The notes under the pieces: model-generated | Told to the model about the DNA's origin: nothing | What the model saw: the letters and a program-made list of their open reading frames with translations, nothing else | Database searches by the model: none | Made by a program: the position numbers and the translations under genes | Shown: one piece after another, positions 1-64,000 of the stretch | How the letters are laid out: each line of letters begins with the position of its first letter | How positions within the stretch are numbered: position 1 is the first letter of the stretch | From: a phage | DNA: 64,000 nucleotides | NCBI GenBank assembly: GCA_032691205.1 | Contig: GCA_032691205.1_4541.1 | Direction: 5' to 3' (one strand)

Positions 1-27
1 ATTAGTTAGGCTTTTTGTGATTTTCAT
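1..27 (-). CDS. hypothetical protein (5' end only; gene runs off the left edge)
   Basis: Minus-strand ATG at 25-27 just downstream of repeat unit 1 (49-104); weak RBS. Confidence 0.25.
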
Positions 28-48
28 GATTTTTCTCTCTTCTTGTGA

Positions 49-104
49 GCGGCACCATTGCCGCCCTACAAGATACATATTACCAGACTAAGCCGACTTG
101 TCAA
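49..104 (-). promoter_or_regulatory. early promoter + 5'-UTR hairpin unit 1
   Basis: Minus strand reads TTGACA-16nt-TAATAT, then hairpin GCGGCA-CCAT-TGCCGC (49-64), then RBS and ATG. Confidence 0.6.
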
Positions 105-216
105 ACTATTTTTTCTTTTTCTTTGCTTCCAACCGTCTAAGGTTACGGCTTGACTTATTGCGCAAGGCGCTTAGATCGTCGTACCCTTTCCATGCTTGCA
201 TATCTTTCGGATTCAT
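88..216 (-). CDS. hypothetical small basic protein (42 aa)
   Basis: Hand-translated minus ORF MNPKDMQAWKGYDD...; RBS AAGGGG before ATG at 216. Confidence 0.3.
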
Positions 217-225
217 GTTATCCCC

Positions 226-387
226 TTACTTGTTAGCCGGATTATATGCCAGGACCGCGCCGCTTGCTTTCACGCTTTCCGCTTCATAGTTGCGCAGATC
301 GTTTTCTGTAAGGTTGAGCGCGATCACTTCCTCGATCTCAACGTCAGCGGCAAGGGCGATCTCTTTGATAATGTCTGTTGTTTTCAT
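226..387 (-). CDS. hypothetical protein (53 aa)
   Basis: Hand-translated minus ORF MKTTDIIKEIALAADVEIEE...; below the 60-aa cutoff of the ORF track. Confidence 0.35.
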   Translation of the reverse strand: MKTTDIIKEIALAADVEIEEVIALNLTENDLRNYEAESVKASGAVLAYNPANK

Positions 388-397
388 AGTACGCACC

Positions 398-517
398 TTA
401 TAAGATGATTGATAAGATAGTGATAACGAAAGCGATTATACTGATGGCAAATGTCATCTTTTTACCTTCGGATACTGCCGGATTCTCTACCGTGTATTCT
501 ACTGTGTACTTGCTCAT
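398..517 (-). CDS. hypothetical small hydrophobic protein (39 aa)
   Basis: Minus ATG at 517 with RBS GAGAGGA, directly downstream of unit 2; hydrophobic C-terminus. Confidence 0.35.
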   Translation of the reverse strand: MSKYTVEYTVENPAVSEGKKMTFAISIIAFVITILSIIL

Positions 518-540
518 CGTGTAATCCTCTCGTTTGCTTT

Positions 541-596
541 GGGAACTATTCCCGCCGCCCTATGAATTAAATATACACTATCTCAAAATGATTGCA
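541..596 (-). promoter_or_regulatory. early promoter + 5'-UTR hairpin unit 2
   Basis: Hairpin GGGAA-CTA-TTCCC (541-553); minus-strand -10 TATATT and -35 TTGCAA. Confidence 0.5.
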
Positions 597-613
597 AGCC
601 TTTTTCTAAATTT

Positions 614-898
614 TTATGCAGTAAACAAACCATCATTTACAACGGCGGCGATGATCTCCCGCGCCATTGATTCAGGGAAAGGGGCGCTATAGTCCTGGCT
701 TGTCTCATCGGTATCAGTGATCCAATGATAAGCTAACGAGTAAAAGCCTTTACTAACTGTTTTCAGTGAGATGACGATCACTCGGTCAAGCTTATTGGTG
801 AATGTTGCCGTTAATGTGTTACCCTCCTGCGTCATGTTGGACAAGTAAGCGGGATCATTAATCAGGGAAAACATTAGCACGGTGTTAGCTTTACTCAT
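614..898 (-). CDS. hypothetical protein
   Basis: Track ORF 614..928 trimmed to the internal ATG at 898, which has RBS GAGGA and sits downstream of hairpin 3. Confidence 0.6.
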   Translation of the reverse strand: MSKANTVLMFSLINDPAYLSNMTQEGNTLTATFTNKLDRVIVISLKTVSKGFYSLAYHWITDTDETSQDYSAPFPESMAREIIAAVVNDGLFTA

Positions 899-918
899 GA
901 TTGCATCCTCAAAGGGGC

Positions 919-973
919 GCGGCACCATTGCCGCCCTACACGATAACTATAACACAATGTAAAACAGGATCAA
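919..973 (-). promoter_or_regulatory. early promoter + 5'-UTR hairpin unit 3
   Basis: Minus strand TTGATC-16nt-TATAGT, hairpin GCGGCA-CCAT-TGCCGC (919-934). Confidence 0.6.
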
Positions 974-1176
974 CCTTTATTTTTCCACGGTGTCAGCTTG
1001 TTAATCATTGGTGATAAATAGCGTTTACCAACGTAAAACAGCACGCCAACTGATGCAACGGCGGCGATCTCATGCATAGCCGACGGGAAACGGGTATCAT
1101 AATAAGATCCAATAATAGCAATAGCGGCAACGGCTGCAACGTCGATAATGATTTTTTCTTGTTTTGCGGTGATCAT
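970..1176 (-). CDS. hypothetical small membrane protein
   Basis: Track ORF trimmed to ATG at 1176 (RBS AAAAAGG) downstream of hairpin 4; hydrophobic segment IIIDVAAVAAIAIIG. Confidence 0.55.
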   Translation of the reverse strand: MITAKQEKIIIDVAAVAAIAIIGSYYDTRFPSAMHEIAAVASVGVLFYVGKRYLSPMINKLTPWKNKG

Positions 1177-1198
1177 AATATTTACCTTTTTGTATGGT

Positions 1199-1256
1199 GG
1201 GGGAACTATTCCCCGCCTGATGTAATACAGTTTAACAGGTCCGGTTATGGTGTCAA
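1199..1256 (-). promoter_or_regulatory. early promoter + 5'-UTR hairpin unit 4
   Basis: Minus strand TTGACA-16nt-TAAACT, hairpin GGGGAA-CTA-TTCCCC. Confidence 0.6.
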
Positions 1257-1262
1257 CCACTT

Positions 1263-1448
1263 TTAAAGATATTTTATACTGATAACGTTTTCCGGTTTAA
1301 CCTTGTTGTGATGTGCATCAACATAGATCAAACCATCGTCAGAAAAGCCCAGGATCACGCCCTGCGCAATAAAACCGTATTCGTCACGGTAACGCACGGC
1401 TATTTTTAACGTTGCGTTGTAGGCTGTTTTAAGCTCGCTTAAAGTCAT
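1263..1448 (-). CDS. hypothetical protein
   Basis: ORF 61 aa with RBS GAGGATAA before ATG at 1448. Confidence 0.5.
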   Translation of the reverse strand: MTLSELKTAYNATLKIAVRYRDEYGFIAQGVILGFSDDGLIYVDAHHNKVKPENVISIKYL

Positions 1449-1465
1449 CTTTGTTTATCCTCTAC

Positions 1466-1495
1466 ATGTAAAAAGAAAGGGCGCTTGGTGCGCCC
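1466..1495 (-). terminator. rho-independent terminator
   Basis: Hairpin GGGCGC-TTGGT-GCGCCC followed on the minus strand by TTTCTTTTT, directly after the stop of 1505..1651. Confidence 0.55.
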
Positions 1496-1504
1496 CTTAT
1501 TATG

Positions 1505-1651
1505 TTAATCCTCTAAATCCATCCAATTATATTTGTCACTCTTCCCGCGCTTTGTTTTATTGCGCTTGTCGCCTTTGCGGATCACTTCCTCGTTCCAGGC
1601 CTTGCGGATCTTGGAAGATTGAATTTTTTCTGCGCGATTAGATGTATTCAT
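1505..1651 (-). CDS. hypothetical small basic protein (48 aa)
   Basis: Hand-translated MNTSNRAEKIQSSKIRKAWNEEVIRKGDKRNK...; RBS GAGGAAA; between unit 5 and the terminator. Confidence 0.45.
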   Translation of the reverse strand: MNTSNRAEKIQSSKIRKAWNEEVIRKGDKRNKTKRGKSDKYNWMDLED

Positions 1652-1671
1652 TTTGTTTCCTCTTCATATGA

Positions 1672-1724
1672 GCGGCACCATTGCCGCTATATTGTTAATT
1701 TAAGCTGTTTTGTAAAATTGTCAA
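1672..1724 (-). promoter_or_regulatory. early promoter + 5'-UTR hairpin unit 5
   Basis: Minus strand TTGACA-16nt-TAAATT, hairpin GCGGCA-CCAT-TGCCGC. Confidence 0.6.
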
Positions 1725-1730
1725 GGTTTA

Positions 1731-2084
1731 TCATTCATAAGAGCAAGCAAGGATCACGCCTGCAATATAAAGCCAATAATTTTCCCTTTCTCGTTGGATT
1801 TTATCATCGCTGCTATTCTCTTTAATGTATCCCCAGGATGTTAACAAGCGATCAATTTCCCAATATTCGAAAGCGATATTGATATCTGATGGCAAACCTT
1901 GTAACCATGATGCAAGTGCTTTAACAATACTATAATTAAAACGTGATTGGTTATCAGGGTACCAGTACTCGGAATTAAAACGGCGCATCAATTCCGCGAT
2001 CTTCTCTTTTTCGGTTGTAATACCGTAATCATTAAAATCGATAGCGGCAAGTATGTACTCTTTAATTGCATTTTGTGCTTTCAT
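1731..2084 (-). CDS. hypothetical protein
   Basis: ORF 117 aa downstream of unit 6. Confidence 0.65.
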   Translation of the reverse strand: MKAQNAIKEYILAAIDFNDYGITTEKEKIAELMRRFNSEYWYPDNQSRFNYSIVKALASWLQGLPSDINIAFEYWEIDRLLTSWGYIKENSSDDKIQRERENYWLYIAGVILACSYE

Positions 2085-2103
2085 GGTCTTTCTCTCTTTT
2101 TGA

Positions 2104-2160
2104 GCGGGAACTATTCCCGCCCTACGTGTAACAGTTTACTAAAAATTAAATCGGTGTCAA
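2104..2160 (-). promoter_or_regulatory. early promoter + 5'-UTR hairpin unit 6
   Basis: Minus strand TTGACA-16nt-TAAACT, hairpin GCGGGAA-CTA-TTCCCGC. Confidence 0.6.
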
Positions 2161-2163
2161 GCT

Positions 2164-2385
2164 TTATTTTGTTACTACCATTTGGTACCCTGTTTCAATG
2201 TTAGTAAATACTGTTATTCCGTCCTGGCGTTCACTCATTAGCATACAAGGCGCTAACATCCTTTCTACTGCCTTGCACTCATTGTAAACGGCGGTTATGT
2301 CTCCTGCGGCCTTGTCTTCTGTGGTGAATGTATCGTTTACGTAAACCTGACCAGCGACAACGGCGACAATAGCGAAAGTGATCAT
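2164..2385 (-). CDS. hypothetical protein
   Basis: ORF 73 aa (MITFAIVAVVAG...). Confidence 0.6.
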   Translation of the reverse strand: MITFAIVAVVAGQVYVNDTFTTEDKAAGDITAVYNECKAVERMLAPCMLMSERQDGITVFTNIETGYQMVVTK

Positions 2386-2418
2386 GATGTTTCCTTGTTA
2401 GTAGTGGTTTCTCTTCTC

Positions 2419-2456
2419 TATAGCGCCCATTATAAGGCGCTATAACGAAAAGTCAA
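2419..2456 (-). promoter_or_regulatory. variant promoter with a palindrome over the -10
   Basis: Minus strand TTGACT-16nt-TATAAT; the -10 lies in the loop of a 9-bp palindrome TATAGCGCC/GGCGCTATA. Confidence 0.45.
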
Positions 2457-2459
2457 CGA

Positions 2460-2627
2460 TTATTTTTTAAGGCTTAAAGTACCTAACTTGTCAGCATGAC
2501 GCAGACCAGGGAAGATCCATTTTCCTGATTCATCTTTTACAGGGGCTTTAAGCGTAGCGCCCAGGTTGGCGGCGTTAACTTTACGGGCAACGTTGCGAGC
2601 GGCTTCACGGGTAGTAAAAGTGATCAT
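2460..2627 (-). CDS. hypothetical protein (55 aa)
   Basis: Hand-translated MITFTTREAARNVARKVNAANLG...; downstream of unit 7. Confidence 0.45.
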   Translation of the reverse strand: MITFTTREAARNVARKVNAANLGATLKAPVKDESGKWIFPGLRHADKLGTLSLKK

Positions 2628-2650
2628 GATGTTTTCCTCTTCTCTTTGTT

Positions 2651-2713
2651 AGGCGGTGGACCATTCCGCCGCCTTGATGTAATACAGTTTACTTTATTTT
2701 TGCAGTATTGCAA
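2651..2713 (-). promoter_or_regulatory. early promoter + 5'-UTR hairpin unit 7
   Basis: Minus strand TTGCAA-16nt-TAAACT; 10-bp hairpin AGGCGGTGGA-CCAT-TCCGCCGCCT with one G.U pair. Confidence 0.6.
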
Positions 2714-2718
2714 GCGTT

Positions 2719-2931
2719 TTATGAAATAATCGTCAAAGTAAAATTGTAATCACCTGATTGGTACAATACTTTATCACCGAACGTTCCAACACGTTTAACA
2801 TTGCAATATATACCCATAACACTTTTTACATCTTTGATATTCTTCACGCCTGTAATATCTTTATTAAAATGATCGTGATCAGAAAATAAAACTTGACTTG
2901 CATTTTTTAACAGTGTGCGGATATTAGCCAT
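2719..2931 (-). CDS. hypothetical protein
   Basis: ORF 70 aa downstream of unit 8. Confidence 0.6.
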   Translation of the reverse strand: MANIRTLLKNASQVLFSDHDHFNKDITGVKNIKDVKSVMGIYCNVKRVGTFGDKVLYQSGDYNFTLTIIS

Positions 2932-2956
2932 CGTGATAATCTCTCTTCTGTTGTGA

Positions 2957-3012
2957 GCGGCACTATTGCCGCCCTACGTAATACAGTTTACTCTTTTTCT
3001 TTCCCGTGTCAA
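2957..3012 (-). promoter_or_regulatory. early promoter + 5'-UTR hairpin unit 8
   Basis: Minus strand TTGACA-16nt-TAAACT, hairpin GCGGCA-CTAT-TGCCGC. Confidence 0.6.
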
Positions 3013-3021
3013 CAATCTTTT

Positions 3022-3249
3022 TCAGATTAATTCATCCAGGCATAACAGGCGATCAACGTTGAGATCGGTCAGGCTGATGGTTGGCACCTGGTAGGATTCG
3101 ATGTACTCGACGCTTGCATATTCCCCAAAATTAGCAATAGCCCACTTATTCAAGATCTCACATACATCATTAATCTTTTTGTTTGTTACAACTGCAATAA
3201 CCTGGGAAGTGCCAACGGTGCCGGATACGCGAACAATATTGATAGCCAT
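3022..3249 (-). CDS. hypothetical protein
   Basis: ORF 75 aa downstream of unit 9. Confidence 0.6.
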   Translation of the reverse strand: MAINIVRVSGTVGTSQVIAVVTNKKINDVCEILNKWAIANFGEYASVEYIESYQVPTISLTDLNVDRLLCLDELI

Positions 3250-3271
3250 AATCTTTAATCTCTCTGTTGTT

Positions 3272-3331
3272 GGCGGGAAACCACTTCCCGCCCTATGTGA
3301 TACATCTTACACTAATTTTAAACGTTGTCAA
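3272..3331 (-). promoter_or_regulatory. early promoter + 5'-UTR hairpin unit 9
   Basis: Minus strand TTGACA-16nt-TAAGAT, hairpin GGCGGGAA-ACCAC-TTCCCGCC. Confidence 0.6.
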
Positions 3332-3340
3332 CTGTTTTTA

Positions 3341-3580
3341 TTACATTCCAACCATCGCGGCGCGGATCGCAGTTTTACTATACTTAAAGCCGTCTGGCGT
3401 TGTAGTGATTCCATCCTGTTTCAAACGGTAGCACATTAAATCAGCCGCCTGATCTTTATTACCGCACTCATTGATCAATCCCAATGCAAACCGATACAAT
3501 CCCTCATCGTTATTAATCCACAGGCTTACATTCCAATGAGTTTTGTTTTTGTGACCGTTGTACATTTTAGATTTAGCCAT
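3341..3580 (-). CDS. hypothetical protein
   Basis: ORF 79 aa downstream of unit 10. Confidence 0.6.
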   Translation of the reverse strand: MAKSKMYNGHKNKTHWNVSLWINNDEGLYRFALGLINECGNKDQAADLMCYRLKQDGITTTPDGFKYSKTAIRAAMVGM

Positions 3581-3603
3581 GATTTTTCTCTCTTTTTCAG
3601 TGA

Positions 3604-3662
3604 GGCGGGAAGTGTTCCCGCTCTCTATGTAATACAGTTTACTCTTTTTATTCGTGCTGTCA
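3604..3662 (-). promoter_or_regulatory. early promoter + 5'-UTR hairpin unit 10
   Basis: Minus strand TTGACA-16nt-TAAACT, hairpin GCGGGAA-GTG-TTCCCGC. Confidence 0.6.
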
Positions 3663-3669
3663 ATGCTTT

Positions 3670-4023
3670 TTATAAATCTTTTTTACGTTTTACATCGCTT
3701 GCATGACTGTATACAGCGATCCCATTATCACGACAAAAACGGGTAAGGTATGATCCGCGTGAAAACTCTTTCCCTTCCAGGTCAACAACCTTGCTAAATT
3801 CTTCCAGGGCAACGGTATCAAAATGATCACCATAACCATATTGAAACGGCACGTTAACAACTTCAATCAATTTACCGCCGATCTCAACGTCCACGCTTAA
3901 AGAAAAATATGTGTTACCGTAGGACTGTTGAAACCAGCGACGGGCGCTAATGTGAACGGCTTCAATCTCACCAATTTTAAATTGAGTGTTACCCAGGATC
4001 GCAACGTTGATATTTTTAGCCAT
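3670..4023 (-). CDS. hypothetical protein
   Basis: ORF 117 aa downstream of unit 11. Confidence 0.65.
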   Translation of the reverse strand: MAKNINVAILGNTQFKIGEIEAVHISARRWFQQSYGNTYFSLSVDVEIGGKLIEVVNVPFQYGYGDHFDTVALEEFSKVVDLEGKEFSRGSYLTRFCRDNGIAVYSHASDVKRKKDL

Positions 4024-4048
4024 GATTTTTTCTCTCTTTTTGGTTAGT

Positions 4049-4100
4049 GGGAAGTGTTCCCGATAAAAGTTATTATGCTTATACTATCGTTTTTTGTCAA
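4049..4100 (-). promoter_or_regulatory. early promoter + 5'-UTR hairpin unit 11
   Basis: Minus strand TTGACA-17nt-CATAAT, hairpin GGGAA-GTG-TTCCC. Confidence 0.55.
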
Positions 4101-4119
4101 TAGTATAAGACTAAAACTT

Positions 4120-4299
4120 TTAACGATAATCGTCGTAGGCTTTATTAACCTGGCGAATATAACATTCGAAAGCGAGATCAATAGAATCATATTCCCGCAC
4201 ATAATCCCCGTAAGAAACTACATACACACCTTTTTGATCCTCAAACGTCATGATGATAGAATCCAGGCCGATGATTTCAGTTTTAGCGATGATAGTCAT
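4120..4299 (-). CDS. hypothetical protein (about 59 aa)
   Basis: Hand-translated MTIIAKTEIIGLDSIIMTFEDQKG...; downstream of unit 12. Confidence 0.45.
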   Translation of the reverse strand: MTIIAKTEIIGLDSIIMTFEDQKGVYVVSYGDYVREYDSIDLAFECYIRQVNKAYDDYR

Positions 4300-4320
4300 A
4301 ATAATAACCTTTTTATTGTT

Positions 4321-4377
4321 GGCGGCACCATTGCCGCCCTACGTGATAAACTATACCAGAATTTTAAACAGTGTCAA
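4321..4377 (-). promoter_or_regulatory. early promoter + 5'-UTR hairpin unit 12
   Basis: Minus strand TTGACA-16nt-TATAGT, hairpin GGCGGCA-CCAT-TGCCGCC. Confidence 0.6.
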
Positions 4378-4387
4378 ACGTTTTTTC

Positions 4388-4633
4388 TTAGTTTGCGAAA
4401 TATGGCGCGGCGGCTGATGCCGTTAATCTCCAAGTGATTTGGCTATCGATCAAGTATTCTTCATTCTTGATCCGCACGGTATCAATCGAGAAGTTACTGA
4501 AAGGCTTGCTCTTGATTTTACGAACAACCGTTACACGACGGTTATTTTTCATCTCTTTTAACTGAATCCAGGCGTAACCTTTTTCATTGACAAATATTTC
4601 ATTGTGATTGGTGATAGATGATAAGTGTTTCAT
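4388..4633 (-). CDS. hypothetical protein
   Basis: ORF 81 aa downstream of unit 13. Confidence 0.6.
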   Translation of the reverse strand: MKHLSSITNHNEIFVNEKGYAWIQLKEMKNNRRVTVVRKIKSKPFSNFSIDTVRIKNEEYLIDSQITWRLTASAAAPYFAN

Positions 4634-4656
4634 GATTTGTTTCTCTTCTGTTTTGA

Positions 4657-4716
4657 GCGGTGGACCATTCCGCCGCCCTATGTGTTACATCTTACTACTT
4701 TTTTAAACATTGTCAA
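4657..4716 (-). promoter_or_regulatory. early promoter + 5'-UTR hairpin unit 13
   Basis: Minus strand TTGACA-16nt-TAAGAT, hairpin GCGGTGGA-CCAT-TCCGCCGC. Confidence 0.6.
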
Positions 4717-4724
4717 GGATATTT

Positions 4725-5006
4725 TTAACTATATGATCCACATCGTTCGCAGTAGTGATCATCGTCGTCATCTGCTACCTGGCTGATAAAATGATCTACC
4801 TTTGCTTTCAAATTATTATAATTGCTTTCTACTTCCTGTAGTCGTCGTTGGTAGTATTCCAGGGCTTGCACATAGGCCATTTGTTCGGTTTTAGCTTGCA
4901 CAGCTAAATTCATGCCGCGCGTTTCATCGTATAACCAATAACCATCATTACATTCACTAATAGATAGTGTAGGGCTTAGTTTTTCGTGACGGATAACCTT
5001 GCTCAT
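4725..5006 (-). CDS. hypothetical protein
   Basis: ORF 93 aa. Confidence 0.6.
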   Translation of the reverse strand: MSKVIRHEKLSPTLSISECNDGYWLYDETRGMNLAVQAKTEQMAYVQALEYYQRRLQEVESNYNNLKAKVDHFISQVADDDDDHYCERCGSYS

Positions 5007-5016
5007 GGTGTGCCCC

Positions 5017-5124
5017 TTACTTCAAAATGATTGTTGTGATAACTGCTACGGTGATCCAAAATGGAACGGCTAGAATGATAGCGTTAATCGTTCCAACCGT
5101 CAAACTATTTCCTTTATTAATCAT
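5017..5124 (-). CDS. hypothetical small membrane peptide (about 35 aa)
   Basis: Hand-translated MINKGNSLTVGTINAIILAVPFWITVAVITTIILK; RBS AAGAGG; downstream of unit 14. Confidence 0.35.
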   Translation of the reverse strand: MINKGNSLTVGTINAIILAVPFWITVAVITTIILK

Positions 5125-5153
5125 TGTAAGCCTCTTGCATAATTTCACTATGA

Positions 5154-5210
5154 GCGGCACCATTGCCGCCCTACGTGGTAAATATTATGCCAGTGGCGGC
5201 GATATGTCAA
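5154..5210 (-). promoter_or_regulatory. early promoter + 5'-UTR hairpin unit 14
   Basis: Minus strand TTGACA-17nt-TAATAT, hairpin GCGGCA-CCAT-TGCCGC. Confidence 0.6.
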
Positions 5211-5773
5211 AGACTATTTTCAAAGTTTTCTAGTGCGATCCTTTTTTCTTCCTCTGTCGGCTGATAATCAGGAAAAGCATCAACACACAACAACGGCGGG
5301 ATCTCTTCGTACTCTTCCTCTTCCGTTGTCTCCTCGTCTTCCTCCTGGGCTATGGCTGCAATTTTGGCTAATTTTCTTTCAGCTTGAATCAATTTACCAT
5401 CAAGTACGTTTTTTGCCATGTTGTAAGCGGTCCAGGTGATGCGCTTACTTTCCAGGGCCTGATCGAGCGCCGCTATCTTGCTGGGGTATTCATCCAGGAC
5501 ACGAAAAGCCGGATCAACTTTGTACAAAGGATTATCTTTCGCGCCGTCGCTCGCATCTTCCGCACTGGATAAATCAGCGTTACCATTTGCCAGCCAGCCA
5601 GGGCGCACATAACGCGCTTTTACGTTGCCGTTACTACGTGCTAATCTGTTACCTATTTGCTCACCGCTATATCCCGTGGATTCATCGATAAGATGATCGG
5701 GAATGATGCGCGGATCATCTGCTTCATGTTTTACCCAAGACTGGATCACATATTCGCGGCCCATATTAACCAC
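5207..5773 (-). CDS. hypothetical protein with acidic C-terminal tract
   Basis: ORF 188 aa; EEDEETTEEEEYEE tract. Confidence 0.65.
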   Translation of the reverse strand: MVNMGREYVIQSWVKHEADDPRIIPDHLIDESTGYSGEQIGNRLARSNGNVKARYVRPGWLANGNADLSSAEDASDGAKDNPLYKVDPAFRVLDEYPSKIAALDQALESKRITWTAYNMAKNVLDGKLIQAERKLAKIAAIAQEEDEETTEEEEYEEIPPLLCVDAFPDYQPTEEEKRIALENFENSL

Positions 5774-6023
5774 CTTTTTTCAACAATTGGCATACTTTAA
5801 AAAGACTTGCTGAATCCTTGCAAGGGTAGAAAGATGTACGATAATCACGTACGCCAACCTTGCGGATCTCGATGTTCTCGCATGTTGTTTGATCAAAGAT
5901 ATTTATTTCATCACGCCCCCTTATATAAACATAGTGGGGATGTATTAACGCATATTTTGCTAATCTGTAAAAAGCGTTATCTTTGAACGCGATCACGTGA
6001 CCTTTTAATTTGATGTAAAACAT
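5766..6023 (-). CDS. hypothetical protein
   Basis: ORF 85 aa downstream of unit 15. Confidence 0.6.
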   Translation of the reverse strand: MFYIKLKGHVIAFKDNAFYRLAKYALIHPHYVYIRGRDEINIFDQTTCENIEIRKVGVRDYRTSFYPCKDSASLFKVCQLLKKGG

Positions 6024-6041
6024 TCTACCACCTTACAAATA

Positions 6042-6096
6042 GCGGGAACTATTCCCGCTTTATGTAACATATTAACAAATTATTCGTTAATGTCAA
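6042..6096 (-). promoter_or_regulatory. early promoter + 5'-UTR hairpin unit 15
   Basis: Minus strand TTGACA-16nt-TAATAT, hairpin GCGGGAA-CTA-TTCCCGC. Confidence 0.6.
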
Positions 6097-6099
6097 GCC

Positions 6100-6372
6100 T
6101 TAAAGCAAAAACGCTACATCTTGCGCTTTTAGTGTAGTATCAACCATTTTCGGGCTTTTATAATCAACAAAGCGCGCGGTTTTTTCAATAGCGAAACCGA
6201 GATAATCTTGCTTGTTGAAATTACATTCTTTCTTAAATGTTTCCCGTGCAATGGCAATCGCTGCGTCCAGGGATAAACGCCCGTCAATATTGATATTAGC
6301 GAAAGATCCGCCACCGCTCATAGGTTTACCAGTTGTGCCAGCTACGATCATTGTTGCGCTATATGATGCCAT
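6100..6372 (-). CDS. hypothetical protein
   Basis: ORF 90 aa downstream of unit 16. Confidence 0.6.
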   Translation of the reverse strand: MASYSATMIVAGTTGKPMSGGGSFANINIDGRLSLDAAIAIARETFKKECNFNKQDYLGFAIEKTARFVDYKSPKMVDTTLKAQDVAFLL

Positions 6373-6397
6373 GATGATAATCTCTCTTCTGTTACGA

Positions 6398-6456
6398 GCG
6401 GGAAACCACTTCCCGCCCTATGTGATACATCTTATCAGGTTGTTGTTTGTTGTCAA
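6398..6456 (-). promoter_or_regulatory. early promoter + 5'-UTR hairpin unit 16
   Basis: Minus strand TTGACA-16nt-TAAGAT, hairpin GCGGGAA-ACCAC-TTCCCGC. Confidence 0.6.
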
Positions 6457-6462
6457 TACTTT

Positions 6463-6660
6463 TTATTCTATCCCTGCAATTTGATTAACGCGCTTGCATT
6501 TTGTAGCGTGCTGGTCTTCTGTAATGACTCCCATTTCTAACAGGGAATCAATGAAAGATAAAACCGTTTCATGATCATCCTGGGGATGACTGAACTCAGT
6601 AAAACCGTTTACTATTACGTTGATTTGTCCAGCTTTCGCCACAATGTGCAATGTTGCCAT
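6463..6660 (-). CDS. hypothetical protein
   Basis: Track ORF 6463..6750 trimmed to the ATG at 6660 downstream of hairpin 17. Confidence 0.55.
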   Translation of the reverse strand: MATLHIVAKAGQINVIVNGFTEFSHPQDDHETVLSFIDSLLEMGVITEDQHATKCKRVNQIAGIE

Positions 6661-6681
6661 GATCTTAACTCCAAATAGTGA

Positions 6682-6738
6682 GCGGCACCATTGCCGCGCT
6701 ACGTGGTAAATATTATGCCGCCACCTGGCGAACGTCAA
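6682..6738 (-). promoter_or_regulatory. early promoter + 5'-UTR hairpin unit 17
   Basis: Minus strand TTGACG-17nt-TAATAT, hairpin GCGGCA-CCAT-TGCCGC. Confidence 0.6.
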
Positions 6739-6847
6739 CCACTTTTTCAATCTTTTTTATTTTCTTTTTGCTTGCTATATATAAAGGAAAGGGTTATCAT
6801 CTTTCTACCGCGCCAACCAGGGCGCACAACAAAGAAAGGGCGACACC

Positions 6848-7114
6848 ATGACAAATACTACATTACATCTTATGCACTCATTGGGCTGGCAAGGCGGCAC
6901 GGTGCACCAGGTAGCAAGCGCAACGGGCTTAAAGGTTGAAACCGTTCTCAACCTATCAGATTATAAGGTCGAGGATAGTTATCAATTACAAAGTTACACG
7001 GGCGGTTTTACCTGGGCGCGTGAAGGTGGGAAAGAAAGCAATATACCACATTGGGGAAAAGGTGATATTCATTTTTGGCTAGGTGTCCTGACCTGGCAAG
7101 AAAACAAAAAATAA
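6848..7114 (+). CDS. hypothetical protein
   Basis: ORF 88 aa on the plus strand with RBS GAAAGGG; first rightward ORF after the leftward array. Confidence 0.4.
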   Translation: MTNTTLHLMHSLGWQGGTVHQVASATGLKVETVLNLSDYKVEDSYQLQSYTGGFTWAREGGKESNIPHWGKGDIHFWLGVLTWQENKK

Positions 7115-7116
7115 TC

Positions 7117-7145
7117 TTGACAAGCCCAGGGATAGGGCTTATACT
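7117..7145 (+). promoter_or_regulatory. sigma70-like promoter firing into the ORF-free region
   Basis: TTGACA (7117-7122), 17 nt, TATACT (7140-7145). Confidence 0.5.
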
Positions 7146-7376
7146 GTTTTACATACAGAAGAGGAAGCGCCACCCCACGGCGTAAAGGCGGGGCTAACAT
7201 ACCAGGGGCACTGGTTGGAAGGTTGATCGCCGGTAGGCTGGGCGCTATATATTTGTAAAGAAATGTAAAGATAAAATAATCGCTTGCTTTCCTGGCTGGA
7301 TCTGTTATTCTTATTACATGGCGAGGGGACACGGGAGCGCGAGACAAACACCGCCCCTGCGCGTCATTCTCTAAAT

Positions 7377-7395
7377 GAGAATGATTATCATTTAC
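7377..7395. promoter_or_regulatory. Fur-box-like palindrome
   Basis: GAGAATGATTATCATTTAC matches 15 of 19 positions of the Fur consensus GATAATGATAATCATTATC; related palindromes at 7365-7383, 7435-7453, 7463-7483. Confidence 0.3.
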
Positions 7396-7502
7396 CTTAT
7401 CAAATAAGAATAAATCTCATTTATAAACTTAAATGCGAATCATTATCATTTGCATTTCCATATGAGAACTCTTCTCATTCTCACCTGCATAAAAATTTTT
7501 GT

Positions 7503-7560
7503 AAACTTTAAATTTTGCTTTTGTACTTTCATTTTTGTAAAAGCAAAAAAACTTTAAATA
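7503..7560. repeat. direct repeat copy A (~58 bp)
   Basis: AAACTTTAAATTTTGCTTTTGTACTTTCATTTTTGTAAA...AAACTTTAAATA; second copy at 7640-7697. Confidence 0.6.
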
Positions 7561-7639
7561 CTGTGGGCGCGCAAAATTTTTAAAATTTTCCTTGACTTTT
7601 GAGTTTTGTTTTGTATCTAACATTTTAAGATAATTTTCC

Positions 7640-7697
7640 TAAACTTTAAATTTTGGTTTTCAACTTTCACTTTTGTAAATTCTTAAAAAGTTTAAAT
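7640..7697. repeat. direct repeat copy B (~58 bp)
   Basis: AAACTTTAAATTTTGGTTTTCAACTTTCACTTTTGTAAA...AAAGTTTAAATA; imperfect copy of 7503-7560. Confidence 0.6.
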
Positions 7698-7840
7698 AAT
7701 TTGAGGGATTTTTGAGATAATGGATAGTGGGAATTTGATATAACCTTTAATCTTATTAGTAGACCTTCAGGAACCCACCTAGATCGAATCCTAGTGATGC
7801 AAACTGAAAAAGATAAGTGTTTGTATAGGACAAAATAACA

Positions 7841-7874
7841 GGCTCTCTACGGTGCTGTAGGAGCCTTATTTCTG
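7841..7874. terminator. bidirectional rho-independent terminator
   Basis: Hairpin GGCTC(T)CTAC-GGTGCT-GTAGGAGCC flanked by T-runs on both strands; just downstream of the NADAR gene stop. Confidence 0.5.
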
Positions 7875-7921
7875 TGCTACAAAGTGACACCTTTGTTCTA
7901 AAAATGAAAAAAGTTAAAATA

Positions 7922-8464
7922 TCACAAATATCGTCTTTGCGGTATTTTGTCTGGGAAAAGTATTTCGATCAGTTTATTATGATATTTGCCTAAAAGATTC
8001 TGCCCTTTCCAGGTGGCAGGGTTTAGCACCCCTGGTTCATACATCCCCATTCCAATTCCGTAAACCTTATCGTAGGGGCTTGCTTCAACAAACGTTTTGT
8101 ATTGGTAAAGGTGTAAGTCTGCATACAAATCTGGATTCTGTACATATTTCAAGCATAAACCTCGCATAACAATACGCTCACGGTTCTCTTCCCATACATT
8201 GTTATCAAAATCCGACACTGCCCTACCCATACGTTTGTAATAAGCTTGGATCTTCTCATCTTTCCGTATCAAACTATGAGTCAGAATAGCCTGTGCAGTG
8301 TTGTGGTCATTAAAAAGCAAAGCTTTACGCCACATCATATATTGTTCGACACAATTAAATGTCTGATTGTAACCTGGTTCGGTTTCTGTAAAGGGTGCAA
8401 TATACCAATTACTAAAAACATCTTTATGTGAAAAGAAGAATACATAATCATCAGTTATTCGCAT
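7922..8464 (-). CDS. NADAR-domain protein (YbiA/DUF1768-like)
   Basis: 180 aa; motifs FFFSHKDVFSNWY, EQYMMWRKALLF, FDNNVWEENRERIVMRGLCLKYVQNPDL, GIGMGMYEPG read as NADAR family. Confidence 0.65.
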   Translation of the reverse strand: MRITDDYVFFFSHKDVFSNWYIAPFTETEPGYNQTFNCVEQYMMWRKALLFNDHNTAQAILTHSLIRKDEKIQAYYKRMGRAVSDFDNNVWEENRERIVMRGLCLKYVQNPDLYADLHLYQYKTFVEASPYDKVYGIGMGMYEPGVLNPATWKGQNLLGKYHNKLIEILFPDKIPQRRYL

Positions 8465-8675
8465 TTTTCATGCCTTCTAAAACTTTAGCTTGCCCGTCTT
8501 GAAAAGCTTTCATCAGAACTATCTTAAGATTGATTTCCAAACGTTCTTCATCCTCTCTATAACAATCCAACACTGCTTTAAGTTCATCATAGTGGTTCAG
8601 AATAGGTTTAAAGATTTCATGGTCTGCTAAACGTGCCATAGTTTCTCCTTTGTTAATCCATCCACCAGTAGCCAT
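8451..8675 (-). CDS. hypothetical protein
   Basis: ORF 74 aa, overlaps neighbours in operon fashion. Confidence 0.5.
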   Translation of the reverse strand: MATGGWINKGETMARLADHEIFKPILNHYDELKAVLDCYREDEERLEINLKIVLMKAFQDGQAKVLEGMKNANN

Positions 8676-9018
8676 AAACTGCGTCTGCGTCGATGAGTTT
8701 GTGTTTGTTGTTCCGCATGTAGTCTAAGATAAGTAGACGTTTATTGTATCTGGAGAGATTATGACCCTCTTTTCCGCCATAGTCAAAATATTTTGCAAGA
8801 TCTTTACACTCAAACAAAATCAGTTCGGGAGTTTCTTCACACTGGTCTGTCTGGTACACTTGACGAATGATCATGTATACATCGTCGTCTTCCGCTAAAT
8901 GCTCTACTGGTCCACATCCAGCAGGAACAAATTCATAGTCCCATCTGATCAGATGTTTCTCTACTGCTTCAAAGAAGTCCATTCTTTCGTTGCGCATAAT
9001 TTGAACGTCAACTAACAT
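8653..9018 (-). CDS. hypothetical protein
   Basis: ORF 121 aa. Confidence 0.55.
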   Translation of the reverse strand: MLVDVQIMRNERMDFFEAVEKHLIRWDYEFVPAGCGPVEHLAEDDDVYMIIRQVYQTDQCEETPELILFECKDLAKYFDYGGKEGHNLSRYNKRLLILDYMRNNKHKLIDADAVYGYWWMD

Positions 9019-10472
9019 GTTTCCTCCTCTCTCATTATTCCACCTGCTTGGTTGATAGCACTTAAGACGATAGCCAAATCCTCGCGCAGGAAGGTTTCAC
9101 TATGACCATCTTTCATGTGCAAGCGTTCTACACAGCCAATAGACGGTAGAATCTGATCAGTCTTAGACTTTAGCTTACTCTCTAACGCCCTGCAAGCTTG
9201 GTAGGACGGCAGATCGAACAATGCTATACGGCGCATAGAGTAATTGTTGTTTGCATTCTGCCCTTTGATCCTGATATCACTGTCCTTTGCAATCCCCAAC
9301 TTGTAAGCTCCCGTGTCTTCTCCGTACTCATCAAGAATAATATTGATGTAAAATTCTTGCATATTTCTGTTCTTACAGCCTGGACAACCTTTCCCATTGA
9401 GATAATCGGTAGGTGTGATCGTTTGCTCTCCATGCTCCCTACATAGATATTTAAACTTGCTGTTATTGCTTACCTTATCAATGAATCCTATAAATTGATC
9501 CCCTCGTTCCTGGCAAGCTTTGGTCATACGGTAGGCCCATTGTTCAGGAGTGTAATGATAATATTTAGAACAACGGCAAGGAAGGCCACCCCTTTTCAAA
9601 TGACTCATCTTCATCTCAAATTTATTATCGCATAAGCCTTCTTTACAATAATCATCCTCTGCACATATAGGACATTCTACAGTCCAGTAAACCTGACGAC
9701 CTAATCTATCTACTCTATCGCTACGATAATATTTACGCTCTACATTATCAGGACAAGCTTTTATAAAATCTTCAACATGTTGTTTATCCTCCATTGTATT
9801 CCTTTGTTTCGTCATTTCTCTTTGACAACTGTAGCATCCAGTCCCTTGTTTAGCACTGTTTACAGTGGTAGTGCACCATTGACCATGAACCTTACACTCA
9901 CAAATCAACTTAGTGCGGGAACCGTTCCACGGTTCCACATAGCCTCTAACAATCCAGGGTTTTTCTTTATAAGCTTCTTCTACTTCTTCTTTATGTTTCT
10001 CCCATGCAATCGATGTTCTTTCTCTGTTTGCTTCTCCCATACACTTCCTGCATCCACTCCCGTTTTTCGCAGAAGATATAGAAGTAGACCTCCACTCCCC
10101 ATGTAAAGCACAACAACAAACCAGTTTAGTATTCCATCCTTTCCATTCTCCGTGCCATCCTGTAACAGTCCAAAACTTACCTGCCTGATTGTAAGTGGTT
10201 TGCACTTCTTCTTTATATTGCTCCCAGGTTTTTGATTTGTTTATAGATACTGCTTTACTTATAATCTCCCTACCGCATTCTGGACAACCCCTCCCTAGTT
10301 TAGCGGTATTTATGCTTGTTGTTTTCCATTCTCCATGCAGAGCACAGATGCATCTAAGTTTAGTTTTATTGCCGTTCCACGGCTCAATATAATCTACAAC
10401 AGTCCAAGACTTACCTTGATAAGCTTGTTTTATATCTGTTTTATATTGTTCCCAAGTGACTATTTTTGGCAC
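9012..10472 (-). CDS. Cys-rich tandem-repeat protein with T5orf172-like (GIY-YIG-related) C-terminal domain
   Basis: 486 aa; four or five ~45-aa modules each with W..GxxTKL.C.C..HGEW...S/T..AK.G.GC..C; C-terminus EFYINIILDEYGE...YKLGIAKDSDIRIKGQ...MRRIALFDLP...HSETF. Confidence 0.6.
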   Translation of the reverse strand: MPKIVTWEQYKTDIKQAYQGKSWTVVDYIEPWNGNKTKLRCICALHGEWKTTSINTAKLGRGCPECGREIISKAVSINKSKTWEQYKEEVQTTYNQAGKFWTVTGWHGEWKGWNTKLVCCCALHGEWRSTSISSAKNGSGCRKCMGEANRERTSIAWEKHKEEVEEAYKEKPWIVRGYVEPWNGSRTKLICECKVHGQWCTTTVNSAKQGTGCYSCQREMTKQRNTMEDKQHVEDFIKACPDNVERKYYRSDRVDRLGRQVYWTVECPICAEDDYCKEGLCDNKFEMKMSHLKRGGLPCRCSKYYHYTPEQWAYRMTKACQERGDQFIGFIDKVSNNSKFKYLCREHGEQTITPTDYLNGKGCPGCKNRNMQEFYINIILDEYGEDTGAYKLGIAKDSDIRIKGQNANNNYSMRRIALFDLPSYQACRALESKLKSKTDQILPSIGCVERLHMKDGHSETFLREDLAIVLSAINQAGGIMREEETC

Positions 10473-10529
10473 ACCTCCCCCTTTAGCTATTAGTGCGAGC
10501 CTACAACAAAAGAATAACTAAAATCCCTC

Positions 10530-10560
10530 CATAACAAATGCCCCTTGCGGGGCATCTTTA
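10530..10560 (-). terminator. rho-independent terminator after the ATPase gene
   Basis: Hairpin ATGCCCC-TTGC-GGGGCAT with flanking T-rich runs. Confidence 0.45.
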
Positions 10561-11700
10561 TTAGAACACGCTACCAAGTGTAGTGGAACGTTGTGTTACA
10601 GGCTCCAGCACCACTCGCAGAGTGTTTCCTGGTGTAGTGCTCATCACCAGAATCTTACCACCTTCAATCAGATCACAAGTTAGACCATCAGCAGTTGCAC
10701 ATAGATCAATATGTGGATCGCCATCTTCGTCTAGGATAACATAACTGTTGGTTTCCATTGCTTCCACTTCATCATCTTTCAAGCTTTGCAGATAGATGTT
10801 CAGGGAACAAGCACCCGACAAAAACTTAGTAGGGGTGAAGTCGTGCCAGTTATTGATCCAATTCACCTTCAAGGTTTTGCCATTAGCTACGATAGAAGCC
10901 ACATTCCATTTAGCATCGTTGCCTAAAGAAATACCCATCATTTCAAGACATTCTTTAAAAGTCATTTTTGGATAGAAATTCAATTCTTCTACAATGCCTT
11001 GAATAACATCGAAAGACAACTCTGTGCTAACATCCCATAAACGTTGGAAGTTATCTACGTGCTTTTTATTTACCAAGTTCTTATCCAAGTAATCTAACAT
11101 GGTTTCACTAGACAGTTTATCGTAATTGAAACTGTAATAGATACGACTAGGACGGTTTACAAAATATTCCGAGATATAGCCACTATTTTTAGTGAGGATG
11201 TAAAGTTTATTCCCACTTCCTGTTCCATCCAACAAGGTCAACAGTGCTTCCTGATCTTCTTTTTTAGCGTACACTTTATCAAATTCGTCAAATAAAACAA
11301 CAGCACGATCTGTAATTTTACTCATAAATTCTAAGAATCCAGCATCTGTGTAAGGTTGTGTAACCAAAATGGTTGGAATACCTAAACCTTCTGTGGACAT
11401 TAAAGACATGCTAATCAGTTTAGCTAACATCGTCTTACCACTGCCCTTTGTCCCTGTCAGTAACACCCCAGTATTTTTACCTTCTTTACTACGACGAGCA
11501 AATGTTTTAATAACATGTGCGGCGCGGTCTTTAGTTTCCCCATAAAGAGTGTTCGGAAGAGAGAAACTTTCGCCACGCACTAAAGAGTAGTTACCGTGCG
11601 GATCGCAGTTGACAACCCAAACTCCAGCAGGAAGTTTATTAGCTTCAACGCCATATTCCTTATTTACAACAGCCACATCTCCAAAAATAGTGTATTTCAT
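10561..11700 (-). CDS. P-loop NTPase (AAA-type ATPase)
   Basis: 379 aa; Walker A GTKGSGKT, Walker B VVLFDEFDKV. Confidence 0.75.
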   Translation of the reverse strand: MKYTIFGDVAVVNKEYGVEANKLPAGVWVVNCDPHGNYSLVRGESFSLPNTLYGETKDRAAHVIKTFARRSKEGKNTGVLLTGTKGSGKTMLAKLISMSLMSTEGLGIPTILVTQPYTDAGFLEFMSKITDRAVVLFDEFDKVYAKKEDQEALLTLLDGTGSGNKLYILTKNSGYISEYFVNRPSRIYYSFNYDKLSSETMLDYLDKNLVNKKHVDNFQRLWDVSTELSFDVIQGIVEELNFYPKMTFKECLEMMGISLGNDAKWNVASIVANGKTLKVNWINNWHDFTPTKFLSGACSLNIYLQSLKDDEVEAMETNSYVILDEDGDPHIDLCATADGLTCDLIEGGKILVMSTTPGNTLRVVLEPVTQRSTTLGSVF

Positions 11701-12056
11701 TAGAACGTTTCTCCTTTTAAAATAATTACTGTAAACTTTGCAGTTTTTTCACTCTTAATATTCTTGATTAATAAGTATTCTCCTCCAGGGGCATCTTTAT
11801 ATTGTTTAATAGCTACTATTTCATTTTTGCAAGTGGCTATAATCGAATAAAAAGGACGTTCCGTGTTATCTTCTTTTCCTGTATATGCCTCAACATCTTT
11901 ACACTCTTCTAGAACACCATTTCCAGGTGTATAGTAAAATTTGTTGCCTGTGATCACAACATCTTTACCAATATCCGTTTTAACTGCTACAAATTTTTGA
12001 GCGTAAGTGGTGAAGCTTACGGTAGCCAGCAATGTGGCTAAGATTAATTTTTTCAT
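11700..12056 (-). CDS. secreted hypothetical protein
   Basis: Start set at MKKLILATLLATVSFTTYA (signal peptide) with RBS GGAGGG. Confidence 0.6.
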   Translation of the reverse strand: MKKLILATLLATVSFTTYAQKFVAVKTDIGKDVVITGNKFYYTPGNGVLEECKDVEAYTGKEDNTERPFYSIIATCKNEIVAIKQYKDAPGGEYLLIKNIKSEKTAKFTVIILKGETF

Positions 12057-12067
12057 AAACTTCCCTC

Positions 12068-12232
12068 CTATTCCCACAACATACAAATCGCAGCGACAAA
12101 CATATTAGCAATAGCCGCACCAAGAACTATAAACATCGCCAGTTCTGAACAATATTCACCAACCAGAGGGGATACTATTGCACAAAGTAGTCCCAATGTC
12201 AAACACAAATTGATGATGAAGTTTAAAATCAT
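12068..12232 (-). CDS. hypothetical small membrane protein (54 aa)
   Basis: Hand-translated MILNFIINLCLTLGLLCAIVSPLVGEY...; RBS AGGAGA. Confidence 0.35.
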   Translation of the reverse strand: MILNFIINLCLTLGLLCAIVSPLVGEYCSELAMFIVLGAAIANMFVAAICMLWE

Positions 12233-12241
12233 ATTCTCTCC

Positions 12242-12433
12242 TTACAACCAACCCTTTGCCCGGTAGCCTTTAGAAAATCCATCTTCCCATTCTTCGAATT
12301 CCTTTTTGTGTGTCTTTGGACAATATGGATTTACTTTATTAAACATACCAAACTTGAACCCTGCGGTATACCCTTTCTTAAAAGCTATTGATTCTAAAGA
12401 GATCATATTCTTTCTCCTCTTAGAACTCGACAA
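12242..12433 (-). CDS. hypothetical protein
   Basis: ORF 63 aa. Confidence 0.5.
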   Translation of the reverse strand: MSSSKRRKNMISLESIAFKKGYTAGFKFGMFNKVNPYCPKTHKKEFEEWEDGFSKGYRAKGWL

Positions 12434-12671
12434 TGATTTTGTCTAAGTGTTCTGCTTCAACTTGGGATAATGTTAACACCTGCACCAAACCTCTGTCAAT
12501 GCCTAATTTGATCACTTGCAAATAATCACCGAAAAGATCAGAGATTTCAATCTGGTGTTCAGTAACCACCACGACCTCGTTACCCTTGGTATACTCTCTC
12601 CAGATTCGTCCACACTTGTAAATGAAATCTTTCTGGTCTTCACTGATCATCTTAGGCTTAACGCTTAACAT
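12420..12671 (-). CDS. hypothetical protein
   Basis: ORF 83 aa. Confidence 0.55.
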   Translation of the reverse strand: MLSVKPKMISEDQKDFIYKCGRIWREYTKGNEVVVVTEHQIEISDLFGDYLQVIKLGIDRGLVQVLTLSQVEAEHLDKIIVEF

Positions 12672-13027
12672 TACATACTCCCGTATTCTGGTTCAATATT
12701 ATGTTTACGACAAATGGTATCCCAACGTTCATTACCAAAACTTCTTCCATGTAGAGCGTTAAATGCGAAATGCTCTGCCAACCACAATACTACATCATCA
12801 GGATCTGTGTCAAGAGGAATTCTAAACTCTCGATCATAACGCATACGCAGAATAAAATCCTTATCATCTTCAAGGAGATACATGTGACTTTTAGCCCGTG
12901 ATGCCAAATCAAAGAAAGGAGGCTCATCTTTCCAAACGTGACGCTCAACTTCAACACCATGATCAACTACCAGAGTAGCAATCACCTCTCTCATTTCTTT
13001 ACTAAACATATTACCTCCATTAACCAA
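12671..13027 (-). CDS. hypothetical protein
   Basis: ORF 118 aa. Confidence 0.6.
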   Translation of the reverse strand: MVNGGNMFSKEMREVIATLVVDHGVEVERHVWKDEPPFFDLASRAKSHMYLLEDDKDFILRMRYDREFRIPLDTDPDDVVLWLAEHFAFNALHGRSFGNERWDTICRKHNIEPEYGSM

Positions 13028-13208
13028 TTAGTTCAACCGATTTGCAAATGTAAATCCAAACTGGAGTGAGCATAAGAGCTATACCGAATACACAATTCCA
13101 CTTAATTCCCATTTCCTCTATTAGAGACATGATTAAGCCAACAGCACTAATAATCAGATAGATCCCTAAGAAAGCCATTGTGAAGAATTCAGACATATTT
13201 AGCTCCAA
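13020..13208 (-). CDS. hypothetical small membrane protein
   Basis: ORF 62 aa, two hydrophobic segments. Confidence 0.5.
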   Translation of the reverse strand: MELNMSEFFTMAFLGIYLIISAVGLIMSLIEEMGIKWNCVFGIALMLTPVWIYICKSVELIG

Positions 13209-13555
13209 AGATTATCAAAATAACTAGCGAATAAAAGACGGCCCTCTAATCGTGCCTTCCTTTGATCTTCAGCATACACGATTTCTGGATTACCACTATC
13301 AATAAAAGCATTCTCCATCTTTTCTAAAATATTTAACCACTCTCTTCTACCTGTCTCCTCTTCTTCATCTGTATACGGCGCACTTCTATTTGGATACAAA
13401 ACACGCATCAGTTTAGTGGGGATCATGACAAACGTGCTATTGTTTGCCTTCTCACGGAAGGCTTTAATTCCTGCATAGATTACCTTCCCCAAAGCTGCAT
13501 CCAAATCCATCAGGTCACTTTCTTCTATTTGAATTTCATCGTGTACAATTTTCAT
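13199..13555 (-). CDS. hypothetical protein
   Basis: ORF 118 aa. Confidence 0.6.
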   Translation of the reverse strand: MKIVHDEIQIEESDLMDLDAALGKVIYAGIKAFREKANNSTFVMIPTKLMRVLYPNRSAPYTDEEEETGRREWLNILEKMENAFIDSGNPEIVYAEDQRKARLEGRLLFASYFDNLWS

Positions 13556-13839
13556 CGTGCCTTCTCCCGATCTGCATCTAATTTCAACAAGAAAGCTGTA
13601 TACTCTTCCGAACCTTGGTGTAAAAACATGCGATAAGAGCTTACCAGTTTCTTCGTTGTCGTATAACGTTCCATTTCCCCAACAACACCTCCACCTAGTG
13701 TGTAGAGCACAATACCTTCAACTCCAACATAGGTTACTACTTCAACCAAATCTGTGTTATCCCAATAGTAGTTAGGTGACACAATAAGATCGCCCACTGC
13801 CAGTTTAATGTTTGCTACTTCATCTTGTGAATAATACAT
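13552..13839 (-). CDS. hypothetical protein
   Basis: Track ORF trimmed to ATG at 13839 with strong RBS AGAGGAGAA. Confidence 0.55.
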   Translation of the reverse strand: MYYSQDEVANIKLAVGDLIVSPNYYWDNTDLVEVVTYVGVEGIVLYTLGGGVVGEMERYTTTKKLVSSYRMFLHQGSEEYTAFLLKLDADREKAR

Positions 13840-13876
13840 TTGGTTCTCCTCTCTTAATTGATGGAAATAGTATACC

Positions 13877-14368
13877 TTACCACATAATCTCGCGCAACTC
13901 TTTTTCTTCTTTAAAATTACGCAAGTTTTCCAGTGCACGGTTTAGGTCTTCTTCCGTCTCTGCTTTCTGGACTTTTTCCATCATTTTTGCAACAATATTT
14001 TTCTTAACTTGCAAATCTGGAACAGGCATACGTTTTTCCATTTCATAAACTTCTCGTTTATGGCGTTCCTCCATCTCTGCTTTTTCTTTTACCCAATCCG
14101 CCTCGTCCATTGCACCTTTGCAGACACAAGTGTAACCTTTAATAGTATAATCACCATGTTCAATACCAGGTTGAAGAGCTAAGGCTTCATTACCACAATA
14201 CGCGCACAACGGACGACCTGGCATTTTCAAAGTTTTGGTAGCCTTAGCGCCACATTGACTATCCCAGCTTGTTTTATAACTGGAACCGTTGTCTCCGTGA
14301 GAACGACCAACCAAGAAGTTACGGAAGAAACCCATAGCACGTTCGTCAATGTAATCAGGGTAAGCCAT
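13877..14368 (-). CDS. hypothetical Cys-containing protein
   Basis: ORF 163 aa; CAYCGN...CVCKG. Confidence 0.6.
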   Translation of the reverse strand: MAYPDYIDERAMGFFRNFLVGRSHGDNGSSYKTSWDSQCGAKATKTLKMPGRPLCAYCGNEALALQPGIEHGDYTIKGYTCVCKGAMDEADWVKEKAEMEERHKREVYEMEKRMPVPDLQVKKNIVAKMMEKVQKAETEEDLNRALENLRNFKEEKELREIMW

Positions 14369-14380
14369 TATATTCTCCTT

Positions 14381-14674
14381 TCACATTAAGACACGTTTTG
14401 TGTCGATGGGTGCATTATCAAACATGTTAAGAACATTGTCAAGCAGTTTTACTAATTCGTTTGTAATTTGTTCCTTTGAACGGGAGGAAGTGAGCACTTT
14501 GCTTTCACCAACAATATGCATAACTTTTATAGGAGCGTCTAAAATGATGTTGTGCTGACGATCCTCTTCAAAAGAAGCCAACCATTTCTCATTGTTACCG
14601 TGCAAGGCTACAATCACACCAAAACCGTTAATTGTTTCAGAAATATTCTTAGTTGCTAAAGTAATGTTCATCAT
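14381..14674 (-). CDS. hypothetical protein (first gene of the leftward operon)
   Basis: ORF 97 aa; divergent from the plus promoter at 14731. Confidence 0.6.
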   Translation of the reverse strand: MMNITLATKNISETINGFGVIVALHGNNEKWLASFEEDRQHNIILDAPIKVMHIVGESKVLTSSRSKEQITNELVKLLDNVLNMFDNAPIDTKRVLM

Positions 14675-14730
14675 CTACCTCTCTTGTTAATGTTCATACA
14701 TGATACCTGAAAATAATTTCAGATCAAGTA

Positions 14731-14758
14731 TTGACATACTTTTTAATCTTGTTAAGAT
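14731..14758 (+). promoter_or_regulatory. sigma70-like promoter for the rightward block
   Basis: TTGACA (14731-14736), 16 nt, TAAGAT (14753-14758). Confidence 0.6.
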
Positions 14759-14788
14759 CAACTCCTACCAAACAAAAGGAGAAAACAA

Positions 14789-15232
14789 ATGCAAAACATC
14801 CAAAACATCAAACTGACTTGGCCCGAAGCTAAAGAAGCAATGAAGGAAGGTAGACGTGTTGAGCACCGCCATTTTTGTGGTGGCGAATGGTTTGAGATGC
14901 GAGATGGTGTTATTCTCGACGAACAAGGTTATAACATGGAAACTTGGTTCAGAGGGGAAGCTTGGCAGGAAGAGGGTTGGTCTGTAATTGAAAAAGAGGA
15001 CAGTAAGGAAGAAGGCGTGTTGTCTAATGTAGAACGCGAGGTGAGGGAAACAAAGACACCTGTTTTGGATTTTGTATACCTGGAAGAACTTGTGGCAGCA
15101 TCTTTTGTAGCAGGAAACCTTTGGAATACACCTGTTAGCCGACTGGAGAACCAAAATAACCCGTCTGCTCGTAATCACAAGCTTTATAAGGGTAAAGGTC
15201 ACAACAAATTAAAGAAAGGAAAGAAGAAATGA
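14789..15232 (+). CDS. hypothetical protein
   Basis: ORF 147 aa, RBS AAAGGAGAA. Confidence 0.65.
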   Translation: MQNIQNIKLTWPEAKEAMKEGRRVEHRHFCGGEWFEMRDGVILDEQGYNMETWFRGEAWQEEGWSVIEKEDSKEEGVLSNVEREVRETKTPVLDFVYLEELVAASFVAGNLWNTPVSRLENQNNPSARNHKLYKGKGHNKLKKGKKK

Positions 15233-15375
15233 TCTACAAAAACAAGTTCACTGGTTGTCTCCGTAAATTTATCGATAAGAAAGGGTTTGTTTCTCTTGAC
15301 AACGGGGTTACATGGACAGAGAATGGCACTTCAGAACAGTTAATCAAAGCTTTGCCTTACTACGAGGAGGTTTAA
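15229..15375 (+). CDS. hypothetical protein (48 aa)
   Basis: ATGA overlap with the upstream stop; MIYKNKFTGCLRKFIDKKGF... Confidence 0.4.
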   Translation: MIYKNKFTGCLRKFIDKKGFVSLDNGVTWTENGTSEQLIKALPYYEEV

Positions 15376-15699
15376 ATGTCAAACAGTCTGTTTAGCGTGT
15401 CAATTGCACCACGTGTCAATATCCGTTGTCAGTTTGTTACTTTACCTGGTGTAACGCATATCACATTAGAATACGATCCTCGCTCACGAGACAACCCAAT
15501 CACAGGGAAAATTGATTGTGCTTATGGTGATTTTGTTATGGATCACCAAACCATCTTATGCTGTGTGCAACGCTTACAGGCAGGATCTTTATACATCTTT
15601 AAGAAAACTGTGTTCCAAGAGATTGCTCAAGCAGTTGAAAGTGGTATGGAGACTCTTAACGCTATGATTGAAGCAGCCAACAAGAAGGAGGTTTTATGA
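15376..15699 (+). CDS. hypothetical protein
   Basis: ORF 107 aa, RBS GAGGAGG. Confidence 0.65.
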   Translation: MSNSLFSVSIAPRVNIRCQFVTLPGVTHITLEYDPRSRDNPITGKIDCAYGDFVMDHQTILCCVQRLQAGSLYIFKKTVFQEIAQAVESGMETLNAMIEAANKKEVL

Positions 15700-15956
15700 C
15701 ACTTTATCACGTAACTACAGAAGGCGACTGTGAAGGCCGCACTACAAAAGATTTGGGGTATGTTGAAGCAGATTCACCTGAACATGCTATCAAATACCTG
15801 CATTCCATCGGGAAGTATGCGGGTTATGAGTATACTATCTACGAGGTTGAAATTATTAACCTTATACAAGTGGCAACTCCTATGGCAGAGTTGAAACATC
15901 TTAAGGCAAAAGTAAGACCTGGTATAGTGTCCGATTACAAAGGGGAAGTAAAGTGA
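15696..15956 (+). CDS. hypothetical protein
   Basis: ORF 86 aa, overlapping stop/start. Confidence 0.6.
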   Translation: MTLYHVTTEGDCEGRTTKDLGYVEADSPEHAIKYLHSIGKYAGYEYTIYEVEIINLIQVATPMAELKHLKAKVRPGIVSDYKGEVK

Positions 15957-16165
15957 GTGGATGGATTAAAGTATCTGGTACTGAGGATGTTCCTATCGGA
16001 GAGTGGCTTGTAATCATGGCAAACGGCAAGAAGGGATTCTGTGAAGTTAACAAAACACGCAATGGCACGATAGCTGTTATCAATGGTCATTTTTATTTTG
16101 ACTTGGCACCTGTGATCGCATACCATGAACTACCAACATATGAAGAGGAGATTAACAATGGCTAA
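15953..16165 (+). CDS. hypothetical protein
   Basis: ORF 70 aa. Confidence 0.55.
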   Translation: MSGWIKVSGTEDVPIGEWLVIMANGKKGFCEVNKTRNGTIAVINGHFYFDLAPVIAYHELPTYEEEINNG

Positions 16166-16475
16166 CAAAGAACCACATGTATATACTGCACTGGTAAAAC
16201 ATTTGAACAAAGAACGTAACAGGATCATTGCAGATTATCGTAAATTTAAACGTAGTAGTCTAAATCGTAAATACATGCCACATGCAGCTTTTGACGCTAC
16301 ACGTGCAGTGTTTCGTGCAAAGATTGCGGAAATGGATAATCTGCTTAAGCTTGCACGATTATCTATTCAGGCATCCAAAGTAACAGGGGTCACTCACTTC
16401 TTTGACTTCGATACTAAAGCACTATATGCACCAGAAGCAGGTGAACAATTGATTTATCTACTTACCAAAAAATAA
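16158..16475 (+). CDS. hypothetical protein
   Basis: Start set at MANKEPHVY with RBS GAGGAG. Confidence 0.55.
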   Translation: MANKEPHVYTALVKHLNKERNRIIADYRKFKRSSLNRKYMPHAAFDATRAVFRAKIAEMDNLLKLARLSIQASKVTGVTHFFDFDTKALYAPEAGEQLIYLLTKK

Positions 16476-16651
16476 GTGTTGACTTTTTTCAAAAAATATG
16501 CTACCCTAACCCCGAAGGGTCGAGCGATAGCGAGTATAGATTATGTAATAGATTAATCTCTATCGTTAGATGTTCGAAGAACAGAGATTTAAGTACTTGT
16601 TCTTATCGGTAGATGATCGTAAGATCAAGAACAATAATAGGAGAGTGTGTT

Positions 16652-16849
16652 ATGTTAGTCAGTGAAATACTACCTGACTCTAATGGTAATCAGATCACTA
16701 TTGATTGGTTTCCTGGTACTGGTACGCTAGATCTAACTGCTGAATGGTCTGGTGATATTTATGGAGAAGGTGTATTATCATTGTCTACAGAACAAATGAT
16801 CATCCTTCGTGACTTCTTAATTAGTTTAGATCTAGGAGAAAACAAATGA
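16652..16849 (+). CDS. hypothetical protein
   Basis: Start set at MLVSEILPD with RBS AGGAGAG. Confidence 0.5.
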   Translation: MLVSEILPDSNGNQITIDWFPGTGTLDLTAEWSGDIYGEGVLSLSTEQMIILRDFLISLDLGENK

Positions 16850-17115
16850 GTAAAACTTCTGTTGAGTTTATCGAGAAATCCCCTGTTCCAAAGTTATACC
16901 GTTTATCTGAAATTGAACCTATGTCTGTTTTCTACTATTACATTGCAGAAGTAGATGAACAAGAACGGGAATACTATTTGGCTACAGATACAGGTGCAGT
17001 GTGCTTAACAGGTTCTCGTGCAGGAGAATACATTGTGAATAGTCGTTTTAATGAAGCAGACTCCTGTTGGGCTAAGGTTGAAACTAAGATTGTCATCAAC
17101 ATCACCAATCATTAA
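16846..17115 (+). CDS. hypothetical protein
   Basis: ORF 89 aa. Confidence 0.55.
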   Translation: MSKTSVEFIEKSPVPKLYRLSEIEPMSVFYYYIAEVDEQEREYYLATDTGAVCLTGSRAGEYIVNSRFNEADSCWAKVETKIVINITNH

Positions 17116-17137
17116 GACTAATCTGACAAAGAGTTAC

Positions 17138-17167
17138 TTGACATGTGCAAAGCTCTTTGTGTAGAAT
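17138..17167 (+). promoter_or_regulatory. sigma70-like promoter
   Basis: TTGACA, 18 nt, TAGAAT upstream of 17198. Confidence 0.45.
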
Positions 17168-17197
17168 AAAGATTCACTTACTAAGGAGATTTTATAA

Positions 17198-17395
17198 ATG
17201 GCTACAAAGAAACAGAAAATGAAATGTCTTACTCTCACTGAACTGGGTCAAGCTTCCAACTGCGTTACTGTTGGTAAGATTTATTCTACAGTTCTTGATA
17301 AAGACAACAACAGTTTTACTTTCAAAGATGATAACGGAAACCCTCAAGTTGGAATCTACCCTTCCTGTGCTTTTGGTACTTGGGAAAAAGTTTAA
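17198..17395 (+). CDS. hypothetical protein
   Basis: ORF 65 aa, RBS AAGGAGA. Confidence 0.55.
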   Translation: MATKKQKMKCLTLTELGQASNCVTVGKIYSTVLDKDNNSFTFKDDNGNPQVGIYPSCAFGTWEKV

Positions 17396-17587
17396 TTAAC
17401 TGATCGGAGGGAGTATGCAAGACAAGAAAAACAATGTTCGTTATGCTTTGTACGGACGTATGGGCGTAGATTGTGAATGGAGACTTCTGTTACAGCGTAT
17501 TCCCTCTTATCAAGAAGCTATGACGAAGCGAGAACATTATAAGAAGACGTGGAGACACGTTGTTTGCAAACATTACGAGGAGGCATA

Positions 17588-17896
17588 ATGAGCACATTAT
17601 CAACAGCAGTCAAGTTCCACCAAGATTATGAAGAAGCTGTCAAAGATGCTGACAATCCTTCCTCATTAGTGTTTGAGGATCGTACAGGTTTGAAGTGGGT
17701 TAAATCTTTCGATGAGATCTATTTCTGGTATCCGCAGGGAGCCACAAGCGATAGTTCTCTGTATAGCTACGAACTGGAATACCGTGGCCCTGTAGACGAA
17801 GATGAAAACTTTATCATGTATTTCGTAAATAATGGTTGCGGTGAAACGTTTAATGTTGTATTCTCTAAAGCAGATGAGTCTGACGAGGAGGTGTAA
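17588..17896 (+). CDS. hypothetical protein (paralog A of tandem pair)
   Basis: Start at MSTLSTAVKF (RBS GAGGAGG); shares DEIY...FIMYFVNNGCGETFNVVF pattern with the next ORF. Confidence 0.6.
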   Translation: MSTLSTAVKFHQDYEEAVKDADNPSSLVFEDRTGLKWVKSFDEIYFWYPQGATSDSSLYSYELEYRGPVDEDENFIMYFVNNGCGETFNVVFSKADESDEEV

Positions 17897-18201
17897 TGTT
17901 GTATAACCCGACTTTAAGCTTGGCAGTTGCAGCCCACATGCTGTACAATGATTCTGTGAAGGATGAGTTGTCGCCTGTGAGTTTAGCTTTCTATCTGATA
18001 GACAGGGATTGGATGTTCTCTGGCGAGGATGAAATCTACTACGTAAATTCACGCGGTTTTATTGAAAGTTTTGAACTTGAACATCGCGCACCAACAGCAG
18101 AAGATGATCGTTTTATTATGTTCTGTGTAAATGATGGTTACGGAGAGGTATATGACGTAGTATTCTTCAAAAACCGACAGAAGACTGAAGAGGAATTCTA
18201 A
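17896..18201 (+). CDS. hypothetical protein (paralog B of tandem pair)
   Basis: EDEIYYVNSRGF...FIMFCVNDGYGEVYDVVFF resembles the upstream ORF. Confidence 0.6.
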   Translation: MLYNPTLSLAVAAHMLYNDSVKDELSPVSLAFYLIDRDWMFSGEDEIYYVNSRGFIESFELEHRAPTAEDDRFIMFCVNDGYGEVYDVVFFKNRQKTEEEF

Positions 18202-18564
18202 ATGAAAAGGCTACTTTGTGTCCTGATGTTGATGATTGCCACCAATGCTACAGCCGCCCGTGATGGTTTCAAGATTGGGGTGGAAGGTAGCCAATTCTTC
18301 ACTTGGTATGGTGGGGAGGCTGTCTACCAAGTGGATGATAAAAAGTATAACTGCAAGTTTGATCGTATAGATCGTGGAGTGGATAATTGGGGTGACGCTT
18401 ACAAAGCCACAGGTTTCTATTGCACAAAAGATTTATATATTACAGTCAAAGAACCACAAGACAACAGAAAGGTGTTGTTCATTGTGGTAAACCCTGCTAA
18501 ATTTGAAGAACGTAAAGCTTACTATGCAGATATGTTCATTGAATACAAAAAGGAGGAAAAATGA
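18202..18564 (+). CDS. secreted hypothetical protein
   Basis: Signal peptide MKRLLCVLMLMIATNATAA. Confidence 0.6.
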   Translation: MKRLLCVLMLMIATNATAARDGFKIGVEGSQFFTWYGGEAVYQVDDKKYNCKFDRIDRGVDNWGDAYKATGFYCTKDLYITVKEPQDNRKVLFIVVNPAKFEERKAYYADMFIEYKKEEK

Positions 18565-18923
18565 GAGAAACAATCGTAGATGTTGTTATTAATGGTCAAC
18601 GTTATGTGCCTGTTGTAGAGAAAGCTGAACCAGATGCTTTAGATGTTGTTTTTGAAGACGATGATCTTGGCACTGTTACTGTGCGTGAATATTTCAGACG
18701 ACTGCTCTCTACGCTTTGGGAAGAAGAAGATAGTTTCAGTGGAAAACGCCCTTTCGGTAACTCTTGCTGGCAGTTCGATTTGATTATTGGTTTGATCGAT
18801 GCTGGGTACCTGGAAGGTAAAGTTTATCGTGACGAAGATGGTGGTATAGAAGATACCGACTATGATCGTGAAGAAGCAGATAAACTCATCCAGGGTCTGA
18901 TCGCACGTATGTGTTTAGGTTAA
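18561..18923 (+). CDS. hypothetical acidic protein
   Basis: ORF 120 aa. Confidence 0.55.
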   Translation: MRETIVDVVINGQRYVPVVEKAEPDALDVVFEDDDLGTVTVREYFRRLLSTLWEEEDSFSGKRPFGNSCWQFDLIIGLIDAGYLEGKVYRDEDGGIEDTDYDREEADKLIQGLIARMCLG

Positions 18924-18924
18924 T

Positions 18925-19293
18925 ATGAAGGTATTAAACTTTTACCATTTAGGCAAAACAATCCCAGAAGGTGCTGTTTATATTGGTAGAGCAATGCCAC
19001 ACATGGGGCTAAAAGCCTCCAAGTTTGCAAACCCTTTTAAGTTAAAAGATGATGAACCACGAGGATCAACTATACAAAGGTATAAAGAGTGGTTGTGGGA
19101 GCAAATTCGTTGTGGTAAGATCACTCTTGAAGATTTATTAGGGTTAGAAGGGAAAGATTTAGTTTGTTTCTGCTCACCTCAACCTTGTCATGGAGATGTA
19201 TTGGTAGCAGCCGTAGCTTGGGCTAGAAAAGAGTGGGACAAAAGGCATCCTACTTATGTAGACAATTATTGGATTTGGGAGGAGAATTTTTGA
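18925..19293 (+). CDS. DUF4326-like protein
   Basis: FANPFKL ... LVCFCSPQPCHGDVL resembles the DUF4326 signature. Confidence 0.45.
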   Translation: MKVLNFYHLGKTIPEGAVYIGRAMPHMGLKASKFANPFKLKDDEPRGSTIQRYKEWLWEQIRCGKITLEDLLGLEGKDLVCFCSPQPCHGDVLVAAVAWARKEWDKRHPTYVDNYWIWEENF

Positions 19294-19643
19294 AAAATAT
19301 TATTGATGTGGATGTGTTTGGTATCACAACACTACAAGACAAACAAGCAACATTGTATTATCATAAAAAAGAGGACCAAGCTTACATCTACATCGGGGCA
19401 GAAAAGTTTGGTGTCGGAGATATGGTTTTAAATGTTGAAGGAGATCTTCCTTTAGAACAAAAGTTGAAAGTTTTTCGTTTCACAGGAGATGTTAAACTAG
19501 ATGGCGTTATCGCAATCCTACAAGAAGACCATTATTATATGGTAACTTTCGTTACTCCTGCTTTCTCTGGCCTTAATGGAGAAGAAGCTCTTAATGATGT
19601 TATTATCTTAAAGATTGGTAATGCTCTAAACGATGTAAACTAA
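19291..19643 (+). CDS. hypothetical protein (start uncertain, possibly TTG)
   Basis: RBS GGAGGAG precedes TTG at 19291; the track ORF begins earlier at 19233. Confidence 0.35.
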
Positions 19644-19656
19644 AGGGGGAGTGAGT

Positions 19657-20166
19657 ATGTTCTTTGATGCAAATTCTCTTTTTGTATCTACAGCAGGGCA
19701 GTCTGCTGTTAATGCAGAATTTGAGGAAAGAGAAGAATGGATTGATAATCACAACTACGATCCAAGTAATTTAAACTGGTGCAGTTTGGATGTTGGTAAT
19801 CTTAGTAGAGATAATGCACTTAGAGCATACTACTCTGTATATACTGTTGACAATCTTTATCAATACTACGTGTTTCGTAGTCTTATTGTTAATCTTAATT
19901 TAGCTGGACGTTTAAAGAACAATAAGGCATTCACATTGGGACATTATATTCCCTTCCGTAAAGGTGGTGTGCATTTTCCATGCAATTGGATTATTCAAAC
20001 ACGAAAAGAAAACAGTTTAGCAGGAGACACCATGCCAAGATTTAAAGATAAGTGGACATGGGAAAAACAAATGGGGTACATTAATGCACATTTGCCACCT
20101 AATCTAAAAGAACCTTACGCCAGCAGAGCTAAGGAAATGATGAGGATTGTCAAGAGTTTTTATTAA
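19657..20166 (+). CDS. hypothetical protein
   Basis: ATG at 19657 with RBS AAGGGGGAG. Confidence 0.55.
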   Translation: MFFDANSLFVSTAGQSAVNAEFEEREEWIDNHNYDPSNLNWCSLDVGNLSRDNALRAYYSVYTVDNLYQYYVFRSLIVNLNLAGRLKNNKAFTLGHYIPFRKGGVHFPCNWIIQTRKENSLAGDTMPRFKDKWTWEKQMGYINAHLPPNLKEPYASRAKEMMRIVKSFY

Positions 20167-20180
20167 GAGAGGAGAAATAC

Positions 20181-22811
20181 GTGTCTACACAATTGAGTTT
20201 TACACCTACTGATGAACAATACGCTATTGAAAGCGGGTATAAAGAAAATCGTTTCGTTACAATTCAAGCTAAATCTGGATCAGGTAAAACGTCAACACTG
20301 TATATGTTGGCTAATGGCACAAATGATAGTATTCTATATTTGGCATTTAACAAAAGTATGGCAGAGGAAGCTCGACGTAAAATGCCGCCCAATGTTATGT
20401 GCCGAACGCTACATTCAATCTGTTACCAACGTCTTCCACAAAACCTTCGACACAAATTGTCTCGTCCAGAAGGTCAATATGTTAACGTAGCTGGAACTGG
20501 TAGTGAGATTGCCAAAAAATTCAAGATTCAGAATTTGATTGATAAGAATGGTAAAGTGCTACTGACTCGTGCAATGATCGGGTTAATGGTAAAACAAACT
20601 TTAGCTAAATATGAGTTTTCTGACGATGAACATATTGGACATAAACATTTTCCTAAAGTGCATATGTCAGATCTTAAACGTAAGAACATCAACGAACAAA
20701 AACTTATTAACGAAGTTGTTAAATATGCGAAGCAACTTTGGCGTGAGCGTATTGATCCTAAATCAGAAACCATTATGACTCATGACACCTATGTGAAACT
20801 CTTTGAATTGAGTAAAGAAGATTTAGGATACGATATTATTTTTGGAGATGAATTCCAGGATGTTAACCCTGCATTCCTGTCTATCCTTCGCAATGCTAAA
20901 TCGGCTAAACGTATTGTTGTTGTGGGTGATGAGTTTCAGTGTGTGTCTGAGAACACTTTGCTTAACACTGAACAAGGGAAAGTTTTAATGAAAGATCTTC
21001 AGGTCGGGGATAAAGTAGAGTCTTACTTAAACGGTAAAGTGGTGTTTAAAACAGTCACAAACAAAACTTTATCTACTCGAACAGAAGGCAGAAACATTAT
21101 TACATCCAAAGGGAATACGTTAGACATGACTCACAATCATCGCATATGGGCTTCTTCTTACACTTTAAAAGAAGACCAAATGATTGTTTACCTTATGTGG
21201 AGAAAAGATTTAGGCTTTCGTGTAGGAATTACTAACAAATTCGATGATAAAGAAGGTTTTTCTAAACTGGGGCAACGTACACGTTCTGAAAAAGCACAGA
21301 AATTGTGGGTGTTGGATATTGTTGAAAACCGTGAAGCTGCTATGGAAAAAGAAATGGCATACAGTTTACAATATGGCATTCCTACTTGTGTATTTGAAGC
21401 AAGTTCACGCAGTATTAATCAAGAAAGGGTCAATAACATTTTTGAACAATTCGGACAAAACGGTTTTAAACTTTTAGAGGATAAAGATTATCATTTTGAC
21501 TATCCTCATTGGCACAGTATTAACTCTTCAACAGAGAATCGCAAAATGCTTACTGTCTCACTGCGTGCTCAAGGTAAGAAAGGGACTGAGGTGCACTTTG
21601 AATGGACAGAAGAAGAGATGCAGATTTTCGATACTTTGGTAGAGGCAGGTGTTAAGATAAGTAATGCTAAAAATGCAGGTCGTTTCCGTGTTCGTAAGTA
21701 TTTTGCATCTTATAGTGAAGCTTTAACTTTCGCAGAAGAAATTTTAACTATTATTCCTTTCGCCTCTTTGAAAGAGTCTATGGCATCTGTAGATGGTGTA
21801 AAGTATAACTTAATACCTGCCGCAGGATTGTTTAAAGGAATGTCTGTGCTTGTTAAAAACGGGGATACTGTTGTTGCTGAAGAGATTGTAGAGATTGAAG
21901 ATACTCAAGGTTTCTACTATGATGTAGAGATTGAAGATACTGCAAACTTCTTTGGGAATAACATTTTAAGTCATAATTGTATCTACCAGTTCCGAGGTAG
22001 TTCTAATATGATGGTTGAGACTGCCACATATGGGGTTGAGTTGCCTCTGACAGCTTGTTTTCGCTTTGGTCCTAAAGTTGCGGACATTGCTAATGCGATC
22101 CTTTCTGATCGCTCACCTCTGAAGCATCCGCTGGTAGGGAAAGGTTATGATACTGTCACTGGAAGTTTTCATTCTGATGTGGTAGATTATAGTAAACCTT
22201 ACACCATTATTTTCCGTAAGAATTTGACCCTGTTGCTCGAAGCTATGGATCGAATCGCTAACGGAGAAGAGATTATTATTAACGTAGATACCAAAGATTT
22301 CATTTCTATGGTTGATAGTGTTAATGCTTTACGTAGAGGTGATTTGGACAAAGTTAAGCATGAGACAGTTCTACCTTACACTTCTTGGGAAGAATTTGTA
22401 GAGTGTGCAGAATCAGATCCTGATGCAAAACGACTTTTAAACATCGTTGTTTCTGGTAAAGCTAATAATATTGCATACACTTTACGTATGCACCGTAACT
22501 CTCCAACGGCTAAAGTTACTTTAACTACAGCCCACAAATCAAAAGGTTTGGAATGGGATCAGGTTATTGTTGCAAATGACTTCCCTTCTAATTATGATAA
22601 GAAGGGTGAGTGGGTAGGTCTTGAAGAATCAGAACGAAATCTTCTGTATGTTGCACATACACGTTGTATTAAATGTCTGCAATGGAACCGAACTGTTCAA
22701 GAGATTTTAGACATGCATCGTTTAGGTAAGAGCACGGCTCCTGTATCTGAAGAAGATAAGCTTATAGCTGCCCTTGCTCGTAAGATTAATCAAATCAGAG
22801 AGGATCGTTAA
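20181..22811 (+). CDS. UvrD/PcrA-like superfamily 1 DNA helicase, interrupted by an intein
   Basis: GTG start with RBS; Walker A AKSGSGKTST, motif II FGDEFQDVNP, motif III rebuilt as GDEFQ|CIYQFRGS after removing 20940-21977. Confidence 0.8.
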   Translation: MSTQLSFTPTDEQYAIESGYKENRFVTIQAKSGSGKTSTLYMLANGTNDSILYLAFNKSMAEEARRKMPPNVMCRTLHSICYQRLPQNLRHKLSRPEGQYVNVAGTGSEIAKKFKIQNLIDKNGKVLLTRAMIGLMVKQTLAKYEFSDDEHIGHKHFPKVHMSDLKRKNINEQKLINEVVKYAKQLWRERIDPKSETIMTHDTYVKLFELSKEDLGYDIIFGDEFQDVNPAFLSILRNAKSAKRIVVVGDEFQCVSENTLLNTEQGKVLMKDLQVGDKVESYLNGKVVFKTVTNKTLSTRTEGRNIITSKGNTLDMTHNHRIWASSYTLKEDQMIVYLMWRKDLGFRVGITNKFDDKEGFSKLGQRTRSEKAQKLWVLDIVENREAAMEKEMAYSLQYGIPTCVFEASSRSINQERVNNIFEQFGQNGFKLLEDKDYHFDYPHWHSINSSTENRKMLTVSLRAQGKKGTEVHFEWTEEEMQIFDTLVEAGVKISNAKNAGRFRVRKYFASYSEALTFAEEILTIIPFASLKESMASVDGVKYNLIPAAGLFKGMSVLVKNGDTVVAEEIVEIEDTQGFYYDVEIEDTANFFGNNILSHNCIYQFRGSSNMMVETATYGVELPLTACFRFGPKVADIANAILSDRSPLKHPLVGKGYDTVTGSFHSDVVDYSKPYTIIFRKNLTLLLEAMDRIANGEEIIINVDTKDFISMVDSVNALRRGDLDKVKHETVLPYTSWEEFVECAESDPDAKRLLNIVVSGKANNIAYTLRMHRNSPTAKVTLTTAHKSKGLEWDQVIVANDFPSNYDKKGEWVGLEESERNLLYVAHTRCIKCLQWNRTVQEILDMHRLGKSTAPVSEEDKLIAALARKINQIREDR
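20940..21977 (+). mobile_element. intein in the helicase (346 aa)
   Basis: Begins CVSENTLLNTEQGKVLMKDLQVGDKV (block A), TxxH at LDMTHNH, ends FYYDVEIEDTANFFGNNILSHN followed by +1 Cys. Confidence 0.75.
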
Positions 22812-23063
22812 ATGGCAGGGTATCACATAACAGACATTAAGAAACAATCTTACGGAAGCATAGAAAAGATTAAAGAGGAAGTGGAAGAACTTTTCGATGC
22901 TGTTGAACAGGATTGCAAAATAATGCAACTTGTTGAACTATCTGATATTATAGGTGCTGTCGAGGGAGTGTTAGAACAACAGTTCCCAGGTACGACTTTA
23001 CAAGATTTGATCATTATGTCAAACATTACTAAACGTGCGTTTCGCACAGGAGGAAGGTCATGA
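22812..23063 (+). CDS. hypothetical protein (possibly MazG-like)
   Basis: 83 aa helical; EEVEELFDAVEQ...LSDIIGAVEGVLEQ is only loosely MazG-like. Confidence 0.3.
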   Translation: MAGYHITDIKKQSYGSIEKIKEEVEELFDAVEQDCKIMQLVELSDIIGAVEGVLEQQFPGTTLQDLIIMSNITKRAFRTGGRS

Positions 23064-23617
23064 ACACAGGTGTGATTGCCGAAGCCATCCAGAGTTATGG
23101 ACGCTTTGCTGAAATGTTAGATGTTCCTTATTTAGTGGATGCAGATATTTTGGCATTCACACTGCCACCTGGCAAAGAAGATGCTCCTTTGGGGCATCCT
23201 AATGGGAAGTTTTATGTTGCCAGTGCCGAGCAATCATTCTTGCAAATGGAAAAGGATGGCTACGAGTTTATCGCTGGTCATCCCTACATGGCCCTGACAC
23301 CATGTTACCGCACAGAGGAAGTGTTGGATGATTCTCACTTCAACATCTTCTTGAAGCTGGAGTTGATTGAGTTCTATCCCAGCTTTGGTGAAGTGAAAGA
23401 GTATGCCGAAGAAATGCGATACTTCTTCTGGACCTACTACAAAGTCCAAACAAGAATTGTAGAAACAGAAATAGGGCTTGACGTGGAAGACATGAATGGT
23501 TTAGAATTAGGGTCATTCGGAACAAGATTGTCCCCACAAGGTCATCCATATATTTATGCAACAGCCATAGCCGAACCTCGTGCATCTATGGCAATTAACA
23601 GGAGGAATCATGATTAA
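23060..23617 (+). CDS. hypothetical protein
   Basis: ORF 185 aa, RBS AGGAGGAAGG. Confidence 0.6.
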   Translation: MNTGVIAEAIQSYGRFAEMLDVPYLVDADILAFTLPPGKEDAPLGHPNGKFYVASAEQSFLQMEKDGYEFIAGHPYMALTPCYRTEEVLDDSHFNIFLKLELIEFYPSFGEVKEYAEEMRYFFWTYYKVQTRIVETEIGLDVEDMNGLELGSFGTRLSPQGHPYIYATAIAEPRASMAINRRNHD

Positions 23618-24995
23618 TAAATTTGCCCGTAAACAGGAAGTTGCTGAAGCAGCACGTCGCGCTGGTGTGTATGACAAATTGTGTGAAGGTATTGTGAAGG
23701 TGTATGGCTGGGAGGGAGAAGATGATCCAACCTGTTCAGGTGATTTTGCAATGAACGATATGACCTTCCCATATATTTCCTACAATGCCTCCACTGGTGA
23801 AATAAACGGTGTAACCAGCACCAGTGTTGATCGTTATCCAGACGCAGAACAAACCACAGGAGGTTACATGTTAGATCTGATTCTTAAGAAATCAGGGTTA
23901 TTGGGAATCGAAGACGTTTTCGTAGATGCAGATAGTTTATCATTAGGAGATGTTGTTAAACTACTGGTAGACTTTAGATTTGCAACAGGTAAAAGCTTCT
24001 GGAAGCCAGAAGATGCTGAACGTTTGAAGACAATCGATCCAAGTATGTATGAACTGCCACAATATAAAGATAAACAATTCCGCAAGGTTATCTTCTTTGA
24101 TCGTCAAGCAGGCTTAGATGCAATGCATATTGAAGTTGGGGATTTACCACGCCCACACTCTGCTGCTACTGGTGATCGCGGCCTTGTAGAAGTCACGGCT
24201 CAAGAATTTAAAAATATGTTTGCTGCGAAATACGATGAAGCTGCGCCTGTGCCAAGTATTGAAGAGCAAGAGGAAGAACAGTTTGTAGCGGAAGATACTG
24301 CATTTGAATATCTGCCGAACACAGGTGTTATGCCTTCAGAAGATTTCGTGCAGGTTCGCTTCAACAATGGTCAAACAGATGTTGCTAAGGGAACAGTATT
24401 CACTTGGAATATCGACAATCTGGAAGAGTGGGCGATTAAAGAATACTTCATTCTCCCGCGCACGGCAAAATACAACTATAATAATGGTGGACACCGCCCT
24501 TGTGGTGGTCACGTAGAAGTTCTCTTTCGTGACGGAACTACGGATAGTGGATCGGCTACGCATTTCACTTGGGGTCATGTTGGATATGATCGGGATATTG
24601 TTGGTTGGCTTCCAACTAACAACCCTAAACCACGTTACCGTAAGCCTCGTAAGAAGCCTCCGGTAGGTAAGAAGAGTGTCGTTCGTGTCCTCTACACTAC
24701 GCAACAGACCTACACATTTAAAAATGTGGTAGACGTGCAAGTAACCGAGGAGCGAGTTTATATCCAATATGATCGTGAAGTTACAGAGGGTATCAAAGAA
24801 TCGGTTACTACCGAAATTGAAAATAAGCTTGTTATGGCAATCATTGTGGAAGAAAGTAAAGTAGAGAACGGTAAAGCCTATACTGTTCGTGATAGCTTCT
24901 TGCGTAATATCGATGGAACCTGGGATTACAATGGACACGATGGGACCGCTGTGAAGAACGGTAAGATCATGGGAAGACAATTCCTCTCCAAATGA
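23610..24995 (+). CDS. hypothetical protein
   Basis: Start at MINKFARK with RBS CAGGAGGAA; 461 aa. Confidence 0.65.
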   Translation: MINKFARKQEVAEAARRAGVYDKLCEGIVKVYGWEGEDDPTCSGDFAMNDMTFPYISYNASTGEINGVTSTSVDRYPDAEQTTGGYMLDLILKKSGLLGIEDVFVDADSLSLGDVVKLLVDFRFATGKSFWKPEDAERLKTIDPSMYELPQYKDKQFRKVIFFDRQAGLDAMHIEVGDLPRPHSAATGDRGLVEVTAQEFKNMFAAKYDEAAPVPSIEEQEEEQFVAEDTAFEYLPNTGVMPSEDFVQVRFNNGQTDVAKGTVFTWNIDNLEEWAIKEYFILPRTAKYNYNNGGHRPCGGHVEVLFRDGTTDSGSATHFTWGHVGYDRDIVGWLPTNNPKPRYRKPRKKPPVGKKSVVRVLYTTQQTYTFKNVVDVQVTEERVYIQYDREVTEGIKESVTTEIENKLVMAIIVEESKVENGKAYTVRDSFLRNIDGTWDYNGHDGTAVKNGKIMGRQFLSK

Positions 24996-25004
24996 TAAAA
25001 CTTA

Positions 25005-25027
25005 AAGGCGCACTTTGCGCCTTTTTT
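25005..25027 (+). terminator. rho-independent terminator
   Basis: AAGGCGC-ACTTT-GCGCCTT then TTTT. Confidence 0.6.
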
Positions 25028-25098
25028 GATTTCCCTCAAAGCTTTTTTCGGTTGAAAGAGGTAGAATAATAGTTCTACTCACAAAATAAGGATTAATA

Positions 25099-25971
25099 AT
25101 GAAAGATTTGTACCAAGATGTTTTTTCTTTTTTAGATCGCACTTCAGAAACATACACTAGAGAGAATGCAAACAAACCTTCCCACCTTGTTAACACGCAC
25201 AGGGATCTCTTGGCGGGGATTTTAAGCAAACATATGGCAATGACACAGATACTGCCAAAAAACTTGTCAGAGTGGCATACAGAAGGTTTTGGACATATTC
25301 ACGACTTGGATTATCTGCTCTCTCCTCTTACAAACTGTTGTCTTGTTAATTATCAAGATATGTTAGAGAATGGTTTTAAGATCGGTGCTGCACAGATAGA
25401 AAAACCAAAATCTATTGGAGTAGCTACTACAGTGCTAACTCAAATCATCCAAGCTGTTGCCTCCAGTCAGTATGGAGGTCAGACGTGTGCTCACATTGAT
25501 AAAGGTCTTAGTCCTTATGTTGAAGCCAGTTTCCTTAAAAACATGGAGATAACCAAACGTCGCTACGGTTGTTATGCAAGGAAAGAAGCCCTAGAAATGA
25601 CCGAACAAGATGTATATGACGCTATGCAAACTCTCTTGTATCAGGTTAACACTTTAATGAGTGTTAATGGACAATCTCCTTTTATTACAATCAGTATGGG
25701 TCTGGATACCTCTGTTTTTGGCAGAATGATCACAGCTAACTATCTTAAAGTGCATAGTAACGGTCTAGGCAAAGATCATGTAACGCCTGTATTCCCTAAA
25801 GTTATTTTCTTTTTACAAGAAGGTGTTAACATGAAACCTAGTGATCCTAACTACGACCTTAAGCAACAAGCTTTGGCATGTTGTGCTGATCGTATTTATC
25901 CAGATTTTATTTCTGTTCCTTTGAACAAAGAAGTTACGGGATCAGCAGATGGTACCGTTACGAGTATGGGT
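25099..25971 (+). CDS. nrdD: anaerobic ribonucleoside-triphosphate reductase NrdD, exon 1
   Basis: NrdD-like N-terminus (ENANKPSHLVNTHRDLLAGILSKH, NCCLVNYQDMLENGFKIGAAQIEKPKSIGVAT); exon ends ...VTSMG at 25971. Confidence 0.75.
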
Positions 25972-26740
25972 AAACTATAACTGCTCATGTAAAATCTGCC
26001 TAAACGGGGGAACTCTCAACGAGACAATCCCGTGCTAAACGTAACAGAACTCCCAACACAGAAGAAGGGGGTACTGATATGAGAAAACAAATTCGTGATT
26101 TTGAAGGGTATGAAATTGACGAGCTTGGAAATGTTTATTGTACCAGGTATAAGGATGAAAGAATCCTTCGCTCGTGGGAAGAAATAAACACAGGATACCA
26201 ACTTGTCAGAATACGTAAAAACAAGAAAACTGTTTGCTTTCGGGTGCACAGACTTGTAGCTGAAGCGTTTTTACCCAATCCAGACAATTTACCTTATGTG
26301 AAGCATAAAGGTGACAATAGGAAAGACAACAGTGTATACAATCTTGAGTGGGGATCTTGTCCAGACAACACGCAAGAGGGTTACGATAATAACTGTTATG
26401 CTTTCTATACAAGGTGTCACAGTGTAAAAGCTACTCATAAGGCTACTGGTGAAGTTTTTTACTTTAAAAGTCTGAGATGTTGTGCTGACGCTTTAGGGTT
26501 GGACAGAAAAAGAATATCTGCAATCTTAAAGCGAGGAGCACCAAATAATTATGATTATGAGTTCTGTTACGAAATGCCTAACGACTAGCTGTGATGAATG
26601 TAGCAGCGTAGGGTGTAAGCCTATGACACCCCAAATGGTAGACATGCTTTAAGCATGAAGATATAGTCTGATCTGCATGGTGACATGCAGCAGCACGTAA
26701 TGGTGCGGGAGCGGCCTTGCGAGCCACTTTGAACATAATG
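25972..26740 (+). mobile_element. group I intron in nrdD carrying an HNH gene
   Basis: Exon 1 ends in U, intron ends in G (..CATAATG|TGT); joined exons read ..VTSMG|CRSFLSYY.. as one 604-aa NrdD. Confidence 0.65.
26079..26588 (+). CDS. HNH homing endonuclease (intron-encoded)
   Basis: 169 aa; VHRLVAEAFLPNPDNLPYVKHKGDNRKDNSVYNLEW; own RBS GAAGGGGG. Confidence 0.65.
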   Translation: MRKQIRDFEGYEIDELGNVYCTRYKDERILRSWEEINTGYQLVRIRKNKKTVCFRVHRLVAEAFLPNPDNLPYVKHKGDNRKDNSVYNLEWGSCPDNTQEGYDNNCYAFYTRCHSVKATHKATGEVFYFKSLRCCADALGLDRKRISAILKRGAPNNYDYEFCYEMPND

Positions 26741-27682
26741 TGTAGAAGTTTCTTGTCGTACTATGCCACCGAACAAGGAGAAAAATATGATGGACGATTC
26801 AACCTTGGAGTAGTTTCTATCAACTTGCCTCTGATTGCTGCGGAAGCGAGAAGTAAAGGAGAATCTTTCACCGATCTTCTTAATAAACATATGGAGATAG
26901 CCTACGATGCTCACATGTTACGTGTAAACCGTATCAGACATACCAAAGCATCGGAAAACCCTATTCTTTTCATGGAAGGGGCTTTAGCGCGTTTAAATGC
27001 CAACGATGAAATTGGTGCTTTGTTTGAAGGTGGTTATGCTTCTATTAGTATTGGTTATGTAGGTCTTGCCGAAGCTTTGGAAATCCTTTATCCAGAGGAA
27101 AAAGATAAAAAGGAACTAGGTAAAAACATTCTGCAACATATGAAAGATGTGTGTGCTGTGTTTAAAGAACGATCTAAGTTGGCATTTAGTCTTTATGGAA
27201 CTCCAGCAGAATCCTTGTGCTATAAATTTGCAACAGCTTTAAATGAAAAATATCCAGGTCTGGTAGAAAGAGACTATCTTACTAATTCTTTTCATCAACC
27301 TGTAGGGTTGGTAACAAATCCTTTTGAAAAATGGGATTATGAAGCAGGTTTTGCACAGATTAGCAATGGTGGTAACATAAGTTATGTCGAAACACCAAAC
27401 TTAAAGAATAACTTAGAAGCTTTGGAGACTTTAGTAGACTACGCTTATGAACATATTCACTATTTTGGTATTAATCAGCCCGTGGATCAATGCTTTAAGT
27501 GTGGTTTTCATGGAGAATTTAAGGCAACGGCTAAAGGGTTTGAGTGTCCTGATTGTGGCAACCATGAAGAAGAAACTATTTCTGTAGTTAGACGTGTATC
27601 AGGGTATCTTTCTGCCCCTAATTCACGGCCTTATAACAAAGGTAAAATGCAGGAAGTTTTGCAAAGGGAGAAACATCTTTGA
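26741..27682 (+). CDS. nrdD: anaerobic ribonucleoside-triphosphate reductase NrdD, exon 2
   Basis: C-terminal Zn ribbon CFKCGFHGEF...CPDCG and glycyl-radical motif RRVSGYLS. Confidence 0.75.
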   Translation, partial: CRSFLSYYATEQGEKYDGRFNLGVVSINLPLIAAEARSKGESFTDLLNKHMEIAYDAHMLRVNRIRHTKASENPILFMEGALARLNANDEIGALFEGGYASISIGYVGLAEALEILYPEEKDKKELGKNILQHMKDVCAVFKERSKLAFSLYGTPAESLCYKFATALNEKYPGLVERDYLTNSFHQPVGLVTNPFEKWDYEAGFAQISNGGNISYVETPNLKNNLEALETLVDYAYEHIHYFGINQPVDQCFKCGFHGEFKATAKGFECPDCGNHEEETISVVRRVSGYLSAPNSRPYNKGKMQEVLQREKHL

Positions 27683-28149
27683 ATTTTGCAGGATATGAAC
27701 CTGTAGATCTTATTAATGGTGAGGGAGTTAGGTGCTCCCTCTGGGTTAGTGGTTGTAGCCACGGTTGTCGTGGCTGTTTTAACCAGAAAGCCTGGTCTTA
27801 TTCTTATGGGAAACCGTTCACTAACGAAAATGTAGAGCAAGTTTTAAAAGATTTGTCAAGACCATTTGTAAAAGGTTTAACAATTTTAGGAGGAGAACCA
27901 TTAGATCCGCAGAATATTTACAATGTTAAAAACCTTATAGAAAAGGTTAGAGACGTTTATGGGTCAAGCAAAGATATAATGGTGTATACAGGATATACTT
28001 TTGAGGAAGTGCCTTTGTATATTAAAAATCTTGTTGACATTATTGTAGACGGAAAGTATGAAATAAACAATCCAACCACAAAACCTTTCAGAGGGTCAGA
28101 TAATCAAAGATTATGGACCAAAACGGCAAGTGGTTGGCAATCAGATTAA
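27679..28149 (+). CDS. nrdG: anaerobic ribonucleotide reductase activating protein NrdG
   Basis: GVRCSLWVSGCSHGCRGCFNQ radical-SAM motif; TTG start overlapping the nrdD stop. Confidence 0.8.
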   Translation: MNFAGYEPVDLINGEGVRCSLWVSGCSHGCRGCFNQKAWSYSYGKPFTNENVEQVLKDLSRPFVKGLTILGGEPLDPQNIYNVKNLIEKVRDVYGSSKDIMVYTGYTFEEVPLYIKNLVDIIVDGKYEINNPTTKPFRGSDNQRLWTKTASGWQSD

Positions 28150-28162
28150 CTTAGGAGGTTTC

Positions 28163-28354
28163 ATGGTTACATATTTTGCTGTAGGAGATAGAGTAGGGAC
28201 GGCAGGAGAACTTTTGAAGAACAGTGATCGGGACGTTAAGGACATTCTTGCAACCCTTGCGGATATTTTACAAAGAAAAGAGTTGCTTTCTGATCGAGAT
28301 GTTGCTAAATTACTTGATATCGGAGGAGATGAACTTCAAAGACTTCCATTTTAA
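28163..28354 (+). CDS. hypothetical protein
   Basis: Start at MVTYFAVGD with RBS AGGAGG. Confidence 0.5.
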   Translation: MVTYFAVGDRVGTAGELLKNSDRDVKDILATLADILQRKELLSDRDVAKLLDIGGDELQRLPF

Positions 28355-28369
28355 GTGAGGAGATAAGTA

Positions 28370-28975
28370 ATGCAACATAGTGTAGTAGTCAATATGCCGA
28401 ATAGTGGGGATAAATCTTTTGGTGTCCCTGCTAAAAAAGTGTGGAAAGCCCATTTTCATCTTACTTTATCTAACGTTAGTTCTGAAGAGTTGATGAAAGC
28501 AGCTAAGATTATTGGTGCCAAATGCACAACAATTGATTTACATCGGGATACAAAGTCTCAACGTGATCGTATGTTAACAAAGTATCAAAGCGATCTCGAC
28601 ACTACTTTAATGTTGCAGTGTGTAGAAAAACTTGAGAATGCAGGTTTCAATGTTGTTCGTTACAAACTGGAACGAATGTTTAAACATGTTGCCTGTGTTC
28701 TTTTCATGGATCTAAGTAAAGAAAATTATGGAGAAGTTCACATTAAGACTTCAGCAAGTGATCCCGAAGTAGAAACAAACTTCTTCCGTATTTCTTCTAA
28801 TGCTGAAGAAATTGATTACCGATTTTATAATGCTCGCTTATATTCCGCAGAAGATAAGTTGCGTTTCAATGAAGCGTATGATATGCTCTTGAACAGTGGG
28901 ATACAGATAAAAGGCTACCACATAGAACAAGTTGTGGTAGACAGTAACTTAAATCTTGATGCGTGGTGGGCCTAG
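28370..28975 (+). CDS. hypothetical protein
   Basis: ORF 201 aa, RBS GAGGAGATAAG; first gene of the Ter-like block. Confidence 0.65.
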   Translation: MQHSVVVNMPNSGDKSFGVPAKKVWKAHFHLTLSNVSSEELMKAAKIIGAKCTTIDLHRDTKSQRDRMLTKYQSDLDTTLMLQCVEKLENAGFNVVRYKLERMFKHVACVLFMDLSKENYGEVHIKTSASDPEVETNFFRISSNAEEIDYRFYNARLYSAEDKLRFNEAYDMLLNSGIQIKGYHIEQVVVDSNLNLDAWWA

Positions 28976-28976
28976 T

Positions 28977-29633
28977 ATGACAATAAAACATATTTCTTTT
29001 GATGTATGGAATACTCTTATTTCTGCCAATCAAAACTATGCAGATGCACGTACGCACACTATTGCTACATATGGTAGAATGTCTGAACGTGCGGCAAAAG
29101 AAGCATATAAAGATGCCAAAGAAATTATGGATAATGCTGCACTAAATGGGTGTGCAGAAGGTGTAGCATATGCATGGAATATGTTGGGAAGAAAGATAGG
29201 TTTAACCCCTGTAGAATCTGCACAAATGCGTTTTGAGTGTGAGCAATGGTTTCTTAAATTTCCTCCACATATCGCTTTAGATTTGCCAGTTTGTTTGCTA
29301 TACTTGTCTGGTAAATATGATCTTAGTATTAAAAGCAATACTAATTTTATATCTGGGGATATTTTGCGTCGTGCTTGTATGTTCGACAGTTGGAATTGTT
29401 TTGAATTTATGCATTTTTCAGACGAACATCTGTTATGTAAACCAGATCCTAGATTCTTTGTTAGGACCGCCACATATTCAAGCATTCCTTTGAAGGCTGA
29501 AGAGATTTTACATGTTGGGGACAGCGAAGAATTTGATGGTAAATGTGTTGACATAGGGATTAACTTCTGTCATATTAAGAACCCTAACGATTTACTAGAG
29601 AAACTTAAAAGAGGAGAAATTGTAAATGCGTAA
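28977..29633 (+). CDS. HAD-superfamily-like hydrolase (divergent)
   Basis: ISFDVWNTL (motif I with the second Asp replaced) and LHVGDSEEFDGK (motif IV-like). Confidence 0.4.
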   Translation: MTIKHISFDVWNTLISANQNYADARTHTIATYGRMSERAAKEAYKDAKEIMDNAALNGCAEGVAYAWNMLGRKIGLTPVESAQMRFECEQWFLKFPPHIALDLPVCLLYLSGKYDLSIKSNTNFISGDILRRACMFDSWNCFEFMHFSDEHLLCKPDPRFFVRTATYSSIPLKAEEILHVGDSEEFDGKCVDIGINFCHIKNPNDLLEKLKRGEIVNA

Positions 29634-30453
29634 TCAAACTCAAATTTTTGCAAATAAATTTGATGACCTGGAAACTGCTACTTTTGATATCAAAGACTAT
29701 TCAAAATTGAAATTTGGTTGTAACCAAGCTGCGCGTCGTATGGGTAAAGAATTGGCACTTCAGTTTTTTGCTCAAGTGGCAATGAAACATATTGGGGAAC
29801 AATTTGTTATCATCCCTTCTCCTTATAACCATGTGCACAATGCTGCAACAATGATGACAGATCATTTTATTAATTACTTTAATATGTTGCAAGCACAATA
29901 TGATCAAGGTCGTTCAGCAGAACTGGATATTATTCATCGTAAAGTTAGCTATATCAACGATTATGGTTTCTTGGATAAAGCTAGTCGTAAGAAACTTATT
30001 GATGGGGATACATTCTACTGCAACAAAGAATTCTGGGGTGATAAGAAGCTTGTGTTCATTGATGATGTAAATATCACCGGAACTCATGAAGACAAACTGA
30101 TTGAGATTCTTGATGAAAATCAAGTTAAAAATGATGTTTACTTCTTGTATTTTGCAAAATATGAAGGTAATCAAGCAGATACTGAAGCTAAACTGAATTT
30201 TAACTACATCAATACACCAGAAGCGTTTGTTAAAATGATTAATGAAGAACGTGATGCACAGTGTCTTGTTCGTCCTATTAAGTATCTTATGGGCCAAAAT
30301 CACGAAGACTTCAAAATCATTCTTAGCCAATTGCCACACTACTATGTAGAGCAACTTTTCTTCGGATGTTTGGGAGAAGGTTACAACCGAATTTCAAAGT
30401 ATGCTGAAAACTTTGAATTCTTGGATCGTTACACAAAACAACACATTCTGTAA
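29626..30453 (+). CDS. phosphoribosyltransferase-like protein
   Basis: PRPP-binding signature KKLVFIDDVNITGTHEDKL. Confidence 0.55.
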   Translation: MRNQTQIFANKFDDLETATFDIKDYSKLKFGCNQAARRMGKELALQFFAQVAMKHIGEQFVIIPSPYNHVHNAATMMTDHFINYFNMLQAQYDQGRSAELDIIHRKVSYINDYGFLDKASRKKLIDGDTFYCNKEFWGDKKLVFIDDVNITGTHEDKLIEILDENQVKNDVYFLYFAKYEGNQADTEAKLNFNYINTPEAFVKMINEERDAQCLVRPIKYLMGQNHEDFKIILSQLPHYYVEQLFFGCLGEGYNRISKYAENFEFLDRYTKQHIL

Positions 30454-30466
30454 TAAGGAGCTAAAA

Positions 30467-30940
30467 ATGCTTAAAATGAAAACAGGTAATCTTATTGATG
30501 CCGCTAAAGCAGGTGAAGTAACTGTTATTGCTCATTGTTGCAATTGTATGTGTAATATGGGAGCAGGAATTGCTCCGCAAATTAAACGAGCATTCCCTTA
30601 TGCATATGCGGCAGATTTAGACACAATGGCTGGTGATCAAAGTAAGTTAGGTTCTTTTAGTTTAGGGGTGCCAGACGAACAATCAGACCCTTTGGTATAT
30701 AATCTATACGGGCAATACCGTTACGGATACAATGCTAAAGGTCGTCAGTTGGACTATGATGCACTTTACGATGCACTAATAGCTATGGCTAATGATTTGC
30801 TTCTCCGTGACCAAAAATGTAAGATAGGTTTACCTATGATTGGAGCGGGACATGCCGGAGGTAATTGGGCTATCATCCAAGTGATGATTGAAGAAACTTT
30901 AGTAAAAACAGGTCACGATGTGACTATTTATAAACTTTAA
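30467..30940 (+). CDS. macro-domain protein (ADP-ribose binding/hydrolase)
   Basis: Start MLKMKTGN with RBS TAAGGAG; EVTVIAHCCNCMCNMGAGIAPQIKRAFP and IGLPMIGAGHAGG. Confidence 0.65.
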   Translation: MLKMKTGNLIDAAKAGEVTVIAHCCNCMCNMGAGIAPQIKRAFPYAYAADLDTMAGDQSKLGSFSLGVPDEQSDPLVYNLYGQYRYGYNAKGRQLDYDALYDALIAMANDLLLRDQKCKIGLPMIGAGHAGGNWAIIQVMIEETLVKTGHDVTIYKL

Positions 30941-30952
30941 GAGGAGATTAGT

Positions 30953-31174
30953 ATGGGTGTTTTTGCAGGTATTGTTGCAGTGGTAAGCTTTTTTGTTATT
31001 GCTTTTATGCTTAGTTTGATTCCAGCTTGGTTACTGTTGCTGGCTTACAACTATGTTGCTGAAGTTATGGGTCATGCAGATATCACTGTCCCAGTAACCT
31101 TCTGGACCGTGGTTTGTGTTTCGTTTATTTTGGCGGTATTACGAGGAATCTTTTCCTCTCATTCAACAAAATAA
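30953..31174 (+). CDS. hypothetical small membrane protein
   Basis: 73 aa, two predicted TM helices. Confidence 0.55.
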   Translation: MGVFAGIVAVVSFFVIAFMLSLIPAWLLLLAYNYVAEVMGHADITVPVTFWTVVCVSFILAVLRGIFSSHSTK

Positions 31175-31177
31175 GTG

Positions 31178-31236
31178 TTGACATAGTTCTTAAAAAGAGT
31201 AAGATATATCACATGAAGCGGGGAATAGTTCCCCGC
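31178..31236 (+). promoter_or_regulatory. early-type promoter + 5'-UTR hairpin unit (only plus-strand copy), upstream of terC
   Basis: TTGACA-16nt-TAAGAT then hairpin GCGGGGAA-TAG-TTCCCCGC (31218-31236), RBS AGAGGAGAA. Confidence 0.6.
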
Positions 31237-31253
31237 AAAGAGAGGAGAAAAGA

Positions 31254-32228
31254 ATGCAACTCGGTTTCCCAATTATTGATGTAGTTGTTTTAGTTGGTAT
31301 TTTAGCATTGTCTATTGGTATCGATTTCTTTGGTCATAAAGAGAATAAAGAAATTGGAATTAAATCTGCTTTGCTTTGGTCTGTTTTTTGGATTGCTTTA
31401 GCTTTAGGGTATTACGCATTCATTTGGGTAGAACATGGTAAAGAGTTTGCCGCGCTTTTCCTAAGTGGCTATGTGTTGGAAAAGAGTCTTTCTGTAGATA
31501 ACCTAATGGTGTTCATGGCAATTTTTGCAAGCTTTGGAATTAAGAGCACACATCTCCAACATAAGATTCTACTTTGGGGGATTGCAGGAGCCATTGTCTT
31601 CCGAGGTATTTTTGTTGCAGCAGGGACCGCTTTGTTTAACCTTCATTGGTCGGTCCAAGTGTTGTTCGGTTTGATTGTAGCTTGGTCTGCCGTGGCTATC
31701 ATCAAAGGTGGTGACGAAGAAGAGGATATTGATTACTCTAAACATTGGGCTGTTCGTTTAGTAGGTAAAGTTCTGCCTGTGCACAATGCACTGGATGGTG
31801 AAAAGTTCATCACCATTAAGAATGGTATTAAATATGCAACTCCTGCTCTTCTTTGTGTGTTTGTTATTGAGCTTACAGATATTGTCTTCTCTTTTGATTC
31901 AGTTCCGGCTGTGATCGGTGTGACACAAGAACCTCTGCTAGTTTATTCTGCAATGCTGATGGCTGTTCTTGGTTTACGTGCACTTTTCTTTGTGTTAAGT
32001 GTAGCTGTGAAATATCTGGTTCACTTAGAGAAAGCTGTTGCTGTGGTTCTGGTGTTTGTTGGTGCTAAACTTATGTATCACCCGTTCGGTGAAACACTTC
32101 ATGCCAAGTGGTCATTCCTCCCGCATGATATTTCCCCTAACGTAAGTCTGATGATTGTTCTAGGCACATTATCTCTTGGTGTTATTGCAAGCTTTATCTT
32201 CCCTGAAAAAGAAGAAGCTACTGTTTAA
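31254..32228 (+). CDS. terC: TerC-family integral membrane protein
   Basis: 324 aa multi-pass; conserved LEKSLSVDNLMVF and ELTDIVFSFDSVPAVIGV. Confidence 0.65.
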   Translation: MQLGFPIIDVVVLVGILALSIGIDFFGHKENKEIGIKSALLWSVFWIALALGYYAFIWVEHGKEFAALFLSGYVLEKSLSVDNLMVFMAIFASFGIKSTHLQHKILLWGIAGAIVFRGIFVAAGTALFNLHWSVQVLFGLIVAWSAVAIIKGGDEEEDIDYSKHWAVRLVGKVLPVHNALDGEKFITIKNGIKYATPALLCVFVIELTDIVFSFDSVPAVIGVTQEPLLVYSAMLMAVLGLRALFFVLSVAVKYLVHLEKAVAVVLVFVGAKLMYHPFGETLHAKWSFLPHDISPNVSLMIVLGTLSLGVIASFIFPEKEEATV

Positions 32229-32234
32229 TAAATG

Positions 32235-32258
32235 AGCCTCCTTCGGGAGGCTATTTTA
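32235..32258 (+). terminator. rho-independent terminator
   Basis: AGCCTCC-TTCG-GGAGGCT then ATTTTAT. Confidence 0.6.
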
Positions 32259-32270
32259 TAGGAGAGACTT

Positions 32271-32621
32271 ATGAGTAATTTTGATGAAATTCAAGAACTT
32301 GTTTGGGATTTATCTGGTGATGTGGATTACGTTTTAGATTATCTTTCAAAAGTTTACCCTGGGGTAAGCGTTATGATCGTGACCAAAGATCCAATTAATT
32401 TGCCTCCTAATGTGGTAGCTTGTTGTGGGAGTGGTTCAGGGGAAGTGGAGCCTGTATCCCGTTGGGAATTAACTAAAGCTGTTTCAAAACGAAACGGTGA
32501 AGTTTTGAATATTGATATCGAGCAAATATGGACTTCTCCAGCAGCTAAATGGAATGATCCGAATGGTTGGGACTTGTTCTTCTGGGATAATGAAACTGAT
32601 GATGAGGTATTTTTAAAATGA
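32271..32621 (+). CDS. hypothetical protein
   Basis: ORF 116 aa. Confidence 0.55.
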   Translation: MSNFDEIQELVWDLSGDVDYVLDYLSKVYPGVSVMIVTKDPINLPPNVVACCGSGSGEVEPVSRWELTKAVSKRNGEVLNIDIEQIWTSPAAKWNDPNGWDLFFWDNETDDEVFLK

Positions 32622-32804
32622 AATACTTGTTGGTTGTGTTTGAAAATATTTGTTTTGCAATAGGGTTGTTTGTTGTAATTTTTGTATTGACAAGCGTAAT
32701 CAACGGCAGTAAAGTGAGTTTATACCGAGATGGAGAGCAACTTTATTGCTTCTCTGGAGATTTCAAACACAGATGTATTAATAGCCAAAACGAGGAAAGC
32801 AAAT

Positions 32805-33242
32805 ATGAAAAAACTAGCCCTGATTTTAATTGGTTGTATCTTTTTAACAGCTTGCGAGGATGAAACAAATCCTGCACAATACCAACAACCTCCTCAACAA
32901 TACGCTCAACAAGGATCTGACGGAGATACAACTATTATCAACAATGGTGGCGGTTCTAGTAGTAGCGGTGTTGGTGAGTTTGCTACAGGTATGTTGTTAG
33001 GGCATATGATGAGTGGCGGTAGTAATCGTAGCAGTGGGGATTATAACGATAACAGAACGATTATTAATAAGCATTATAATACACCTAAACCGAAAACTAA
33101 TTTTTATAGTAAGCCTAAACAAGAGATAAAAACTTATGAAAAGCCGAGACAAACTTTTAAAACAAATAGTAGCTATACAACTCGTAAATCTTACAATAGC
33201 CCTTTAAGTAAAAAGAGTTCATCTCGTAGCAAGCGACGTTAA
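32805..33242 (+). CDS. lipoprotein with Gly-rich segment
   Basis: MKKLALILIGCIFLTAC lipobox; GGGSSSSGVGEFATGMLLGHMMSGG; RBS GAGGAAAG. Confidence 0.55.
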   Translation: MKKLALILIGCIFLTACEDETNPAQYQQPPQQYAQQGSDGDTTIINNGGGSSSSGVGEFATGMLLGHMMSGGSNRSSGDYNDNRTIINKHYNTPKPKTNFYSKPKQEIKTYEKPRQTFKTNSSYTTRKSYNSPLSKKSSSRSKRR

Positions 33243-33256
33243 TAAGGAGAAAAACA

Positions 33257-33850
33257 ATGACAATTTCTATTCGTACTTCCATCGTAGGTGTTAAAAGGTT
33301 GCCTAATGCTTTGCAAATCACACGCGCTTTGAGGGATACATTCTCTGCTGTGGACGAGCATAAGATGCTTGATAATCTTTCAAATTGGCCCTATTTCCAT
33401 TATTTTAAAAATGAAGATGACGAGTTTATAGACGCTGTTTCTTATGGTTATGATTTCGGTAAGGAGGTTTCTGCTGAAGAATTTGTAGCTATGGTGTTCC
33501 CAAACGGTTTGCCTACTCGCAGTAAACGTAAAAAAGGACCAAAAAACAAGAAACGTGCTACTAATAAAGCTACCATTTTCTTTACTGATGGCACACAATA
33601 TACGATTAAAGATTTTGAAGAGGTATCTTATACAGCAGGTGGGAATCTTTCTTTCTACACCATCAAAAAACAAAACTCTACGTTCAGCCATGTTTCTAAC
33701 ATGATTGAAATGTTAGTAGAAGATATTGAAAGCGTAGCTGTGTTAGGTATGCATAAAAGCTTTTTAATTACAAATATTTCAGATTTCAGTGCACGTTTAT
33801 CTGGTCCTGATTTTGAAACCACGACCACGCATTTCACTTTTAAGGTGTAA
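33257..33850 (+). CDS. hypothetical protein
   Basis: ORF 197 aa, RBS AAGGAGAA. Confidence 0.6.
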   Translation: MTISIRTSIVGVKRLPNALQITRALRDTFSAVDEHKMLDNLSNWPYFHYFKNEDDEFIDAVSYGYDFGKEVSAEEFVAMVFPNGLPTRSKRKKGPKNKKRATNKATIFFTDGTQYTIKDFEEVSYTAGGNLSFYTIKKQNSTFSHVSNMIEMLVEDIESVAVLGMHKSFLITNISDFSARLSGPDFETTTTHFTFKV

Positions 33851-33853
33851 GTT

Positions 33854-34444
33854 ATGTATACCGAGAGAGACTTGCAACTCTTGTGGTGGGAAGTGATGCA
33901 GGAAATAAAAGAAGATTTTCCTGTTTACTACAACATGTTACGTGAAGCAGGATATAAAGCTTGTGTTAGAAACAAAGTGAATAACTCTTTCGGTTGGTGC
34001 AACTACCGAGATAAAATTGTTGTTGTAAATTGGCACTTGCATAAGAACTCTACAAGAGATATGATCGTGGATACAATGAAGCACGAAATTGCTCATGCTA
34101 TTGATGGTTGTATGGGTAAGTTTAGTAGACACGGTGCTCATTGGCAAAAACTGGCAGCAGAGTTAGGGGCTAATCCTAAAGCCACTTCCAAAGAGCCGTT
34201 GAACCACGAATATAAATATGTTCTTGTTCTGGTAGATAGGTTTGCGACAAGATGTGTTAGAGGTTATAATCGTAAACCTAATCGCATGTACCCAGGTAAG
34301 CAACCTAATATGTGGTTGAAATCAGATAAAGAAGGGACCGAAGGAAAATTATGGTTGTATAAATGGGACGATTGGGTTAAAGTAGCTAAAGAGTACGGTG
34401 TTTCACCATATATAAGAGATGCAGAAGAGGAGAATGAAGAATGA
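33854..34444 (+). CDS. SprT-like zinc metallopeptidase
   Basis: HExxH motif MKHEIAHAIDGCMGKFSRHGAHWQ. Confidence 0.5.
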   Translation: MYTERDLQLLWWEVMQEIKEDFPVYYNMLREAGYKACVRNKVNNSFGWCNYRDKIVVVNWHLHKNSTRDMIVDTMKHEIAHAIDGCMGKFSRHGAHWQKLAAELGANPKATSKEPLNHEYKYVLVLVDRFATRCVRGYNRKPNRMYPGKQPNMWLKSDKEGTEGKLWLYKWDDWVKVAKEYGVSPYIRDAEEENEE

Positions 34445-35553
34445 CAAGTCCATTTTTAAAAGCAGCTACTGGCGGTCAGAAGAAGCCTGAAATGAGCGTA
34501 TTTGCTGCAACAACAGATGCAAGTAAATCTGTATTCGCTCCAAGCGTGTTAGATGCCAGTCCTGTTTATGCACCAGCGGCACCGCAAGAAGTTCCAGTTT
34601 TGCCTTCTATGACCCGACAAGAGATCGAAGAGATTGGGGCAGAGGCAGGAACAACCTTGCGTTCCTTGAATGCCGAGGTATTAAAACATCAACGTAGTAA
34701 TCAAGGCGATCAGATGAGTGAACGACTCACAGCTTTGATTAAACAGGCAAAACAACTTGATCCAAACTCTATTAAACAAAGCAAGGGTATTACTAAACTC
34801 ATTAAAAAAGTTATGGGTATGAAAGAAGATCTGTTTGGGGAGTTTGATAATGTTAATAACCGTATTGAAGAGTTGGTAAAAAACCTTCAAATGGATATTC
34901 GCAAAGAAGAAGATTCCTTGGTATATCTTGAAAAGCTACATCAAGCTATTGGACAATATGCTGCAAGTTTGAACCGAGATATGCAGCTTCTAACAGCAAC
35001 CTATGAAAAAGAAGAACAAGCTTTGGCTGCTCTTCCAGAAGATGCAGTAGAACAGCGACAAGTGATCCGAGATACTTTGGATCTTCTGGAGATTCGTATT
35101 GCAGATTTAAAAGCATTGCGCCTACTGTGTGTCCAAATGGGACCGCGTGTACAAGGTATGCAAAAAGTTTCTGCAAGCTTAATGCGATCTGCGCGTAACA
35201 TAGTAAATAATGTTATTCCTGCTTACTCTGCTAACTTCTCAATGTATATCGAGAGCTTACGTCAAATGAAAGCAGCAGAGACGCAGAATAACGTTCTTGA
35301 TGAATTTAACCTGGCAATTAAACTGGGTAGCGATCTTGCCACACAGAATCAGATCGAAGCAGCAGCCCTGGCTAACCGCCAAGTGCTCGATATTGAAACT
35401 CTGCGTCACGATCAGGAAAACTTGGTTAAAATGTTGGAAGAAACTAACCGCATCAATACGGAAGCCCGTGCTGCTCGTGTTGATTATATTAATGAAGTTC
35501 AATCTCTGGAAGACGGGATGGTAGCTGCTGTGAAACGAGGGCTTGGTAAATGA
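34441..35553 (+). CDS. TelA-like (toxic anion resistance family) protein
   Basis: 370 aa, almost entirely helical/coiled-coil; size and composition fit the TelA/KlaA family. Confidence 0.4.
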   Translation: MTSPFLKAATGGQKKPEMSVFAATTDASKSVFAPSVLDASPVYAPAAPQEVPVLPSMTRQEIEEIGAEAGTTLRSLNAEVLKHQRSNQGDQMSERLTALIKQAKQLDPNSIKQSKGITKLIKKVMGMKEDLFGEFDNVNNRIEELVKNLQMDIRKEEDSLVYLEKLHQAIGQYAASLNRDMQLLTATYEKEEQALAALPEDAVEQRQVIRDTLDLLEIRIADLKALRLLCVQMGPRVQGMQKVSASLMRSARNIVNNVIPAYSANFSMYIESLRQMKAAETQNNVLDEFNLAIKLGSDLATQNQIEAAALANRQVLDIETLRHDQENLVKMLEETNRINTEARAARVDYINEVQSLEDGMVAAVKRGLGK

Positions 35554-35747
35554 GAATCCGTATCTATATAATTGATGAAGACATTGGTGTCCGTTATGAT
35601 GACGAAAAACGATTCGCGCCGATGGGAGGCATATATCCCCCAAGTGTTCTAGCAGTTTGTCGTGATTGTTATATTTATGAAGGTTGTCGTAACTTCCGTA
35701 AATTCGAACTCCTTGCAGATATTGACTTCAATGAGGAGGAGGAGTAA
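35550..35747 (+). CDS. hypothetical protein
   Basis: ORF 65 aa, acidic C-terminus. Confidence 0.45.
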   Translation: MRIRIYIIDEDIGVRYDDEKRFAPMGGIYPPSVLAVCRDCYIYEGCRNFRKFELLADIDFNEEEE

Positions 35748-35920
35748 TGAAAATATTACGAGTGAATATTGAAACTGCTTGGTGTGGATGCAATGAGGTT
35801 GTGGATATCGAAATTGAAGATGATATGTCTCAAGAGGATATAGAAGATCTTGCGCACGAAACCTTTCAGGACTATTGTAATTACGGGTTTCATATTTTAG
35901 AGGAGGAAGAAGATGTTTAA
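35747..35920 (+). CDS. hypothetical protein (57 aa)
   Basis: ATG at 35747 with RBS GAGGAGGAGGAG. Confidence 0.4.
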   Translation: MKILRVNIETAWCGCNEVVDIEIEDDMSQEDIEDLAHETFQDYCNYGFHILEEEEDV

Positions 35921-36116
35921 CTACGATAACGACCCTAATATTATCCAGTTAACCCGACAAGAACTGATCACAATCATTGAAGATGCTTTTATTGATGGTT
36001 GGAATACACAAGATAATGACTGGGGTGGACCCGAAGCTTTTCTGGAACATCATAAAGCTTATGGAGAATTTTGTGAAACCACTGTAGCTCTTGATAATCT
36101 GAAGGAGGGTTTGTAA
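35913..36116 (+). CDS. hypothetical protein
   Basis: ORF 67 aa, RBS GAGGAGGAAGAAG. Confidence 0.5.
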   Translation: MFNYDNDPNIIQLTRQELITIIEDAFIDGWNTQDNDWGGPEAFLEHHKAYGEFCETTVALDNLKEGL

Positions 36117-36679
36117 TGGGTTGTTTTAGTTTTTTGTGCAAAGAATCGGGCAAAGCTGCCCTTTCTACTTCTTTCGACGGATCACCTTGCTACCTCTTTC
36201 TTTTGAAAGACGGTGTTGTTATTGAAGAGATGTATGGCAACTATGATAGTTATGGTTGTGTTTTCTCTGGAAAAGAGGATGAAAATGGCGTTCGTGAACG
36301 GTTCGAATGGGCTATGGATTGGAGTAAGGTTTGTGATTTGATGCATTCCTCAAATCCAAGGGACGGTATCGCTATGGTGCTGGAAGAGTACTTTACAGGT
36401 GAAATCCCTACAGAACAATCTGACGGAGATCCTAACCAAGGTTGGGGTGATGGTGAAGAAGATCCAGATTGTTTTTTCAGCACAGAAAAGAATAAGTTTA
36501 AACGTGTTGACAACCCTTATCACAAAGTGCATAATACTCTCATTGAAACAGAAGATGACAAGATGGAAATTGAAGAAGATGATCCTCTTGTAACACTTCC
36601 TATAAGTGAGTTACAAAAGATCACTAAGGAAGCTTACGATTTGGGCTTCAAAATTGGTAGAGGAGGTATGCGTGTTTAG
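36116..36679 (+). CDS. hypothetical acidic protein
   Basis: ORF 187 aa, RBS GAAGGAGG. Confidence 0.6.
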   Translation: MGCFSFLCKESGKAALSTSFDGSPCYLFLLKDGVVIEEMYGNYDSYGCVFSGKEDENGVRERFEWAMDWSKVCDLMHSSNPRDGIAMVLEEYFTGEIPTEQSDGDPNQGWGDGEEDPDCFFSTEKNKFKRVDNPYHKVHNTLIETEDDKMEIEEDDPLVTLPISELQKITKEAYDLGFKIGRGGMRV

Positions 36680-36950
36680 ATTCAATATTCAAGAAGAAAA
36701 AAGTCAGGATTTACCTATTGCTTTCGAAGATCTTGACGTAGGGGCCACATTCATGTATTATGATGCCTATGAAGACGCAGGGTTGGATACCTACCGCAAC
36801 TTGGTGTTCATTAAAAATTCCACAAACAGTGCGATCTGTATTAATGGATCACTAGCACAACGAGGCTATACTCATTGCATCCCACCAGATACAAATATGG
36901 TGGAAGTAGATTTAGAAGTTACCAATATTACACTTAAGAAGGAGAAATAA
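36673..36950 (+). CDS. hypothetical protein (cassette copy A, small partner)
   Basis: GTG start with RBS GGAGG; ...FEDLDVGATFMYYDAYEDAGLD...LEVTNITLKKEK is paralogous to 37972..38241. Confidence 0.55.
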
Positions 36951-36951
36951 T

Positions 36952-37746
36952 ATGTCCGAGAAAATCAGCCTGAAAAAACGTCAAGAAAACCTTGCTTTCT
37001 CTCTGAAAAAGAATAAGAACCTGAATGAAGGTAAGATTGTTCTTCGTGTAGCATGTGCTCTAGATATTTCTGGTAGTATGCATGGTCTATATTCTAGTGG
37101 AGTAGTGAGTGATTTTGTAGGTAAACTGCTTCCTTTTGGTATGCTGTTCGACGATAATCAACAAATTGATATGTGGGCCTTCAATACGAGTTCCCAAGAG
37201 CTTACTCCAGCAACAGCAGACGTTTACGATGACTATGTTGGTAAATGTATGCGTAATGTTCGTATTGGAGGTGGAACAAATTACGCCCCTGTAATGGCAG
37301 ATATCTACGATGAGTATTTTGGCACTGTTACCAAATATATTACCACTAAACAAGTGGTACAAGAGGAGGCTCCAAAGAAAGGCTTCTTTAATCGTCTGCT
37401 TGGTAAAACTGAAACAGTATCTGTAGAGCGTGAAAAGGTTGTAGCTGTGTCTGAACCAGGTGCTGACGTTACCCCTGGTGTTGTATTCTTCCAGACGGAT
37501 GGTGAGAATGGTGATCCTAGTGCTGTTCGTCGTCTTATTGAAGAGAATAAGAATAAACCTATTTATTGGTTCATGGTTGGCGTTGGTAATGAGAAGTTTG
37601 GCTTCCTGAAAGAACTGGCAAATGCTTATGATAATGTTGGTTTTATTGGCATTAAAGATTTAGACTTGACAGATTCAGAGCTTTATGACAAACTCTTATC
37701 TGAAGAGTTCGGAGAGTGGGTTGTTAAAGTAGGTGCTAAAAAATGA
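36952..37746 (+). CDS. vWA-domain protein (TerY-like)
   Basis: N-terminus MSEKISLKK; MIDAS motif ALDISGSM. Confidence 0.6.
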   Translation: MSEKISLKKRQENLAFSLKKNKNLNEGKIVLRVACALDISGSMHGLYSSGVVSDFVGKLLPFGMLFDDNQQIDMWAFNTSSQELTPATADVYDDYVGKCMRNVRIGGGTNYAPVMADIYDEYFGTVTKYITTKQVVQEEAPKKGFFNRLLGKTETVSVEREKVVAVSEPGADVTPGVVFFQTDGENGDPSAVRRLIEENKNKPIYWFMVGVGNEKFGFLKELANAYDNVGFIGIKDLDLTDSELYDKLLSEEFGEWVVKVGAKK

Positions 37747-37991
37747 TCGACGAGCTTGCCTCTCAAGTCATAGAAAATTATTGGCGTGAGAGAGAAGCTT
37801 TCATTATGCGCAGTCTCAAAGAGTATTTCATTGGGACTGTGCGAATGGAAGATATTGTAAGTAGAGTAGAGATTCATGTATGGCCTGATTATGAAGAATG
37901 GGTTGACAAAGAAAATGAAAATGCTATAATTCTTCGTATATACAAACCGGAGATAACATTAGGAGGAAGAAGTGTTAAACTTCGAAATTGA
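37743..37991 (+). CDS. hypothetical protein
   Basis: ORF 82 aa. Confidence 0.5.
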   Translation: MIDELASQVIENYWREREAFIMRSLKEYFIGTVRMEDIVSRVEIHVWPDYEEWVDKENENAIILRIYKPEITLGGRSVKLRN

Positions 37992-38241
37992 TGAGCAAAA
38001 AGTAAATAAACGATGCCTTACCATTAAAGATTTGGATGTAGGAGATACTTTCGTCTATGAAAATGCATTTGACGAAAATGGTTTAGACCTTAGTGAAATC
38101 ATTGTTTATTTAAAAGTAGATGATGGGGAAAATGATTATTCTGCTGTAGAACTAAACCATCATGCACAATTAGTATCAATCCAAAACACATCTAAGCTTT
38201 TGGAAGTAGAATTGACTGTAACTGGTATTACACTTAAATAA
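37972..38241 (+). CDS. hypothetical protein (cassette copy B, small partner)
   Basis: GTG start with RBS AGGAGGAAGAA; ...IKDLDVGDTFVYENAFDENGLD...LTVTGITLK is paralogous to 36673..36950. Confidence 0.55.
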   Translation: MLNFEIDEQKVNKRCLTIKDLDVGDTFVYENAFDENGLDLSEIIVYLKVDDGENDYSAVELNHHAQLVSIQNTSKLLEVELTVTGITLK

Positions 38242-38256
38242 TAGAGGAGACAAAAG

Positions 38257-38859
38257 ATGACTGATAAAATTTCCCTGAAAAAAGGCTCTAGCGAAAAAAT
38301 TTCCCTGAAGAAAGTTGCTCCGGCTCTGAAAGAACTGCGCCTGGAATTCTCTTGGAAATCTGATTCTAAACTGGATCTGGATGTAAGTGCACTGGTTTGT
38401 CGTCATAATGCCGCTGGCAATCCTGAAATGCTGTCCGCACGTCATCTGGTTTGCTATGCTAACAAGTTTGATCCTGAACGTTCTACCTTCGCTGGTGACG
38501 ATGTTCGTGATGGGACTGGCAGCATGGAGCAGATTGATATTACTCTGGCTAAAATCTCTCCTGATGCACAAGAGATTGCCTTTGTTCTGACCATTGATGA
38601 TGATACAGGTCTGAAACGTTTTGGTCATGCTTCTGAAGGTATGCTTAAAATCTTCGACTCCGAGCGTAATGTGGAAATTCTGGATTTTGACTTCCTGGCT
38701 CCTGAAGTAGCTGGCAACACAATCTGCCACGTGGCTTCCCTGGTTCGTGAAGATGGAGAATGGAAGCTGAAAGCATATGGTGTAGGTAAAGCTGGTCTGG
38801 ATATTTGCGATGTGGTGATGGCCTTCGGTGGTAAAAAAGAATGGTATGAATGTCCATAA
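38257..38859 (+). CDS. terD: TerD-family protein
   Basis: MTDKISLKKGSSEKISLKK N-terminus, DLDVSALV, GDDVRDGTG, IAFVLTIDDD, REDGEWKLKAYGVG fit TerD along its length. Confidence 0.75.
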   Translation: MTDKISLKKGSSEKISLKKVAPALKELRLEFSWKSDSKLDLDVSALVCRHNAAGNPEMLSARHLVCYANKFDPERSTFAGDDVRDGTGSMEQIDITLAKISPDAQEIAFVLTIDDDTGLKRFGHASEGMLKIFDSERNVEILDFDFLAPEVAGNTICHVASLVREDGEWKLKAYGVGKAGLDICDVVMAFGGKKEWYECP

Positions 38860-38877
38860 TAATTAACAAATGATTTT

Positions 38878-38900
38878 GAGGGGGAGAAATCCCCCTCTTG
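38878..38900 (+). terminator. terminator-like hairpin after terD
   Basis: GAGGGGGA-GAAA-TCCCCCTC; short T-run. Confidence 0.4.
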
Positions 38901-38926
38901 CAATAAAGCCTCTATCGTGTTATACT
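38898..38926 (+). promoter_or_regulatory. sigma70-like promoter
   Basis: TTGCAA, 17 nt, TATACT. Confidence 0.5.
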
Positions 38927-38958
38927 AGAAGTTCGTTAACTTAAAAAGGAGGCAAAAT

Positions 38959-39480
38959 TTGCTGATAAAAAACTTTGTAACAGTTGCGTTACTATCCTTA
39001 ACTGCTTTTACATTTACACCTGTTGTGGCGAAAGCCGAAGCTGCAAACGTAAAAACCGCTAAAGTAGTTCACAAATGTACAAAGCAATATAATGATAAAA
39101 TTCTATTAGCTTGTGCAATTTACGCAGAAGGTCGCGGTCTGGGTAAAAAAGGAATGAATGCCGTTGGGAATGTGGTAATCAACAGAAGAAATGATGCCTA
39201 CTTCCCTAACACAGTCAAGGGAGTCTTGTTCCAGAAAGGGCAATTCTCATATGCGAAAACTTTTAACGTGACAGAGAAAGATAAGTGGCAGGAAGCAAAA
39301 GCAATAGCGGAGCGTTTACTTTATTTAGAGAAACATTTTCCTGAATTGCGGTCTGTTTTAGATGTTACTAAAGGTGCTCTATACTTCAAGAAACGGAATA
39401 TAAGGACACACTGGGAGCGTGATATGCGTCTTGTTTATCGAGATAAAGTGCATGGTTTCTATCTACCAAAGGGGAGTTAA
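38959..39480 (+). CDS. secreted cell-wall hydrolase (SleB/CwlJ-like)
   Basis: TTG start with RBS AAGGAGG; signal peptide; LACAIYAEGRGLGKKGMNAVGNVVINRR...VLFQKGQFSY. Confidence 0.55.
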   Translation: MLIKNFVTVALLSLTAFTFTPVVAKAEAANVKTAKVVHKCTKQYNDKILLACAIYAEGRGLGKKGMNAVGNVVINRRNDAYFPNTVKGVLFQKGQFSYAKTFNVTEKDKWQEAKAIAERLLYLEKHFPELRSVLDVTKGALYFKKRNIRTHWERDMRLVYRDKVHGFYLPKGS

Positions 39481-39481
39481 A

Positions 39482-39766
39482 ATGCAAGAAGATAATACTG
39501 TTGTTGTAGCAAGTTACCTGGTTGTCGGTCTTACCGAAGAGGACGTATACTACACCCGTAAACATTTGGAAGCATACGCTACTTTGTTTATGGAAGATGA
39601 AAAAGATGTAGATAAATATAGCATTGATATGATCAACGACAGTATTTATCCTTGTATGGTTCTTAAAGTAGATGCTGTGCTGTGGGAGCGTTTTGCAAGG
39701 ACTCATGATGCTGTAGAATGCTCCGCAGTAATGTCTCAAAACAACATTTTAGGGGAGATTCACTGA
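39482..39766 (+). CDS. hypothetical protein
   Basis: ATG 39482 with RBS AAGGGGAG. Confidence 0.55.
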   Translation: MQEDNTVVVASYLVVGLTEEDVYYTRKHLEAYATLFMEDEKDVDKYSIDMINDSIYPCMVLKVDAVLWERFARTHDAVECSAVMSQNNILGEIH

Positions 39767-39996
39767 TGGGAGAAGTCATTGAAGTAAATTTTCGCACTAA
39801 ACAAAAAGTGCAAAAATATGTTGTTATTAAAAACATTTGCGTTGTCTGCTTCAATACTGTAATATATGATTCACGACGCGGAGAAAACGAAAATGAACCT
39901 TACATTGAAATTTCTAAGAACAAAGGTCAATGTATTTGTAAGAACTGTGCAGTAGCTATTAAGGAGGTTGTAAATGAAAACGCTTGGGACCAATGA
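39766..39996 (+). CDS. hypothetical Cys-containing small protein
   Basis: ATGA-coupled start; CVVCFNTV...CICKNC. Confidence 0.5.
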   Translation: MGEVIEVNFRTKQKVQKYVVIKNICVVCFNTVIYDSRRGENENEPYIEISKNKGQCICKNCAVAIKEVVNENAWDQ

Positions 39997-40165
39997 AACT
40001 GGCGAGATCTCTCTTCAAGAAGTGACAAACGACAAGCTGATTAAACTACGGGATGTAGCTCGTGACCATCTCCAAGAATCTTTTAAAGAATATATGGAAG
40101 CACGAGATCGTGTCATCCAAATCCAACAAGAAATGATTAAACGTGGGATTGTAGCTGACAGTTAA
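39974..40165 (+). CDS. hypothetical protein
   Basis: ORF 63 aa. Confidence 0.5.
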   Translation: MKTLGTNETGEISLQEVTNDKLIKLRDVARDHLQESFKEYMEARDRVIQIQQEMIKRGIVADS

Positions 40166-40181
40166 TATAACGGAGGGGAGA

Positions 40182-40745
40182 ATGATTTATTATATTACTC
40201 CCTATCTGACAGGAAATATCGGCAAGGCTATCAATGAAGCTATTGCCGTTCTTCCAGATGATAGTTGGGTGTGCTTAAGAGATACCGATACAATGTTCCT
40301 CCTGCCTGATCAACCATCTATGCTTGAAGAGCTTGTTATGTCAAACCCGCCTTTTGATGTAATAGGTGCAACTTGTAACAGGTTAGGTAGTGGTTATCAG
40401 CTTTTCTCTAACCAAATTAACGATGATCCAAATATTCTAAACCATATAGAATATGCTAAGATTGCAAGAGAATATCATAAAGTGAGTGTTGAAGAAGTTC
40501 CTTTCGGAACACCTCTGGCAGGTTTCTTTTTGCTTTTTAGAAAATCATTGTGGAATGAAGTTCCTTTCGAAGAAAAATCTATCCAATTCGACCTAATTTT
40601 CTCTCGCACTTTACATGAAAAAGGAAAGAGGTTAGGATTGATGCGGGGAATGTATCTGTTTCACATTTACAGATTAGGTCAAACAAATCCTCAACGGTCT
40701 ATACATCATTTATTACACTGTCACGATCACAGTAAAACTATCTAG
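40182..40745 (+). CDS. putative glycosyltransferase (GT-A-like)
   Basis: 187 aa; CLRDTDTMF as a possible DxD motif. Confidence 0.35.
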   Translation: MIYYITPYLTGNIGKAINEAIAVLPDDSWVCLRDTDTMFLLPDQPSMLEELVMSNPPFDVIGATCNRLGSGYQLFSNQINDDPNILNHIEYAKIAREYHKVSVEEVPFGTPLAGFFLLFRKSLWNEVPFEEKSIQFDLIFSRTLHEKGKRLGLMRGMYLFHIYRLGQTNPQRSIHHLLHCHDHSKTI

Positions 40746-40753
40746 GAGAGAAA

Positions 40754-41437
40754 ATGGAAAATATTAAAATCGGAGTGGGTGTTATCACTGTAGGTGTCCG
40801 TCCACTTAAAGACTATCTTGTAACAGATCCACATGCAGATTTTCGAGTATTCAACGATCCAGATCGTAAAGGTGTAGCTTACGCCAGGAATGAACTTATG
40901 CACCAGTTTTATGAAGAAGGTTATGATTATTGGTTTATTTTTGACGACGATTGCTACCCAATCATGGAGGGATGGGAAACATATTTTGTAGATCAAGCTG
41001 TCTCTGGAGGATGGGATTTCTTTGGTATGCCGGAGTATTTCAAAGATAAAGTTGTTGGGAGTAAAGGAGAAGTTATTCTCTGGGAACTTGCAATGTGTCA
41101 ATTTGCAATGTATTCTCGTGCCGTTGTTGAGAAGATGGGTTATTTCCGCCCTTACACTCACGGCTATGGTTTTGAAGATGCTGAATGGGTACACCGTTTG
41201 AAAGCTGCTGGTTTGAATCAGGGTATTCAGGCAATACCTTGTCCACTTCGTATCATGGCTTATATCCACCCAGACGATGTTTTTGGAAACAATCCTATGC
41301 CTTTTGCTAATCTGACAAAAGAAGAGAAAGAAGCTGCTATTGGCATTAACTGGGAAGAATATAAAGCGTCTTTAGAAGATATTAAAAATGGGAAAATCCG
41401 AATTTCTTATGAGGAGGCACTGGCACATGTCAAATAA
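40754..41437 (+). CDS. glycosyltransferase (GT-A fold, DxD type)
   Basis: GVAYARNELMHQFYEEGYDYWFIFDDDCYP. Confidence 0.5.
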   Translation: MENIKIGVGVITVGVRPLKDYLVTDPHADFRVFNDPDRKGVAYARNELMHQFYEEGYDYWFIFDDDCYPIMEGWETYFVDQAVSGGWDFFGMPEYFKDKVVGSKGEVILWELAMCQFAMYSRAVVEKMGYFRPYTHGYGFEDAEWVHRLKAAGLNQGIQAIPCPLRIMAYIHPDDVFGNNPMPFANLTKEEKEAAIGINWEEYKASLEDIKNGKIRISYEEALAHVK

Positions 41438-42374
41438 AAAATGGACTAAACTGAAAATTGATGCAAAACCTCACAGTGGTTGTGATTATCATCGTATTGT
41501 TATGCCATTTAACAACAATAATCTTCAACCTAAGAAAGATGTTGTTGTGTTTAACCGTATTCACTCTAAAGGTGCAGAATATGTTTTGTCCCTGAAACGT
41601 CAAGGTGTTAAGATTGTTGTAGATTTAGATGATTTCTACCAACTTAATCCAGAACATTATTTAGCAAGTCTATACGAGTCAAACACCCATTCTATTGTAG
41701 CTATGGTTAAGCTTGCTGATGTGGTCATTGTGACTACGGAATACTTGGCATATAAGATCCGTCACTTAAATAGGAATGTTGTTGTGATCCGAAATGCACT
41801 TCCTTTTGATAGCGGACAATTCACTTTGTCAAATGATCGTTCATCCGGTACCCCTGTCGTATGGGCTGGCGGTGCTAGTCACGAACCCGACTTACGACTA
41901 GTCTCTAATACTTTCGACGATGAACTTCTTACTATTGCGGGATATGAGGCATCACAGAGCATCACGGGACAAGAGTGGATTAAGATTCGCAGAAATTTAC
42001 CAAATGCCAAATATAAAGCCGCTGTAAAAGATTTAGATAATTACATGAGTGTTTACGAGGGTCATGCTATTGCTATAGCTCCTCTGGTAGATAACGATTT
42101 TAATAATTGTAAAAGTAATCTCAAAATCTTGGAAGCTGGGGCAAAAGGTATTCCAATTGTTTGTTCTAAGGTATTACCTTATTTTAACCCTGTAGATGCT
42201 CGCGCTGTTGCTTACGCAGAGAATAAAGCAGAATGGCATTACGAAATTGTTAAGCTTCTTCGCAATCCGAACTATCGGGAAGATCGTGGCTTGTTCTTAG
42301 CGGAACATGTTCGAACACATTATAATCTGGCAGATGCAAACGAATTGCGACGCCAGGTTATTGAAAGTTTGTAG
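41427..42374 (+). CDS. glycosyltransferase (GT-B-like), paralog 1
   Basis: Start MSNKKW; C-terminal KSNLKILEAGAKGIPIVCS; N-terminus CDYHRIVMPF. Confidence 0.5.
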   Translation: MSNKKWTKLKIDAKPHSGCDYHRIVMPFNNNNLQPKKDVVVFNRIHSKGAEYVLSLKRQGVKIVVDLDDFYQLNPEHYLASLYESNTHSIVAMVKLADVVIVTTEYLAYKIRHLNRNVVVIRNALPFDSGQFTLSNDRSSGTPVVWAGGASHEPDLRLVSNTFDDELLTIAGYEASQSITGQEWIKIRRNLPNAKYKAAVKDLDNYMSVYEGHAIAIAPLVDNDFNNCKSNLKILEAGAKGIPIVCSKVLPYFNPVDARAVAYAENKAEWHYEIVKLLRNPNYREDRGLFLAEHVRTHYNLADANELRRQVIESL

Positions 42375-42381
42375 GTGAAGT

Positions 42382-43326
42382 ATGGGACAAATAATTCTTG
42401 ACAATCGTAACGGAATCAATTATAGTGTCTGCGATTTCCATAGGGTAGTGCTGCCTTACTCAAGGCAGTTCTCTTCACAACCTAAACACAACGTTTTCGT
42501 TTTTAACGGAGTGCCAACAAAAGGTAAAGAGGGCTTTTTAGCCCTTAAAAACCTGGGCTTTAAAATGGTTATGGATTTGGATGACTCTTTAGTTATTCCA
42601 AAAGGACACATGTTAGAAGGTATTTTTGAATCAGGTATTCGTGAACATTTAAAATGGTTTTTAGAGCACAGTGATCTTGTTACAACTACGACACCTGCCT
42701 TGCAAGTTGAACTTTCACAATACAATGATAATGTGCACATAATCCCTAATGGACTTCCTTACGATGAAGGTCAATTTGTGTTGACCCGTGATCGCTACTC
42801 CAAAACTCCATTAGTCTGGGCTGGAAGTGAAACACATAAACAAGATTTGGCTATCTTGCCCGATTTTGGTAAAGATCTTACAATATGTGGTTTTCGTAGG
42901 GATTCTGAAGTTTTAAGTAGTCGTGAATGGTCTTTAATCAGGGAAAATGTAGCACCAACTTGTGTTTATGAAGGTGTAAGACCATATGCCAACTACATGG
43001 AATCTTACGATGGTCATCAAATCAGTCTTGCACCATTGATCGATAACGTGTTTAATAATGCAAAAAGCAATCTTAAAATTCTTGAGGCAGGTGCTAAGGG
43101 TTTACCTTTAATCTGCTCTCCTCGTGAGAATTATCATACACAAGAGTTTAAAGATTTGTTATTCTTTGCTGAAACACCTTCCGAGTGGAAAGATATTACG
43201 GAATACTTATTAAGTGCTCCCGATGTTTGCATGGAGAAAGGATTAGCATTAGCTAAGTATGTCAGGACTCATTATCACATTGATGTGTTGAATGAGCGTC
43301 GTAGACTTTTATTTGAGGAGCTATAA
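42382..43326 (+). CDS. glycosyltransferase (GT-B-like), paralog 2
   Basis: CDFHRVVLPY and KSNLKILEAGAKGLPLICS, collinear with 41427..42374. Confidence 0.5.
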   Translation: MGQIILDNRNGINYSVCDFHRVVLPYSRQFSSQPKHNVFVFNGVPTKGKEGFLALKNLGFKMVMDLDDSLVIPKGHMLEGIFESGIREHLKWFLEHSDLVTTTTPALQVELSQYNDNVHIIPNGLPYDEGQFVLTRDRYSKTPLVWAGSETHKQDLAILPDFGKDLTICGFRRDSEVLSSREWSLIRENVAPTCVYEGVRPYANYMESYDGHQISLAPLIDNVFNNAKSNLKILEAGAKGLPLICSPRENYHTQEFKDLLFFAETPSEWKDITEYLLSAPDVCMEKGLALAKYVRTHYHIDVLNERRRLLFEEL

Positions 43327-43604
43327 TGATTAACACTTTCGATTTTGAATACACCACTCGTAACGGGAAAGCCTTGGTCGTGGAGGTGGATTACTATTAT
43401 GAAGAACCTAATCCACTTTCTCGTGAAAGCGATTGGGATTACCACGGAGGGCTTTTAATTGACGGTATTCGTTTTTATGAAGGATCTACAGAAGTTTTTG
43501 AAAAAGATTTAAATGTAACTGTAGCAGAAATTGCTTTCCAATTTAGAAAGCACATGGAAGAACTTGAAGCAGAATATATGATGGAGACTAACGAACCATT
43601 TTAA
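43326..43604 (+). CDS. hypothetical protein
   Basis: ORF 92 aa. Confidence 0.55.
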   Translation: MINTFDFEYTTRNGKALVVEVDYYYEEPNPLSRESDWDYHGGLLIDGIRFYEGSTEVFEKDLNVTVAEIAFQFRKHMEELEAEYMMETNEPF

Positions 43605-43616
43605 CAGGAGAACAAA

Positions 43617-45395
43617 GTGTCGCACATTATAACTAAATATGGATTTGATGTTGATCTTAGCAAGGAAGGGCATACAGGTTGTCCGCGCTGCATGAAAAAT
43701 GGCAAGGATCGCTCTCGTAATAACCTGATGGTTTATGGATTAGATTCTAATGGAGAGCATAAAGGTGCTAAGTGCTTTGCGTGTGAATACACTATTCCTA
43801 GCGTAGAATGGTTACGAGAAAATGGTGAAGTTTTAGAAGAAGAGGAGGAGATTGTGGGTTCGGAATTTAATAAACAGATTCATCGTAAAATTGTTCAAGA
43901 AACATCAACCAACCCACGTGGTTATCGAGGCATTAAAGAAAAAGTTTCATCTTTCTATGGTGTTCGTTATGAATACCGTCAGGAAGGGGATCAGATGGTA
44001 GTAGAAAGTTGTTTATATCCAACTACTATCGGTAAAGAATTGGTTGGTTTTAAGCGTCGTATTCATCCTAAAGATTTCAGTAAACCTATTGGTCAAGTAG
44101 GTAAAGATGTAGATCTTTTTGGACAAATTCGTTTTGCAGACCGTTCTCATACTGTGGTAATTACAGGTGGTGAACACGATGCTCTGGCAGCTTATCAAAT
44201 GCTGTCTGAAAACTTGGACAACAAATATGAACTTCCAGCAGTAGTTAGTGGCACAACTGGTGAAACCAGTATGTATAAACAAGTTCAGGCACAATACCCT
44301 TTCTTTGAAAAATTTAAGAAGATTATTGTTTGCATGGATAATGACAAAGCAGGTAATGAGGCATTTGAAAATATTGTTAAGGTGCTGCCTCGTAACAAAG
44401 TCTACCGTATGCAGATGGATCTTAAGGATGCCAATCAGTATCTGGAAGAAGGTCGTGCAAAAGATTTCGTAAAAGCTTTTTGGAGTGCTCGTCTATACAC
44501 CCCAGCAGGTGTTTATGCTTCTAATGTCTTGTATGAAGCTGCATTAGAATGCTTGGAATCCAAGATGATTACCTTGCCTCCTTTTATGCGTGTTGCTGCA
44601 AATATGCTGGGTGGTGGTTTAGTAGAGGAAGAGATTACAGTCATCCTGGCAAAGACCAGTATCGGTAAAACTTTGATGGTGAACGAGATCACCAAACATA
44701 TTATTGTTGCGCACCCAGAACATACCCTAGGTATTCTGTCCTTGGAAGCAACTTATAAGAAATATTCTCGTAACCTGTTGTCCTCGTTCCTACATATTCC
44801 TCTACACAGGAAAACACCGGAAGAGAAATTTCAAATCTTGGAAGAGAATAAAGAAAAAATCCTAGATTTTTACGAAAGAGAAGATGGATCACCACGTTTT
44901 TATGTGTGTGATGATCGTGGAGCAGATGTGGAGTCTATCAAAGAAAAAGTTTTGGAGATGATCATCTATTTTGGAGTAACAATTCTTGTTATCGACCCTT
45001 ATTCTGATTTGCTTTCTGGTATGGATGTTCAAGCCCAGGAAGAGTTAGCAACATGGTTGAAGCGCATCATGAAAGAGTATGCTATAACTATTATCGTCAT
45101 CTCACACGTTAAGAAATCGGCTAATGGTGGCAATGAACACTTAACAGAGGACGATGCAATGGGTAGTAGTTTCTTGGCTAAAGGTGCTGGTATTACCTTG
45201 GCTTTGGAACGAGATAAAGCCGCTGAAGACCCTGTAGAACGCAATACGACTCATTGCTTTATCCTAAAAAACCGTGAGTTCTCGGAAACTGGTCCGGCAG
45301 GGCAGTTTTACTATGACATTAGAACTGCAACTCTGCATGACAAAGAGCAGTATTTCAACAATCCTGCTAATTTGCCTACGGATAGCAATTATTAA
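43617..45395 (+). CDS. DNA primase-helicase (T7 gp4-like)
   Basis: N-terminal Zn ribbon HTGCPRCMKNG...KCFACEY; C-terminal Walker A ILAKTSIGKTLM and Walker B ILVIDPYSD. Confidence 0.7.
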   Translation: MSHIITKYGFDVDLSKEGHTGCPRCMKNGKDRSRNNLMVYGLDSNGEHKGAKCFACEYTIPSVEWLRENGEVLEEEEEIVGSEFNKQIHRKIVQETSTNPRGYRGIKEKVSSFYGVRYEYRQEGDQMVVESCLYPTTIGKELVGFKRRIHPKDFSKPIGQVGKDVDLFGQIRFADRSHTVVITGGEHDALAAYQMLSENLDNKYELPAVVSGTTGETSMYKQVQAQYPFFEKFKKIIVCMDNDKAGNEAFENIVKVLPRNKVYRMQMDLKDANQYLEEGRAKDFVKAFWSARLYTPAGVYASNVLYEAALECLESKMITLPPFMRVAANMLGGGLVEEEITVILAKTSIGKTLMVNEITKHIIVAHPEHTLGILSLEATYKKYSRNLLSSFLHIPLHRKTPEEKFQILEENKEKILDFYEREDGSPRFYVCDDRGADVESIKEKVLEMIIYFGVTILVIDPYSDLLSGMDVQAQEELATWLKRIMKEYAITIIVISHVKKSANGGNEHLTEDDAMGSSFLAKGAGITLALERDKAAEDPVERNTTHCFILKNREFSETGPAGQFYYDIRTATLHDKEQYFNNPANLPTDSNY

Positions 45396-45414
45396 GGGCT
45401 TCGGCCCTTTTATT
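45394..45414 (+). terminator. rho-independent terminator
   Basis: AAGGGC-TTCG-GCCCTT then TTATT. Confidence 0.6.
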
Positions 45415-45425
45415 AAAAATACCTG

Positions 45426-45454
45426 TTGACAACTTTACGGAAGGGACTTATACT
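45426..45454 (+). promoter_or_regulatory. sigma70-like promoter
   Basis: TTGACA, 17 nt, TATACT upstream of 45488. Confidence 0.55.
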
Positions 45455-45487
45455 TGTCTCATCAACCAAACAAGAGGAGAAGTAAAA

Positions 45488-45919
45488 ATGCGTATGACAA
45501 TCGATCTGAATGCAAAAGTTAAAGCTGCTGGTGCTCTGGGTGCTGGTGTTATTAAACACAAACAAGCGTTGGCATTTGCCATCCCACATATGATTGTTGA
45601 GGATCATCCTGAAGAGTTTGCTGTAAAAGTTGTTGAGAACAATGTCTCTGTTATTGAACATCTTCCAACTGGACGTTCTTACCGTGTTGTTTCTTCTAAA
45701 GGTTTCCGTTTCGATGTAAGCCCTTCTTTCACAAAAGGTGCTGGTCGTAGTAAAGTGGGTATTCTTTCTTACAAATATTATATCGATAAAGTTGCAGATG
45801 GTGTTGCATTCTGTCGTGTAAGTGAAGGTAAAGTAGATATCATCTTTAAAAATACCAAAAACATGGTTATTTCTGACGATGGTAAAGTTGACCTCACTAT
45901 TGAGTTCGCTAACAACTAA
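45488..45919 (+). CDS. hypothetical protein
   Basis: 143 aa with own promoter and RBS AAGAGGAGAAG. Confidence 0.65.
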   Translation: MRMTIDLNAKVKAAGALGAGVIKHKQALAFAIPHMIVEDHPEEFAVKVVENNVSVIEHLPTGRSYRVVSSKGFRFDVSPSFTKGAGRSKVGILSYKYYIDKVADGVAFCRVSEGKVDIIFKNTKNMVISDDGKVDLTIEFANN

Positions 45920-45928
45920 GGAGGACTA

Positions 45929-46723
45929 TTGAGCAAGTTGAACACACTTGATCAATATTACACTAACCCCGCTTATGCGGGGTTCTTATGTGATAAGATC
46001 AAAGAAATTTTTGGAGAGGAAGCTAACTACGTAGAACCATCTGCGGGAGAAGGAGCTTTCTCTTCTTGTTTTAAAAACATAACTTCTTTTGATATTGACC
46101 CTAAGTTTGAAGATTGTATTGAGGCAGATTTTTTAGCTCAATCTGTTGAGTCTGTTGGTAGTGTAACTGCTTTTGTCGGTAATCCTCCGTTTGGAAAAAA
46201 TGCTAGTCTTGCCATTAAGTTCTTTAACCATTGTGCTGAAATGTTGGATAACGAAGGTGGTATTTGTTTTATCTTGCCTCGCACATTTCAAAAAATCTTT
46301 TTTGCACACAAACTAAATCCCCACATGCATCTTCTTTACGAAGAAGAATGTCCAAAAGGATCTTTTATTCTTCATGGAGAACCTTGGGATGTTCCTTGTG
46401 TATTCCAGATATGGATTAAACGCAACGAGAAGCGTTCTCCCGTTGTTTTAGGAGAGAATCGACTATTCGTATTAGGTAACAGTAAAGACTACGATATAGC
46501 CGTTAGGAGAGCGGGAGCAAGTGCAGGTAAAGTGTTATCAGAAGAAGATTCTTTATCTGAAGCATCTACCTATTTTTTAAAAGCCTTGACTTCTAATCTT
46601 AAAACGCGTATCATTGAGGCTTACCCGTTACTTAAAGCTGAAGCTAGTAAAACTGCGGGAGTAAGAAGTTTAAGTTTAAAAGAACTTCAGTGGGTTCTGG
46701 AGAACATTAGAAAGGAGGAATAG
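45929..46723 (+). CDS. DNA N6-adenine methyltransferase
   Basis: TTG start with RBS AAGGAGG; motif I VEPSAGEGAF, motif IV FVGNPPFG. Confidence 0.65.
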   Translation: MSKLNTLDQYYTNPAYAGFLCDKIKEIFGEEANYVEPSAGEGAFSSCFKNITSFDIDPKFEDCIEADFLAQSVESVGSVTAFVGNPPFGKNASLAIKFFNHCAEMLDNEGGICFILPRTFQKIFFAHKLNPHMHLLYEEECPKGSFILHGEPWDVPCVFQIWIKRNEKRSPVVLGENRLFVLGNSKDYDIAVRRAGASAGKVLSEEDSLSEASTYFLKALTSNLKTRIIEAYPLLKAEASKTAGVRSLSLKELQWVLENIRKEE

Positions 46724-49700
46724 TGAGTAAGTTTACATGGGATATTGAAGCAAACGGATTGTTGAATAATGACACTATTGATTATTTAGCTAGTCCTTAT
46801 CGTCTCAAAGACACATTTCAAATGCACTGTATTGTCTTAGAGAACCATGAAACAGGAGAAATAGTAGCTTTCCACGATGGCCCTAAATACATCTTTGATG
46901 GGCGTCCTTATGAAGAGTCAGATGGTAAATACACATATGTTCTTAAAGAGTATGTGGCGCAAGATTACACGCATTTTCAACTAAAAGATTTCCCAGACTT
47001 TATTAATCATGAAGGTTATTTTAAAGACAAGCCTGAATATCTGGTTGAAATGGCTGTGGCTCACAACGGTATCAACTACGACTGGTTGGCTACAAAACTG
47101 TTTTATGGATTAGATTACAGTGTTAAATATAATACGTGGGGCAAAAATAAGGTAAAACTTATTGACTCCTTGATTTTGAGTAAAGTGTTAAACCCAGATC
47201 GAAAGATTGAGGGCAAATCAGGACATAGCTTGGCAGCACTTTCTCGAAAGGCAGGGGGTGATGTAAAAATAGATTTCCGTAAAGAGATTCCAGAAGAAGA
47301 TCGATTTAAGACTTTTGCTGCTGATATGCTTTATTACTGTATCTATGACAACAAAGCCAATACGAGCGTATATAATTACCTTATGGAAGAGTGGGGTGAT
47401 TATGATAAATGGGAAGGTCCATTTGAACTTGAACAACGTGTAGCAGACATTATTACACGCCAGGAACACCGTGGGTTTGCTTTTAACATGAAGCAAGCAG
47501 AAGAGAACCTTGCTTTTTTGGATGCAGAAATGGAGCGTCTTCGTTTACTCGTTGAGCCTATTTTGCCACCTAAACCAGCAACAAAAGGTTATCTTAAGGC
47601 TTTTATTCCACCTAAGTTGCAAATTAAAAAGAACTTAGAGCCAACTAACCATATGATCAATTTTGCTAAGAAACATGATGGTCATTTGGAAGAGAGGGAT
47701 GGAGATTGGTGGTTAGTGATGTTGGGGAAAGAGTGGAAACTGCCAGTTGCAGCAGATGAGCCTTTGTGTGATCCTAATATCCCTGCAACATTGAACGATA
47801 CTACCCATATTAAAAACTGGCTTGTAGGATTAGGTTGGGTACCGTCTGAATATAAAGATAAAGACTTGACTCTTAAATCTGGCACCAAGATTAAAAAGAG
47901 CGAGGAAGAACTTCAGAAAGGTATTCGAGCTTACGTTGAGCAAACTCTATCTTCTAATTTTTGTCAGGATCGTTGTGATCATCTGGAGTGCACACCGGAA
48001 ACCTTGGAAAGGAAGATTCAAGAGCGTATAGCAAAAGGTAAAGGTCGCGGTCTTAAAGTATTGACTAACCCATGTTTTACCAAAGGTCAGGAAAAAGAAA
48101 TTTGTCCTAACCTGCAAGCTTTGGGTGAGAAATTTCCTTATGCTACACAGATTGTAGAATACTTAACGTATAAGCATCGTAGGAACTCTATTTTAGGCGG
48201 TGGTGCTGATTGGGAAGAAGACGAAGAAGATCAAGAATACAACAAAGGTTTCTTGGCAGCAGTTCGTGCAGATGGACGTATACCTACGCCAGCGGCTACA
48301 TGCGATGCAGCAACCTCTCGTATGAAGCATAGGTCTGTAGCTAATATTCCTCGTGTCACATCTTTGTTTGGATGGCAGATGCGTAACCTGTTTGGTGTAG
48401 AGGTTCCTAAATACTTCCAGATTGGTTATGACTTTGATTCATTAGAGGCGAAGATTGAGTCGCATTATACGTGGAGATATGATAATCCTGATCATGCTTA
48501 CTGTAATGCACTTCTGTTAGAAAAACCAAACGATGTGCATACTATGATGGCAAAACATATTACTGATATTATTGGACGTAAGTTTGAACGTGGTCCTGCT
48601 AAGAGCGTTAAATACGGTTGTGTACCTGTAGATAATACGGAAGTGTTAACAAGAACGGGTTGGAAGAAACGTAAAGATCTTTTTGTAGGGGATGAAGTTT
48701 TATCTTATAATACTCACACCGCTCTTTACGAATATACCCCTATTCTTAAGCTGTGGGACTATAACGATGCAGAAGTTGTCTCTCTCGGTAACAAGTGGTT
48801 CAAAGTAGAAGTTACTAACGATCATATGTGGATTAACGCACAGAGAAAAACTATGCGATCAGATGGTAACAATGTTAAGTATATGCAAGTGGAGCGTAGA
48901 TCTACAGAGGATTTAAACTCGGAGTCAAACATAATTGCAGCAGGGCGATCTGGTGTGGTGTCTACTCTAACAGTGGAAGAAGGTCGTTTCTTAGGCTGGC
49001 TTCTTTCGGATGGCTACTATAAGTGGTCTGGCAAAGCCAGAAATAAAGTAATGGGTATTACAGTCACGGTAGATCAAGATGAGAAAAAATTCTTAGAAGA
49101 AGCACGTGAGGCTGTGGGAGATATCTTCACATTTGACGAGTATGTATCTGGAACGATGCATTCATTACGTCCTAATAAGAGTCAGTTTAGGGAATTTTTG
49201 ACTAAATGTGGCGTTGAAGTGGGTCAAAATAAGCACGAAGTGGACTGGTCTACATTAATTGCTAATCAAGGTCAAGCTGTGTTGGAAGCATTCTTAGAGG
49301 CATTCTGGATGGCAGATGGTCATAAGCGTCCAAACGGCAGTTTTGTTATCCGTCAAAAGAAAGGTAAGATTAGCGACGCTGTTTCTTTGGCTATCAATAT
49401 GACAGGTAATATTGCGTATGGTTCTGTTCAAAAAGATGGCATGTTAACGTTGGCAATCAATAACGGACAAACTATTTCAGGACAGAGGTTGACAAAAGCT
49501 TTTTCACGAGTAACAGATGTATTCTGTATCTCAACCAAGAATGAATCTTTTGTTATGCGTCAGAATGGTTTTATCACGTTGACAGGTAACTGCACGTACG
49601 GCGCTCAAGCAGACAAGGTTGCTAAAACAATTGGTAGCGATAAATACACAGGTCAATTAGTGTTCGATGCTTTCTGGGAAGCTGCATTCCCACTGGCGCG

Positions 49701-50292
49701 TCTTAAAGAACGTTTAAACGATTTCTGGGTTAAGACTGGTAAACAGTATGTTTTGGGTATTGACGGTCGTAAGGTTCCTACTCGTTCTGCTCACGCGATT
49801 CTTAACTCTCTGTTCCAAAGTGGTGGGGTTATCTGTGCTAAACGTGCAATGGTTATTTATGACGATATGATCGAAGAAGAAGGACTAAGTGTTGACTTCT
49901 TTAAAGATGACTGGAAGAATAAAGACTTCGTGCAACAAATGATTGCATATCACGATGAAGCCCAGCTTGAAGTTTCTCGTAACCTTGTAGAATTTAAATG
50001 GTTTTCACCTGAATCATTAGGTTGGAAGAAAGTAGACGATCCTGAAGAACAAAAGAAAATTGATAAAGAATGCCTTGCTAAAGTCGAAGAATGGAAGCAT
50101 AATAAGGAAAAAGAGACAGGGCAAATTTGGGCTAACATTCATGAATCTCCCAAAGGTGGATGGTTTACAGCCTATAGTCGGGCAGGTGAACTTGCTGCCT
50201 TAGCTGTTACTAAGGCTGGAGAATTTTACAATCTTAATGTTCAGCTTACTGCCGGATATGATGTGGGTAATTCCTGGGCATCCTGTCATTGA
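46723..50292 (+). CDS. family A DNA polymerase with 3'-5' exonuclease, interrupted by an intein
   Basis: GTG start; N-terminus FTWDIEANGLL...HCIV resembles T7 gp5; motif B rebuilt as PAKSVKYG|CTYGAQADKVAKTIG after removing 48619-49590. Confidence 0.85.
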   Translation: MSKFTWDIEANGLLNNDTIDYLASPYRLKDTFQMHCIVLENHETGEIVAFHDGPKYIFDGRPYEESDGKYTYVLKEYVAQDYTHFQLKDFPDFINHEGYFKDKPEYLVEMAVAHNGINYDWLATKLFYGLDYSVKYNTWGKNKVKLIDSLILSKVLNPDRKIEGKSGHSLAALSRKAGGDVKIDFRKEIPEEDRFKTFAADMLYYCIYDNKANTSVYNYLMEEWGDYDKWEGPFELEQRVADIITRQEHRGFAFNMKQAEENLAFLDAEMERLRLLVEPILPPKPATKGYLKAFIPPKLQIKKNLEPTNHMINFAKKHDGHLEERDGDWWLVMLGKEWKLPVAADEPLCDPNIPATLNDTTHIKNWLVGLGWVPSEYKDKDLTLKSGTKIKKSEEELQKGIRAYVEQTLSSNFCQDRCDHLECTPETLERKIQERIAKGKGRGLKVLTNPCFTKGQEKEICPNLQALGEKFPYATQIVEYLTYKHRRNSILGGGADWEEDEEDQEYNKGFLAAVRADGRIPTPAATCDAATSRMKHRSVANIPRVTSLFGWQMRNLFGVEVPKYFQIGYDFDSLEAKIESHYTWRYDNPDHAYCNALLLEKPNDVHTMMAKHITDIIGRKFERGPAKSVKYGCVPVDNTEVLTRTGWKKRKDLFVGDEVLSYNTHTALYEYTPILKLWDYNDAEVVSLGNKWFKVEVTNDHMWINAQRKTMRSDGNNVKYMQVERRSTEDLNSESNIIAAGRSGVVSTLTVEEGRFLGWLLSDGYYKWSGKARNKVMGITVTVDQDEKKFLEEAREAVGDIFTFDEYVSGTMHSLRPNKSQFREFLTKCGVEVGQNKHEVDWSTLIANQGQAVLEAFLEAFWMADGHKRPNGSFVIRQKKGKISDAVSLAINMTGNIAYGSVQKDGMLTLAINNGQTISGQRLTKAFSRVTDVFCISTKNESFVMRQNGFITLTGNCTYGAQADKVAKTIGSDKYTGQLVFDAFWEAAFPLARLKERLNDFWVKTGKQYVLGIDGRKVPTRSAHAILNSLFQSGGVICAKRAMVIYDDMIEEEGLSVDFFKDDWKNKDFVQQMIAYHDEAQLEVSRNLVEFKWFSPESLGWKKVDDPEEQKKIDKECLAKVEEWKHNKEKETGQIWANIHESPKGGWFTAYSRAGELAALAVTKAGEFYNLNVQLTAGYDVGNSWASCH
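48619..49590 (+). mobile_element. intein with LAGLIDADG homing endonuclease, in the polymerase
   Basis: Starts CVPVDNTEVLTRTGWKK; LAGLIDADG motifs FLGWLLSDGYY and LEAFWMADGH; ends VMRQNGFITLTGN followed by +1 Cys. Confidence 0.75.
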
Positions 50293-50310
50293 TCTAACGT
50301 ATTGTTTTAT

Positions 50311-50332
50311 AAGGGGCTTCTGCCCCTTTATA
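50311..50332 (+). terminator. terminator-like hairpin
   Basis: AAGGGGC-TTCT-GCCCCTT then TATA. Confidence 0.4.
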
Positions 50333-50341
50333 GGAGAAGAT

Positions 50342-50533
50342 ATGAGTTACGATTTAGATTATTTTGGTATGCCTTACCTACCAGATGAATTTGAAGGTGA
50401 AGAAGAACGTGAATGGGACGATGGGGATATCCGTTGTTGGTCTTGTGGTAAAGATATGTCCTATGAACAACATATGCACAATGATGGTTTCTGCATACAT
50501 TGTTATAATGAAATTGATCTGGAGGAAGATTAA
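50342..50533 (+). CDS. hypothetical Cys-rich small protein
   Basis: Start MSYDLDY with RBS AGGAGAAG; CWSCG...CIHC. Confidence 0.5.
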   Translation: MSYDLDYFGMPYLPDEFEGEEEREWDDGDIRCWSCGKDMSYEQHMHNDGFCIHCYNEIDLEED

Positions 50534-50700
50534 TGGGAAATGGTATCATGATTTGCTATAAAATTGTGCGTATTGTCGGAGACGAAGTTATCACTCGGTA
50601 TTTTATGATAGAGTCTCAAGCCGATGAGGTTTACAATGACTGGCTTGAAAAAGGTGGATACGATTTTGTATCTAAAGAAACTTTCCGTTTAGAAGTATAA
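50533..50700 (+). CDS. hypothetical protein (55 aa)
   Basis: ATG 50533 with RBS GGAGGAAG. Confidence 0.4.
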   Translation: MGNGIMICYKIVRIVGDEVITRYFMIESQADEVYNDWLEKGGYDFVSKETFRLEV

Positions 50701-50710
50701 GGAGAAAACA

Positions 50711-50929
50711 ATGCGTAAATTAGTGAGCTTTAATGTTTCAATTCTTGTTGATGAACAAAATGAAGATGTTATTAAAGGTCTTGCAAATAAGATTGCAGGT
50801 GGAATGACGGAAGCTGAAGTGTGGGAAGAATGTGCTCGACTTTATGAGGAAGGTGTTATTGAGGTCTTGGGGGATGAGATTAATATGGACGATGTTGTAA
50901 AAGTAACTGTGGAGCGTATCCATGACTAA
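50711..50929 (+). CDS. hypothetical protein
   Basis: ORF 72 aa, RBS AAGGAGAAAA. Confidence 0.55.
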   Translation: MRKLVSFNVSILVDEQNEDVIKGLANKIAGGMTEAEVWEECARLYEEGVIEVLGDEINMDDVVKVTVERIHD

Positions 50930-51515
50930 ATCAAAACAAATCAATATTGCCAAAGAAATTCTTACCGTATTAAAGATTGCTGATCCTAATTCTGTCTTGG
51001 CTGGCGGCGCTGTTCGTGATTGGTGTATTCTTGATATTGCTGGACGTGATCTGGATTTTTACACGTCTCTTCCTGCACATCGATCAGAAGAGCAAATACA
51101 AGAATTGATTGCATCTGCTTTGATGGGAACTAATGTTCGTAAATTAGGAAACAAAGAAGCTTCGGATAACTACGAGGGTGTTACTGGTCTTAAACACGTT
51201 TTTGAGTTTGAACGTGATGGTCAGCTTTGCAACCTTATGATTATGGAACCAAGCGTAATGACAACCTTTCTAAATGAGTTTGATCTGTCCATCTGCCAGG
51301 CTGCATTTGATGGGAAGGATTGTTATTACTCTAAAGATTTTGAAACAACTTTGGAAACAGGGATCTGCTTCTTGCACAAAGATGTTAGAGAAGATGCCAA
51401 ACACGTTATTAAAATTGCTACACGTTTCCCATATCTTCGTTTTGTGAAAGAGGTTAAGGTTCCACGTCCACCTCAAGTAGATACCAGATTGGAAGAAGAT
51501 GATATTCCTTGGTAA
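50922..51515 (+). CDS. minimal nucleotidyltransferase (CCA-adding/poly(A) polymerase head-domain type)
   Basis: 197 aa; LAGGAVRDWCILDIAGRDLDFYT matches the GGxxRD...DxD signature. Confidence 0.5.
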   Translation: MTKSKQINIAKEILTVLKIADPNSVLAGGAVRDWCILDIAGRDLDFYTSLPAHRSEEQIQELIASALMGTNVRKLGNKEASDNYEGVTGLKHVFEFERDGQLCNLMIMEPSVMTTFLNEFDLSICQAAFDGKDCYYSKDFETTLETGICFLHKDVREDAKHVIKIATRFPYLRFVKEVKVPRPPQVDTRLEEDDIPW

Positions 51516-51522
51516 TTAAAGC

Positions 51523-51552
51523 TTGACAATATTAAACATTTTATGATAGGAT
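51523..51552 (+). promoter_or_regulatory. sigma70-like promoter
   Basis: TTGACA, 18 nt, TAGGAT upstream of 51561. Confidence 0.4.
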
Positions 51553-51560
51553 AGCATTCA

Positions 51561-51953
51561 ATGACTGAACGTTCTAAGATAGCTGTTGAAACTGTTTATG
51601 GAAATTATACCAGTTTAACACTAGTTGAGAAAAATGTTGTAGGTCTTGACAACTCTTTTTATTTTCAAATTTTGGTTATTCAAGGTGGAAACAAGAAGCT
51701 AACTGCTCGTGTTGAAACATCTGAAATAATTGAAACCACTGTTACAAACAAAGAATTCATTTCACTGCAAGATACAATCCGAAACGTTATAGACGAAGAA
51801 GGCAAAGCTGCCACAATTAAACTCGGAGGTTTCCCAGTGCAAATAGTTCATTTCCCTAATGGTGAAATTGGAGTTGGAATAGGTAAAGGTAAATACCTGT
51901 TAGAGCAAGATGATATGGAAAGACTCCGCTCTTTCTGTGCAAAATTAATGTAA
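51561..51953 (+). CDS. hypothetical protein
   Basis: ORF 130 aa. Confidence 0.6.
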   Translation: MTERSKIAVETVYGNYTSLTLVEKNVVGLDNSFYFQILVIQGGNKKLTARVETSEIIETTVTNKEFISLQDTIRNVIDEEGKAATIKLGGFPVQIVHFPNGEIGVGIGKGKYLLEQDDMERLRSFCAKLM

Positions 51954-51969
51954 TGTAGAGGAGATAATA

Positions 51970-52857
51970 ATGTCCGTAATTAATACTGAAACTGATCGTA
52001 AAGGCAAAACCGTAACTTATGCAACTGGTATCGTAGACTACGTTAAACTGGATAAATTCGCTGAACCTAAAACTTTTCATTGGGAAGGAAAAACGATTGT
52101 TTCAACTCACCGGGCTTCTCTTGTTCTGAAAGAGAAAGGTGCTAAACCAGATGAGAAAGGTGTTTGGATTTCTCTTGGTGATATTGAACTGAAAGAAGGT
52201 TATGAAAACCTGCAAGTTAAAGAAGGTGATAACTGGATCACTATTGAAAAAGGTGTAGAAGTAAGTATTGATATTGATCGCGTTGACAATAAAGGCGGTA
52301 AAACTTACTACAATACTAAAAAATCTCGTATTACAGTATTGTCTACCGATGGTGTTCAGAAGTCTAACAAATCTTCTGGCAATAAAGGTTCCAACGATGC
52401 TGCTCCTAAGCAACCCTATAAAAAACGTGATACTGTAGGTCTGGAAACTGGTCACGCAGTAAATGGTGCACTGGAACTGATTCGTAATGGTGTTAAAGGT
52501 GATGCTTTCGATATCGCTGGGGTTGTTCAATCTGCAACTGTCACGCTGAAATCGGAAATTGCTGAATCTCGTGGCGTTGATATTAATGACTATGATCTTG
52601 GGGCATCTGTTGGTCACGCTATCCTAAATGCTTGTAAAGACCATACCATTAAGACTGTATCTGTAGAAGATCTGATTGATTCTGCTCGTAAAGTTCTGGC
52701 TCTGTCTGATAAAGTTGCTGCTGCCATTCGTGGTTCCGCAGAACAACCTAAGAAAGAAGAGAAGAAAGAAGTTAAGAAGCCTGAACCACAACCAGAACCA
52801 ACTCCAAGTAATCAAGAAGAACCTCCAATGGACTTCGACGAAGATATTCCTTTTTGA
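51970..52857 (+). CDS. ssb: single-stranded DNA-binding protein
   Basis: 295 aa; Gly/Ser-rich linker and acidic tail PMDFDEDIPF, near-identical to the E. coli SSB tip MDFDDDIPF. Confidence 0.6.
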   Translation: MSVINTETDRKGKTVTYATGIVDYVKLDKFAEPKTFHWEGKTIVSTHRASLVLKEKGAKPDEKGVWISLGDIELKEGYENLQVKEGDNWITIEKGVEVSIDIDRVDNKGGKTYYNTKKSRITVLSTDGVQKSNKSSGNKGSNDAAPKQPYKKRDTVGLETGHAVNGALELIRNGVKGDAFDIAGVVQSATVTLKSEIAESRGVDINDYDLGASVGHAILNACKDHTIKTVSVEDLIDSARKVLALSDKVAAAIRGSAEQPKKEEKKEVKKPEPQPEPTPSNQEEPPMDFDEDIPF

Positions 52858-53285
52858 TCAGTAAGTTATGCTCGTGTTGTGGGGCTGAAAAGCCCCTCAA
52901 CATGTTCCAAGTAAGGAAGGCTTCTAAAGATGGCTATACGGCATCCTGTAAAGCTTGCTTAAAAGAACGTGACCGTATACGAGATCAAGACCCTAATCGT
53001 AAAGCAGCAAAAGAAAAGTATGTAAAGGGAAAAGGAAAGGATAAAGCAGACGCGGCTAAAAAACGTTGGCAAGAAAAGAATCCCAAGAAGCGTAGTGTTC
53101 ACGTTTTAGTTGGTAACGCACTCCGAGATGGAAAGTTAGTGAAACAACCTTGCCAAGTGTGTGGGTCTGTTGATGTTCATGCTCATCATTGTGATTATGA
53201 TAAACCACTAGATGTTCTATGGCTGTGTCCTCTGCACCATGAGGCTTGGCATCAAGAACATGGTGAAGGGTTGAACGCTGAATAA
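52854..53285 (+). CDS. HNH endonuclease
   Basis: CSCCG...CKAC Zn ribbon; CQVCGSVDVHAHHCDYDKPLDVLWLCPLHHEAWH. Confidence 0.6.
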   Translation: MISKLCSCCGAEKPLNMFQVRKASKDGYTASCKACLKERDRIRDQDPNRKAAKEKYVKGKGKDKADAAKKRWQEKNPKKRSVHVLVGNALRDGKLVKQPCQVCGSVDVHAHHCDYDKPLDVLWLCPLHHEAWHQEHGEGLNAE

Positions 53286-53290
53286 AAGAA

Positions 53291-53318
53291 AGGAGCCAAA
53301 TGGCTCCTTTTCTTATTT
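53291..53318. terminator. bidirectional terminator between convergent blocks
   Basis: AGGAGCC-AAAT-GGCTCCT with T-runs on both sides. Confidence 0.6.
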
Positions 53319-55985
53319 ATAACCCGAAGGGATGCTGTTGTAATCAGAAAGTTTTGTGCAATACCTGAAGAGGTAACTATTAGCTACTCCACCTAATGTG
53401 TTTGTTAATGTTGTTCCTGTTCCTGTAAGATTTGTGCATCCACTAAAGAAAGAAGATAATGCTCCACGTTTACCACAAACAGTTAACCCTGGGTTGTCAT
53501 TAAAGATCTTATTAAAATCTGTAAGTCCTAAACAACCTTGGAATGTAGCTGTTAAAGAGGTCACTTTCGTTGGAATATTATCAAACATTCCTGCTGGAAC
53601 TTCTGCAAGAGAGGTGCAATCTTTAAAGGTGTAAGAATATCTTGTAACTTTTGACAGATTCTTAAATAAATCTGAAGGAATAGATGTTAAAGATGTACAA
53701 CCTTCAAACGTGCTTGACATTGTTGTCATTGAAGGAAATAAAGCATCACTGAATAATCCTTCAGGGATAGCTGTCAAACTTGTGCAGCCAGAGAAGATAC
53801 CGCTTATAGATGTTCCGGTGTAAGATGTGTTACTAAAACAATCAGAAGTTATTCGTCTTAAGTTAGCACAACCTTTTAAGAATTGTGAGGCTGGGCTTGT
53901 AGAATAACTGATTCTATTACCGCCCCAAAGTTCTAAAAGACTTGGGTTTGCTTCCATAGACACTTCCACACTATTAACTACTGAAGCACTTGCAAATTCA
54001 ATAGCCAGTCTATATTCTCCTGCTGGATAACTATCCACTGTAGAGAAAGCTTTGTTTCTAAATATTACTTTACTTGAAGGAACTACAACGTCATCCACCT
54101 TAACTACAAAGTTAGCTGGTGTAACAGTACCCGATAAAGTTGGGAACGTAATTGCCCCATCTGCCGAGTGGTTGAAATATCCGTTTAGAACCGTTAAATT
54201 ACTACTCGGAGATGGAGCTAACTCCTTTCCCGCAACAGCATTCACTGTGAGATAAGAACTATCTTCGGCAGTTACCACACCTTGATAAGTTGCTCTACAA
54301 CCGATACGACAACCTCCATCAGCAACCGCTGTAATAACGCCTGTAACAGGGTCAACTGTTGCTACCGTAGGGTCATTAGAGAAATACTCAACAACCATAC
54401 CAGGTAAGCTTGCTGCTCCTGTTGGCGTTATTTCTGCTACCATTGTTTGTGTTGTTCCTACATCCATCGCAGATAAGCTAGGGGTGTAAACACTCAATGT
54501 TGAAGCATATCCTCCAGAGGTATCTGATAAAGTTGTTCCTTCAGCGTTTAAGGCTGTCATACCTGCATCAAAACCACCTTCTGCATGGAAAGTCATTAAA
54601 CCAGTAGATGATATTGTCATGTTTGCAGGGGCAGAAGAAGTGTATTTAATATTGAAAAGTTTACCTCCTCCTGGGCTAACAGAATGTGTCAACTGTTTAG
54701 TTCCACCTACAATACAAATTCCTAAAGAATCTGTAGTTAAGCCAGTTGCCAGAATATCACCCGTAATCACGGAGCTTGCTATTGGTGTGAATTTATTATA
54801 GTTTAGACCGCTATTGAACAGATACGAGGCTTTCCCATCTTTCCAAATACCGGAATAATACATATCTCCATTATAAACGAAAAAGGTTCCTTGATAACCT
54901 AATTGGTTAGTAACATCCATATTCAGCGTATGAACGCTTGTGAGCTTGTTTATATCCCAAGAACCCACTCCTTCAGGTTTAACTGGTTTTCCCACTTGGA
55001 GTGGATCTCCGCTCGCAGAATCATACCCCAAACCTAAGTTTGCAGTGTAGTTCTTACCAATAGCCCACAAGGAATTATTGATCCCAACGAAAAAAGAGTG
55101 GCGGCTTGGTGGAAACTTCCATGTTGAGAAACCTGCTGCAAAGGTATCCAGTTTAGTGTAGGTTGTTTCTGTATTAGACCTAACATATAAGTAGTTTACT
55201 GTACCCGTGCCACCGGAGGTATCTCCTACAACTATTGTCTGGGAAACTGTATTGATGTAATCTTTGACATACACTGTTTCAGTAGCGGATATCTTAGCAT
55301 TGACAAAAGCTGTTGTTGTGTTATTATTACCTGCTAAACCTTTACTAGCTCCACAAACACGCAAGGTTCCCACATTGTTGACATAAGAGCATTGGTTGTA
55401 ACCTGCATCAAAAGCAACTGCTGCACTTGTTATCTGACGAGGAGTAGAAACTTCGTTAGTAGTACTTGCACCTAAACTGCCTACTGTGTTTTGACCTGAT
55501 CCATAAAGAACACCACTATTCATTAACCAGAGAGTGTTGTTATATCCTCCCTTAACCTCTTTAAGATTAGCTAAAGAGATAGTCCCTGTTATTACAGATG
55601 GAAAGCTGGTCCAAGTAGTTACACATGCGTCCGTACCACCTGCTGCTATAGATCCTACCAACCCTGCTGTCAATCCTGAATATTGCCATCCCCCACTGTT
55701 AGTTTTAATAACAAAACAACGATCTGCGGTAAACACATCCGCTACTACAGTAGAAGCTAAATGGAAATTATTGAATCGTGCACTACGAGTTCCATCTGCA
55801 ATCTCACCAAAAAGGTTTGCGCCTTGAGTAAACAATCTACCATCATTAAGCAAAATTGCTAAACTACTGTTAGAATTACCAGCGTTATCTGGGTAATCTA
55901 AAGTAATTACTTTTTTAACAATACCTGCTGGCAGAGGAACGACACCAGTGCTGGTCATAATAGTAAATATTGGAATTGGAAACAT
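53313..55985 (-). CDS. tail fibre protein with RCC1-like repeats, Big_2 domain and BspA-type leucine-rich repeats
   Basis: 890 aa; GxNxxGxLG-like repeats (YGSGQNTVGSLG, LWAIGKNYTANLGLG), Ig-like segment VATVDPVTGVITAVADGG, C-terminal FxGCxxLxxIP repeats. Confidence 0.6.
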   Translation of the reverse strand: MFPIPIFTIMTSTGVVPLPAGIVKKVITLDYPDNAGNSNSSLAILLNDGRLFTQGANLFGEIADGTRSARFNNFHLASTVVADVFTADRCFVIKTNSGGWQYSGLTAGLVGSIAAGGTDACVTTWTSFPSVITGTISLANLKEVKGGYNNTLWLMNSGVLYGSGQNTVGSLGASTTNEVSTPRQITSAAVAFDAGYNQCSYVNNVGTLRVCGASKGLAGNNNTTTAFVNAKISATETVYVKDYINTVSQTIVVGDTSGGTGTVNYLYVRSNTETTYTKLDTFAAGFSTWKFPPSRHSFFVGINNSLWAIGKNYTANLGLGYDSASGDPLQVGKPVKPEGVGSWDINKLTSVHTLNMDVTNQLGYQGTFFVYNGDMYYSGIWKDGKASYLFNSGLNYNKFTPIASSVITGDILATGLTTDSLGICIVGGTKQLTHSVSPGGGKLFNIKYTSSAPANMTISSTGLMTFHAEGGFDAGMTALNAEGTTLSDTSGGYASTLSVYTPSLSAMDVGTTQTMVAEITPTGAASLPGMVVEYFSNDPTVATVDPVTGVITAVADGGCRIGCRATYQGVVTAEDSSYLTVNAVAGKELAPSPSSNLTVLNGYFNHSADGAITFPTLSGTVTPANFVVKVDDVVVPSSKVIFRNKAFSTVDSYPAGEYRLAIEFASASVVNSVEVSMEANPSLLELWGGNRISYSTSPASQFLKGCANLRRITSDCFSNTSYTGTSISGIFSGCTSLTAIPEGLFSDALFPSMTTMSSTFEGCTSLTSIPSDLFKNLSKVTRYSYTFKDCTSLAEVPAGMFDNIPTKVTSLTATFQGCLGLTDFNKIFNDNPGLTVCGKRGALSSFFSGCTNLTGTGTTLTNTLGGVANSYLFRYCTKLSDYNSIPSGYK

Positions 55986-55995
55986 TTAAACCCTC

Positions 55996-56023
55996 CATAA
56001 AAAGAAAGCCCCTTTCGGGGCTT
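55996..56023 (-). terminator. rho-independent terminator
   Basis: AAGCCCC-TTTC-GGGGCTT followed on the minus strand by TTTCTTTT. Confidence 0.55.
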
Positions 56024-56026
56024 CTG

Positions 56027-58051
56027 TTATCGTGTTACAACAACCATGTCCACGATATCACCCACACCAGGATACGTTAATTGCAAAATTGTTACTGCGT
56101 TAGCAGTAGTTGCTATTTCTGTATCATTTAGTGCTCCATAAGACGCATCTAGTGTAACCGTGTGCCCCGTTGTATCTTGAATCAAATAAATCATTGCTGA
56201 AAACGCTTTAGGTTTTGTAGAGCCAGTGACACCAGGCCATGCTCCAACTGTCAGAGCGTCAGTTACTGTAACAACATACATATTGGAAGTTCCAGAAGGA
56301 GTCCAAGATGCTCCAGAGTTGGCAGTAGTTGTTTCAAGTTCCATGAAACCTGCTGTAACTCTAGTTGGTGTTATAGCTTCCGTAGGATCTGATCCTGATA
56401 GTTCGATCCAGTTTCCATCAGAACGACCATACGTCAAGCCGTCTTGAGGGGCTTCTGGTATACTAGGAAGAGTTCCTATAAGTGTCCATGTAGAAGAATC
56501 TGTTTTCTTAAACACTGCTCCAGTGTTAGTATTGAAGGCGTAATCATTGATAACACCGTCTCCTGCGACTGGATTAGTTGTTGCTACAAACCACTGTGCG
56601 CCGTCCTTACCGTTGGTCCCATCAGTACCGTTGGTTCCGTTTGTTCCAGGATCACCCTTATCACCTTTGTCACCCTTCTCACCTTTGTCACCTTTAATAC
56701 TTCCCATGTCAACAAAAGATGCGGAATTGGTGTCTTGATCGTAAGTATAGATGTAAAGATTACTAGTGTCTTCAGTTAAGTAAGCATCACCATAGTTATT
56801 GTAAACAGGGAGAGCTTCACTGTTCGGAACATGACCTTTAGCTGTAATTGATGTTCCTCCAAGACTGCCAACATTCATCCATTCCGTAGCATCTTGAACC
56901 CAAACATACAAATCATTATTAATTTTATATGCATCGCCTACTTCTCCAGTAGGAGGAAGTTCAGCTTCACTGTTCAGAACCCCGATAATCTCTAAGCCTG
57001 ATCCTGTTGCACCCACTGGTCCTTGTGGACCTAGTTCACCTTGTGGACCTCGCTCTCCTTGATCACCCTTGTCCCCTTTTGGACCTTTAAGTGAGGCAAT
57101 AAAATCTACTTCTGTCCCTTCATTACCAGCATCCAGCCAACTTTGATATGCAGATTTCCCTTCATCTCCATCTGTTCCATCAAGACCGTCTTTACCTGCC
57201 TCACCTTGTGGACCTTGAGGACCAACAATATTACCCATGTTGACCCAAGCTGTCCCGTTAGAGACATAAAGATTACCATTGATAGAATAAGCTTGGCTTA
57301 CGTTTTCAGAGTTAGGTTGTGGTAAGTTACTTGTAGAAGGCAAATCCCCACGATAATCAAAACCGTTGGCGTTAACACCAGGTGCTCCCTGTGGCCCTGT
57401 AGGACCAACATCACCTTTATCACCTTTTATAGAGGTAAGAAAATCATAAACAGATCCTGTATTACCATCTGCCAACCATACCTCATAAGCTGATTTCCCT
57501 TCTGGTCCAAGAGAAGAAATAAGTTTCCAAACAGAACCATCCCAAGCGTAGATTACATCACCTACGATATAACCATCCCCTGCAACGTTACCTGTGGATG
57601 GTAGTTCACTAGTGCTTGCTAATGATCCTTTAATATTAAGTTGAGCACCAGTATCCCCTTTCAAAGAAGCAAGCCATTGTGCTTCTGTTCCAACAAAACC
57701 ATTATCAAGTGCGATCTGATAAGCCGATTTACCAGCTTCAGGTATTGTTTCCGACAGATCATCAATCTGTTGCTGCATTGCCGTAAACTTGGCATTGATA
57801 ATTGCTATATCATCAGCGGTCCCAACACTTTGCCATGCAAGGGAAGAAATACCACCTGTGGTGGCTGGCGTAGAGTTTGCTGGAACTACTTTAGGAAAAG
57901 TTCCTTTCCATTGGTAATAATTCCCTTCTGCTGCTAACAGCAAAACTTCACGGGAATTACGTAATGTAAAACCTGCCTCAAAGCTGCGACGTTTTCGATA
58001 AGTAGCTTCTACCAGATCGGCTATCGCACTATTAGGTCTTGTTAAATTCAT
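56027..58051 (-). CDS. collagen-like repeat tail fibre protein
   Basis: 674 aa; Gly-X-Y tracts (GPQGPQGEAGKDGLDGTDGDEG, GPKGDKGDQGERGPQGELGPQGPVG, GDKGEKGDKGDKGDPGTNGTNG) between KSAYQ..WL modules. Confidence 0.65.
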   Translation of the reverse strand: MNLTRPNSAIADLVEATYRKRRSFEAGFTLRNSREVLLLAAEGNYYQWKGTFPKVVPANSTPATTGGISSLAWQSVGTADDIAIINAKFTAMQQQIDDLSETIPEAGKSAYQIALDNGFVGTEAQWLASLKGDTGAQLNIKGSLASTSELPSTGNVAGDGYIVGDVIYAWDGSVWKLISSLGPEGKSAYEVWLADGNTGSVYDFLTSIKGDKGDVGPTGPQGAPGVNANGFDYRGDLPSTSNLPQPNSENVSQAYSINGNLYVSNGTAWVNMGNIVGPQGPQGEAGKDGLDGTDGDEGKSAYQSWLDAGNEGTEVDFIASLKGPKGDKGDQGERGPQGELGPQGPVGATGSGLEIIGVLNSEAELPPTGEVGDAYKINNDLYVWVQDATEWMNVGSLGGTSITAKGHVPNSEALPVYNNYGDAYLTEDTSNLYIYTYDQDTNSASFVDMGSIKGDKGEKGDKGDKGDPGTNGTNGTDGTNGKDGAQWFVATTNPVAGDGVINDYAFNTNTGAVFKKTDSSTWTLIGTLPSIPEAPQDGLTYGRSDGNWIELSGSDPTEAITPTRVTAGFMELETTTANSGASWTPSGTSNMYVVTVTDALTVGAWPGVTGSTKPKAFSAMIYLIQDTTGHTVTLDASYGALNDTEIATTANAVTILQLTYPGVGDIVDMVVVTR

Positions 58052-58077
58052 TTATCTCTCCTATCATTAGACCATTC

Positions 58078-58107
58078 TATTGGAAGAAGAGGGGGATTCC
58101 CCCCTCT
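58078..58107 (-). terminator. terminator-like hairpin
   Basis: GAGGGGGGA-TTC-CCCCCTC palindrome after the stop of 58114..61167. Confidence 0.35.
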
Positions 58108-58113
58108 ATTCCA

Positions 58114-61100
58114 TTAGGTTGTTGGCACATCTACTACTGGCGTTGGGCGAATAACCGCAGTATTACCTACAGAAACATTACTGGAATCATTAGGTATGGT
58201 TTTAATTCTAACTCCAGCACTTGTAGGCGTTACAATTGGATCTGCAATGTCTATTTTAACTGGGTTAGTCCACGTATCATTATCTTGATAAGGTGCACGA
58301 GTAATAACTGTGTCCAAATCTGCTCCACCTACGCCAGCACCAGGAATACGGATACGTGTCCCTGCTGACAGAGGATAATGATACAACCAAGAAGCATTTG
58401 TTGCTGTCCCGTTAGGAGTCAAGTTCTGTGTCAGGAAGGTATCTCCTGCCTGTGTAGCTCGAATACCGAAAGCTGGGATATCTGGAATATATGCCCCACT
58501 TGTTGTTACAAGGAAGAACGTATTATCCGCCTTGACTATCATATCACCTTTGTCAAACTCTTTCCCTGTTGGGAAATGCATTCCATCAATGTTTCGACTA
58601 GGATTAGGCTCTAAGTAATAAACTTTGCCCGTTGTCCCTACAATAGCTCCAATACCACCTGCGATATTGGTATACATATTAGCTTCAACATTACAGTTGA
58701 CACGATGAATATCCGAGTAACGGCAACGGCTCCACTGTGGACGACCAGTAACCATCGTCTTGCCATCTGGGTAACAGTTTACGTTAACCATTTCAAGAAC
58801 AGATTTTTCTCTACGGAAGAATCCATCATAAAATGTTCCTGGACCAGATTCAGGTTGACCAACACAATCGAAGATATTACAGGTGATGTTAGACATTGAA
58901 AGCCAAGAAGCTATACCGAACAACTGCAATGCAGCGCAACGAATATTTTCAAAGCTAACTCTGTTTTCATAACCTGGCCCAGCGGAAACTCCCGCAAAAA
59001 CACGCCCAGTTTTGGTGTGAATGTTACGAACAGAATAGTTAAAGCATGGGTTTGAAGGTCTACCCTGTGCCGGAACTACCGGATTACCCTCTTCGTCCAG
59101 AACTGCGTTAGTTCCCCACTCCAAATAAATCATACGGATATTACTTGCAAGTGTGCTACCGTCTGTTTTAGGCTCTCCATAAACACCGTCAATCGTAAAA
59201 TCTTTACTTCCATACATTACAACTGCGCCAGTTGCCAAACCTGTCCCAACAGATACGGTTTGATCTGGATCGCCATGAATGTTTTCGATAGAAATATTAC
59301 GACCAACTTCTACGTGGACAATCTGACGGCAACGTTTTGCAAAAACGTTACGAATTGTAATATTCTTGCAATATTGATCATCAGGGATTCCGTAACCATA
59401 TGGTCCTTTACCAGCTACACCGATACCGATACCCCAGTTGGACAGAGGAATAGGAGCGTTAGTCCCATCGATATTAGACAGGTAAATATTCTCAATCACA
59501 CAACCATCATCATAATGTTTATTGATGACGTTCAGTTCTATCGCATCACCTTGCATGTCCATGAAGGTAAGGTTACGGAAGACACCGCGTGTTACTGGTT
59601 CTCCTGTCCCTTGTTGAAGGATGCCATATAACCCGTTTTTAAAAGTACAATTATCAATTTCAAAAGTACCTGATATTGGGTTGCCTTGGAATACCAAGCT
59701 ACCAACTTGACCTGCGCGAGGAGCACCGTCCCACAAACAATCGAACATGCGCACAGCACCACCCCAATACATAACACGAGAGTTACGGAAAGTTGTGCCT
59801 TCTACTGTAGCATTCTGCACACGATAGTCGCGTTGACCACGGAACACACCACCACGCAAAGTGATACCTTGAATATCAAAAGAGCTTGTCGTGAAAGTCA
59901 TATCGCAACCGTAAGCATCGAGAATCTTACTTTTCGAAGCTTTTGCTGCTAACAGTGCCGCCTGGAAAGCTGCTTCTGGTGTGGTATAGGTAGTTGTATT
60001 GTTAGCAAATTCTGACAAGTAGACAACATCGAATAAATCGTTGTATGTTCCACCACGAGGGGTTAACAGTCCTTCCGTATTAGTTAGAACCCATGCGTTT
60101 GGACCTAATCCACCGCTTGTCTCTAATGTGTCAGAGGCCAAAATACTTTTTGGTAAACTTCCAGCCCAACGATAACGACCAGCACCACGTCCAATCGTCT
60201 GATTTTTAGCTGTCAGAGTTACATTATTACCAAAGCTTGTAGGCAAATGAACAAACTGTCCACGTTCAACAGCTAATGCAGAAAGATCTACAGATCCGCC
60301 AGAATAAGTCATTACTCCAGAAACAGACAAAGATGTTAAAGTCCCTGTGATGTTAGGAGGCAATGTGTAGGAAGATTGTGCTACTGGATCATACAGAGCT
60401 TTAATCCCTGTTAATGATTGACCCGCTGTTGCGTAAGCTACTTCATCATCCAACAAACCGTATTTACGAGCAATAGTTTGTAAAGGTACTTTATCCATGC
60501 TTTCTGTCAGTTCTTCAGTTTTTGTTTCTAAACTGACAAGACGGTTTTCTAAGTTAGGATCTGTATCTGCGGAAGCTACGATTTTACCAATATAGGCAAA
60601 AAGCTTGTTTGGCAGTCCTGTTGCAGGATCATGTCCCAAAGGTTCAGATAAAATGATTTTACTATCTTCTATGCGGAAAGCTTCTCCCAGAACCTGAATA
60701 ACACCATTGATTGTAACAATAGCACTATCAAAGATGTAGGGAGGACTGATTACTGTTTCATAACCAGTTGCACCAGAATATACCCAAGGGGTGACTTCTG
60801 TTGCTAGTTGTTCTGTCTTCAGTCCCCACAATACCCAGTTGTTATCTCCTACTGGAGTCCCTTGCATAGGAATTGGGTTTACCAGTGTAGCATTAGGCGC
60901 ATAGTAATAACCACTCAACACTCCATTCTGGAAATAACGAAGTTGGTTAAAAACTGTTTCGTTTGTGCCTTGCGCCCAATCCAATGGGCTTTTAAAGAAA
61001 AAGTTGTCAACAAGGGCTTTTCTCAGGGTTGGTATCAACCCTGATTCTGTTTCAATACTCTCTGTAGCACTTCCATTAATAACATCATGGAGTTGGTTAG

Positions 61101-61167
61101 ATGAGAAAATAACCAGGTCTACGCCCTGTTCGAGAGACGTTGCTGGATATGTTGGGAATGTTGCCAT
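58114..61167 (-). CDS. tailspike/tail fibre with predicted right-handed beta-helix (possible depolymerase)
   Basis: 1017 aa; periodic N/G/V/I rungs (NCTFKNGLYGILQ, NITIRNVFAKRC, NISIENIHGD). Confidence 0.55.
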   Translation of the reverse strand: MATFPTYPATSLEQGVDLVIFSSNQLHDVINGSATESIETESGLIPTLRKALVDNFFFKSPLDWAQGTNETVFNQLRYFQNGVLSGYYYAPNATLVNPIPMQGTPVGDNNWVLWGLKTEQLATEVTPWVYSGATGYETVISPPYIFDSAIVTINGVIQVLGEAFRIEDSKIILSEPLGHDPATGLPNKLFAYIGKIVASADTDPNLENRLVSLETKTEELTESMDKVPLQTIARKYGLLDDEVAYATAGQSLTGIKALYDPVAQSSYTLPPNITGTLTSLSVSGVMTYSGGSVDLSALAVERGQFVHLPTSFGNNVTLTAKNQTIGRGAGRYRWAGSLPKSILASDTLETSGGLGPNAWVLTNTEGLLTPRGGTYNDLFDVVYLSEFANNTTTYTTPEAAFQAALLAAKASKSKILDAYGCDMTFTTSSFDIQGITLRGGVFRGQRDYRVQNATVEGTTFRNSRVMYWGGAVRMFDCLWDGAPRAGQVGSLVFQGNPISGTFEIDNCTFKNGLYGILQQGTGEPVTRGVFRNLTFMDMQGDAIELNVINKHYDDGCVIENIYLSNIDGTNAPIPLSNWGIGIGVAGKGPYGYGIPDDQYCKNITIRNVFAKRCRQIVHVEVGRNISIENIHGDPDQTVSVGTGLATGAVVMYGSKDFTIDGVYGEPKTDGSTLASNIRMIYLEWGTNAVLDEEGNPVVPAQGRPSNPCFNYSVRNIHTKTGRVFAGVSAGPGYENRVSFENIRCAALQLFGIASWLSMSNITCNIFDCVGQPESGPGTFYDGFFRREKSVLEMVNVNCYPDGKTMVTGRPQWSRCRYSDIHRVNCNVEANMYTNIAGGIGAIVGTTGKVYYLEPNPSRNIDGMHFPTGKEFDKGDMIVKADNTFFLVTTSGAYIPDIPAFGIRATQAGDTFLTQNLTPNGTATNASWLYHYPLSAGTRIRIPGAGVGGADLDTVITRAPYQDNDTWTNPVKIDIADPIVTPTSAGVRIKTIPNDSSNVSVGNTAVIRPTPVVDVPTT

Positions 61168-61170
61168 TAA

Positions 61171-61506
61171 TTACCCCTTATTCTGTGTACGTTTAACTAT
61201 GTCATCTAGCATCATTTGGATAGTCGCATTCTTGAGGTCCATAATCTTTTCAATTTTTTGCTCAAGGGTGTTATTATTTGCCATTAATGTAGAGTTAATT
61301 TGATTTAGCATCTGGGTAAGTTCGGCTTTAGTTGCATAAGTTGATTCAACAAAGACCAACTTCTTCTCTAGCTCTCGACTTTTCTCCTCCATTTCCTCAA
61401 GATCAGAGCCGAATTTATCCATTTTTTGTTTGAAAAAGAACCAGATGACTCCGATTAAAGGGATTATTGCATCCTTTGCAAGTCCCCATGCTTCTTGAAA
61501 TTCCAT
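61171..61506 (-). CDS. hypothetical coiled-coil protein
   Basis: ORF 111 aa. Confidence 0.55.
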   Translation of the reverse strand: MEFQEAWGLAKDAIIPLIGVIWFFFKQKMDKFGSDLEEMEEKSRELEKKLVFVESTYATKAELTQMLNQINSTLMANNNTLEQKIEKIMDLKNATIQMMLDDIVKRTQNKG

Positions 61507-61515
61507 AGTGATCCC

Positions 61516-62061
61516 TTATTCTGTCGGTAATGTAGGCCAATCTATAGCGTAAGGATAGTCTTTTTGAAGCGGAACACGATTTAGTTTAACTACATAAACT
61601 TGAAGATTTTTAAGATAAGCTAATTCGTCTTCAGTAGCCATTTCTAAATCTTTAGCATACTGTAGAGGTGTTATAAGTGCTACCGCTGTTTCTTGTAAAG
61701 AGCGAATTTTTGCACTAGCTTGTGTCATCAACTCTTCACGGGAATACTCTTTATTCTTAAGAGTTAAGGTTTCTAAATCCAGAACCTTGTTCCTAATATC
61801 CTCAAAAGTATCTATGTTAAAGTCTACTTGTGCTATAGAAAGATCTTCAGGGCAAAGTAGTGTAGGATCAGTATTCCAAAACACAATACGTTTTTGATCA
61901 TCAAAAACGACTTTCATTTTATCGTTATTGAATTCTGTGCTACGTAAATCATACCAATCGTAACCTTGATCGCAACGAAGAAAAAGAATGTTCTCTGCTT
62001 CTACCAATTCTTTTAGTTCAGGGTCTTCAGGAATATATTTTTTAAAGTTTGTAAATATCAT
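61516..62061 (-). CDS. hypothetical protein
   Basis: ORF 181 aa. Confidence 0.6.
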   Translation of the reverse strand: MIFTNFKKYIPEDPELKELVEAENILFLRCDQGYDWYDLRSTEFNNDKMKVVFDDQKRIVFWNTDPTLLCPEDLSIAQVDFNIDTFEDIRNKVLDLETLTLKNKEYSREELMTQASAKIRSLQETAVALITPLQYAKDLEMATEDELAYLKNLQVYVVKLNRVPLQKDYPYAIDWPTLPTE

Positions 62062-63123
62062 TTAGCCTCCAATATCGTACCAGTTTCCGTTAACGTTGCG
62101 CTGGAGGCGTTTGAAGTAAACCCCACCGATGTTATCCGCAGAGCTACGTCCTGTTTCCTGTACGATAATACCAGAAAGAACATAACCAGAAGAACAGATA
62201 TAAGTCCAAGAAACCTCGTTCCCTGGTGGATAATACACACCTTGGCTAGTATAACGAATATCTCTTACAAAGGTTCCGTTAGCATAGTTGTAGTTATTTG
62301 TAATCTGACTTTGATGATTACTTTCTACATTGTTTATACGAGAAGAGAGGTTGTTGTTAACATTATTCAAGTTGTTTTGAACAGTGTTAATATTCGTCTG
62401 CAATGTGTTCTGAAGGGAAGTCAAACGAGAGTTCAGATAATCTAAACGAACTAAAGCATTCCCGTTAGAAGTGTCTTGTCCACTGTTTGATCTTGGATTA
62501 TCTATTAGAACATAACCTGCATCATATAAACGAACACCTGCCGATACACTACCTGTGCTAGGATTTCTACGATAGATGTAAAGCTGACCTCCGCTTTGAT
62601 ACTCGGCAGAAATCTCGCCATTCGTTTGTCCTGCAAAGTTTTTGAAGAACAGTGTTGCAGGATCTGTTGTGGAAGTACCGTTAACATAAACATCACCACC
62701 ATAAATAGCACCACCCGCATCACGTTTTACCAACACGTTTGGTGTTACTGTTGAACTAGTGGCATCCGTAATGTTTGCCGACAAGTGATTATGACTGTTA
62801 TCTTGAACCTGGATAGATAAAGTAACTTCTTTGTTACCGTTCCAAGTAGCTTCACCAGTAGCATCACCTGCCATTGTAATCTTAGTTCCCACTAAAGGCA
62901 AGTAGGTATTAGGTAAAGTTGGAAGAAAGTCATCCACCAAATAGCGAATCCATAAACCGATATTATTAAGAATCCAGTTCATTTCTTCGCAAGTCATGAT
63001 TTGACCATAATCCATACCAACTGTGCGGATGGTTTCTTTAGGTCTAATTTTGTTTGTGTTTAAAGTTCCTGGGAGCGTTACAGTTTGTGTAGCCCAGTCA
63101 GGATAATATATTGGCTTCGCCAT
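62062..63123 (-). CDS. tail fibre/baseplate-associated protein
   Basis: 353 aa; Asn/Thr-rich coiled segment NTLQTNINTVQNNLNNVNNNLSSRINNVESN. Confidence 0.5.
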   Translation of the reverse strand: MAKPIYYPDWATQTVTLPGTLNTNKIRPKETIRTVGMDYGQIMTCEEMNWILNNIGLWIRYLVDDFLPTLPNTYLPLVGTKITMAGDATGEATWNGNKEVTLSIQVQDNSHNHLSANITDATSSTVTPNVLVKRDAGGAIYGGDVYVNGTSTTDPATLFFKNFAGQTNGEISAEYQSGGQLYIYRRNPSTGSVSAGVRLYDAGYVLIDNPRSNSGQDTSNGNALVRLDYLNSRLTSLQNTLQTNINTVQNNLNNVNNNLSSRINNVESNHQSQITNNYNYANGTFVRDIRYTSQGVYYPPGNEVSWTYICSSGYVLSGIIVQETGRSSADNIGGVYFKRLQRNVNGNWYDIGG

Positions 63124-63132
63124 TTAAACTCC

Positions 63133-63762
63133 TTAATCTATTTGCTTGAGAAGCGTACACATGCGTCCTGTTTCATCCCCAGTAGATTCCATGTACAGGG
63201 AACCTAAACCACCAATACCATGAGGCGGTTTGGTAGCATAATAAGAACTAAAACCAAAAGCTGATCCTGCTTTTGCTCCAAGACGGTAGCTACTAATAAT
63301 AGGGAAAACACTTAGCAACTGCTCTAAAGCTTGATCAGATTGAAGACACAGGTTGTAGAAAAACACATCAAAGGTTTTATTCAAACCTACGTAAGTATTA
63401 AGCGTTTCACGCTCTGTTCCTGTGAAACGGGCGAAGATATCAATTATGTCACCACGAGTCCCCGATGAGGCTACGCGGTAAGCCCTGATTTTTAATATTG
63501 TTCTATACTCTTCATCATCAGAGCCATTACGTTCGATCCCCATTTCTTCCCCTAGAATATCTAGGTATTTGCCTGTGGCTGTAGAGATCAAGCGGTGTTT
63601 AGCAAGATAGATCATTGCCTGATCTATCTTTTGCTTTTCACTGGATACGATGTAGAGGAGCTTGACAATGTTAGGAGAAGATTTAAAATCTTCAATCAGA
63701 AGGTTTTTAACATCTTCATTGATACTGGCCCAAGTTGTTACATGGTCAACACTCACTGCCAT
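63133..63762 (-). CDS. hypothetical structural protein
   Basis: ORF 209 aa in the structural block. Confidence 0.55.
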   Translation of the reverse strand: MAVSVDHVTTWASINEDVKNLLIEDFKSSPNIVKLLYIVSSEKQKIDQAMIYLAKHRLISTATGKYLDILGEEMGIERNGSDDEEYRTILKIRAYRVASSGTRGDIIDIFARFTGTERETLNTYVGLNKTFDVFFYNLCLQSDQALEQLLSVFPIISSYRLGAKAGSAFGFSSYYATKPPHGIGGLGSLYMESTGDETGRMCTLLKQID

Positions 63763-63764
63763 TT

Positions 63765-64000
63765 TTACACTCCATACTCGTAAGAAATGTTATCAAGGTC
63801 AAAAGAAGGGACAACATTATAAGCAGGAACTATATTATTCTCTGTATATTTACTGTCATCCTCAGTATTAAGTTTAACATAAACACGAAGAGAAGTCAAG
63901 CGTCCAAAAGCAAGTGCTGCATAAATAACACCTTTGATTTGATCGTTCGTTACTGAAGAACCTAACTCAAAGTAAGCTTGCAGGTTTTGTAAAGCTTCTA
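63765..64000 (-). CDS. hypothetical protein (3' end only; gene continues beyond the window)
   Basis: Minus-strand frame open from stop at 63765-63767 to the window edge, checked codon by codon. Confidence 0.45.
   Translation of the reverse strand, partial: EALQNLQAYFELGSSVTNDQIKGVIYAALAFGRLTSLRVYVKLNTEDDSKYTENNIVPAYNVVPSFDLDNISYEYGV

Follow-up and report, generated by a model that had tools for sequence, protein, structure and literature searches.

The window, the whole stretch of 64,000 nucleotides that was analysed, belongs to Phapecoctavirus and is 99.6% identical to Escherichia phage ESCO13; its source, a member of the phAPEC8 group that infects E. coli, is virulent and has a genome of about 150 kb, i.e. 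it is not a jumbo phage. Positions 28370-38859 contain a 10.5 kb block of genes, on the + strand throughout, in which a preliminary description had recognized HAD-like, phosphoribosyltransferase (PRTase), macro, TerC, SprT-like, TelA, vWA and TerD proteins. All of these were found in place on that strand, and the profile searches which the description had proposed as a check returned E-values of 3e-40 for TerC, 3.2e-28 for TerD, 3.2e-33 for TelA, 1.6e-37 for vWA, 8.9e-42 for PRTase_3 and 9.6e-5 for Macro (Pfam), values which exclude chance. Pfam and PHROG scans assign no known domain to about 12 additional small ORFs of the block. The replication-block setting was also described correctly: NrdD/NrdG lie upstream, the ribonucleotide reductase genes directly preceding the block, and endolysin, glycosyltransferase, primase/helicase and DNA polymerase genes lie downstream.

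The 5' end of the block is an enzyme module. Its first ORF, ORF-A (28370..28975, 201 aa), had been taken for a HAD protein, an assignment which is rejected here: it has no match in Pfam or NCBIfam, its PHROG is of unknown function, and it belongs to an uncharacterized family in which HxHxT, RxKxE, ExH and SxN motifs are invariant. PADLOC “AbiEi” models match ORF-A at E 5e-13, and its AF2 model has a pLDDT of 90.8, with no close fold found in the PDB. Some of the 79 relatives found are fusions to NUDIX or HD_4, relatives elsewhere adjoin Acb1, NADAR, SIR2 and phosphoesterases, and phi92 lacks the gene. The family is new, and ORF-A probably processes nucleotides as an independent accessory enzyme, not as a Ter component.

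The HAD-like assignment does hold for the second gene (28977..29633). Its Pfam match (PF00702, E 1.4e-3) falls short of the cut-off; NCBIfam HAD-IA subfamilies match at E 1.5e-8, homologues carry precomputed Pfam HAD matches, and motifs I-IV are recognizable in the alignment. Motif I reads FDVWNTL, with the nucleophile Asp conserved and Trp at Asp+2, and the pattern D-x-W-x-T occurs in 11 of the 11 HAD partners aligned. Judged from this alignment, Trp would always occupy the Asp+2 catalytic position of the HAD partner, which is a new detail. Because the general acid/base Asp+2 is replaced by Trp in every aligned partner, the textbook sequence in which a PRTase makes a nucleotide and a HAD phosphatase then yields the nucleoside is doubtful. 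The 3' end of the HAD-fold gene overlaps by 8 nt the start of the PRTase gene (29626..30453), whose product belongs to PRTase_3 (PF15610), a Ter-associated ComF-like family which Pfam defined on Ter operons; the pair is translationally coupled, and the HAD-fold protein is an obligate partner of PRTase_3. The PRTase has a conserved PRPP-binding loop, VFIDDVNITGTH. The search found 240 PRTase_3 homologues, with PF15610 in all those listed; 157 phage records contain a homologue, and the query had no match on IncHI2-type plasmids.

The macro domain gene (30467..30940) starts 13 nt past the PRTase stop. Its Pfam match lies just above the cut-off, and its place in the TARG1/DarG/SCO6735 class is indicated by matches to NCBIfam DarG (6.5e-9), PADLOC DarG (2.6e-10) and the PDB macrodomain 5e3b (1.3e-12). 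It is similar to macrodomains of this class along the whole domain, and the alignment suggests a GLAGG-type loop which resembles that of SCO6735 and BT1257 and not the Lys/Asp dyad of TARG1. Homologues occur in phi92 and in phiPsa347, where the gene adjoins a nicotinamide PRTase.

A 73-aa hydrophobic protein, transmembrane from a reading of its sequence (30953..31174), is conserved in phi92 and has no known family in Pfam or PHROG. It is followed by a sigma-70-like promoter, TTGACA-16-TAAGAT (31178..31205), 3' of which lies a short 5'UTR hairpin, GCGGGGAATAGTTCCCCGC; no riboswitch was found ahead of TerC, a yybP-ykoY-type leader included. TerC itself (31254..32228) is an inner-membrane protein of the Alx subfamily (TIGR03718, 318.6 bits against a cut-off of 246) which is 34% identical to E. 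coli Alx over its whole length and keeps the acidic motifs EKSLSVDN and ELTDIVFSFDSVPA that the two have in common. E. coli alx, which is annotated as a Mn(2+) exporter, differs from the phage gene in that the latter has no riboswitch or pH-responsive leader and sits among Ter partners. An intrinsic-terminator-like hairpin, GC-rich with a T-run, comes right after TerC (32235..32252).

Four lineage-specific ORFs without a family occupy 32271..33850: a 116-aa ORF (32271-32621), an 81-aa ORF with a single transmembrane segment (32618-32863), a predicted lipoprotein with the lipobox MKKLALILIGCIFLTAC (32805-33242) and a 197-aa ORF (33257-33850). They are partly conserved in phi92, whose gp180 has an annotated signal peptide. 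The lipoprotein and the two small transmembrane proteins give the block an envelope theme. The SprT-like zinc metallopeptidase (33854..34444, Pfam E 4.2e-9, HEIAH present) is absent from phi92 and has a counterpart 6 kb upstream of TelA in the phage-like contig L011; here its stop overlaps the start of TelA (34441..35553), a long helical protein of the toxic anion resistance family with homologues in 225 phage records. Beyond TelA lie small ORFs with no Pfam or PHROG family (35550-35747, 35913-36116) and, at 36116-36679, a 187-aa protein of unknown function that is conserved, with a phi92 homologue at E 6e-97.

The vWA-TerF-like protein (36952..37746) has homologues in 220 phage records, and the MIDAS that the preliminary description had noted (DISGS...T...D) is intact and conserved in the alignment. 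Directly upstream of it is a small protein (36672..36950) that is a paralogue of the 89-aa protein directly upstream of TerD (37972-38241), the two being cross-matched by phmmer at 1e-10. The interval 37743..38241 ahead of TerD also contains an 82-aa ORF and a perfect sigma-70 consensus promoter, TTGACA-16-TATAAT (37903-37930). TerD (38257..38859) aligns with PDB 2kxt at 1.5e-15. Its calcium-binding motif is degenerate in this lineage, GDDVRDGTGSME against the canonical GDNRTGEGDGDDE, which is a new detail.

The promoters just listed and the hairpin after TerC are among the few individually strong regulatory-like sites of the block. The claim that the block has dedicated promoters and terminators is nevertheless not borne out in the aggregate, since the numbers of promoter-like sites (49, compared with 42.6 +/- 8 in shuffles) and of terminator-like sites (12, compared with 10 +/- 2.8) show no enrichment, which is also a new detail.

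The block matches 132 phage records, 63 of which cover at least 80% of it. More than 100 genomes from two genera, Phapecoctavirus and Justusliebigvirus, have kept it, and it is conserved across Stephanstirmvirinae. In phi92 the order HAD, PRTase_3, macro, TerC, TelA, vWA, TerD is the same as in the source phage, at 65-78% amino-acid identity. Reading frames are intact and pN/pS is 0.062 over 12 block genes, with zero nonsynonymous changes relative to SF1-1 in the TerD, vWA and HAD genes, so that the block is under strong purifying selection. No DNA similarity between the block and any E. coli genome was found.

Synteny with other phages splits the block into three layers: the Ter core, the HAD-PRTase_3 pair, and lineage-specific passengers which include ORF-A, SprT and the small ORFs. 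Unrelated phages repeatedly carry the core of TelA, vWA, TerC and TerD as a compact operon: the genes are contiguous in that order in Caulobacter phage CcrBL9, and in Pseudomonas Otagovirus phiPsa347 the order is identical but a single small ORF separates TelA from vWA; neither CcrBL9 nor Otagovirus has the pair nearby. Conversely, the pair occurs without a local core in XaC1-like phages, in Rhizobium phages and plasmids, and in two T4-like metagenomic contigs, where it lies beside RNA ligase and DUF2828/DUF7788. Core and pair come together in the phage-like contigs L009 and L010 (TerC..TerD..vWA..HAD-PRTase_3) and L011 (TelA-vWA-HAD-PRTase_3-TerC-TerD, followed by a PRPP-synthetase-like gene), while the ME3 locus has TerD, TerC and vWA with PRTases and a HAD alongside. 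The linkage of PRTase and HAD to Ter genes that had been pointed out is thus reproduced in independent contigs. The proposed interpretation gains from the purifying selection and from the conservation in the two genera, but the block is not indivisible, because ORF-A and SprT are absent from phi92 and pair and core are separable elsewhere. Overall, the preliminary observation is confirmed and its interpretation partly supported.

In bacteria, the ter operon terZABCDEF with its terW/terY region is found on the IncHI2 plasmid R478 and in E. coli O157 islands and has PRTase and HAD genes linked to it, while TelA belongs to a separate telAB/kilA determinant. The phage block has the TerC, TerD-fold and vWA (TerF C-terminal type) families in common with this operon, but it contains TelA, which the operon lacks, and a single TerD paralogue in place of TerZ, TerA, TerD, TerE and TerF; the ORFs scanned include no TerB, and ATP-grasp and lyase genes are missing.

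Phage Ter clusters are already known in kind, which answers the question whether such a set had been described. Iyer, Anantharaman, Krishnan, Burroughs and Aravind (2021) reported Ter systems in jumbo phages and in smaller related ones, for which they proposed a role in superinfection control or competition (PMC7824862), the same role as the preliminary description suggested; a passage in PMC11162368, with reference to the phi92 genome paper of Schwarzer et al. 2012, attributes an “alx-like ter cluster” to phi92. Like the jumbo-phage systems (Acinetobacter phage ME3, Caulobacter jumbo phages), the source phage is virulent and has TerD, TerC, vWA-TerF-like and TelA together with PRTase and HAD biosynthetic genes, with the proposed competition role in common. 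It differs in its genome size, in its PRTase_3 (ME3 has StiP/PRTase_1-PELOTA and PRTase_2), in its Alx-type TerC, and in the spread of its genes over the whole block among the inserted small ORFs instead of a compact operon. TerC subfamily varies among phages with the same core, from the Alx type here to a 223-aa form in Otagovirus and DUF475 in CcrBL9, ME3 and L011. Phi92/Justusliebigvirus shares subfamily, gene order and neighbours (nrdDG upstream, endolysin and glycosyltransferases downstream) with the source phage, but ORF-A and SprT-like are replaced there by an AAA/metalloprotease-like gene and an additional gene of 200 aa. In gut jumbo phages, terD operons are highly transcribed, one adjoins a pspA-like gene, and a calcium P-type ATPase is also carried (PMC12880540). 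The literature search turned up no experiment on a phage Ter gene.

The separability of the layers raises the question whether the block is a mosaic of independent accessory modules, in which the 5' operon (ORF-A, HAD-fold, PRTase_3, macro) would be a nucleotide/ADP-ribose metabolite module for counter-defence or salvage, for example stripping ADP-ribose marks or degrading and rebuilding nucleotide-derived signals, and the TerC/TelA/vWA/TerD membrane set would merely be adjacent in an accessory-gene region. The pairs without a local core, the closeness of the macro domain to DarG/TARG1-type ADP-ribosyl hydrolases, the nicotinamide PRTase beside its phiPsa347 homologue, the fusions and neighbours of ORF-A relatives, and the promoter-like site and terminator of TerC's own all point this way. 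This explanation is nonetheless fairly unlikely: L009, L010 and L011 have tight arrays in which the pair adjoins TerC, TerD, vWA and TelA or is interspersed among them, ME3 has other Ter-type PRTases and a HAD beside TerD, TerC and vWA, the PRTase_3 family is itself defined on Ter operons, and two phage genera keep order and content. Far less room is left for the idea that these are functionless passengers which the phage took over from a host. The set is incomplete and its TerD motif degenerate, but the core is found again in unrelated phage families and no E. coli genome has DNA similarity to the block, and the selection and conservation data effectively refute this extremely improbable reading.

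Metal homeostasis is another candidate: an Alx-type TerC would export Mn2+ or another divalent cation, or metalate envelope proteins, with TerD, vWA and TelA as cytosolic regulators, and all this would serve to maintain phage metalloenzymes and a functioning host cell rather than to shut out competitors. TerC is full-length for the Alx subfamily and has its acidic motifs conserved, its E. coli relative has the exporter annotation, the block directly follows ribonucleotide reductase genes, terD-bearing gut jumbo phages have the calcium ATPase, and Klebsiella terC, according to the title of PMC12054061, contributes to zinc resistance. However, alx is already present in the host, a yybP-ykoY-type leader is lacking, the TerD metal motif is degenerate, and the variation of TerC subfamily among phages that share this core is explained no less well by a structural or membrane role than by one specific metal; the explanation is unlikely.

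The preferred reading, held tentatively and a little short of an even chance, is that the block is a phage-encoded, abbreviated Ter system. A virulent Phapecoctavirus keeps four intact core genes under purifying selection, namely Alx-type TerC, TerD, MIDAS-bearing vWA-TerF-like and TelA, and it also keeps the HAD-fold/PRTase_3 pair, which is interleaved with the core in other phage genomes. The identity of the parts, their conservation and selection, the recurrent core, the pair-core link, motif integrity, the envelope theme and the literature speak for this reading. Against it count the incompleteness relative to terZABCDEF, the degenerate TerD calcium motif, the HAD Trp at Asp+2, and the separability of pair and core; against an exclusion role in particular, Alx-like TerC relatives are annotated as Mn2+ exporters, and plain metal homeostasis would not call for exclusion.

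The abbreviated Ter system would work as follows. Core and enzyme pair share strand and region with nucleotide-metabolism and replication genes, and from this position they may be expressed before lysis along with the replication block. The PRTase would join PRPP to some base and, with its HAD-fold partner, yield a small ribosylated metabolite, while TerD, the vWA protein and TelA would assemble beneath the inner membrane around TerC and alter the divalent-cation flux and membrane state of the infected cell; the macro domain, SprT-like peptidase, ORF-A, lipoprotein and small membrane proteins, which differ from lineage to lineage, would be accessory. Passages in PMC9796965, citing Whelan 1995, tie ter genes to phage inhibition and colicin resistance. 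In parallel with those phenotypes of plasmid ter operons, the net effect may be an infected cell that is refractory, until the phage lyses it, to secondary insults such as the entry of superinfecting-phage DNA, pore-forming colicins and envelope-stress damage.

The plus-strand block at 28370-38859 is real, conserved and selected, and its identification in the preliminary description as a Ter-like gene set is right; it is not new in kind. All four proteins of the proposed Ter core were recovered by profile searches: TerC (31254-32228; PF03741, E = 3e-40), for which the Alx-subfamily model TIGR03718 gives 318 bits (cut-off, 246); TelA (34441-35553; PF05816, E = 3.2e-33, covering profile positions 13-327 of 332); a TerF-like vWA protein with an intact MIDAS (36952-37746; PF10138, E = 1.6e-37); and TerD (38257-38859; PF02342, E = 3.2e-28), which also matches the PDB TerD entry 2kxt (1.5e-15). 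The MIDAS residues of the vWA protein (DxSxS, T and D) are kept in an alignment of seven phage homologues, and the phage TerC shares 34% identity with E. coli Alx over the length of the protein and retains the acidic signature motifs. The block thus holds the components by which a Ter system is recognized, namely TerD, TerC, a TerF/TerY-type vWA protein with its MIDAS, TelA, and a linked phosphoribosyltransferase and HAD-fold enzyme, a definition reportedly drawn from the Ter-dependent stress response network described by Anantharaman et al. in 2012.

The full bacterial complement also includes TerB, multiple TerD proteins and ATP-grasp and TIM-barrel lyase genes, whereas no Pfam match to TerB, to further TerD paralogues or to ATP-grasp or TIM-barrel lyase genes was found among the 20 ORFs of the block. 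The canonical TerD calcium-binding motif, GDN(R/L)TG(E/A)GDGDDE, is absent from the TerD of the window and from that of phage phi92, both of which read GDDVRDGTGSME; most of its acidic residues are gone from the TerD of this lineage, while the motif is retained in two uncultivated phage-like contigs (L009 and L010). Because TerD paralogues that do not bind calcium exist in bacterial systems, the degenerate motif does not rule out membership in the Ter system.

A recent capture of TerC from the host was considered and rejected, as there is no DNA-level match to the gene in 5,426 complete E. coli genomes and the protein is only 34% identical to Alx. Regulation of the Alx type uses a structured riboswitch leader, whereas the phage alx-like gene has only a short hairpin in its 5' untranslated region. 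No Rfam family, the yybP-ykoY/PRE leader included, reached the gathering threshold in the window, and nothing relevant was found at E <= 1 in 30900-31320, so that a manganese riboswitch ahead of the gene was also rejected. The hairpin (31219-31237, GCGGGGAATAGTTCCCCGC) is GC-rich, follows the promoter-like site and precedes the ribosome-binding site, and matches no known RNA family.

The enzyme pair that had been proposed to accompany the core is likewise present, and it consists of a PRTase_3 protein (29626-30453; Pfam E = 8.9e-42) and a HAD-fold protein (28977-29633) whose gene overlaps that of its partner. The Pfam HAD match (E = 1.4e-3) falls below the Pfam cut-off, and the assignment is backed by an NCBIfam HAD-IA subfamily match (1.5e-8), by Pfam HAD matches on homologues, and by motifs visible in the sequence. 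Motif I reads FDVWNTL; the nucleophile Asp and motifs II-IV are present, and the canonical form of motif I, DxDx(T/V), in which the residue at Asp+2 acts as general acid/base, is not. Tryptophan occupies Asp+2 (D-x-W-x-T) in all 11 of the PRTase_3 partners examined, from phages and plasmids (the window gene and loci L002, L003, L004 and L009-L015), and on these alignments D-x-W-x-T is a hallmark of the PRTase_3-partner HAD family. Despite its nucleophile and motifs II-IV, the protein therefore has the HAD fold and would not be a canonical phosphomonoesterase; the substitution suggests that the subfamily is no ordinary phosphatase, and its occurrence in every partner speaks against a step in which a nucleotide is simply dephosphorylated to a nucleoside.

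The two enzyme genes abut or overlap in all genomes examined, and they are contiguous or interleaved with the Ter core in three uncultivated phage-like contigs: the order is TerC..TerD..vWA..HAD-PRTase_3 in L009 and L010, and TelA-vWA-HAD-PRTase_3-TerC-TerD, followed by a PRPP-synthetase-like gene, in L011. No local Ter core accompanies the pair in phage XaC1, in phages of Rhizobium or in T4-like contigs, and on Rhizobium plasmids it is found by itself. Among plasmids, only those of Rhizobium, Sinorhizobium and Hymenobacter had homologues of the phage PRTase_3, and the classical IncHI2 ter plasmids had none. In the T4-like contigs and XaC1 the neighbours of the pair are an RNA ligase and a protein of about 470-530 amino acids, which matches Pfam DUF2828/DUF7788 in the T4-like contigs (L012, 7152-8555; L013, 10967-12562); the similarly sized XaC1_252 (L002, 15941-17527) is probably of the same family, judging from its size and position.

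Comparison with other phages suggests that the block is layered, with a Ter core, a coupled enzyme pair, and passengers. TelA, the TerF-like vWA protein, a TerC-family protein and TerD are contiguous in that order in Caulobacter phage CcrBL9, and the order is kept in the Pseudomonas Otagovirus phiPsa347, where one small ORF separates TelA from the vWA gene. The type of TerC varies: the window has an Alx-type protein and Otagovirus a 223-aa form, and the TerC of CcrBL9, ME3 and L011 is of the DUF475 type. In phi92 the retained order is HAD, PRTase_3, macro, a 73-aa membrane protein, TerC, lipoprotein, TelA, the 187-aa protein (36116-36679 in the window), vWA and TerD, and both the opening ORF and the SprT-like gene are missing. 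In a collection of 50,697 genomes, PRTase_3 was found in 157, TelA in 225 and the TerF-like vWA protein in 220, and the three overlap in Stephanstirmvirinae, Brevundimonas phages and some Caulobacter phages. In Acinetobacter phage ME3, PRTases and a HAD accompany TerD, TerC and vWA; the ‘phosphoribosyl transferase’ beside the Ter genes of this phage (L025, 9142-10209, minus strand) matches PELOTA_1 and PF11202, currently named ‘tellurite-like stress resistance cysteine protease StiP’, and the Ter-linked enzyme set of ME3 therefore differs from that of the window. A macro domain annotated beside the ME3 locus was unconfirmed by Pfam and was left out of account. Candidates for a divergent TelA in L009, L010 and ME3 (proteins of 311-391 and 389-402 aa) reached hhalign probabilities of only 37-64% and had no Pfam match.

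The interval does not open with the HAD-like gene, although that gene was named first in the preliminary description, since its first gene (ORF-A, 28370-28975) encodes a protein with no known domain and no Pfam entry, which belongs to an uncharacterized family of about 180 aa. The invariant motifs of this family (HxHxT, RxKxE, ExH and SxN), the tandem ferredoxin-like fold of its AF2 model, the fusion of some members to NUDIX or HD domains, its spread through phages and giant eukaryotic viruses, and the frequent proximity of its homologues to Acb1, NADAR or SIR2 make ORF-A a candidate new nucleotide-processing enzyme. A 2H phosphoesterase (LigT/2H) or a CYTH tunnel enzyme had been suspected from HxHxT and the alternating polar motifs, and was rejected because the confident AF2 model matches no such fold. 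A Ter-linked role was rejected as well: phi92 has no ORF-A, in ME3 a distance of 80 kb separates the homologue from the Ter locus, and other homologues adjoin Acb1, NADAR or SIR2.

The macro-domain and SprT-like genes proposed earlier are both present. The macro protein (30467-30940; Pfam E = 9.6e-5) is of the TARG1/DarG/SCO6735 class. DarG combines a macro domain with a C-terminal DarT-binding domain and has an adjacent darT, whereas the phage protein matches only the macro part (positions 2-147 of the 338 in the model, with 35 bits where the cut-off is 250) and no DarT-like neighbour of the gene was found; on both counts it differs from a DarG antitoxin. Macro homologues lie 3-8 kb from TelA or the enzyme pair in phiPsa347, XaC1 and L013, and macro domains are common in large phages. 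The SprT-like protein (33854-34444; Pfam E = 4.2e-9) carries HEIAH; a conserved pairing with TelA is not supported, because the supposed metallopeptidase beside TelA proved in G17 and RaK2 to be an Rv2179c-like exoribonuclease and phi92 lacks the SprT-like gene. The block further encodes two small hydrophobic, probably membrane, proteins (30953-31174 and 32618-32863) and a predicted lipoprotein (32805-33242) with the lipobox LTAC and a Ser/Gly/Asn-rich tail. Genes for lipoproteins and small hydrophobic proteins are typical of superinfection-exclusion functions. Two paralogous proteins of about 90 aa (phmmer 1e-10) are encoded directly 5' of vWA (36672-36950) and directly 5' of TerD (37972-38241).

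Dedicated promoters and terminators had been invoked in favour of a single functional unit. Promoter-like and terminator-like sites are no commoner in the block than in shuffled sequence, and the general argument from such sites does not hold; what survives of it is that TerC is flanked by a good promoter-like site (31178-31205) and a strong terminator-like hairpin (32235-32252), and that a strong sigma-70-like site precedes each of the paralogues of about 90 aa, with 11 of 12 matches at 36507-36535 and a perfect consensus (12 of 12) at 37903-37930.

Over its whole extent, the block (10.5 kb) shares 99.6% identity with Escherichia phage ESCO13; identity is 96-99% for dozens of further Phapecoctavirus genomes and 60-80% for Justusliebigvirus (phi92-like phages). 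In all, 132 phage records match it, with at least 80% of the block covered in 63. Four records labelled as Campylobacter, Acinetobacter or Pseudomonas phages (MG065650, MG065645, OP562383 and OR584014) are 90-97% identical across the block to these E. coli phages, and on this similarity their host labels look doubtful. The block lies directly 3' of nrdD/nrdG on the same strand, and it is followed by an endolysin-like gene, four glycosyltransferases, a primase/helicase and DNA polymerase I. Within the nrdD of the window lies an HNH-type homing-endonuclease-like ORF of 169 aa (26079-26588, plus strand, with 26717-27682). Since the nrdD of ESCO13 is a single uninterrupted gene of 1815 nt and that of phi92 is annotated as spliced, a mobile insert, perhaps an intron, seems to be present in the window gene; no group I intron was matched there by Rfam at the gathering threshold.

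Both the class and the locus have been recorded before, which answers in the affirmative the earlier query whether such systems are described in phages. More than 100 deposited genomes contain this locus with part of its genes annotated, under names such as ‘tellurite resistance’, ‘TelA-like protein’, ‘integral membrane protein TerC’, ‘TerD family protein’, ‘VWA domain-containing protein’, ‘macro domain-containing protein’, ‘putative orotate phosphoribosyltransferase’ and ‘hydrolase’. Iyer et al. (PMC7824862) described a fairly complete Ter system that includes PRTases and HAD enzymes in ME3 and shortened TerD/TerC/TerF/TelA operons in jumbo phages of Caulobacter, and proposed that phage Ter systems are used against superinfecting phages or for xenobiotic resistance. 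The genes terC, terD, terF and telA were reported in PhiPsa374, where their function was termed unknown (PMC9796965); terC, terF-vWA, two terD genes and telA were reported in the phiKp34 paper; and a 2026 study found terD operons of gut jumbo phages to be highly transcribed, one of them adjoining a pspA-like gene (PMC12880540). With phage Ter systems and a proposed superinfection role already in the literature, the reading in the preliminary description is essentially the published one. No functional test of phage Ter genes was found in the literature.

The possibility that the genes are non-functional passengers is excluded by the selection data. Between the window and Shigella phage SF1-1, which is 97.9% identical, the 12 genes compared differ by 110.5 synonymous and 25.5 nonsynonymous changes, giving an overall pN/pS of 0.062; TerD, vWA and HAD have no nonsynonymous changes, and TerC, TelA, PRTase_3 and macro have pN/pS values of 0.04-0.06. 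These low ratios, together with the lack of a DNA match for TerC in E. coli genomes, indicate that the genes of the block are long-standing selected phage genes rather than recent host debris. The reading tentatively preferred, at somewhat less than an even chance, is that of an abbreviated phage Ter system whose proteins would remodel the inner membrane of the infected cell and its cation state, with a small ribosylated metabolite supplied by the PRTase_3/HAD pair. The benefit would most likely lie in the exclusion of competitors or in protection of the infected cell.

A rival reading takes the block for a mosaic of independent modules. The interleaving of the coupled pair with the core in L009-L011 speaks against it, and the occurrence of the pair away from any local core elsewhere speaks for it; a mosaic is considered unlikely. 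A role in metal homeostasis is rated slightly less likely again. A further and quite improbable reading is a self-contained signal-and-effector circuit, in which PRTase_3 and its HAD partner, probably no phosphatase in view of the invariant Trp at Asp+2, would make a phage-specific ribosylated molecule that the macro protein edits or removes and that gates a TerC/TerD/vWA/TelA complex against competitors.

The value of the analysis lies in a refined anatomy of the locus, in which core, coupled and passenger genes are distinguished, and in two details that change the chemistry to be expected of it, namely the atypical motif I of the HAD partner and the degeneration of the calcium site in TerD. 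Ter and TelA proteins are widespread in pathogens and have been linked to phage, colicin and tellurite resistance, and their biochemical mechanism has been unclear for decades. Members of this virulent coliphage group have been isolated on E. coli K-12 MG1655, and a compact version of the system under strong selection in such phages therefore offers a clean genetic system. If the circuit were confirmed, a coliphage of 150 kb able to plaque on K-12 would become the first tractable system in which to solve what Ter proteins do, a question 30 years old. Independently of the circuit, ORF-A would represent a new family of viral nucleotide-signal-processing enzymes common to phages and giant eukaryotic viruses.

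What the first reader, a model, noticed from the sequence alone, without database searches (positions are those of the whole stretch)
30467..30940. Macro-domain protein in the Ter-like block
The motifs VIAHCCNCMCNMGAGIA and IGLPMIGAGHAGG indicate an ADP-ribose-binding or hydrolysing macro domain. In a phage this could reverse host ADP-ribosylation (for example DarT1-type thymidine modification) or process an ADP-ribose-derived product of the adjacent PRTase and HAD enzymes.
Basis: partly seen in the sequence, partly recalled or inferred. Interest (0 to 1): 0.55.

Follow-up and report, generated by a model that had tools for sequence, protein, structure and literature searches.

The report
Phage stand-alone macrodomain ADP-ribose hydrolase
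This gene of a phAPEC8-like E. coli phage encodes a small macrodomain enzyme from a widespread phage family, two members of which were recently shown to undo ADP-ribose-based bacterial defences, so it is a predictable new member of a known counter-defence family and not a new kind of system.

Summary
Window 30467-30940 (+) is a real 157-aa gene with a Shine-Dalgarno site and both quoted motifs. It is a confident macrodomain (Pfam Macro just above threshold; PHROG 335 E 1e-55; AlphaFold pLDDT 94; best folds TARG1, DarG, Poa1p, SCO6735).

The window is a Phapecoctavirus (99.9% identical to phage ESCO13 here). The protein belongs to the phage Tk.4 family, found in about 3,000 phage records. Two members have experimental functions:
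- T4 Tk.4/AdfM counters the DarTG2 defence (37% identical).
- Vibrio phage Gary Adpp is an ADP-ribose-1''-phosphate phosphatase that feeds the NARP1 NAD+-rebuilding operon (41% identical).

All invariant active-site residues are shared by the three proteins. They match the lysine-less SCO6735 type, which cleaves thymidine-linked ADP-ribose.

This phage has no NARP1 genes, and Adpp without them did not work. It does carry a NADAR gene related to the anti-DarTG1 factor AdfN, as T4 does. [quoted passage not shown] ADP-ribose-1''-phosphate hydrolysis is the main rival, and the two are not exclusive.

Coupling to the neighbouring HAD and PRTase genes is not supported: that pair recurs in other phages without a macro gene. 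New member of a known kind; modest interest.

The parts
30467..30940 (+). Macrodomain gene, 157 aa plus stop; a member of the phage Tk.4 (AdfM/Adpp) family, PHROG 335
   Evidence: ORF and translation. Pfam Macro. PHROG 335 at E 1e-55. AlphaFold2 pLDDT 94.2. Foldseek hits TARG1, DarG, Poa1p and SCO6735. It is 37% identical to T4 Tk.4, 41% to Gary Adpp and 48% to the NARP1-adjacent macro of phage PHB09.
30455..30460 (+). Shine-Dalgarno sequence AAGGAG, 6 nt before the ATG
   Evidence: Read directly from the sequence. An RBS is annotated at the equivalent place in ESCO13.
30524..30574 (+). Catalytic loop 1, residues V20-A36 (VIAHCCNCMCNMGAGIA), containing His23, Asn26 and Cys27
   Evidence: H23, N26 and C27 are invariant in the 20-sequence family alignment, which includes T4 AdfM and Gary Adpp. 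The loop aligns in register with Poa1p IHSCNCNGSWGGGIA, so Poa1p H23 equals H23 here. N26 aligns with DarG N22, and H23/N26 align with SCO6735 H24/N27.
30701..30715 (+). Residues N79-Q83 (NLYGQ). Gln83 occupies the position of the catalytic Lys of DarG (K80) and TARG1 (K84), and of Gln85 in SCO6735.
   Evidence: phmmer alignments. N79, Y81 and Q83 are invariant in the family. SCO6735 Q85A/E mutants lose all activity on thymidine-ADP-ribosylated DNA (PMC9411070).
30824..30862 (+). Phosphate-binding loop, residues I120-G132 (IGLPMIGAGHAGG). Ala130 sits where TARG1 has Asp125.
   Evidence: P123, G126, G128 and G132 are invariant. The loop aligns with PRIGCGLAGG of SCO6735/BT1257 and PRIGCGLDRLQW of TARG1. 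The SCO6735 G128E mutation reduces activity.
7922..8464 (-). NADAR-domain gene, 180 aa. It is a likely AdfN-type (anti-DarTG1) partner counter-defence gene. It is not adjacent to the macro gene and is listed as supporting context.
   Evidence: Pfam NADAR scores 124 bits, E 7.8e-36. It is 59% identical to the syntenic NADAR of Justusliebigvirus VEcB. The NADAR of the phi92-like phages Bas60-62 (AdfN-Bas60) restores plaquing on DarTG1 hosts (PMC11825919; PMC8594841).

Best explanation
The gene encodes a stand-alone, catalytically competent macrodomain hydrolase of the phage Tk.4 family (PHROG 335), within the TARG1/DarG/SCO6735/Poa1p class. It binds ADP-ribose and cleaves whatever is attached to the C1'' of the distal ribose.

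In this phage its most likely job is that of an orphan, DarG2-like antitoxin. When a host DarT2 toxin ADP-ribosylates thymidines in phage single-stranded DNA and blocks replication, the enzyme removes the ADP-ribose and replication resumes.

Catalysis is inferred to follow the lysine-less SCO6735 route. An activated water attacks, and the substrate is positioned by Gln83, Asn26, His23 and the glycine-rich loop. This differs from the Lys-based chemistry of DarG and TARG1.

**Shown here:** the gene, the fold, family membership, conservation of the active-site residues, absence of NARP1 genes, and presence of a NADAR gene.

**Inferred:** the substrate (thymidine-linked ADP-ribose on DNA) and the defence that is countered. 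The same active site may also dephosphorylate ADP-ribose-1''-phosphate.
For: **Fold and family**
- The macro fold is modelled with high confidence, and its nearest solved structures are all ADP-ribose C1'' hydrolases.
- It falls in the same PHROG as T4 Tk.4, with a similar match to the macro-only part of the DarG model: 39 bits here against 36 bits for T4.
- It is 37% identical to T4 Tk.4. A clean T4 tk.4 knockout becomes sensitive to DarTG2, and the gene was named adfM (bioRxiv 10.1101/2025.11.20.689424).

**Active site**
- The 23 invariant family residues, including H23, N26, C27, N79, Y81, Q83, P123, G126, G128, G132 and W134, are present in this protein, in T4 AdfM and in Gary Adpp.
- H23, N26, Q83 and the Gly loop correspond to SCO6735 H24, N27, Q85 and G128. 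SCO6735 removes thymidine-linked ADP-ribose from DNA without a catalytic Lys, and Q85A/E abolishes that activity (PMC9411070).

**Genome context**
- A complete Phapecoctavirus genome plus the window has no Adps or Namat homologue (tblastn, E <= 1).
- The Adpp study found that all three NARP1-AP genes are needed to beat aRES. A NARP1-feeding role therefore cannot work here.
- The phage also carries a NADAR gene. It is 59% identical to that of a genus whose NADAR is an experimentally verified anti-DarTG1 factor. This reproduces the AdfN plus AdfM pair of T4.
- Most family members stand alone: 50 of 81 loci have no NAD-related gene within 6 kb. A stand-alone function must therefore exist.
Against: - No experiment exists on this protein or on any Stephanstirmvirinae macrodomain.
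- It is closer to the biochemically proven ADP-ribose-1''-phosphate phosphatase Adpp (41% identity, 108 bits, full length) and to NARP1-adjacent macros (48% identity) than to T4 AdfM (37% identity over 124 aa, 72 bits).
- Five columns separate six T4-like Tk.4 proteins from eleven NARP-linked macros. This protein has the NARP-linked state at four of them and neither state at the fifth.
- The T4 evidence is genetic only. DNA de-ADP-ribosylation has been shown biochemically for PhiKZ AdfM, which is a different, Lys-containing DarG-like subfamily.
- It lacks the DarT-binding C-terminal domain of DarG.
Confidence: 0.48

Rival explanations
1. It is an ADP-ribose-1''-phosphate phosphatase (Adpp/Poa1p type) acting on a small molecule rather than on DNA. 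The substrate would come from RES-domain (aRES) phosphorolysis of NAD+, or from RNA-repair chemistry of the Tpt1/KptA or phage-sirtuin type. The product is free ADP-ribose. This is not exclusive of the best explanation: one active site may do both.
For: - The closest characterised relative is Gary Adpp, which converts ADPR-1P to ADPR in vitro.
- The PHB09 and Thalassavirus homologues sit inside Adps-macro-Namat operons.
- 27 of 81 related loci have Adps- or Namat-like genes within 6 kb, and 16 of those also have a sirtuin.
- The H-x-C-N-C loop aligns in register with Poa1p, including the mutated residue H23, and the Poa1p fold matches at TMq 0.82.
- This protein shares the NARP-linked state at 4 of 5 discriminating positions.
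- aRES systems occur in E. coli and Klebsiella.
- The phage lineage encodes a sirtuin. Such phage sirtuins have been proposed to generate ADPr>P during RNA repair (PMC9503650).
Against: - The phage has no Adps or Namat, and Adpp without them gave no protection against aRES. ADP-ribose would be a dead end for NAD+ rebuilding.
- No Tpt1/KptA or 2H cyclic phosphodiesterase was identified next to the gene. The upstream 201-aa protein has no match to such folds.
- NARP-linked macros are scattered across the family tree. The operon context is therefore acquired repeatedly and does not define a clade to which this protein belongs.
Confidence: 0.3
2. It is a pathway partner of the adjacent HAD hydrolase and ComF-like PRTase_3 (the Ter-associated 'nucleoside-like metabolite' module). 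It would process an ADP-ribose- or phosphoribosyl-derived intermediate of that pathway.
For: - The genes are co-directional and tightly packed: the PRTase stops at 30453 and the macro gene starts at 30467.
- The order HAD-PRTase_3-macro-small membrane protein-TerC is kept in both genera of the subfamily, at 47-64% protein identity.
- One unrelated 197-kb phage contig with Ter genes also has a macro gene, 6 kb from its PRTase_3.
Against: - HAD-PRTase_3 is a self-contained pair. HAD lies immediately upstream in 19 of 19 phage loci (some loci come from the same contig). Twelve of those loci have no macro gene within 7 kb, including Xanthomonas jumbo phage XaC1.
- 77 of 81 macro loci lack the pair.
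- In relatives, 300-950 nt holding other ORFs, or an N-terminal extension of the macro protein, separate PRTase_3 from macro.
- Conserved order inside one phage subfamily is expected from common descent alone.
Confidence: 0.07
3. It removes ADP-ribose from proteins or RNA (modified by a host or phage ADP-ribosyltransferase), or it deacetylates O-acetyl-ADP-ribose made by the phage sirtuin. That is, it acts as a general TARG1/MacroD-like eraser.
For: - TARG1 (OARD1) is the best structural match.
- JGI annotates many homologues as O-acetyl-ADP-ribose deacetylase.
- A sirtuin is encoded in the same phage lineage.
- Macro and sirtuin genes are neighbours in 16 IMG/VR loci.
Against: - The TARG1 catalytic dyad Lys84/Asp125 is replaced by Gln83/Ala130.
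- The sirtuin lies about 44 kb from the macro gene in the related phage nieznany and is not in this window.
- No ADP-ribosyltransferase was found among the window ORFs scanned, although not all ORFs were scanned.
- No experimental precedent exists in this phage family.
Confidence: 0.1

Closest known systems
T4 Tk.4 = AdfM (anti-DarT factor Macrodomain), bioRxiv 10.1101/2025.11.20.689424
   Same: Both are stand-alone proteins of about 155 aa in PHROG 335. They are 37% identical and share all invariant residues, including Gln at the DarG-Lys position. Both come from large E. coli myoviruses that lack NARP1 and also carry a NADAR gene.
   Different: T4-like proteins form a divergent branch with their own states at five columns near the active-site loops (H29, L47, Y121, I129, I152). 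This protein does not share them. The gene neighbourhoods differ: vs/tk in T4, HAD-PRTase_3/TerC here. The T4 function rests on genetics only.
Adpp of Vibrio phage Gary (KNV71_gp137), the ADPR-1''-phosphate phosphatase of the NARP1-AP pathway, bioRxiv 10.64898/2026.01.28.702374
   Same: This is the closest characterised homologue: 41% identical over the full length, same PHROG, same invariant residues, and similar size (158 aa).
   Different: Adpp is encoded between Adps and Namat and needs both to counter aRES. This phage has neither gene.
SCO6735 of Streptomyces coelicolor (PDB 5E3B), a thymidine-ADP-ribose DNA hydrolase
   Same: It is the best sequence match among solved structures (E 1e-12). 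It shares the lysine-less active site, H-x-x-N plus Gln plus the Gly loop, and it is also a single-domain protein.
   Different: It is a bacterial protein, only about 26% identical in the structural alignment. The basic residues K34/K89, implicated in its substrate handling, are not conserved here (A33/G87, from the alignment).
DarG antitoxin of DarTG2 (T. aquaticus 5M31/5M3E; M. tuberculosis 5M3I) and the DarG2-like PhiKZ AdfM (gp104)
   Same: The macro fold is shared (TM about 0.8), as is the conserved Asn (DarG N22 equals N26 here). The target chemistry would be the same if the best explanation holds.
   Different: There is no catalytic Lys (K80 in DarG and K78 in PhiKZ AdfM correspond to Q83 here). 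There is no C-terminal DarT-binding domain and no adjacent darT. It scores 36 bits against a cut-off of 250 for the NCBIfam DarG model.
Yeast Poa1p (PDB 6LFQ), an ADP-ribose-1''-phosphate phosphatase
   Same: Fold match at TMq 0.82. The H-x-C-N-C catalytic loop aligns in register, with Poa1p H23 equal to H23 here.
   Different: Sequence identity is about 20%. Poa1p S30 corresponds to N30 here. Poa1p is a eukaryotic enzyme that handles a tRNA-splicing by-product.

Membership tests
Macro domain (Pfam PF01661) | HMM score at or above the gathering threshold | tested here: met
   23.0 bits against a cut-off of 22, E 7.9e-5, covering profile positions 2-112 of 118. This is marginal, but it is backed by the fold.
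Macro domain (Pfam PF01661) | Three-layer alpha/beta/alpha macro fold | tested here: met
   AlphaFold2 pLDDT 94.2. 231 PDB matches at E <= 0.001, and all 50 listed are macrodomains. The top hit is TARG1 with TM 0.79-0.88.
Phage Tk.4 family (PHROG 335; includes T4 AdfM and Gary Adpp) | Full-length profile match and reciprocal similarity to the characterised members | tested here: met
   phrog_335 at E 1e-55. T4 Tk.4 (1.3e-65) and Gary Adpp (1.3e-49) hit the same profile region. BLASTP gives E 2e-21 to T4 and 2e-35 to Gary.
Phage Tk.4 family (PHROG 335) | The residues invariant across the 20-sequence family alignment are retained | tested here: met
   23 invariant columns, including H23, N26, C27, D50, T53, K60, N79, Y81, Q83, P123, G126, G128, G132 and W134, are all present.
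AdfM (functional class: anti-DarTG2) | Required or sufficient for phage growth on DarTG2 hosts; removes thymidine-linked ADP-ribose from DNA | not testable with these tools
   This needs plaque assays and de-ADP-ribosylation assays. Only homology and context support it.
Adpp / NARP1-AP pathway | Encoded in or next to an Adps + Namat (NARP1) operon | tested here: not met
   tblastn with Gary and PHB09 Adps and Namat found nothing at E <= 1 in the window or in the complete genome of Phapecoctavirus nieznany. The neighbours are PRTase_3 and a 73-aa membrane protein.
Adpp / NARP1-AP pathway | ADPR-1''-phosphate phosphatase activity | not testable with these tools
   It is 41% identical to the enzyme for which this activity was shown.
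DarG antitoxin (NCBIfam NF048014 equivalog; PADLOC DarG) | Score above the curated cut-off, with the macro domain plus the C-terminal DarT-binding domain | tested here: not met
   36 bits against a cut-off of 250. Only profile positions 2-147 of 338 (NCBIfam) and 1-144 of 329 (PADLOC) are matched. The protein ends at residue 157.
DarG antitoxin | Catalytic Lys (K80 in T. aquaticus DarG) | tested here: not met
   It aligns to Gln83.
DarG antitoxin | Adjacent darT toxin gene | tested here: not met
   The flanking genes are PRTase_3 (upstream) and a 73-aa membrane protein followed by TerC (downstream). No PADLOC DarT hit was found among the neighbours scanned.
TARG1/OARD1 | Lys84/Asp125 catalytic dyad | tested here: not met
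   Gln83 and Ala130 occupy these positions (alignment; dyad as described in PMC9411070).
SCO6735-type lysine-less ALC1-like hydrolases | His24, Asn27, Gln85 and the Gly128 loop | tested here: met
   H23, N26, Q83 and G126/G128 align with them. The roles of these residues are from PMC9411070.
Ter-associated biosynthetic module (PRTase_3 + HAD) | Consistent co-occurrence of the macro gene with the module across lineages | tested here: not met
   Among 19 PRTase_3 loci, a macro gene is adjacent only in the 5 Stephanstirmvirinae-like loci. Only 4 of 81 macro loci carry the module.

The most novel reading that the evidence does not exclude
In Stephanstirmvirinae the macrodomain might have been recruited into a previously unrecognised salvage route together with the neighbouring HAD phosphatase and type-I ComF-like PRTase_3. 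It would release ADP-ribose, and ultimately ribose phosphate or PRPP, from ADPR-1''-phosphate or from ADP-ribosylated DNA. The PRTase-HAD pair would then turn that into a nucleotide or nucleoside. This would be a NARP-like counter-defence built from non-homologous enzymes, and it would give the enigmatic phage 'Ter' PRTase-HAD module a substrate.

A weaker but likelier novel reading is that Tk.4-family enzymes are bifunctional: one active site would defeat both DarTG2 and aRES-type NAD+ phosphorolysis. I put that at roughly 0.3.
Probability: 0.06. Interest if true: 0.7.

Novelty: new member of a known kind. Interest (0 to 1): 0.3.

Why it matters
Phapecoctaviruses and their relatives are broad-host-range E. 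coli and Klebsiella phages that are often considered for therapy. Knowing that they carry a DarG2-like macrodomain plus a NADAR predicts resistance to both DarTG classes, and that prediction is cheap to test.

More generally, one phage macrodomain family now has two published and apparently unrelated functions: anti-DarTG2 in T4 and ADPR-1''-phosphate phosphatase in NARP1-AP. The two proteins have the same residue at all 23 invariant alignment columns. This orphan member, from a genome without NARP1, is a good test case for two alternatives. Either the family is bifunctional, or subtle loop changes set the substrate.

Tried and rejected
- **NARP1 elsewhere in the phage.** tblastn with two Adps and two Namat proteins against the window and a complete Phapecoctavirus genome found nothing. 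A NARP1-feeding role is rejected.
- **Functional coupling to HAD-PRTase_3.** I surveyed 81 macro loci and 19 PRTase_3 loci from IMG/VR and other assemblies. Co-occurrence is confined to one phage subfamily, so coupling is rejected as unsupported.
- **Clade-specific function.** A neighbour-joining tree of 80 family members labelled by context shows NARP-linked members scattered, with short deep branches. It cannot assign function by clade.
- **Specificity-determining positions.** Comparing T4-like with NARP-linked proteins gave only five columns. They may reflect lineage rather than function, so the result is suggestive only.
- **Upstream 201-aa ORF as a 2H cyclic phosphodiesterase or an AbiEi antitoxin.**
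  - The ORF is 28370-28975. A 2H enzyme would complete a Cpd1/Poa1p-type pathway.
  - PADLOC AbiEi models match at E 4.7e-13.
  - Pfam and the PDB sequence profile find nothing.
  - Its identity remains unresolved.
- **Window NADAR against T4 AdfN (gp30.3).** BLASTP shows no detectable similarity. This agrees with the published statement that phage NADARs were acquired independently. I did not fetch the Bas60 sequence itself, so the link to AdfN-Bas60 goes through VEcB, a phage of the same genus.
- **Literature.** A search for any study of Phapecoctavirus macro or Ter genes returned nothing relevant.
- **Promoter and terminator scan.** The number of promoter-like sites was below the shuffle expectation (11 against a mean of 16.3) and terminator-like sites were within one sd of it (5 against 3.4, sd 1.9), so the scan gives only weak hints about operon boundaries.
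Full report
**1. The observation**

The ORF at 30467-30940 (+) is real. It begins with an ATG 6 nt downstream of AAGGAG (30455-30460) and encodes 157 aa. The same CDS is annotated in public records. RefSeq calls it 'phosphatase' in phage ESCO13, and GenBank calls it 'macro domain-containing protein' in phage DE16.

The 4-kb region around the gene is 99.9% identical to Escherichia phage ESCO13. That phage belongs to genus Phapecoctavirus, subfamily Stephanstirmvirinae.

**2. It is a macrodomain**

| Test | Result |
|---|---|
| Pfam Macro | 23 bits against a cut-off of 22, only just passing |
| PHROG 335 | E 1e-55 |
| PDB sequences, SCO6735 | E 1e-12 |
| PDB sequences, BT1257 | E 2e-8 |
| PDB sequences, T. 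aquaticus DarG | E 9e-7 |
| PDB sequences, TARG1/OARD1 | E 3.5e-6 |
| PDB sequences, Poa1p | E 2e-3 |
| AlphaFold2, 65-sequence alignment | pLDDT 94.2, pTM 0.91 |
| Foldseek best PDB matches | TARG1 (E 7.6e-12, TM 0.79-0.88), BT1257, DarG, Poa1p (TMq 0.82), SCO6735 |

All of these structures are enzymes or homologues that cleave a substituent from the C1'' of ADP-ribose.

**3. What family, and what is known about it**

tblastn finds homologues in 2,984 of 50,697 phage records, including the 'tk.4' genes of T4-like phages. Two members have experimental functions.

- **T4 Tk.4.** It was renamed AdfM. Transposon sequencing and a clean knockout showed that it is needed for T4 to grow on DarTG2 hosts (bioRxiv 10.1101/2025.11.20.689424). 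The window protein is 37% identical to it over 124 aa.
- **Vibrio phage Gary KNV71_gp137 (Adpp).**
  - It lies between Adps and Namat in an extended NARP1 operon.
  - It converts ADP-ribose-1''-phosphate, the product of RES-domain (aRES) NAD+ cleavage, into ADP-ribose, which NARP1 then rebuilds into NAD+.
  - All three genes were required (bioRxiv 10.64898/2026.01.28.702374).
  - The window protein is 41% identical to it over the full length.
  - It is 48% identical to the NARP1-adjacent macro of Pseudomonas phage PHB09.

T4 AdfM and Gary Adpp are themselves 35% identical. All three proteins hit the same PHROG and give similar macro-only matches to the DarG model.

A separate 'AdfM', PhiKZ gp104, removes thymidine-linked ADP-ribose in vitro. 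It is a true DarG-like protein with the catalytic Lys (PMC13309987), so it belongs to a different subfamily.

**4. Active site**

In a 20-sequence alignment that includes T4 AdfM and Gary Adpp, 23 columns are invariant. They include H23, N26, C27, D50, T53, K60, N79, Y81, Q83, P123, G126, G128, G132 and W134.

From the phmmer alignments:
- N26 corresponds to DarG N22.
- Q83 occupies the place of DarG K80 and TARG1 K84.
- A130 occupies the place of TARG1 D125.

The protein is therefore neither TARG1-like nor DarG-like in its chemistry. It matches SCO6735, where H24, N27, Q85 and G128 are the equivalent residues. In SCO6735, Q85A/E abolishes hydrolysis of thymidine-ADP-ribosylated DNA, and a water-mediated mechanism was proposed (PMC9411070).

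The same loop also aligns in register with Poa1p: IHSCNCNGSWGGGIA against AHCCNCMCNMGAGIA. Poa1p H23, one of the residues mutated in the deposited structures, equals H23 here.

On residues alone the enzyme could therefore perform either documented reaction.

**5. Genomic context**

The gene order on the + strand is:
- nrdD and nrdG
- a small ORF
- a 201-aa unknown protein (28370-28975)
- HAD hydrolase (28977-29633)
- ComF-like PRTase_3 (29626-30453)
- macro (30467-30940)
- a 73-aa membrane protein (30953-31174)
- TerC (31254-32228)
- SprT-like protein
- TelA
- vWA-TerF-like protein
- TerD

The 'Ter-like block' is thus real.

I then tested whether the macro gene is tied to its neighbours.

- Among 81 IMG/VR loci encoding the closest family members, 4 carry HAD-PRTase_3 and Ter genes, and all 4 are Stephanstirmvirinae-like. 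A further 27 carry Adps- and/or Namat-like genes within 6 kb, 16 of them with a sirtuin as well. The rest have none of these.
- Among 19 phage loci encoding PRTase_3 (about 14 distinct contigs), HAD lies immediately upstream in all 19.
  - A macro gene is adjacent only in the five Stephanstirmvirinae-like loci.
  - One other contig, represented by two of the loci, has a macro gene 6 kb away.
- In relatives, the PRTase-macro gap grows from 13 nt to 300-950 nt. It holds either an N-terminal extension of the macro protein or one or two extra ORFs.
- The nearest relatives outside this subfamily have the macro gene directly behind an HNH homing endonuclease.

The macro gene therefore behaves as an independently mobile accessory gene. 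The adjacency to PRTase and HAD is best explained by shared descent within one subfamily.

**6. Choosing between the two documented functions**

Against the Adpp role:
- The window and a complete Phapecoctavirus genome (nieznany) contain no Adps or Namat homologue (tblastn E <= 1). None is annotated either.
- Adpp without them gave no protection.

For the AdfM role:
- The phage infects E. coli, as T4 does, and also lacks NARP1.
- The window also encodes a NADAR protein at 7922-8464 (-), with Pfam NADAR at 124 bits.
- That protein is 59% identical to the syntenic NADAR of the sister genus Justusliebigvirus.
- The NADAR of the phi92-like BASEL phages Bas60-62 (AdfN-Bas60) restores phage growth on DarTG1 hosts (PMC11825919; PMC8594841).
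- This phage therefore carries the same NADAR plus macro pair that protects T4 against DarTG1 and DarTG2.

Against over-confidence:
- The protein is closer to Adpp than to T4 AdfM.
- Five columns separate six T4-like Tk.4 proteins from eleven NARP-linked macros. This protein has the NARP-linked state at four of them.
- NARP-linked members are scattered over the family tree.
- The T4 evidence is genetic only.

I therefore give about 0.48 to the anti-DarTG2 DNA de-ADP-ribosylase role and about 0.3 to ADPR-1''-phosphate or other small-molecule hydrolysis. The two are not exclusive.

**7. Comparison with known families, and novelty**

- The protein is a member of Pfam Macro and of the phage Tk.4/PHROG 335 family.
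- It is not a DarG. It has no Lys, no C-terminal domain and no adjacent darT, and it scores 36 bits against a cut-off of 250.
- It is not TARG1-type, because the catalytic dyad is absent.
- It is not part of a NARP1-AP operon.

The gene is already annotated as a macro domain or phosphatase in databases, and the functions of its family were published in 2025-2026. That makes it a new member of a known kind.

What remains open is which of the two functions, or both, an orphan member of the 'general' sequence type performs.

DarT1 modifies guanosine and is reversed by NADAR proteins.

**8. Limits**

- All functional statements are inferences from homology and context.
- The context survey covers the 80 best IMG/VR matches and a handful of other assemblies. 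It is not a census.
- The tree is neighbour-joining without support values.
- The Bas60 NADAR sequence was not compared directly.
- The promoter and terminator scan was uninformative.

Noticed in passing
window 7922-8464 (-): A 180-aa NADAR-domain protein (Pfam 124 bits), annotated 'hypothetical' or 'GTP cyclohydrolase II' in public records. It is 59% identical to the syntenic NADAR of Justusliebigvirus VEcB. The NADAR of the phi92-like phages Bas60-62 is a published anti-DarTG1 factor (AdfN-Bas60). It shows no BLAST similarity to T4 AdfN.
   Followed up: partly
window 28370-28975 (+): A 201-aa protein of unknown function (phrog_22504), two genes upstream of the macro gene. It matches two PADLOC 'AbiEi' antitoxin models nearly full length (E 4.7e-13) but has no Pfam or PDB sequence hit. 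The AlphaFold model (pLDDT 81) is a tandem ferredoxin-like fold with no convincing structural match. It has invariant H28, H30, T32 and E122, H124, K126 on facing strands, which suggests an enzyme. It is present in Phapecoctavirus-like contigs but absent from VEcB.
   Followed up: partly
window 28977-30453 (+); loci L092-L110: The HAD hydrolase and ComF-like PRTase_3 genes overlap by 8 nt and form an invariant pair: HAD lies immediately upstream in 19 of 19 phage loci. These include jumbo phage XaC1 and contigs with no Ter genes at all. The pair is therefore a self-contained two-enzyme module of unknown product that is only sometimes linked to TerC, TelA or TerD.
   Followed up: partly
L018, L021, L024-L027, L029, L030, L036, L039, L040, L043, L091 (IMG/VR): Sixteen uncultivated-phage loci place a Tk.4-family macro gene between a Namat/NadV-like gene and a sirtuin, with an Adps/Prs-like gene a few kb further on. 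This recurrent macro plus sirtuin plus NAD-salvage cluster may extend the NARP1-AP idea.
   Followed up: no
L003 3734-4450 (Escherichia phage VEcB); L097 and L098: In Justusliebigvirus the macro protein carries an in-frame N-terminal extension of about 84 aa, which also matches the start of the PHROG 335 profile. A similar domain of about 70 aa (33% identity, E 3e-6) heads a separate ORF with a weak MazG-like C-terminus. That ORF lies between PRTase_3 and macro in two related contigs.
   Followed up: partly
window 30953-31174 (+): A 73-aa predicted membrane protein (phrog_16065) follows the macro gene directly in every Stephanstirmvirinae-like locus examined (42-78% identity). Its adjacency is kept more strictly than the PRTase-macro adjacency.
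   Followed up: no
window 25099-27682, 20304-22811 and 46822-50292 (+): The nrdD gene is split by a 169-aa ORF (26079-26588). By eye this looks like an HNH/AP2-type homing endonuclease, as in phage nieznany. The helicase ORF (835 aa) and DNA polymerase ORF (1156 aa) are much longer than their ESCO13 or DE16 counterparts, which suggests intein or homing-element insertions.
   Followed up: no
L017, L019, L023 (IMG/VR), positions 5498-6001: The closest macro relatives outside the Ter-carrying subfamily sit immediately behind an HNH_3 homing endonuclease whose stop overlaps the macro start. An RNA ligase lies about 1 kb downstream in two of them. This fits a mobile accessory gene.
   Followed up: partly
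window 31178-31205 and 32235-32252 (+): A sigma-70-like promoter match (TTGACA-16-TAAGAT) lies in the 80-nt gap before TerC, and a GC-rich hairpin with a T-run lies right after TerC. Together they suggest that TerC is transcribed separately from the HAD-PRTase-macro run. The evidence is weak, because site counts are not clearly above those in shuffled sequence.
   Followed up: no
window 9012-10040 (-); phage nieznany 34996-35796 (outside the window): A 342-aa protein with three CapR-homology repeats lies next to the NADAR region. The phage lineage also encodes a Sir2-family protein, about 13 kb beyond the window's left end.
   Followed up: no

What the first reader, a model, noticed from the sequence alone, without database searches (positions are those of the whole stretch)
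31178..32258. terC is the only rightward gene driven by the early-type promoter-hairpin unit
A complete copy of the leftward early-array unit sits on the plus strand directly upstream of terC, and the gene is closed by a strong terminator. That suggests terC is expressed immediately on infection, independently of its neighbours.
Basis: seen in the sequence. Interest (0 to 1): 0.45.

Follow-up and report, generated by a model that had tools for sequence, protein, structure and literature searches.

The report
Early-type promoter-hairpin cassette driving phage terC
A phAPEC8-like coliphage gives its Alx-type TerC membrane-protein gene its own copy of the promoter-plus-hairpin unit otherwise found only before its array of small unknown genes, so terC is probably switched on by the host polymerase at the start of infection, though no expression data exist to confirm it.

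Summary
The window is a Phapecoctavirus (phAPEC8/ESCO13-like) genome segment. Window 31173-31258 (+) holds a full unit: A-rich tract, TTGACA, 16 nt, TAAGAT, 'ATCACAT' start region, an 8-bp GC hairpin, a purine-rich ribosome-binding site, then the terC ATG.

A covariance model built only from 14 leftward array units scores it 59.3 bits (E 2.7e-10). The next best hit in the other 57 kb, both strands, scores 22 bits and is a promoter without hairpin. In the complete ESCO13 genome, every other strong copy lies in the array.

The unit, and a 3' UUCG hairpin after terC, are conserved in phi92, phiWec181, tuntematon and a Klebsiella phage, with compensatory stem changes. The cassette is therefore old and under selection.

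- The promoter should be read by unmodified host sigma-70 polymerase, which implies early expression.
- No terminator shields terC from upstream transcription.
- Other rightward genes also have consensus sigma-70 promoters.
- The downstream gene has no predicted promoter in the 42-nt gap, so the 3' hairpin probably leaks.
- No expression data were found.

The 5' hairpin has no U tract. It is most likely a 5' leader stabiliser, not a terminator.

The closest described concept is the PeSL cassettes of T4-like phages. This is an ordinary but tidy regulatory feature.

The parts
31160..31177 (+). A-rich tract upstream of the -35 (cattcaacaaaataagtg), resembling a proximal UP element
   Evidence: Read from the sequence. 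The array units carry the same kind of tract, such as ATAAAAACAG, ATAAAAAGCA and GAAAAAACGT, directly before TTGACA. The function is inferred.
31178..31183 (+). -35 hexamer TTGACA
   Evidence: It is invariant in all 14 aligned units. The equivalent site is annotated as a promoter in GenBank MZ726793.1.
31200..31205 (+). -10 hexamer TAAGAT, 16 nt after the -35
   Evidence: The same hexamer and spacing occur in array units at 3331, 4716 and 6456.
31211..31213 (+). Predicted transcription start (A31211 or A31213) within the conserved ATCACAT
   Evidence: Inferred from the usual 6-8 nt distance from the -10. The motif is conserved in the array. It has not been mapped experimentally.
31218..31236 (+). 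5' leader hairpin GCGGGGAA-uag-UUCCCCGC (8 bp stem, 3-nt loop)
   Evidence: The fold is -14.6 kcal/mol, z = -4.5. Covariation across 30 units gives 91% paired, 5 of 9 pairs with changes on both sides, and 0 of 500 shuffles as high. Orthologous copies before terC keep the pairing with different sequence, in phi92 and a Klebsiella phage. It is followed by AAAGAGAG, with no U tract.
31240..31247 (+). Purine-rich ribosome-binding site GAGAGGAG, 6 nt before the ATG
   Evidence: It stays unpaired in the predicted fold. It is annotated as a ribosome_binding_site in ESCO13.
31254..32228 (+). terC coding sequence, 324 aa, an Alx-type TerC integral membrane protein
   Evidence: Pfam TerC PF03741, E 3e-40. 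NCBIfam TIGR03718 R_switched_Alx, 318.6 bits against a cutoff of 246.4. It is 100% identical to the ESCO13 protein.
32235..32259 (+). 3' hairpin AGCCUCC-UUCG-GGAGGCU plus AUUUUAU, a likely leaky intrinsic terminator or 3'-end protector
   Evidence: The terminator scan flags it. The fold is -16.9 kcal/mol, z = -4.6. The stem and UUCG loop are conserved with compensatory changes, but the U tract is not. The equivalent site is called a terminator by TransTermHP and WebGeSTer in MZ726793.1.
27..6461 (-). Leftward array of 14 strong promoter-hairpin units of the same family, each before a small gene of unknown function
   Evidence: Model hits of 48-80 bits lie at 27-109, 1176-1261, 1650-1729, 2082-2165, 2631-2718, 2935-3017, 3251-3336, 3582-3668, 4025-4105, 4300-4382, 4635-4721, 5132-5215, 6020-6101 and 6376-6461. 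A weak hit lies at 6660-6743. The seven downstream ORFs tested match PHROGs of unknown function.

Best explanation
terC sits in a self-contained expression cassette. The cassette runs from an A-rich tract, through a sigma-70 promoter, a leader of about 43 nt that begins with a stable GC hairpin, a strong ribosome-binding site and the terC ORF, to a UUCG-capped 3' hairpin.

Shown here:
- The promoter-leader part is a true member of the repeat family that precedes each small gene of the leftward array.
- It is the only strong copy outside that array.
- The cassette is conserved in two genera and a Klebsiella phage of the Stephanstirmvirinae.

Inferred mechanism:
- Unmodified host E-sigma70 recognises the promoter as soon as the DNA enters the cell.
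- Transcription starts near A31211-A31213.
- The hairpin forms within the first 26 nt or so of the RNA. It acts as a 5' leader structure that protects or insulates the message, for example against 5'-end-dependent RNase E attack, while leaving the ribosome-binding site free.
- The 3' hairpin ends or protects a fraction of transcripts. This gives a monocistronic terC mRNA of about 1.05 kb on top of read-through from upstream genes.

The phage thereby replaces the Mn2+/pH riboswitch leader that controls cellular alx-type genes with a constitutive, early-type leader.
For: Family membership without circularity: model R2, built without terC, gives 59.3 bits, E 2.7e-10, and the next hit scores 22 bits. 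The whole-genome proxy agrees.

Conservation and compensatory change at the orthologous site: GCGGGGAA/TTCCCCGC in the window, GCGGAGGA/TCCTCCGC in phi92 and AAGAGGGGG/CTCCCTCTT in the Klebsiella phage.

Covariation over 30 units: 91% paired, 5 of 9 pairs changed on both sides, 0 of 500 shuffles as high, and slid controls at 32-66% paired.

Position of the hairpin: it starts 8-14 nt after the -10 in every unit, while its distance to the start codon varies from 17 to 30 nt. It is followed by purines, not U.

Strand: G-U pairs make the sense-strand fold more stable than the antisense fold in 40 of 60 units.

Ribosome-binding site: it is unpaired in the predicted fold.

Protein and leader: TerC matches the R_switched_Alx subfamily. 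No yybP-ykoY or other Rfam match is present. Cellular alx is riboswitch-controlled (PMC10197570).

Stabilisation of mRNA by 5'-terminal stem-loops in E. coli is established knowledge (Emory, Bouvet and Belasco 1992, cited from memory).
Against: - No transcript data exist for this phage group. The start site, timing and 3' end are all predictions.
- With the predicted start, 5-7 unpaired nt precede the terC hairpin. That is more than the 2-4 nt reported to be optimal for 5'-end protection. The array copies leave 3-5 nt.
- The -10 matches the consensus at only 4 of 6 positions, and the spacer is 16 nt.
- The covariation alignment was fitted to the structure. The copies are also related, as paralogues and near-identical genomes, so the statistics are inflated.
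- Upstream read-through could dominate terC expression.
- The sense/antisense stability difference is small (0.8 kcal/mol). For the window's own terC hairpin it is nil.
Confidence: 0.6

Rival explanations
1. The unit is a PeSL-type composite promoter/terminator cassette. On this reading the hairpin attenuates or terminates transcription coming from upstream. The repeated unit would mainly serve as a patch of homology for modular shuffling of genes.
For: - PeSLs of T4-like phages combine consensus sigma-70 promoters, upstream AT-rich tracts and GC-rich stem-loops next to small genes of unknown function. Their stem-loops terminated transcription in reporter assays (PMC2839356).
- WebGeSTer labels the 5' hairpin a rho-independent terminator in MZ726793.1.
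- The array is mosaic between relatives: 93% coverage in 3-7 pieces at about 95% identity.
- In the Klebsiella phage a weaker (26-bit) match to the unit, with promoter and hairpin, precedes an HNH endonuclease gene.
Against: - No U tract follows any of the hairpins; the tails are purine-rich.
- TransTermHP did not call the 5' hairpin in the MZ726793.1 annotation, although it did call the 3' one.
- The hairpin lies downstream of the predicted start, so it would also stop the unit's own transcripts.
- terC is conserved, not a variable gene. The terC allele swap between the window and tuntematon has its breakpoints inside the ORF ends, not at the unit.
Confidence: 0.15
2. The hairpin is a recognition site for a trans-acting phage or host factor that co-regulates all unit-bearing transcripts. 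Possible actions are early shut-off, translational control or boxB-like antitermination. terC would then belong to that regulon.
For: - The stem base GCGG...CCGC is nearly invariant in array copies, both in the window and in phi92.
- The hairpin's position relative to the promoter is fixed.
- The family is restricted to one gene class plus terC.
Against: - Loop sequences vary (UAG, AUGG, AUAG, GUGG, CAC), and stems switch between GGCA/UGCC and GGGAA/UUCCC types.
- The Klebsiella phage terC hairpin has an unrelated sequence, while that phage's array hairpins keep GCGG...CCGC. This argues for structure rather than sequence recognition at terC.
- No candidate binding protein was identified.
Confidence: 0.15
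3. terC is expressed mainly by read-through as part of the long rightward replication and nucleotide-metabolism transcription block. Its own promoter would be a minor or vestigial contributor, so its timing would follow its neighbours.
For: - There is no terminator between upstream genes and terC. The upstream stop codon lies 4 nt before the -35.
- The neighbouring genes belong to the same Ter-type system and might be expected to be co-expressed.
- The -10 matches only 4 of 6 consensus positions.
Against: - The perfect -35, the spacing, the -10 pattern and the hairpin are all conserved upstream of terC, down to phi92 and a Klebsiella phage with 71-88% protein identity. This argues that the promoter is under selection.
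- Its score is mid-range for the family: 67.5 bits, ninth of 15.
Confidence: 0.15

Closest known systems
PeSL (promoter-early stem-loop) cassettes of T4-like phages (Arbiol, Comeau and Krisch 2010, PMC2839356; Comeau et al. 2014, PMC4122927)
   Same: Both are short repeated intergenic cassettes. Each has an AT-rich tract, a consensus sigma-70 promoter, a GC-rich stem-loop, then a ribosome-binding site and start codon. Both are clustered before small genes of unknown function in a mosaic region.
   Different: - The phage lineage differs: Stephanstirmvirinae, not T4-like.
- Here the stem-loop always lies after the predicted start, inside the 5' leader. In PeSLs it is mostly between or over the -35 and -10.
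- It lacks a U tract, so a terminator role is doubtful.
- The dispersed copy drives a conserved, annotated gene (terC) rather than a variable gene of unknown function.
5'-terminal stabilising stem-loops of E. coli mRNAs (ompA 5' UTR; Emory, Bouvet and Belasco 1992, from memory)
   Same: A stable hairpin lies within a few nucleotides of the mRNA 5' end, upstream of an accessible ribosome-binding site.
   Different: The function is untested here. The predicted single-stranded 5' extension (5-7 nt for terC) is longer than the reported optimum. There is no sequence relationship.
Cellular alx / TerC genes under the yybP-ykoY Mn2+ (and pH) riboswitch (PMC10197570, PMC13594968)
   Same: The protein subfamily is the same: TIGR03718 R_switched_Alx, 318.6 bits.
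   Different: The phage gene has a leader of about 43 nt with a single hairpin and no riboswitch (Rfam: nothing). Control is by a constitutive phage promoter rather than by metal or pH sensing.
Morons of temperate phages (promoter-gene-terminator insertions; Hendrix and colleagues, from memory)
   Same: A single accessory gene is bracketed by its own promoter and a terminator-like hairpin.
   Different: - The host phage is lytic.
- The gene is present in all relatives examined.
- Its G+C (0.39-0.42) is close to that of its neighbours.
- It lies inside a functionally related Ter gene cluster.
Existing annotation of Escherichia phage vB_EcoM_ASO2A, GenBank MZ726793.1 (PMC10612097)
   Same: The same three elements around terC are already annotated by prediction software. 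They are a promoter, a 'terminator' at the 5' hairpin and a terminator at the 3' hairpin.
   Different: The record and paper only list and count the predictions. They do not relate the terC unit to the array family. They read the 5' hairpin as a terminator.

Membership tests
Promoter-hairpin unit family of the leftward array (this phage) | Perfect TTGACA, a 16(-17) nt spacer, a TAnnnT -10 and an A-rich tract upstream | tested here: met
   The terC unit has TTGACA, 16 nt, TAAGAT and AAAATAAGTG upstream. The array units are the same.
Promoter-hairpin unit family of the leftward array (this phage) | A GC-rich hairpin of 7-10 bp starting 8-14 nt after the -10, followed by a purine-rich ribosome-binding site | tested here: met
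   The terC hairpin starts 12 nt after the -10, has an 8-bp stem and folds at -14.6 kcal/mol.
Promoter-hairpin unit family of the leftward array (this phage) | Significant score against a sequence-plus-structure model built without the candidate | tested here: met
   R2 gives 59.3 bits, E 2.7e-10. The next hit elsewhere scores 22.3 bits.
PeSL cassettes (T4-like phages) | A strong sigma-70-like early promoter with an adjacent GC-rich stem-loop in one short intergenic cassette | tested here: met
   compared with the description in PMC2839356.
PeSL cassettes (T4-like phages) | The stem-loop works as a transcription terminator or attenuator | tested here: inconclusive
   There is no U tract after the hairpin. 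In MZ726793.1 it is called by WebGeSTer but not by TransTermHP. Activity cannot be measured with these tools.
PeSL cassettes (T4-like phages) | The cassette flanks variable genes of unknown function and marks recombination breakpoints | tested here: not met
   This applies to the terC copy. terC is conserved, and the allele-swap breakpoints lie inside the ORF, near 31354 and 32148. The array itself is mosaic, but its breakpoints were not mapped.
Intrinsic (rho-independent) terminator, 3' of terC | A GC-rich stem-loop followed directly by a U-rich tract | tested here: inconclusive
   The 7-bp stem with 5 GC pairs and a UUCG loop is present and conserved. The tract is AUUUUAU here but CUUUGU, UUCUAC or UCUUAC in relatives. 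Efficiency is not testable here.
TerC/Alx family (Pfam PF03741; NCBIfam TIGR03718) | Profile score above the curated cutoff | tested here: met
   PF03741 gives 138.3 bits against 27.8. TIGR03718 gives 318.6 bits against 246.4.
yybP-ykoY riboswitch-controlled alx leader | A Mn2+ riboswitch aptamer in the 5' leader | tested here: not met
   No Rfam hit at gathering score anywhere in the window. No yybP-ykoY hit at E up to 10 in 30900-32400. The leader is only about 43 nt.
Moron | Own promoter and terminator around one accessory gene | tested here: met
Moron | Presence/absence polymorphism between otherwise collinear relatives, and deviant base composition | tested here: not met
   terC is present in all Stephanstirmvirinae examined (loci L004-L007). 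Its G+C is 0.39-0.42 against 0.33-0.40 in the flanks.

The most novel reading that the evidence does not exclude
The shared 5' leader hairpin marks a post-transcriptional regulon. A phage or host factor would read the structure to co-ordinate, stabilise or later shut off all immediate-early messages. TerC, an Alx-type Mn2+ exporter or membrane component of the phage's own Ter system, would be its single conserved member with an assignable function. That would mean the phage needs to change membrane or metal status, or to exclude superinfecting phages, in the first minutes of infection.
Probability: 0.15. Interest if true: 0.6.

Novelty: new member of a known kind. Interest (0 to 1): 0.3.

Why it matters
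If confirmed, it gives a simple rule for reading transcription in phAPEC8/phi92-like therapeutic phages. The promoter-hairpin unit would mark host-polymerase-dependent immediate-early genes. It would place TerC, and perhaps the phage's Ter system, in the host-takeover phase, which fits the proposal that phage Ter systems act against competitors (PMC7824862). It also shows a phage swapping the Mn2+/pH riboswitch of a cellular alx-type gene for a constitutive leader. The compact unit of about 85 nt could serve as a portable strong expression element. None of this overturns current ideas. The elements are already auto-annotated in one GenBank record.

Tried and rejected
- **Riboswitch or other known RNA family in the terC leader.** Rfam found nothing at gathering score in the window, and only chance-level hits at E up to 10.
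- **5' hairpin as an intrinsic terminator.** No U tract follows it in any unit.
- **RNase III site.** Stems of 8-10 bp are too short for RNase III, judged from general knowledge.
- **Recent horizontal 'moron' insertion.** The cassette is conserved across the relatives examined, and its G+C is like its neighbours'.
- **T4-late-like motif TATAAATA as an alternative promoter class near terC.** There are 3 matches in the window against 4.8 expected, and none is relevant.
- **tRNA or tmRNA genes.** None in the window.
- **Exact source genome.** The window is 100% identical to ESCO13 around terC but only about 95% identical, in pieces, to any record over the array. ESCO13 therefore served only as a proxy for the whole genome; an exact-match search for the window inside ESCO13 found nothing.
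- **Literature on transcription of these phages.** Several searches found nothing. The phi92 genome paper is not held.
- **First MAFFT alignment.** It misplaced some stem columns. Model-based realignment was used for the pair counts, which biases them towards the structure.

Full report
**What the window is.** The 3 kb around the finding is 100% identical to Escherichia phage ESCO13 (Phapecoctavirus, Stephanstirmvirinae) and 98-99.9% identical to phAPEC8-like phages. The left 9 kb matches no record better than about 95% identity, and only in pieces. The window therefore comes from a mosaic relative, and ESCO13 (fetched as L001-L003) serves only as a whole-genome proxy. Genes run leftward in 1-15200, rightward in 15376-53285 and leftward again from 53313.

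**The observation.** The sequence shows these elements:
- TTGACA at 31178-31183, a 16-nt spacer and TAAGAT at 31200-31205.
- The conserved start region ATATCACAT.
- Hairpin GCGGGGAA-tag-TTCCCCGC at 31218-31236.
- Ribosome-binding site GAGAGGAG at 31240-31247.
- terC from 31254 to 32228.
- AGCCTCC-ttcg-GGAGGCT at 32235-32252, followed by ATTTTAT.

The same architecture recurs many times on the minus strand between 27 and 6461. A typical copy reads A-rich tract, TTGACA, N16, TAAnnTGTATCACATA, GGGCGG(G/C)AA...TT(C/G)CCGCTC, purine-rich ribosome-binding site, ATG.

**Is the similarity more than chance?**
- Model R1, which included terC, found 14 leftward units at 48-80 bits and the terC unit at 67.5 bits with filters off. 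The next plus-strand hits score 23.6 and 21.6 bits and have a promoter but no hairpin.
- To avoid circularity, model R2 was built from 14 array units only. It scores the terC unit 59.3 bits, E 2.7e-10. The next best hit in 57 kb on both strands scores 22.3 bits.
- Pairwise identity of the terC unit to array units is 43-68%, mean 55%. Array units match each other at a mean of 56.5%.
- In complete ESCO13, 19 strong units lie at record 139050-148499. The only other strong hit is terC, on the opposite strand. A 26-bit hit at ESCO13 41541-41628 is a consensus promoter with an unrelated hairpin.

**The hairpin is a selected structure.**
- It folds at -14.6 kcal/mol, z = -4.5. Array copies are similar.
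- Across 30 distinct units from the window, phi92 and terC loci of relatives, 91% of cells pair. Five of nine pairs show changes on both sides. No shuffle out of 500 reaches the observed covariation score. Slid controls pair at only 32-66%. The caveats are that the alignment was fitted to the model and the copies are related.
- At the orthologous site before terC, the stem is GCGGGGAA/TTCCCCGC in the window and tuntematon, GCGGAGGA/TCCTCCGC in phi92 and AAGAGGGGG/CTCCCTCTT in Klebsiella phage phi1_175008.
- The Klebsiella phage's array hairpins still read GCGG...CCGC. At terC, pairing rather than sequence is what is kept.
- G-U pairs make the sense-strand RNA fold more stable than the antisense fold in 40 of 60 units. 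This is weak, non-independent evidence for an RNA-level role.

**What the hairpin probably does.**
- It begins 8-14 nt after the -10 in every unit, about +2 to +8 of the predicted transcript. Its distance to the start codon varies from 17 to 30 nt. It is therefore tied to the promoter and 5' end, not to the ribosome-binding site.
- The eight bases after it are purine-rich in all units, with no U tract. It does not look like an intrinsic terminator.
- The ribosome-binding site stays unpaired in the predicted fold.
- The best reading is a 5' leader stem-loop that stabilises or insulates the message, as known for E. coli mRNAs (Emory, Bouvet and Belasco 1992, from memory). This step is inferred.
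- One weakness is that the predicted terC transcript would carry 5-7 unpaired nt before the stem.

**The 3' end.**
- The UUCG-capped stem is stable (-16.9 kcal/mol, z = -4.6).
- It is conserved with compensatory changes (AGCCTCC/GGAGGCT, AACCTCC/GGAGGTT, AGCCCC/GGGGCT). The U tract decays in relatives.
- The next gene starts at 32271, and no promoter is predicted for it nearby. The element is therefore probably a leaky terminator or a 3'-end protector, not a proven 'strong terminator'.

**The interpretation.** A perfect -35, an A-rich upstream tract and a TAnnnT -10 should be read by unmodified host E-sigma70. Expression from the start of infection is plausible. Four points limit the claim:
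1. No transcript data for this phage group were found.
2. No terminator-like site lies on the plus strand between 27796 and 32235. The upstream gene stops 4 nt before the -35. terC also receives upstream read-through.
3. Other rightward genes have consensus promoters: 14731, 17138, 37903 (12/12 with TG) and 45426.
4. The 3' hairpin probably leaks.

**The gene and its context.**
- TerC matches Pfam PF03741 (E 3e-40) and the NCBIfam subfamily R_switched_Alx (318.6 bits against a cutoff of 246.4).
- Cellular alx genes are controlled by the yybP-ykoY Mn2+/pH riboswitch (PMC10197570, PMC13594968). The phage leader has none.
- terC lies in a phage-borne Ter-type cluster:
  - a weak, below-cutoff HAD-like hydrolase match at 28956-29633;
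  - PRTase_3 at 29626-30453;
  - Macro at 30401-30940;
  - TelA at 34441-35553;
  - vWA-TerF-like at 36952-37746;
  - TerD at 38257-38859.
- Such phage Ter systems have been proposed to act against superinfecting phages (PMC7824862).
- The G+C of terC (0.39-0.42) is close to that of its neighbours. The cassette is present in phi92-like, phAPEC8-like and Klebsiella relatives. It is an old resident, not a recent moron.

**Comparison with what is known.**
- The closest described concept is the PeSL cassette of T4-like phages: sigma-70 promoter plus GC stem-loop before small genes of unknown function, proposed to terminate upstream transcription and mediate modular shuffling (PMC2839356, PMC4122927).
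- The present family shares the composition and the clustering in a mosaic region. It differs in lineage, in the fixed position of the hairpin inside the leader, in lacking a U tract, and in having one copy before a conserved gene.
- GenBank MZ726793.1 (phage ASO2A) already annotates the three elements by software. They are a promoter, a 'terminator' at the 5' hairpin called by WebGeSTer only, and a terminator 3' of terC called by TransTermHP and WebGeSTer. The paper merely counts them (PMC10612097).

**Verdict.** The feature is real, non-random and conserved. The mechanism is plausible but untested. It is a new member of a known kind of regulatory cassette, of moderate to low interest.

Noticed in passing
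window 28956-38859 (+): A fairly complete phage-borne Ter-type system surrounds terC. It comprises a weak HAD-like hydrolase match (below the Pfam cutoff), PRTase_3 (ComF-like), Macro domain, TerC, SprT-like, TelA, vWA-TerF-like and TerD. Similar sets were described for a few jumbo phages and 'related smaller phages' (PMC7824862).
   Followed up: partly
window 31354-32148 compared with L005 (tuntematon): The terC allele has been replaced. The flanks are 95-100% identical between the window and phage tuntematon, but the body of the ORF is only 56-74% identical. Breakpoints lie inside the first and last ~100 nt of the gene. Two TerC alleles, about 72% identical at the protein level, circulate within Phapecoctavirus.
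   Followed up: partly
window 1-9000: The array region matches no database record better than about 95% identity, and only in 3-7 pieces, while the terC region is 100% identical to ESCO13. The offset between window and ESCO13 coordinates differs by about 2.8 kb between terC and the array. This points to insertions, deletions and mosaicism in or near the array.
   Followed up: no
window 37903-37930 (+): A perfect 12/12 sigma-70 consensus promoter with an extended TG (TTGACA-16-TATAAT) lies inside ORF 37743-37991. It sits just upstream of ORF 37972-38241 and the TerD gene. It has no 5' hairpin.
   Followed up: no
L002 41541-41628 (-) = ESCO13 record 41541-41628: A second promoter-plus-leader-hairpin lies on the same strand as terC but outside the window. 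It reads TTGACT-16-TATAAT followed by TGGGAGGA-ggtgag-TCCTCCCA, and scores only 26 bits against the family model.
   Followed up: partly
L009 4742-4826 (-), Klebsiella phage phi1_175008: A promoter-hairpin unit (TTGACT...TAGAAT, GGGGAGAg-atgg-TTCTCCCC) precedes an HNH endonuclease gene inside the Ter/replication block. This suggests such units travel with inserted genes.
   Followed up: no
window 30953-31174 (+): The 73-aa ORF directly upstream of the terC promoter looks like a small protein with two transmembrane segments. It belongs to a PHROG of unknown function. A small gene also occupies this position in all four relatives examined.
   Followed up: no
window 25004-25024 and 53288-53311: Two strong two-way terminator-like hairpins are present: AAAGGCGCA-ctt-TGCGCCTTT and GAAAGGAGCC-aaat-GGCTCCTTTT. 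The second lies at the convergent boundary between the rightward block and the leftward structural genes.
   Followed up: no
L008 20271-20613 (phi92 record 148270-148612): In phi92 the array of promoter-hairpin units is transcribed towards, and ends about 1.1 kb before, the annotated right direct terminal repeat. In this phage group the array therefore sits at a physical genome end.
   Followed up: no
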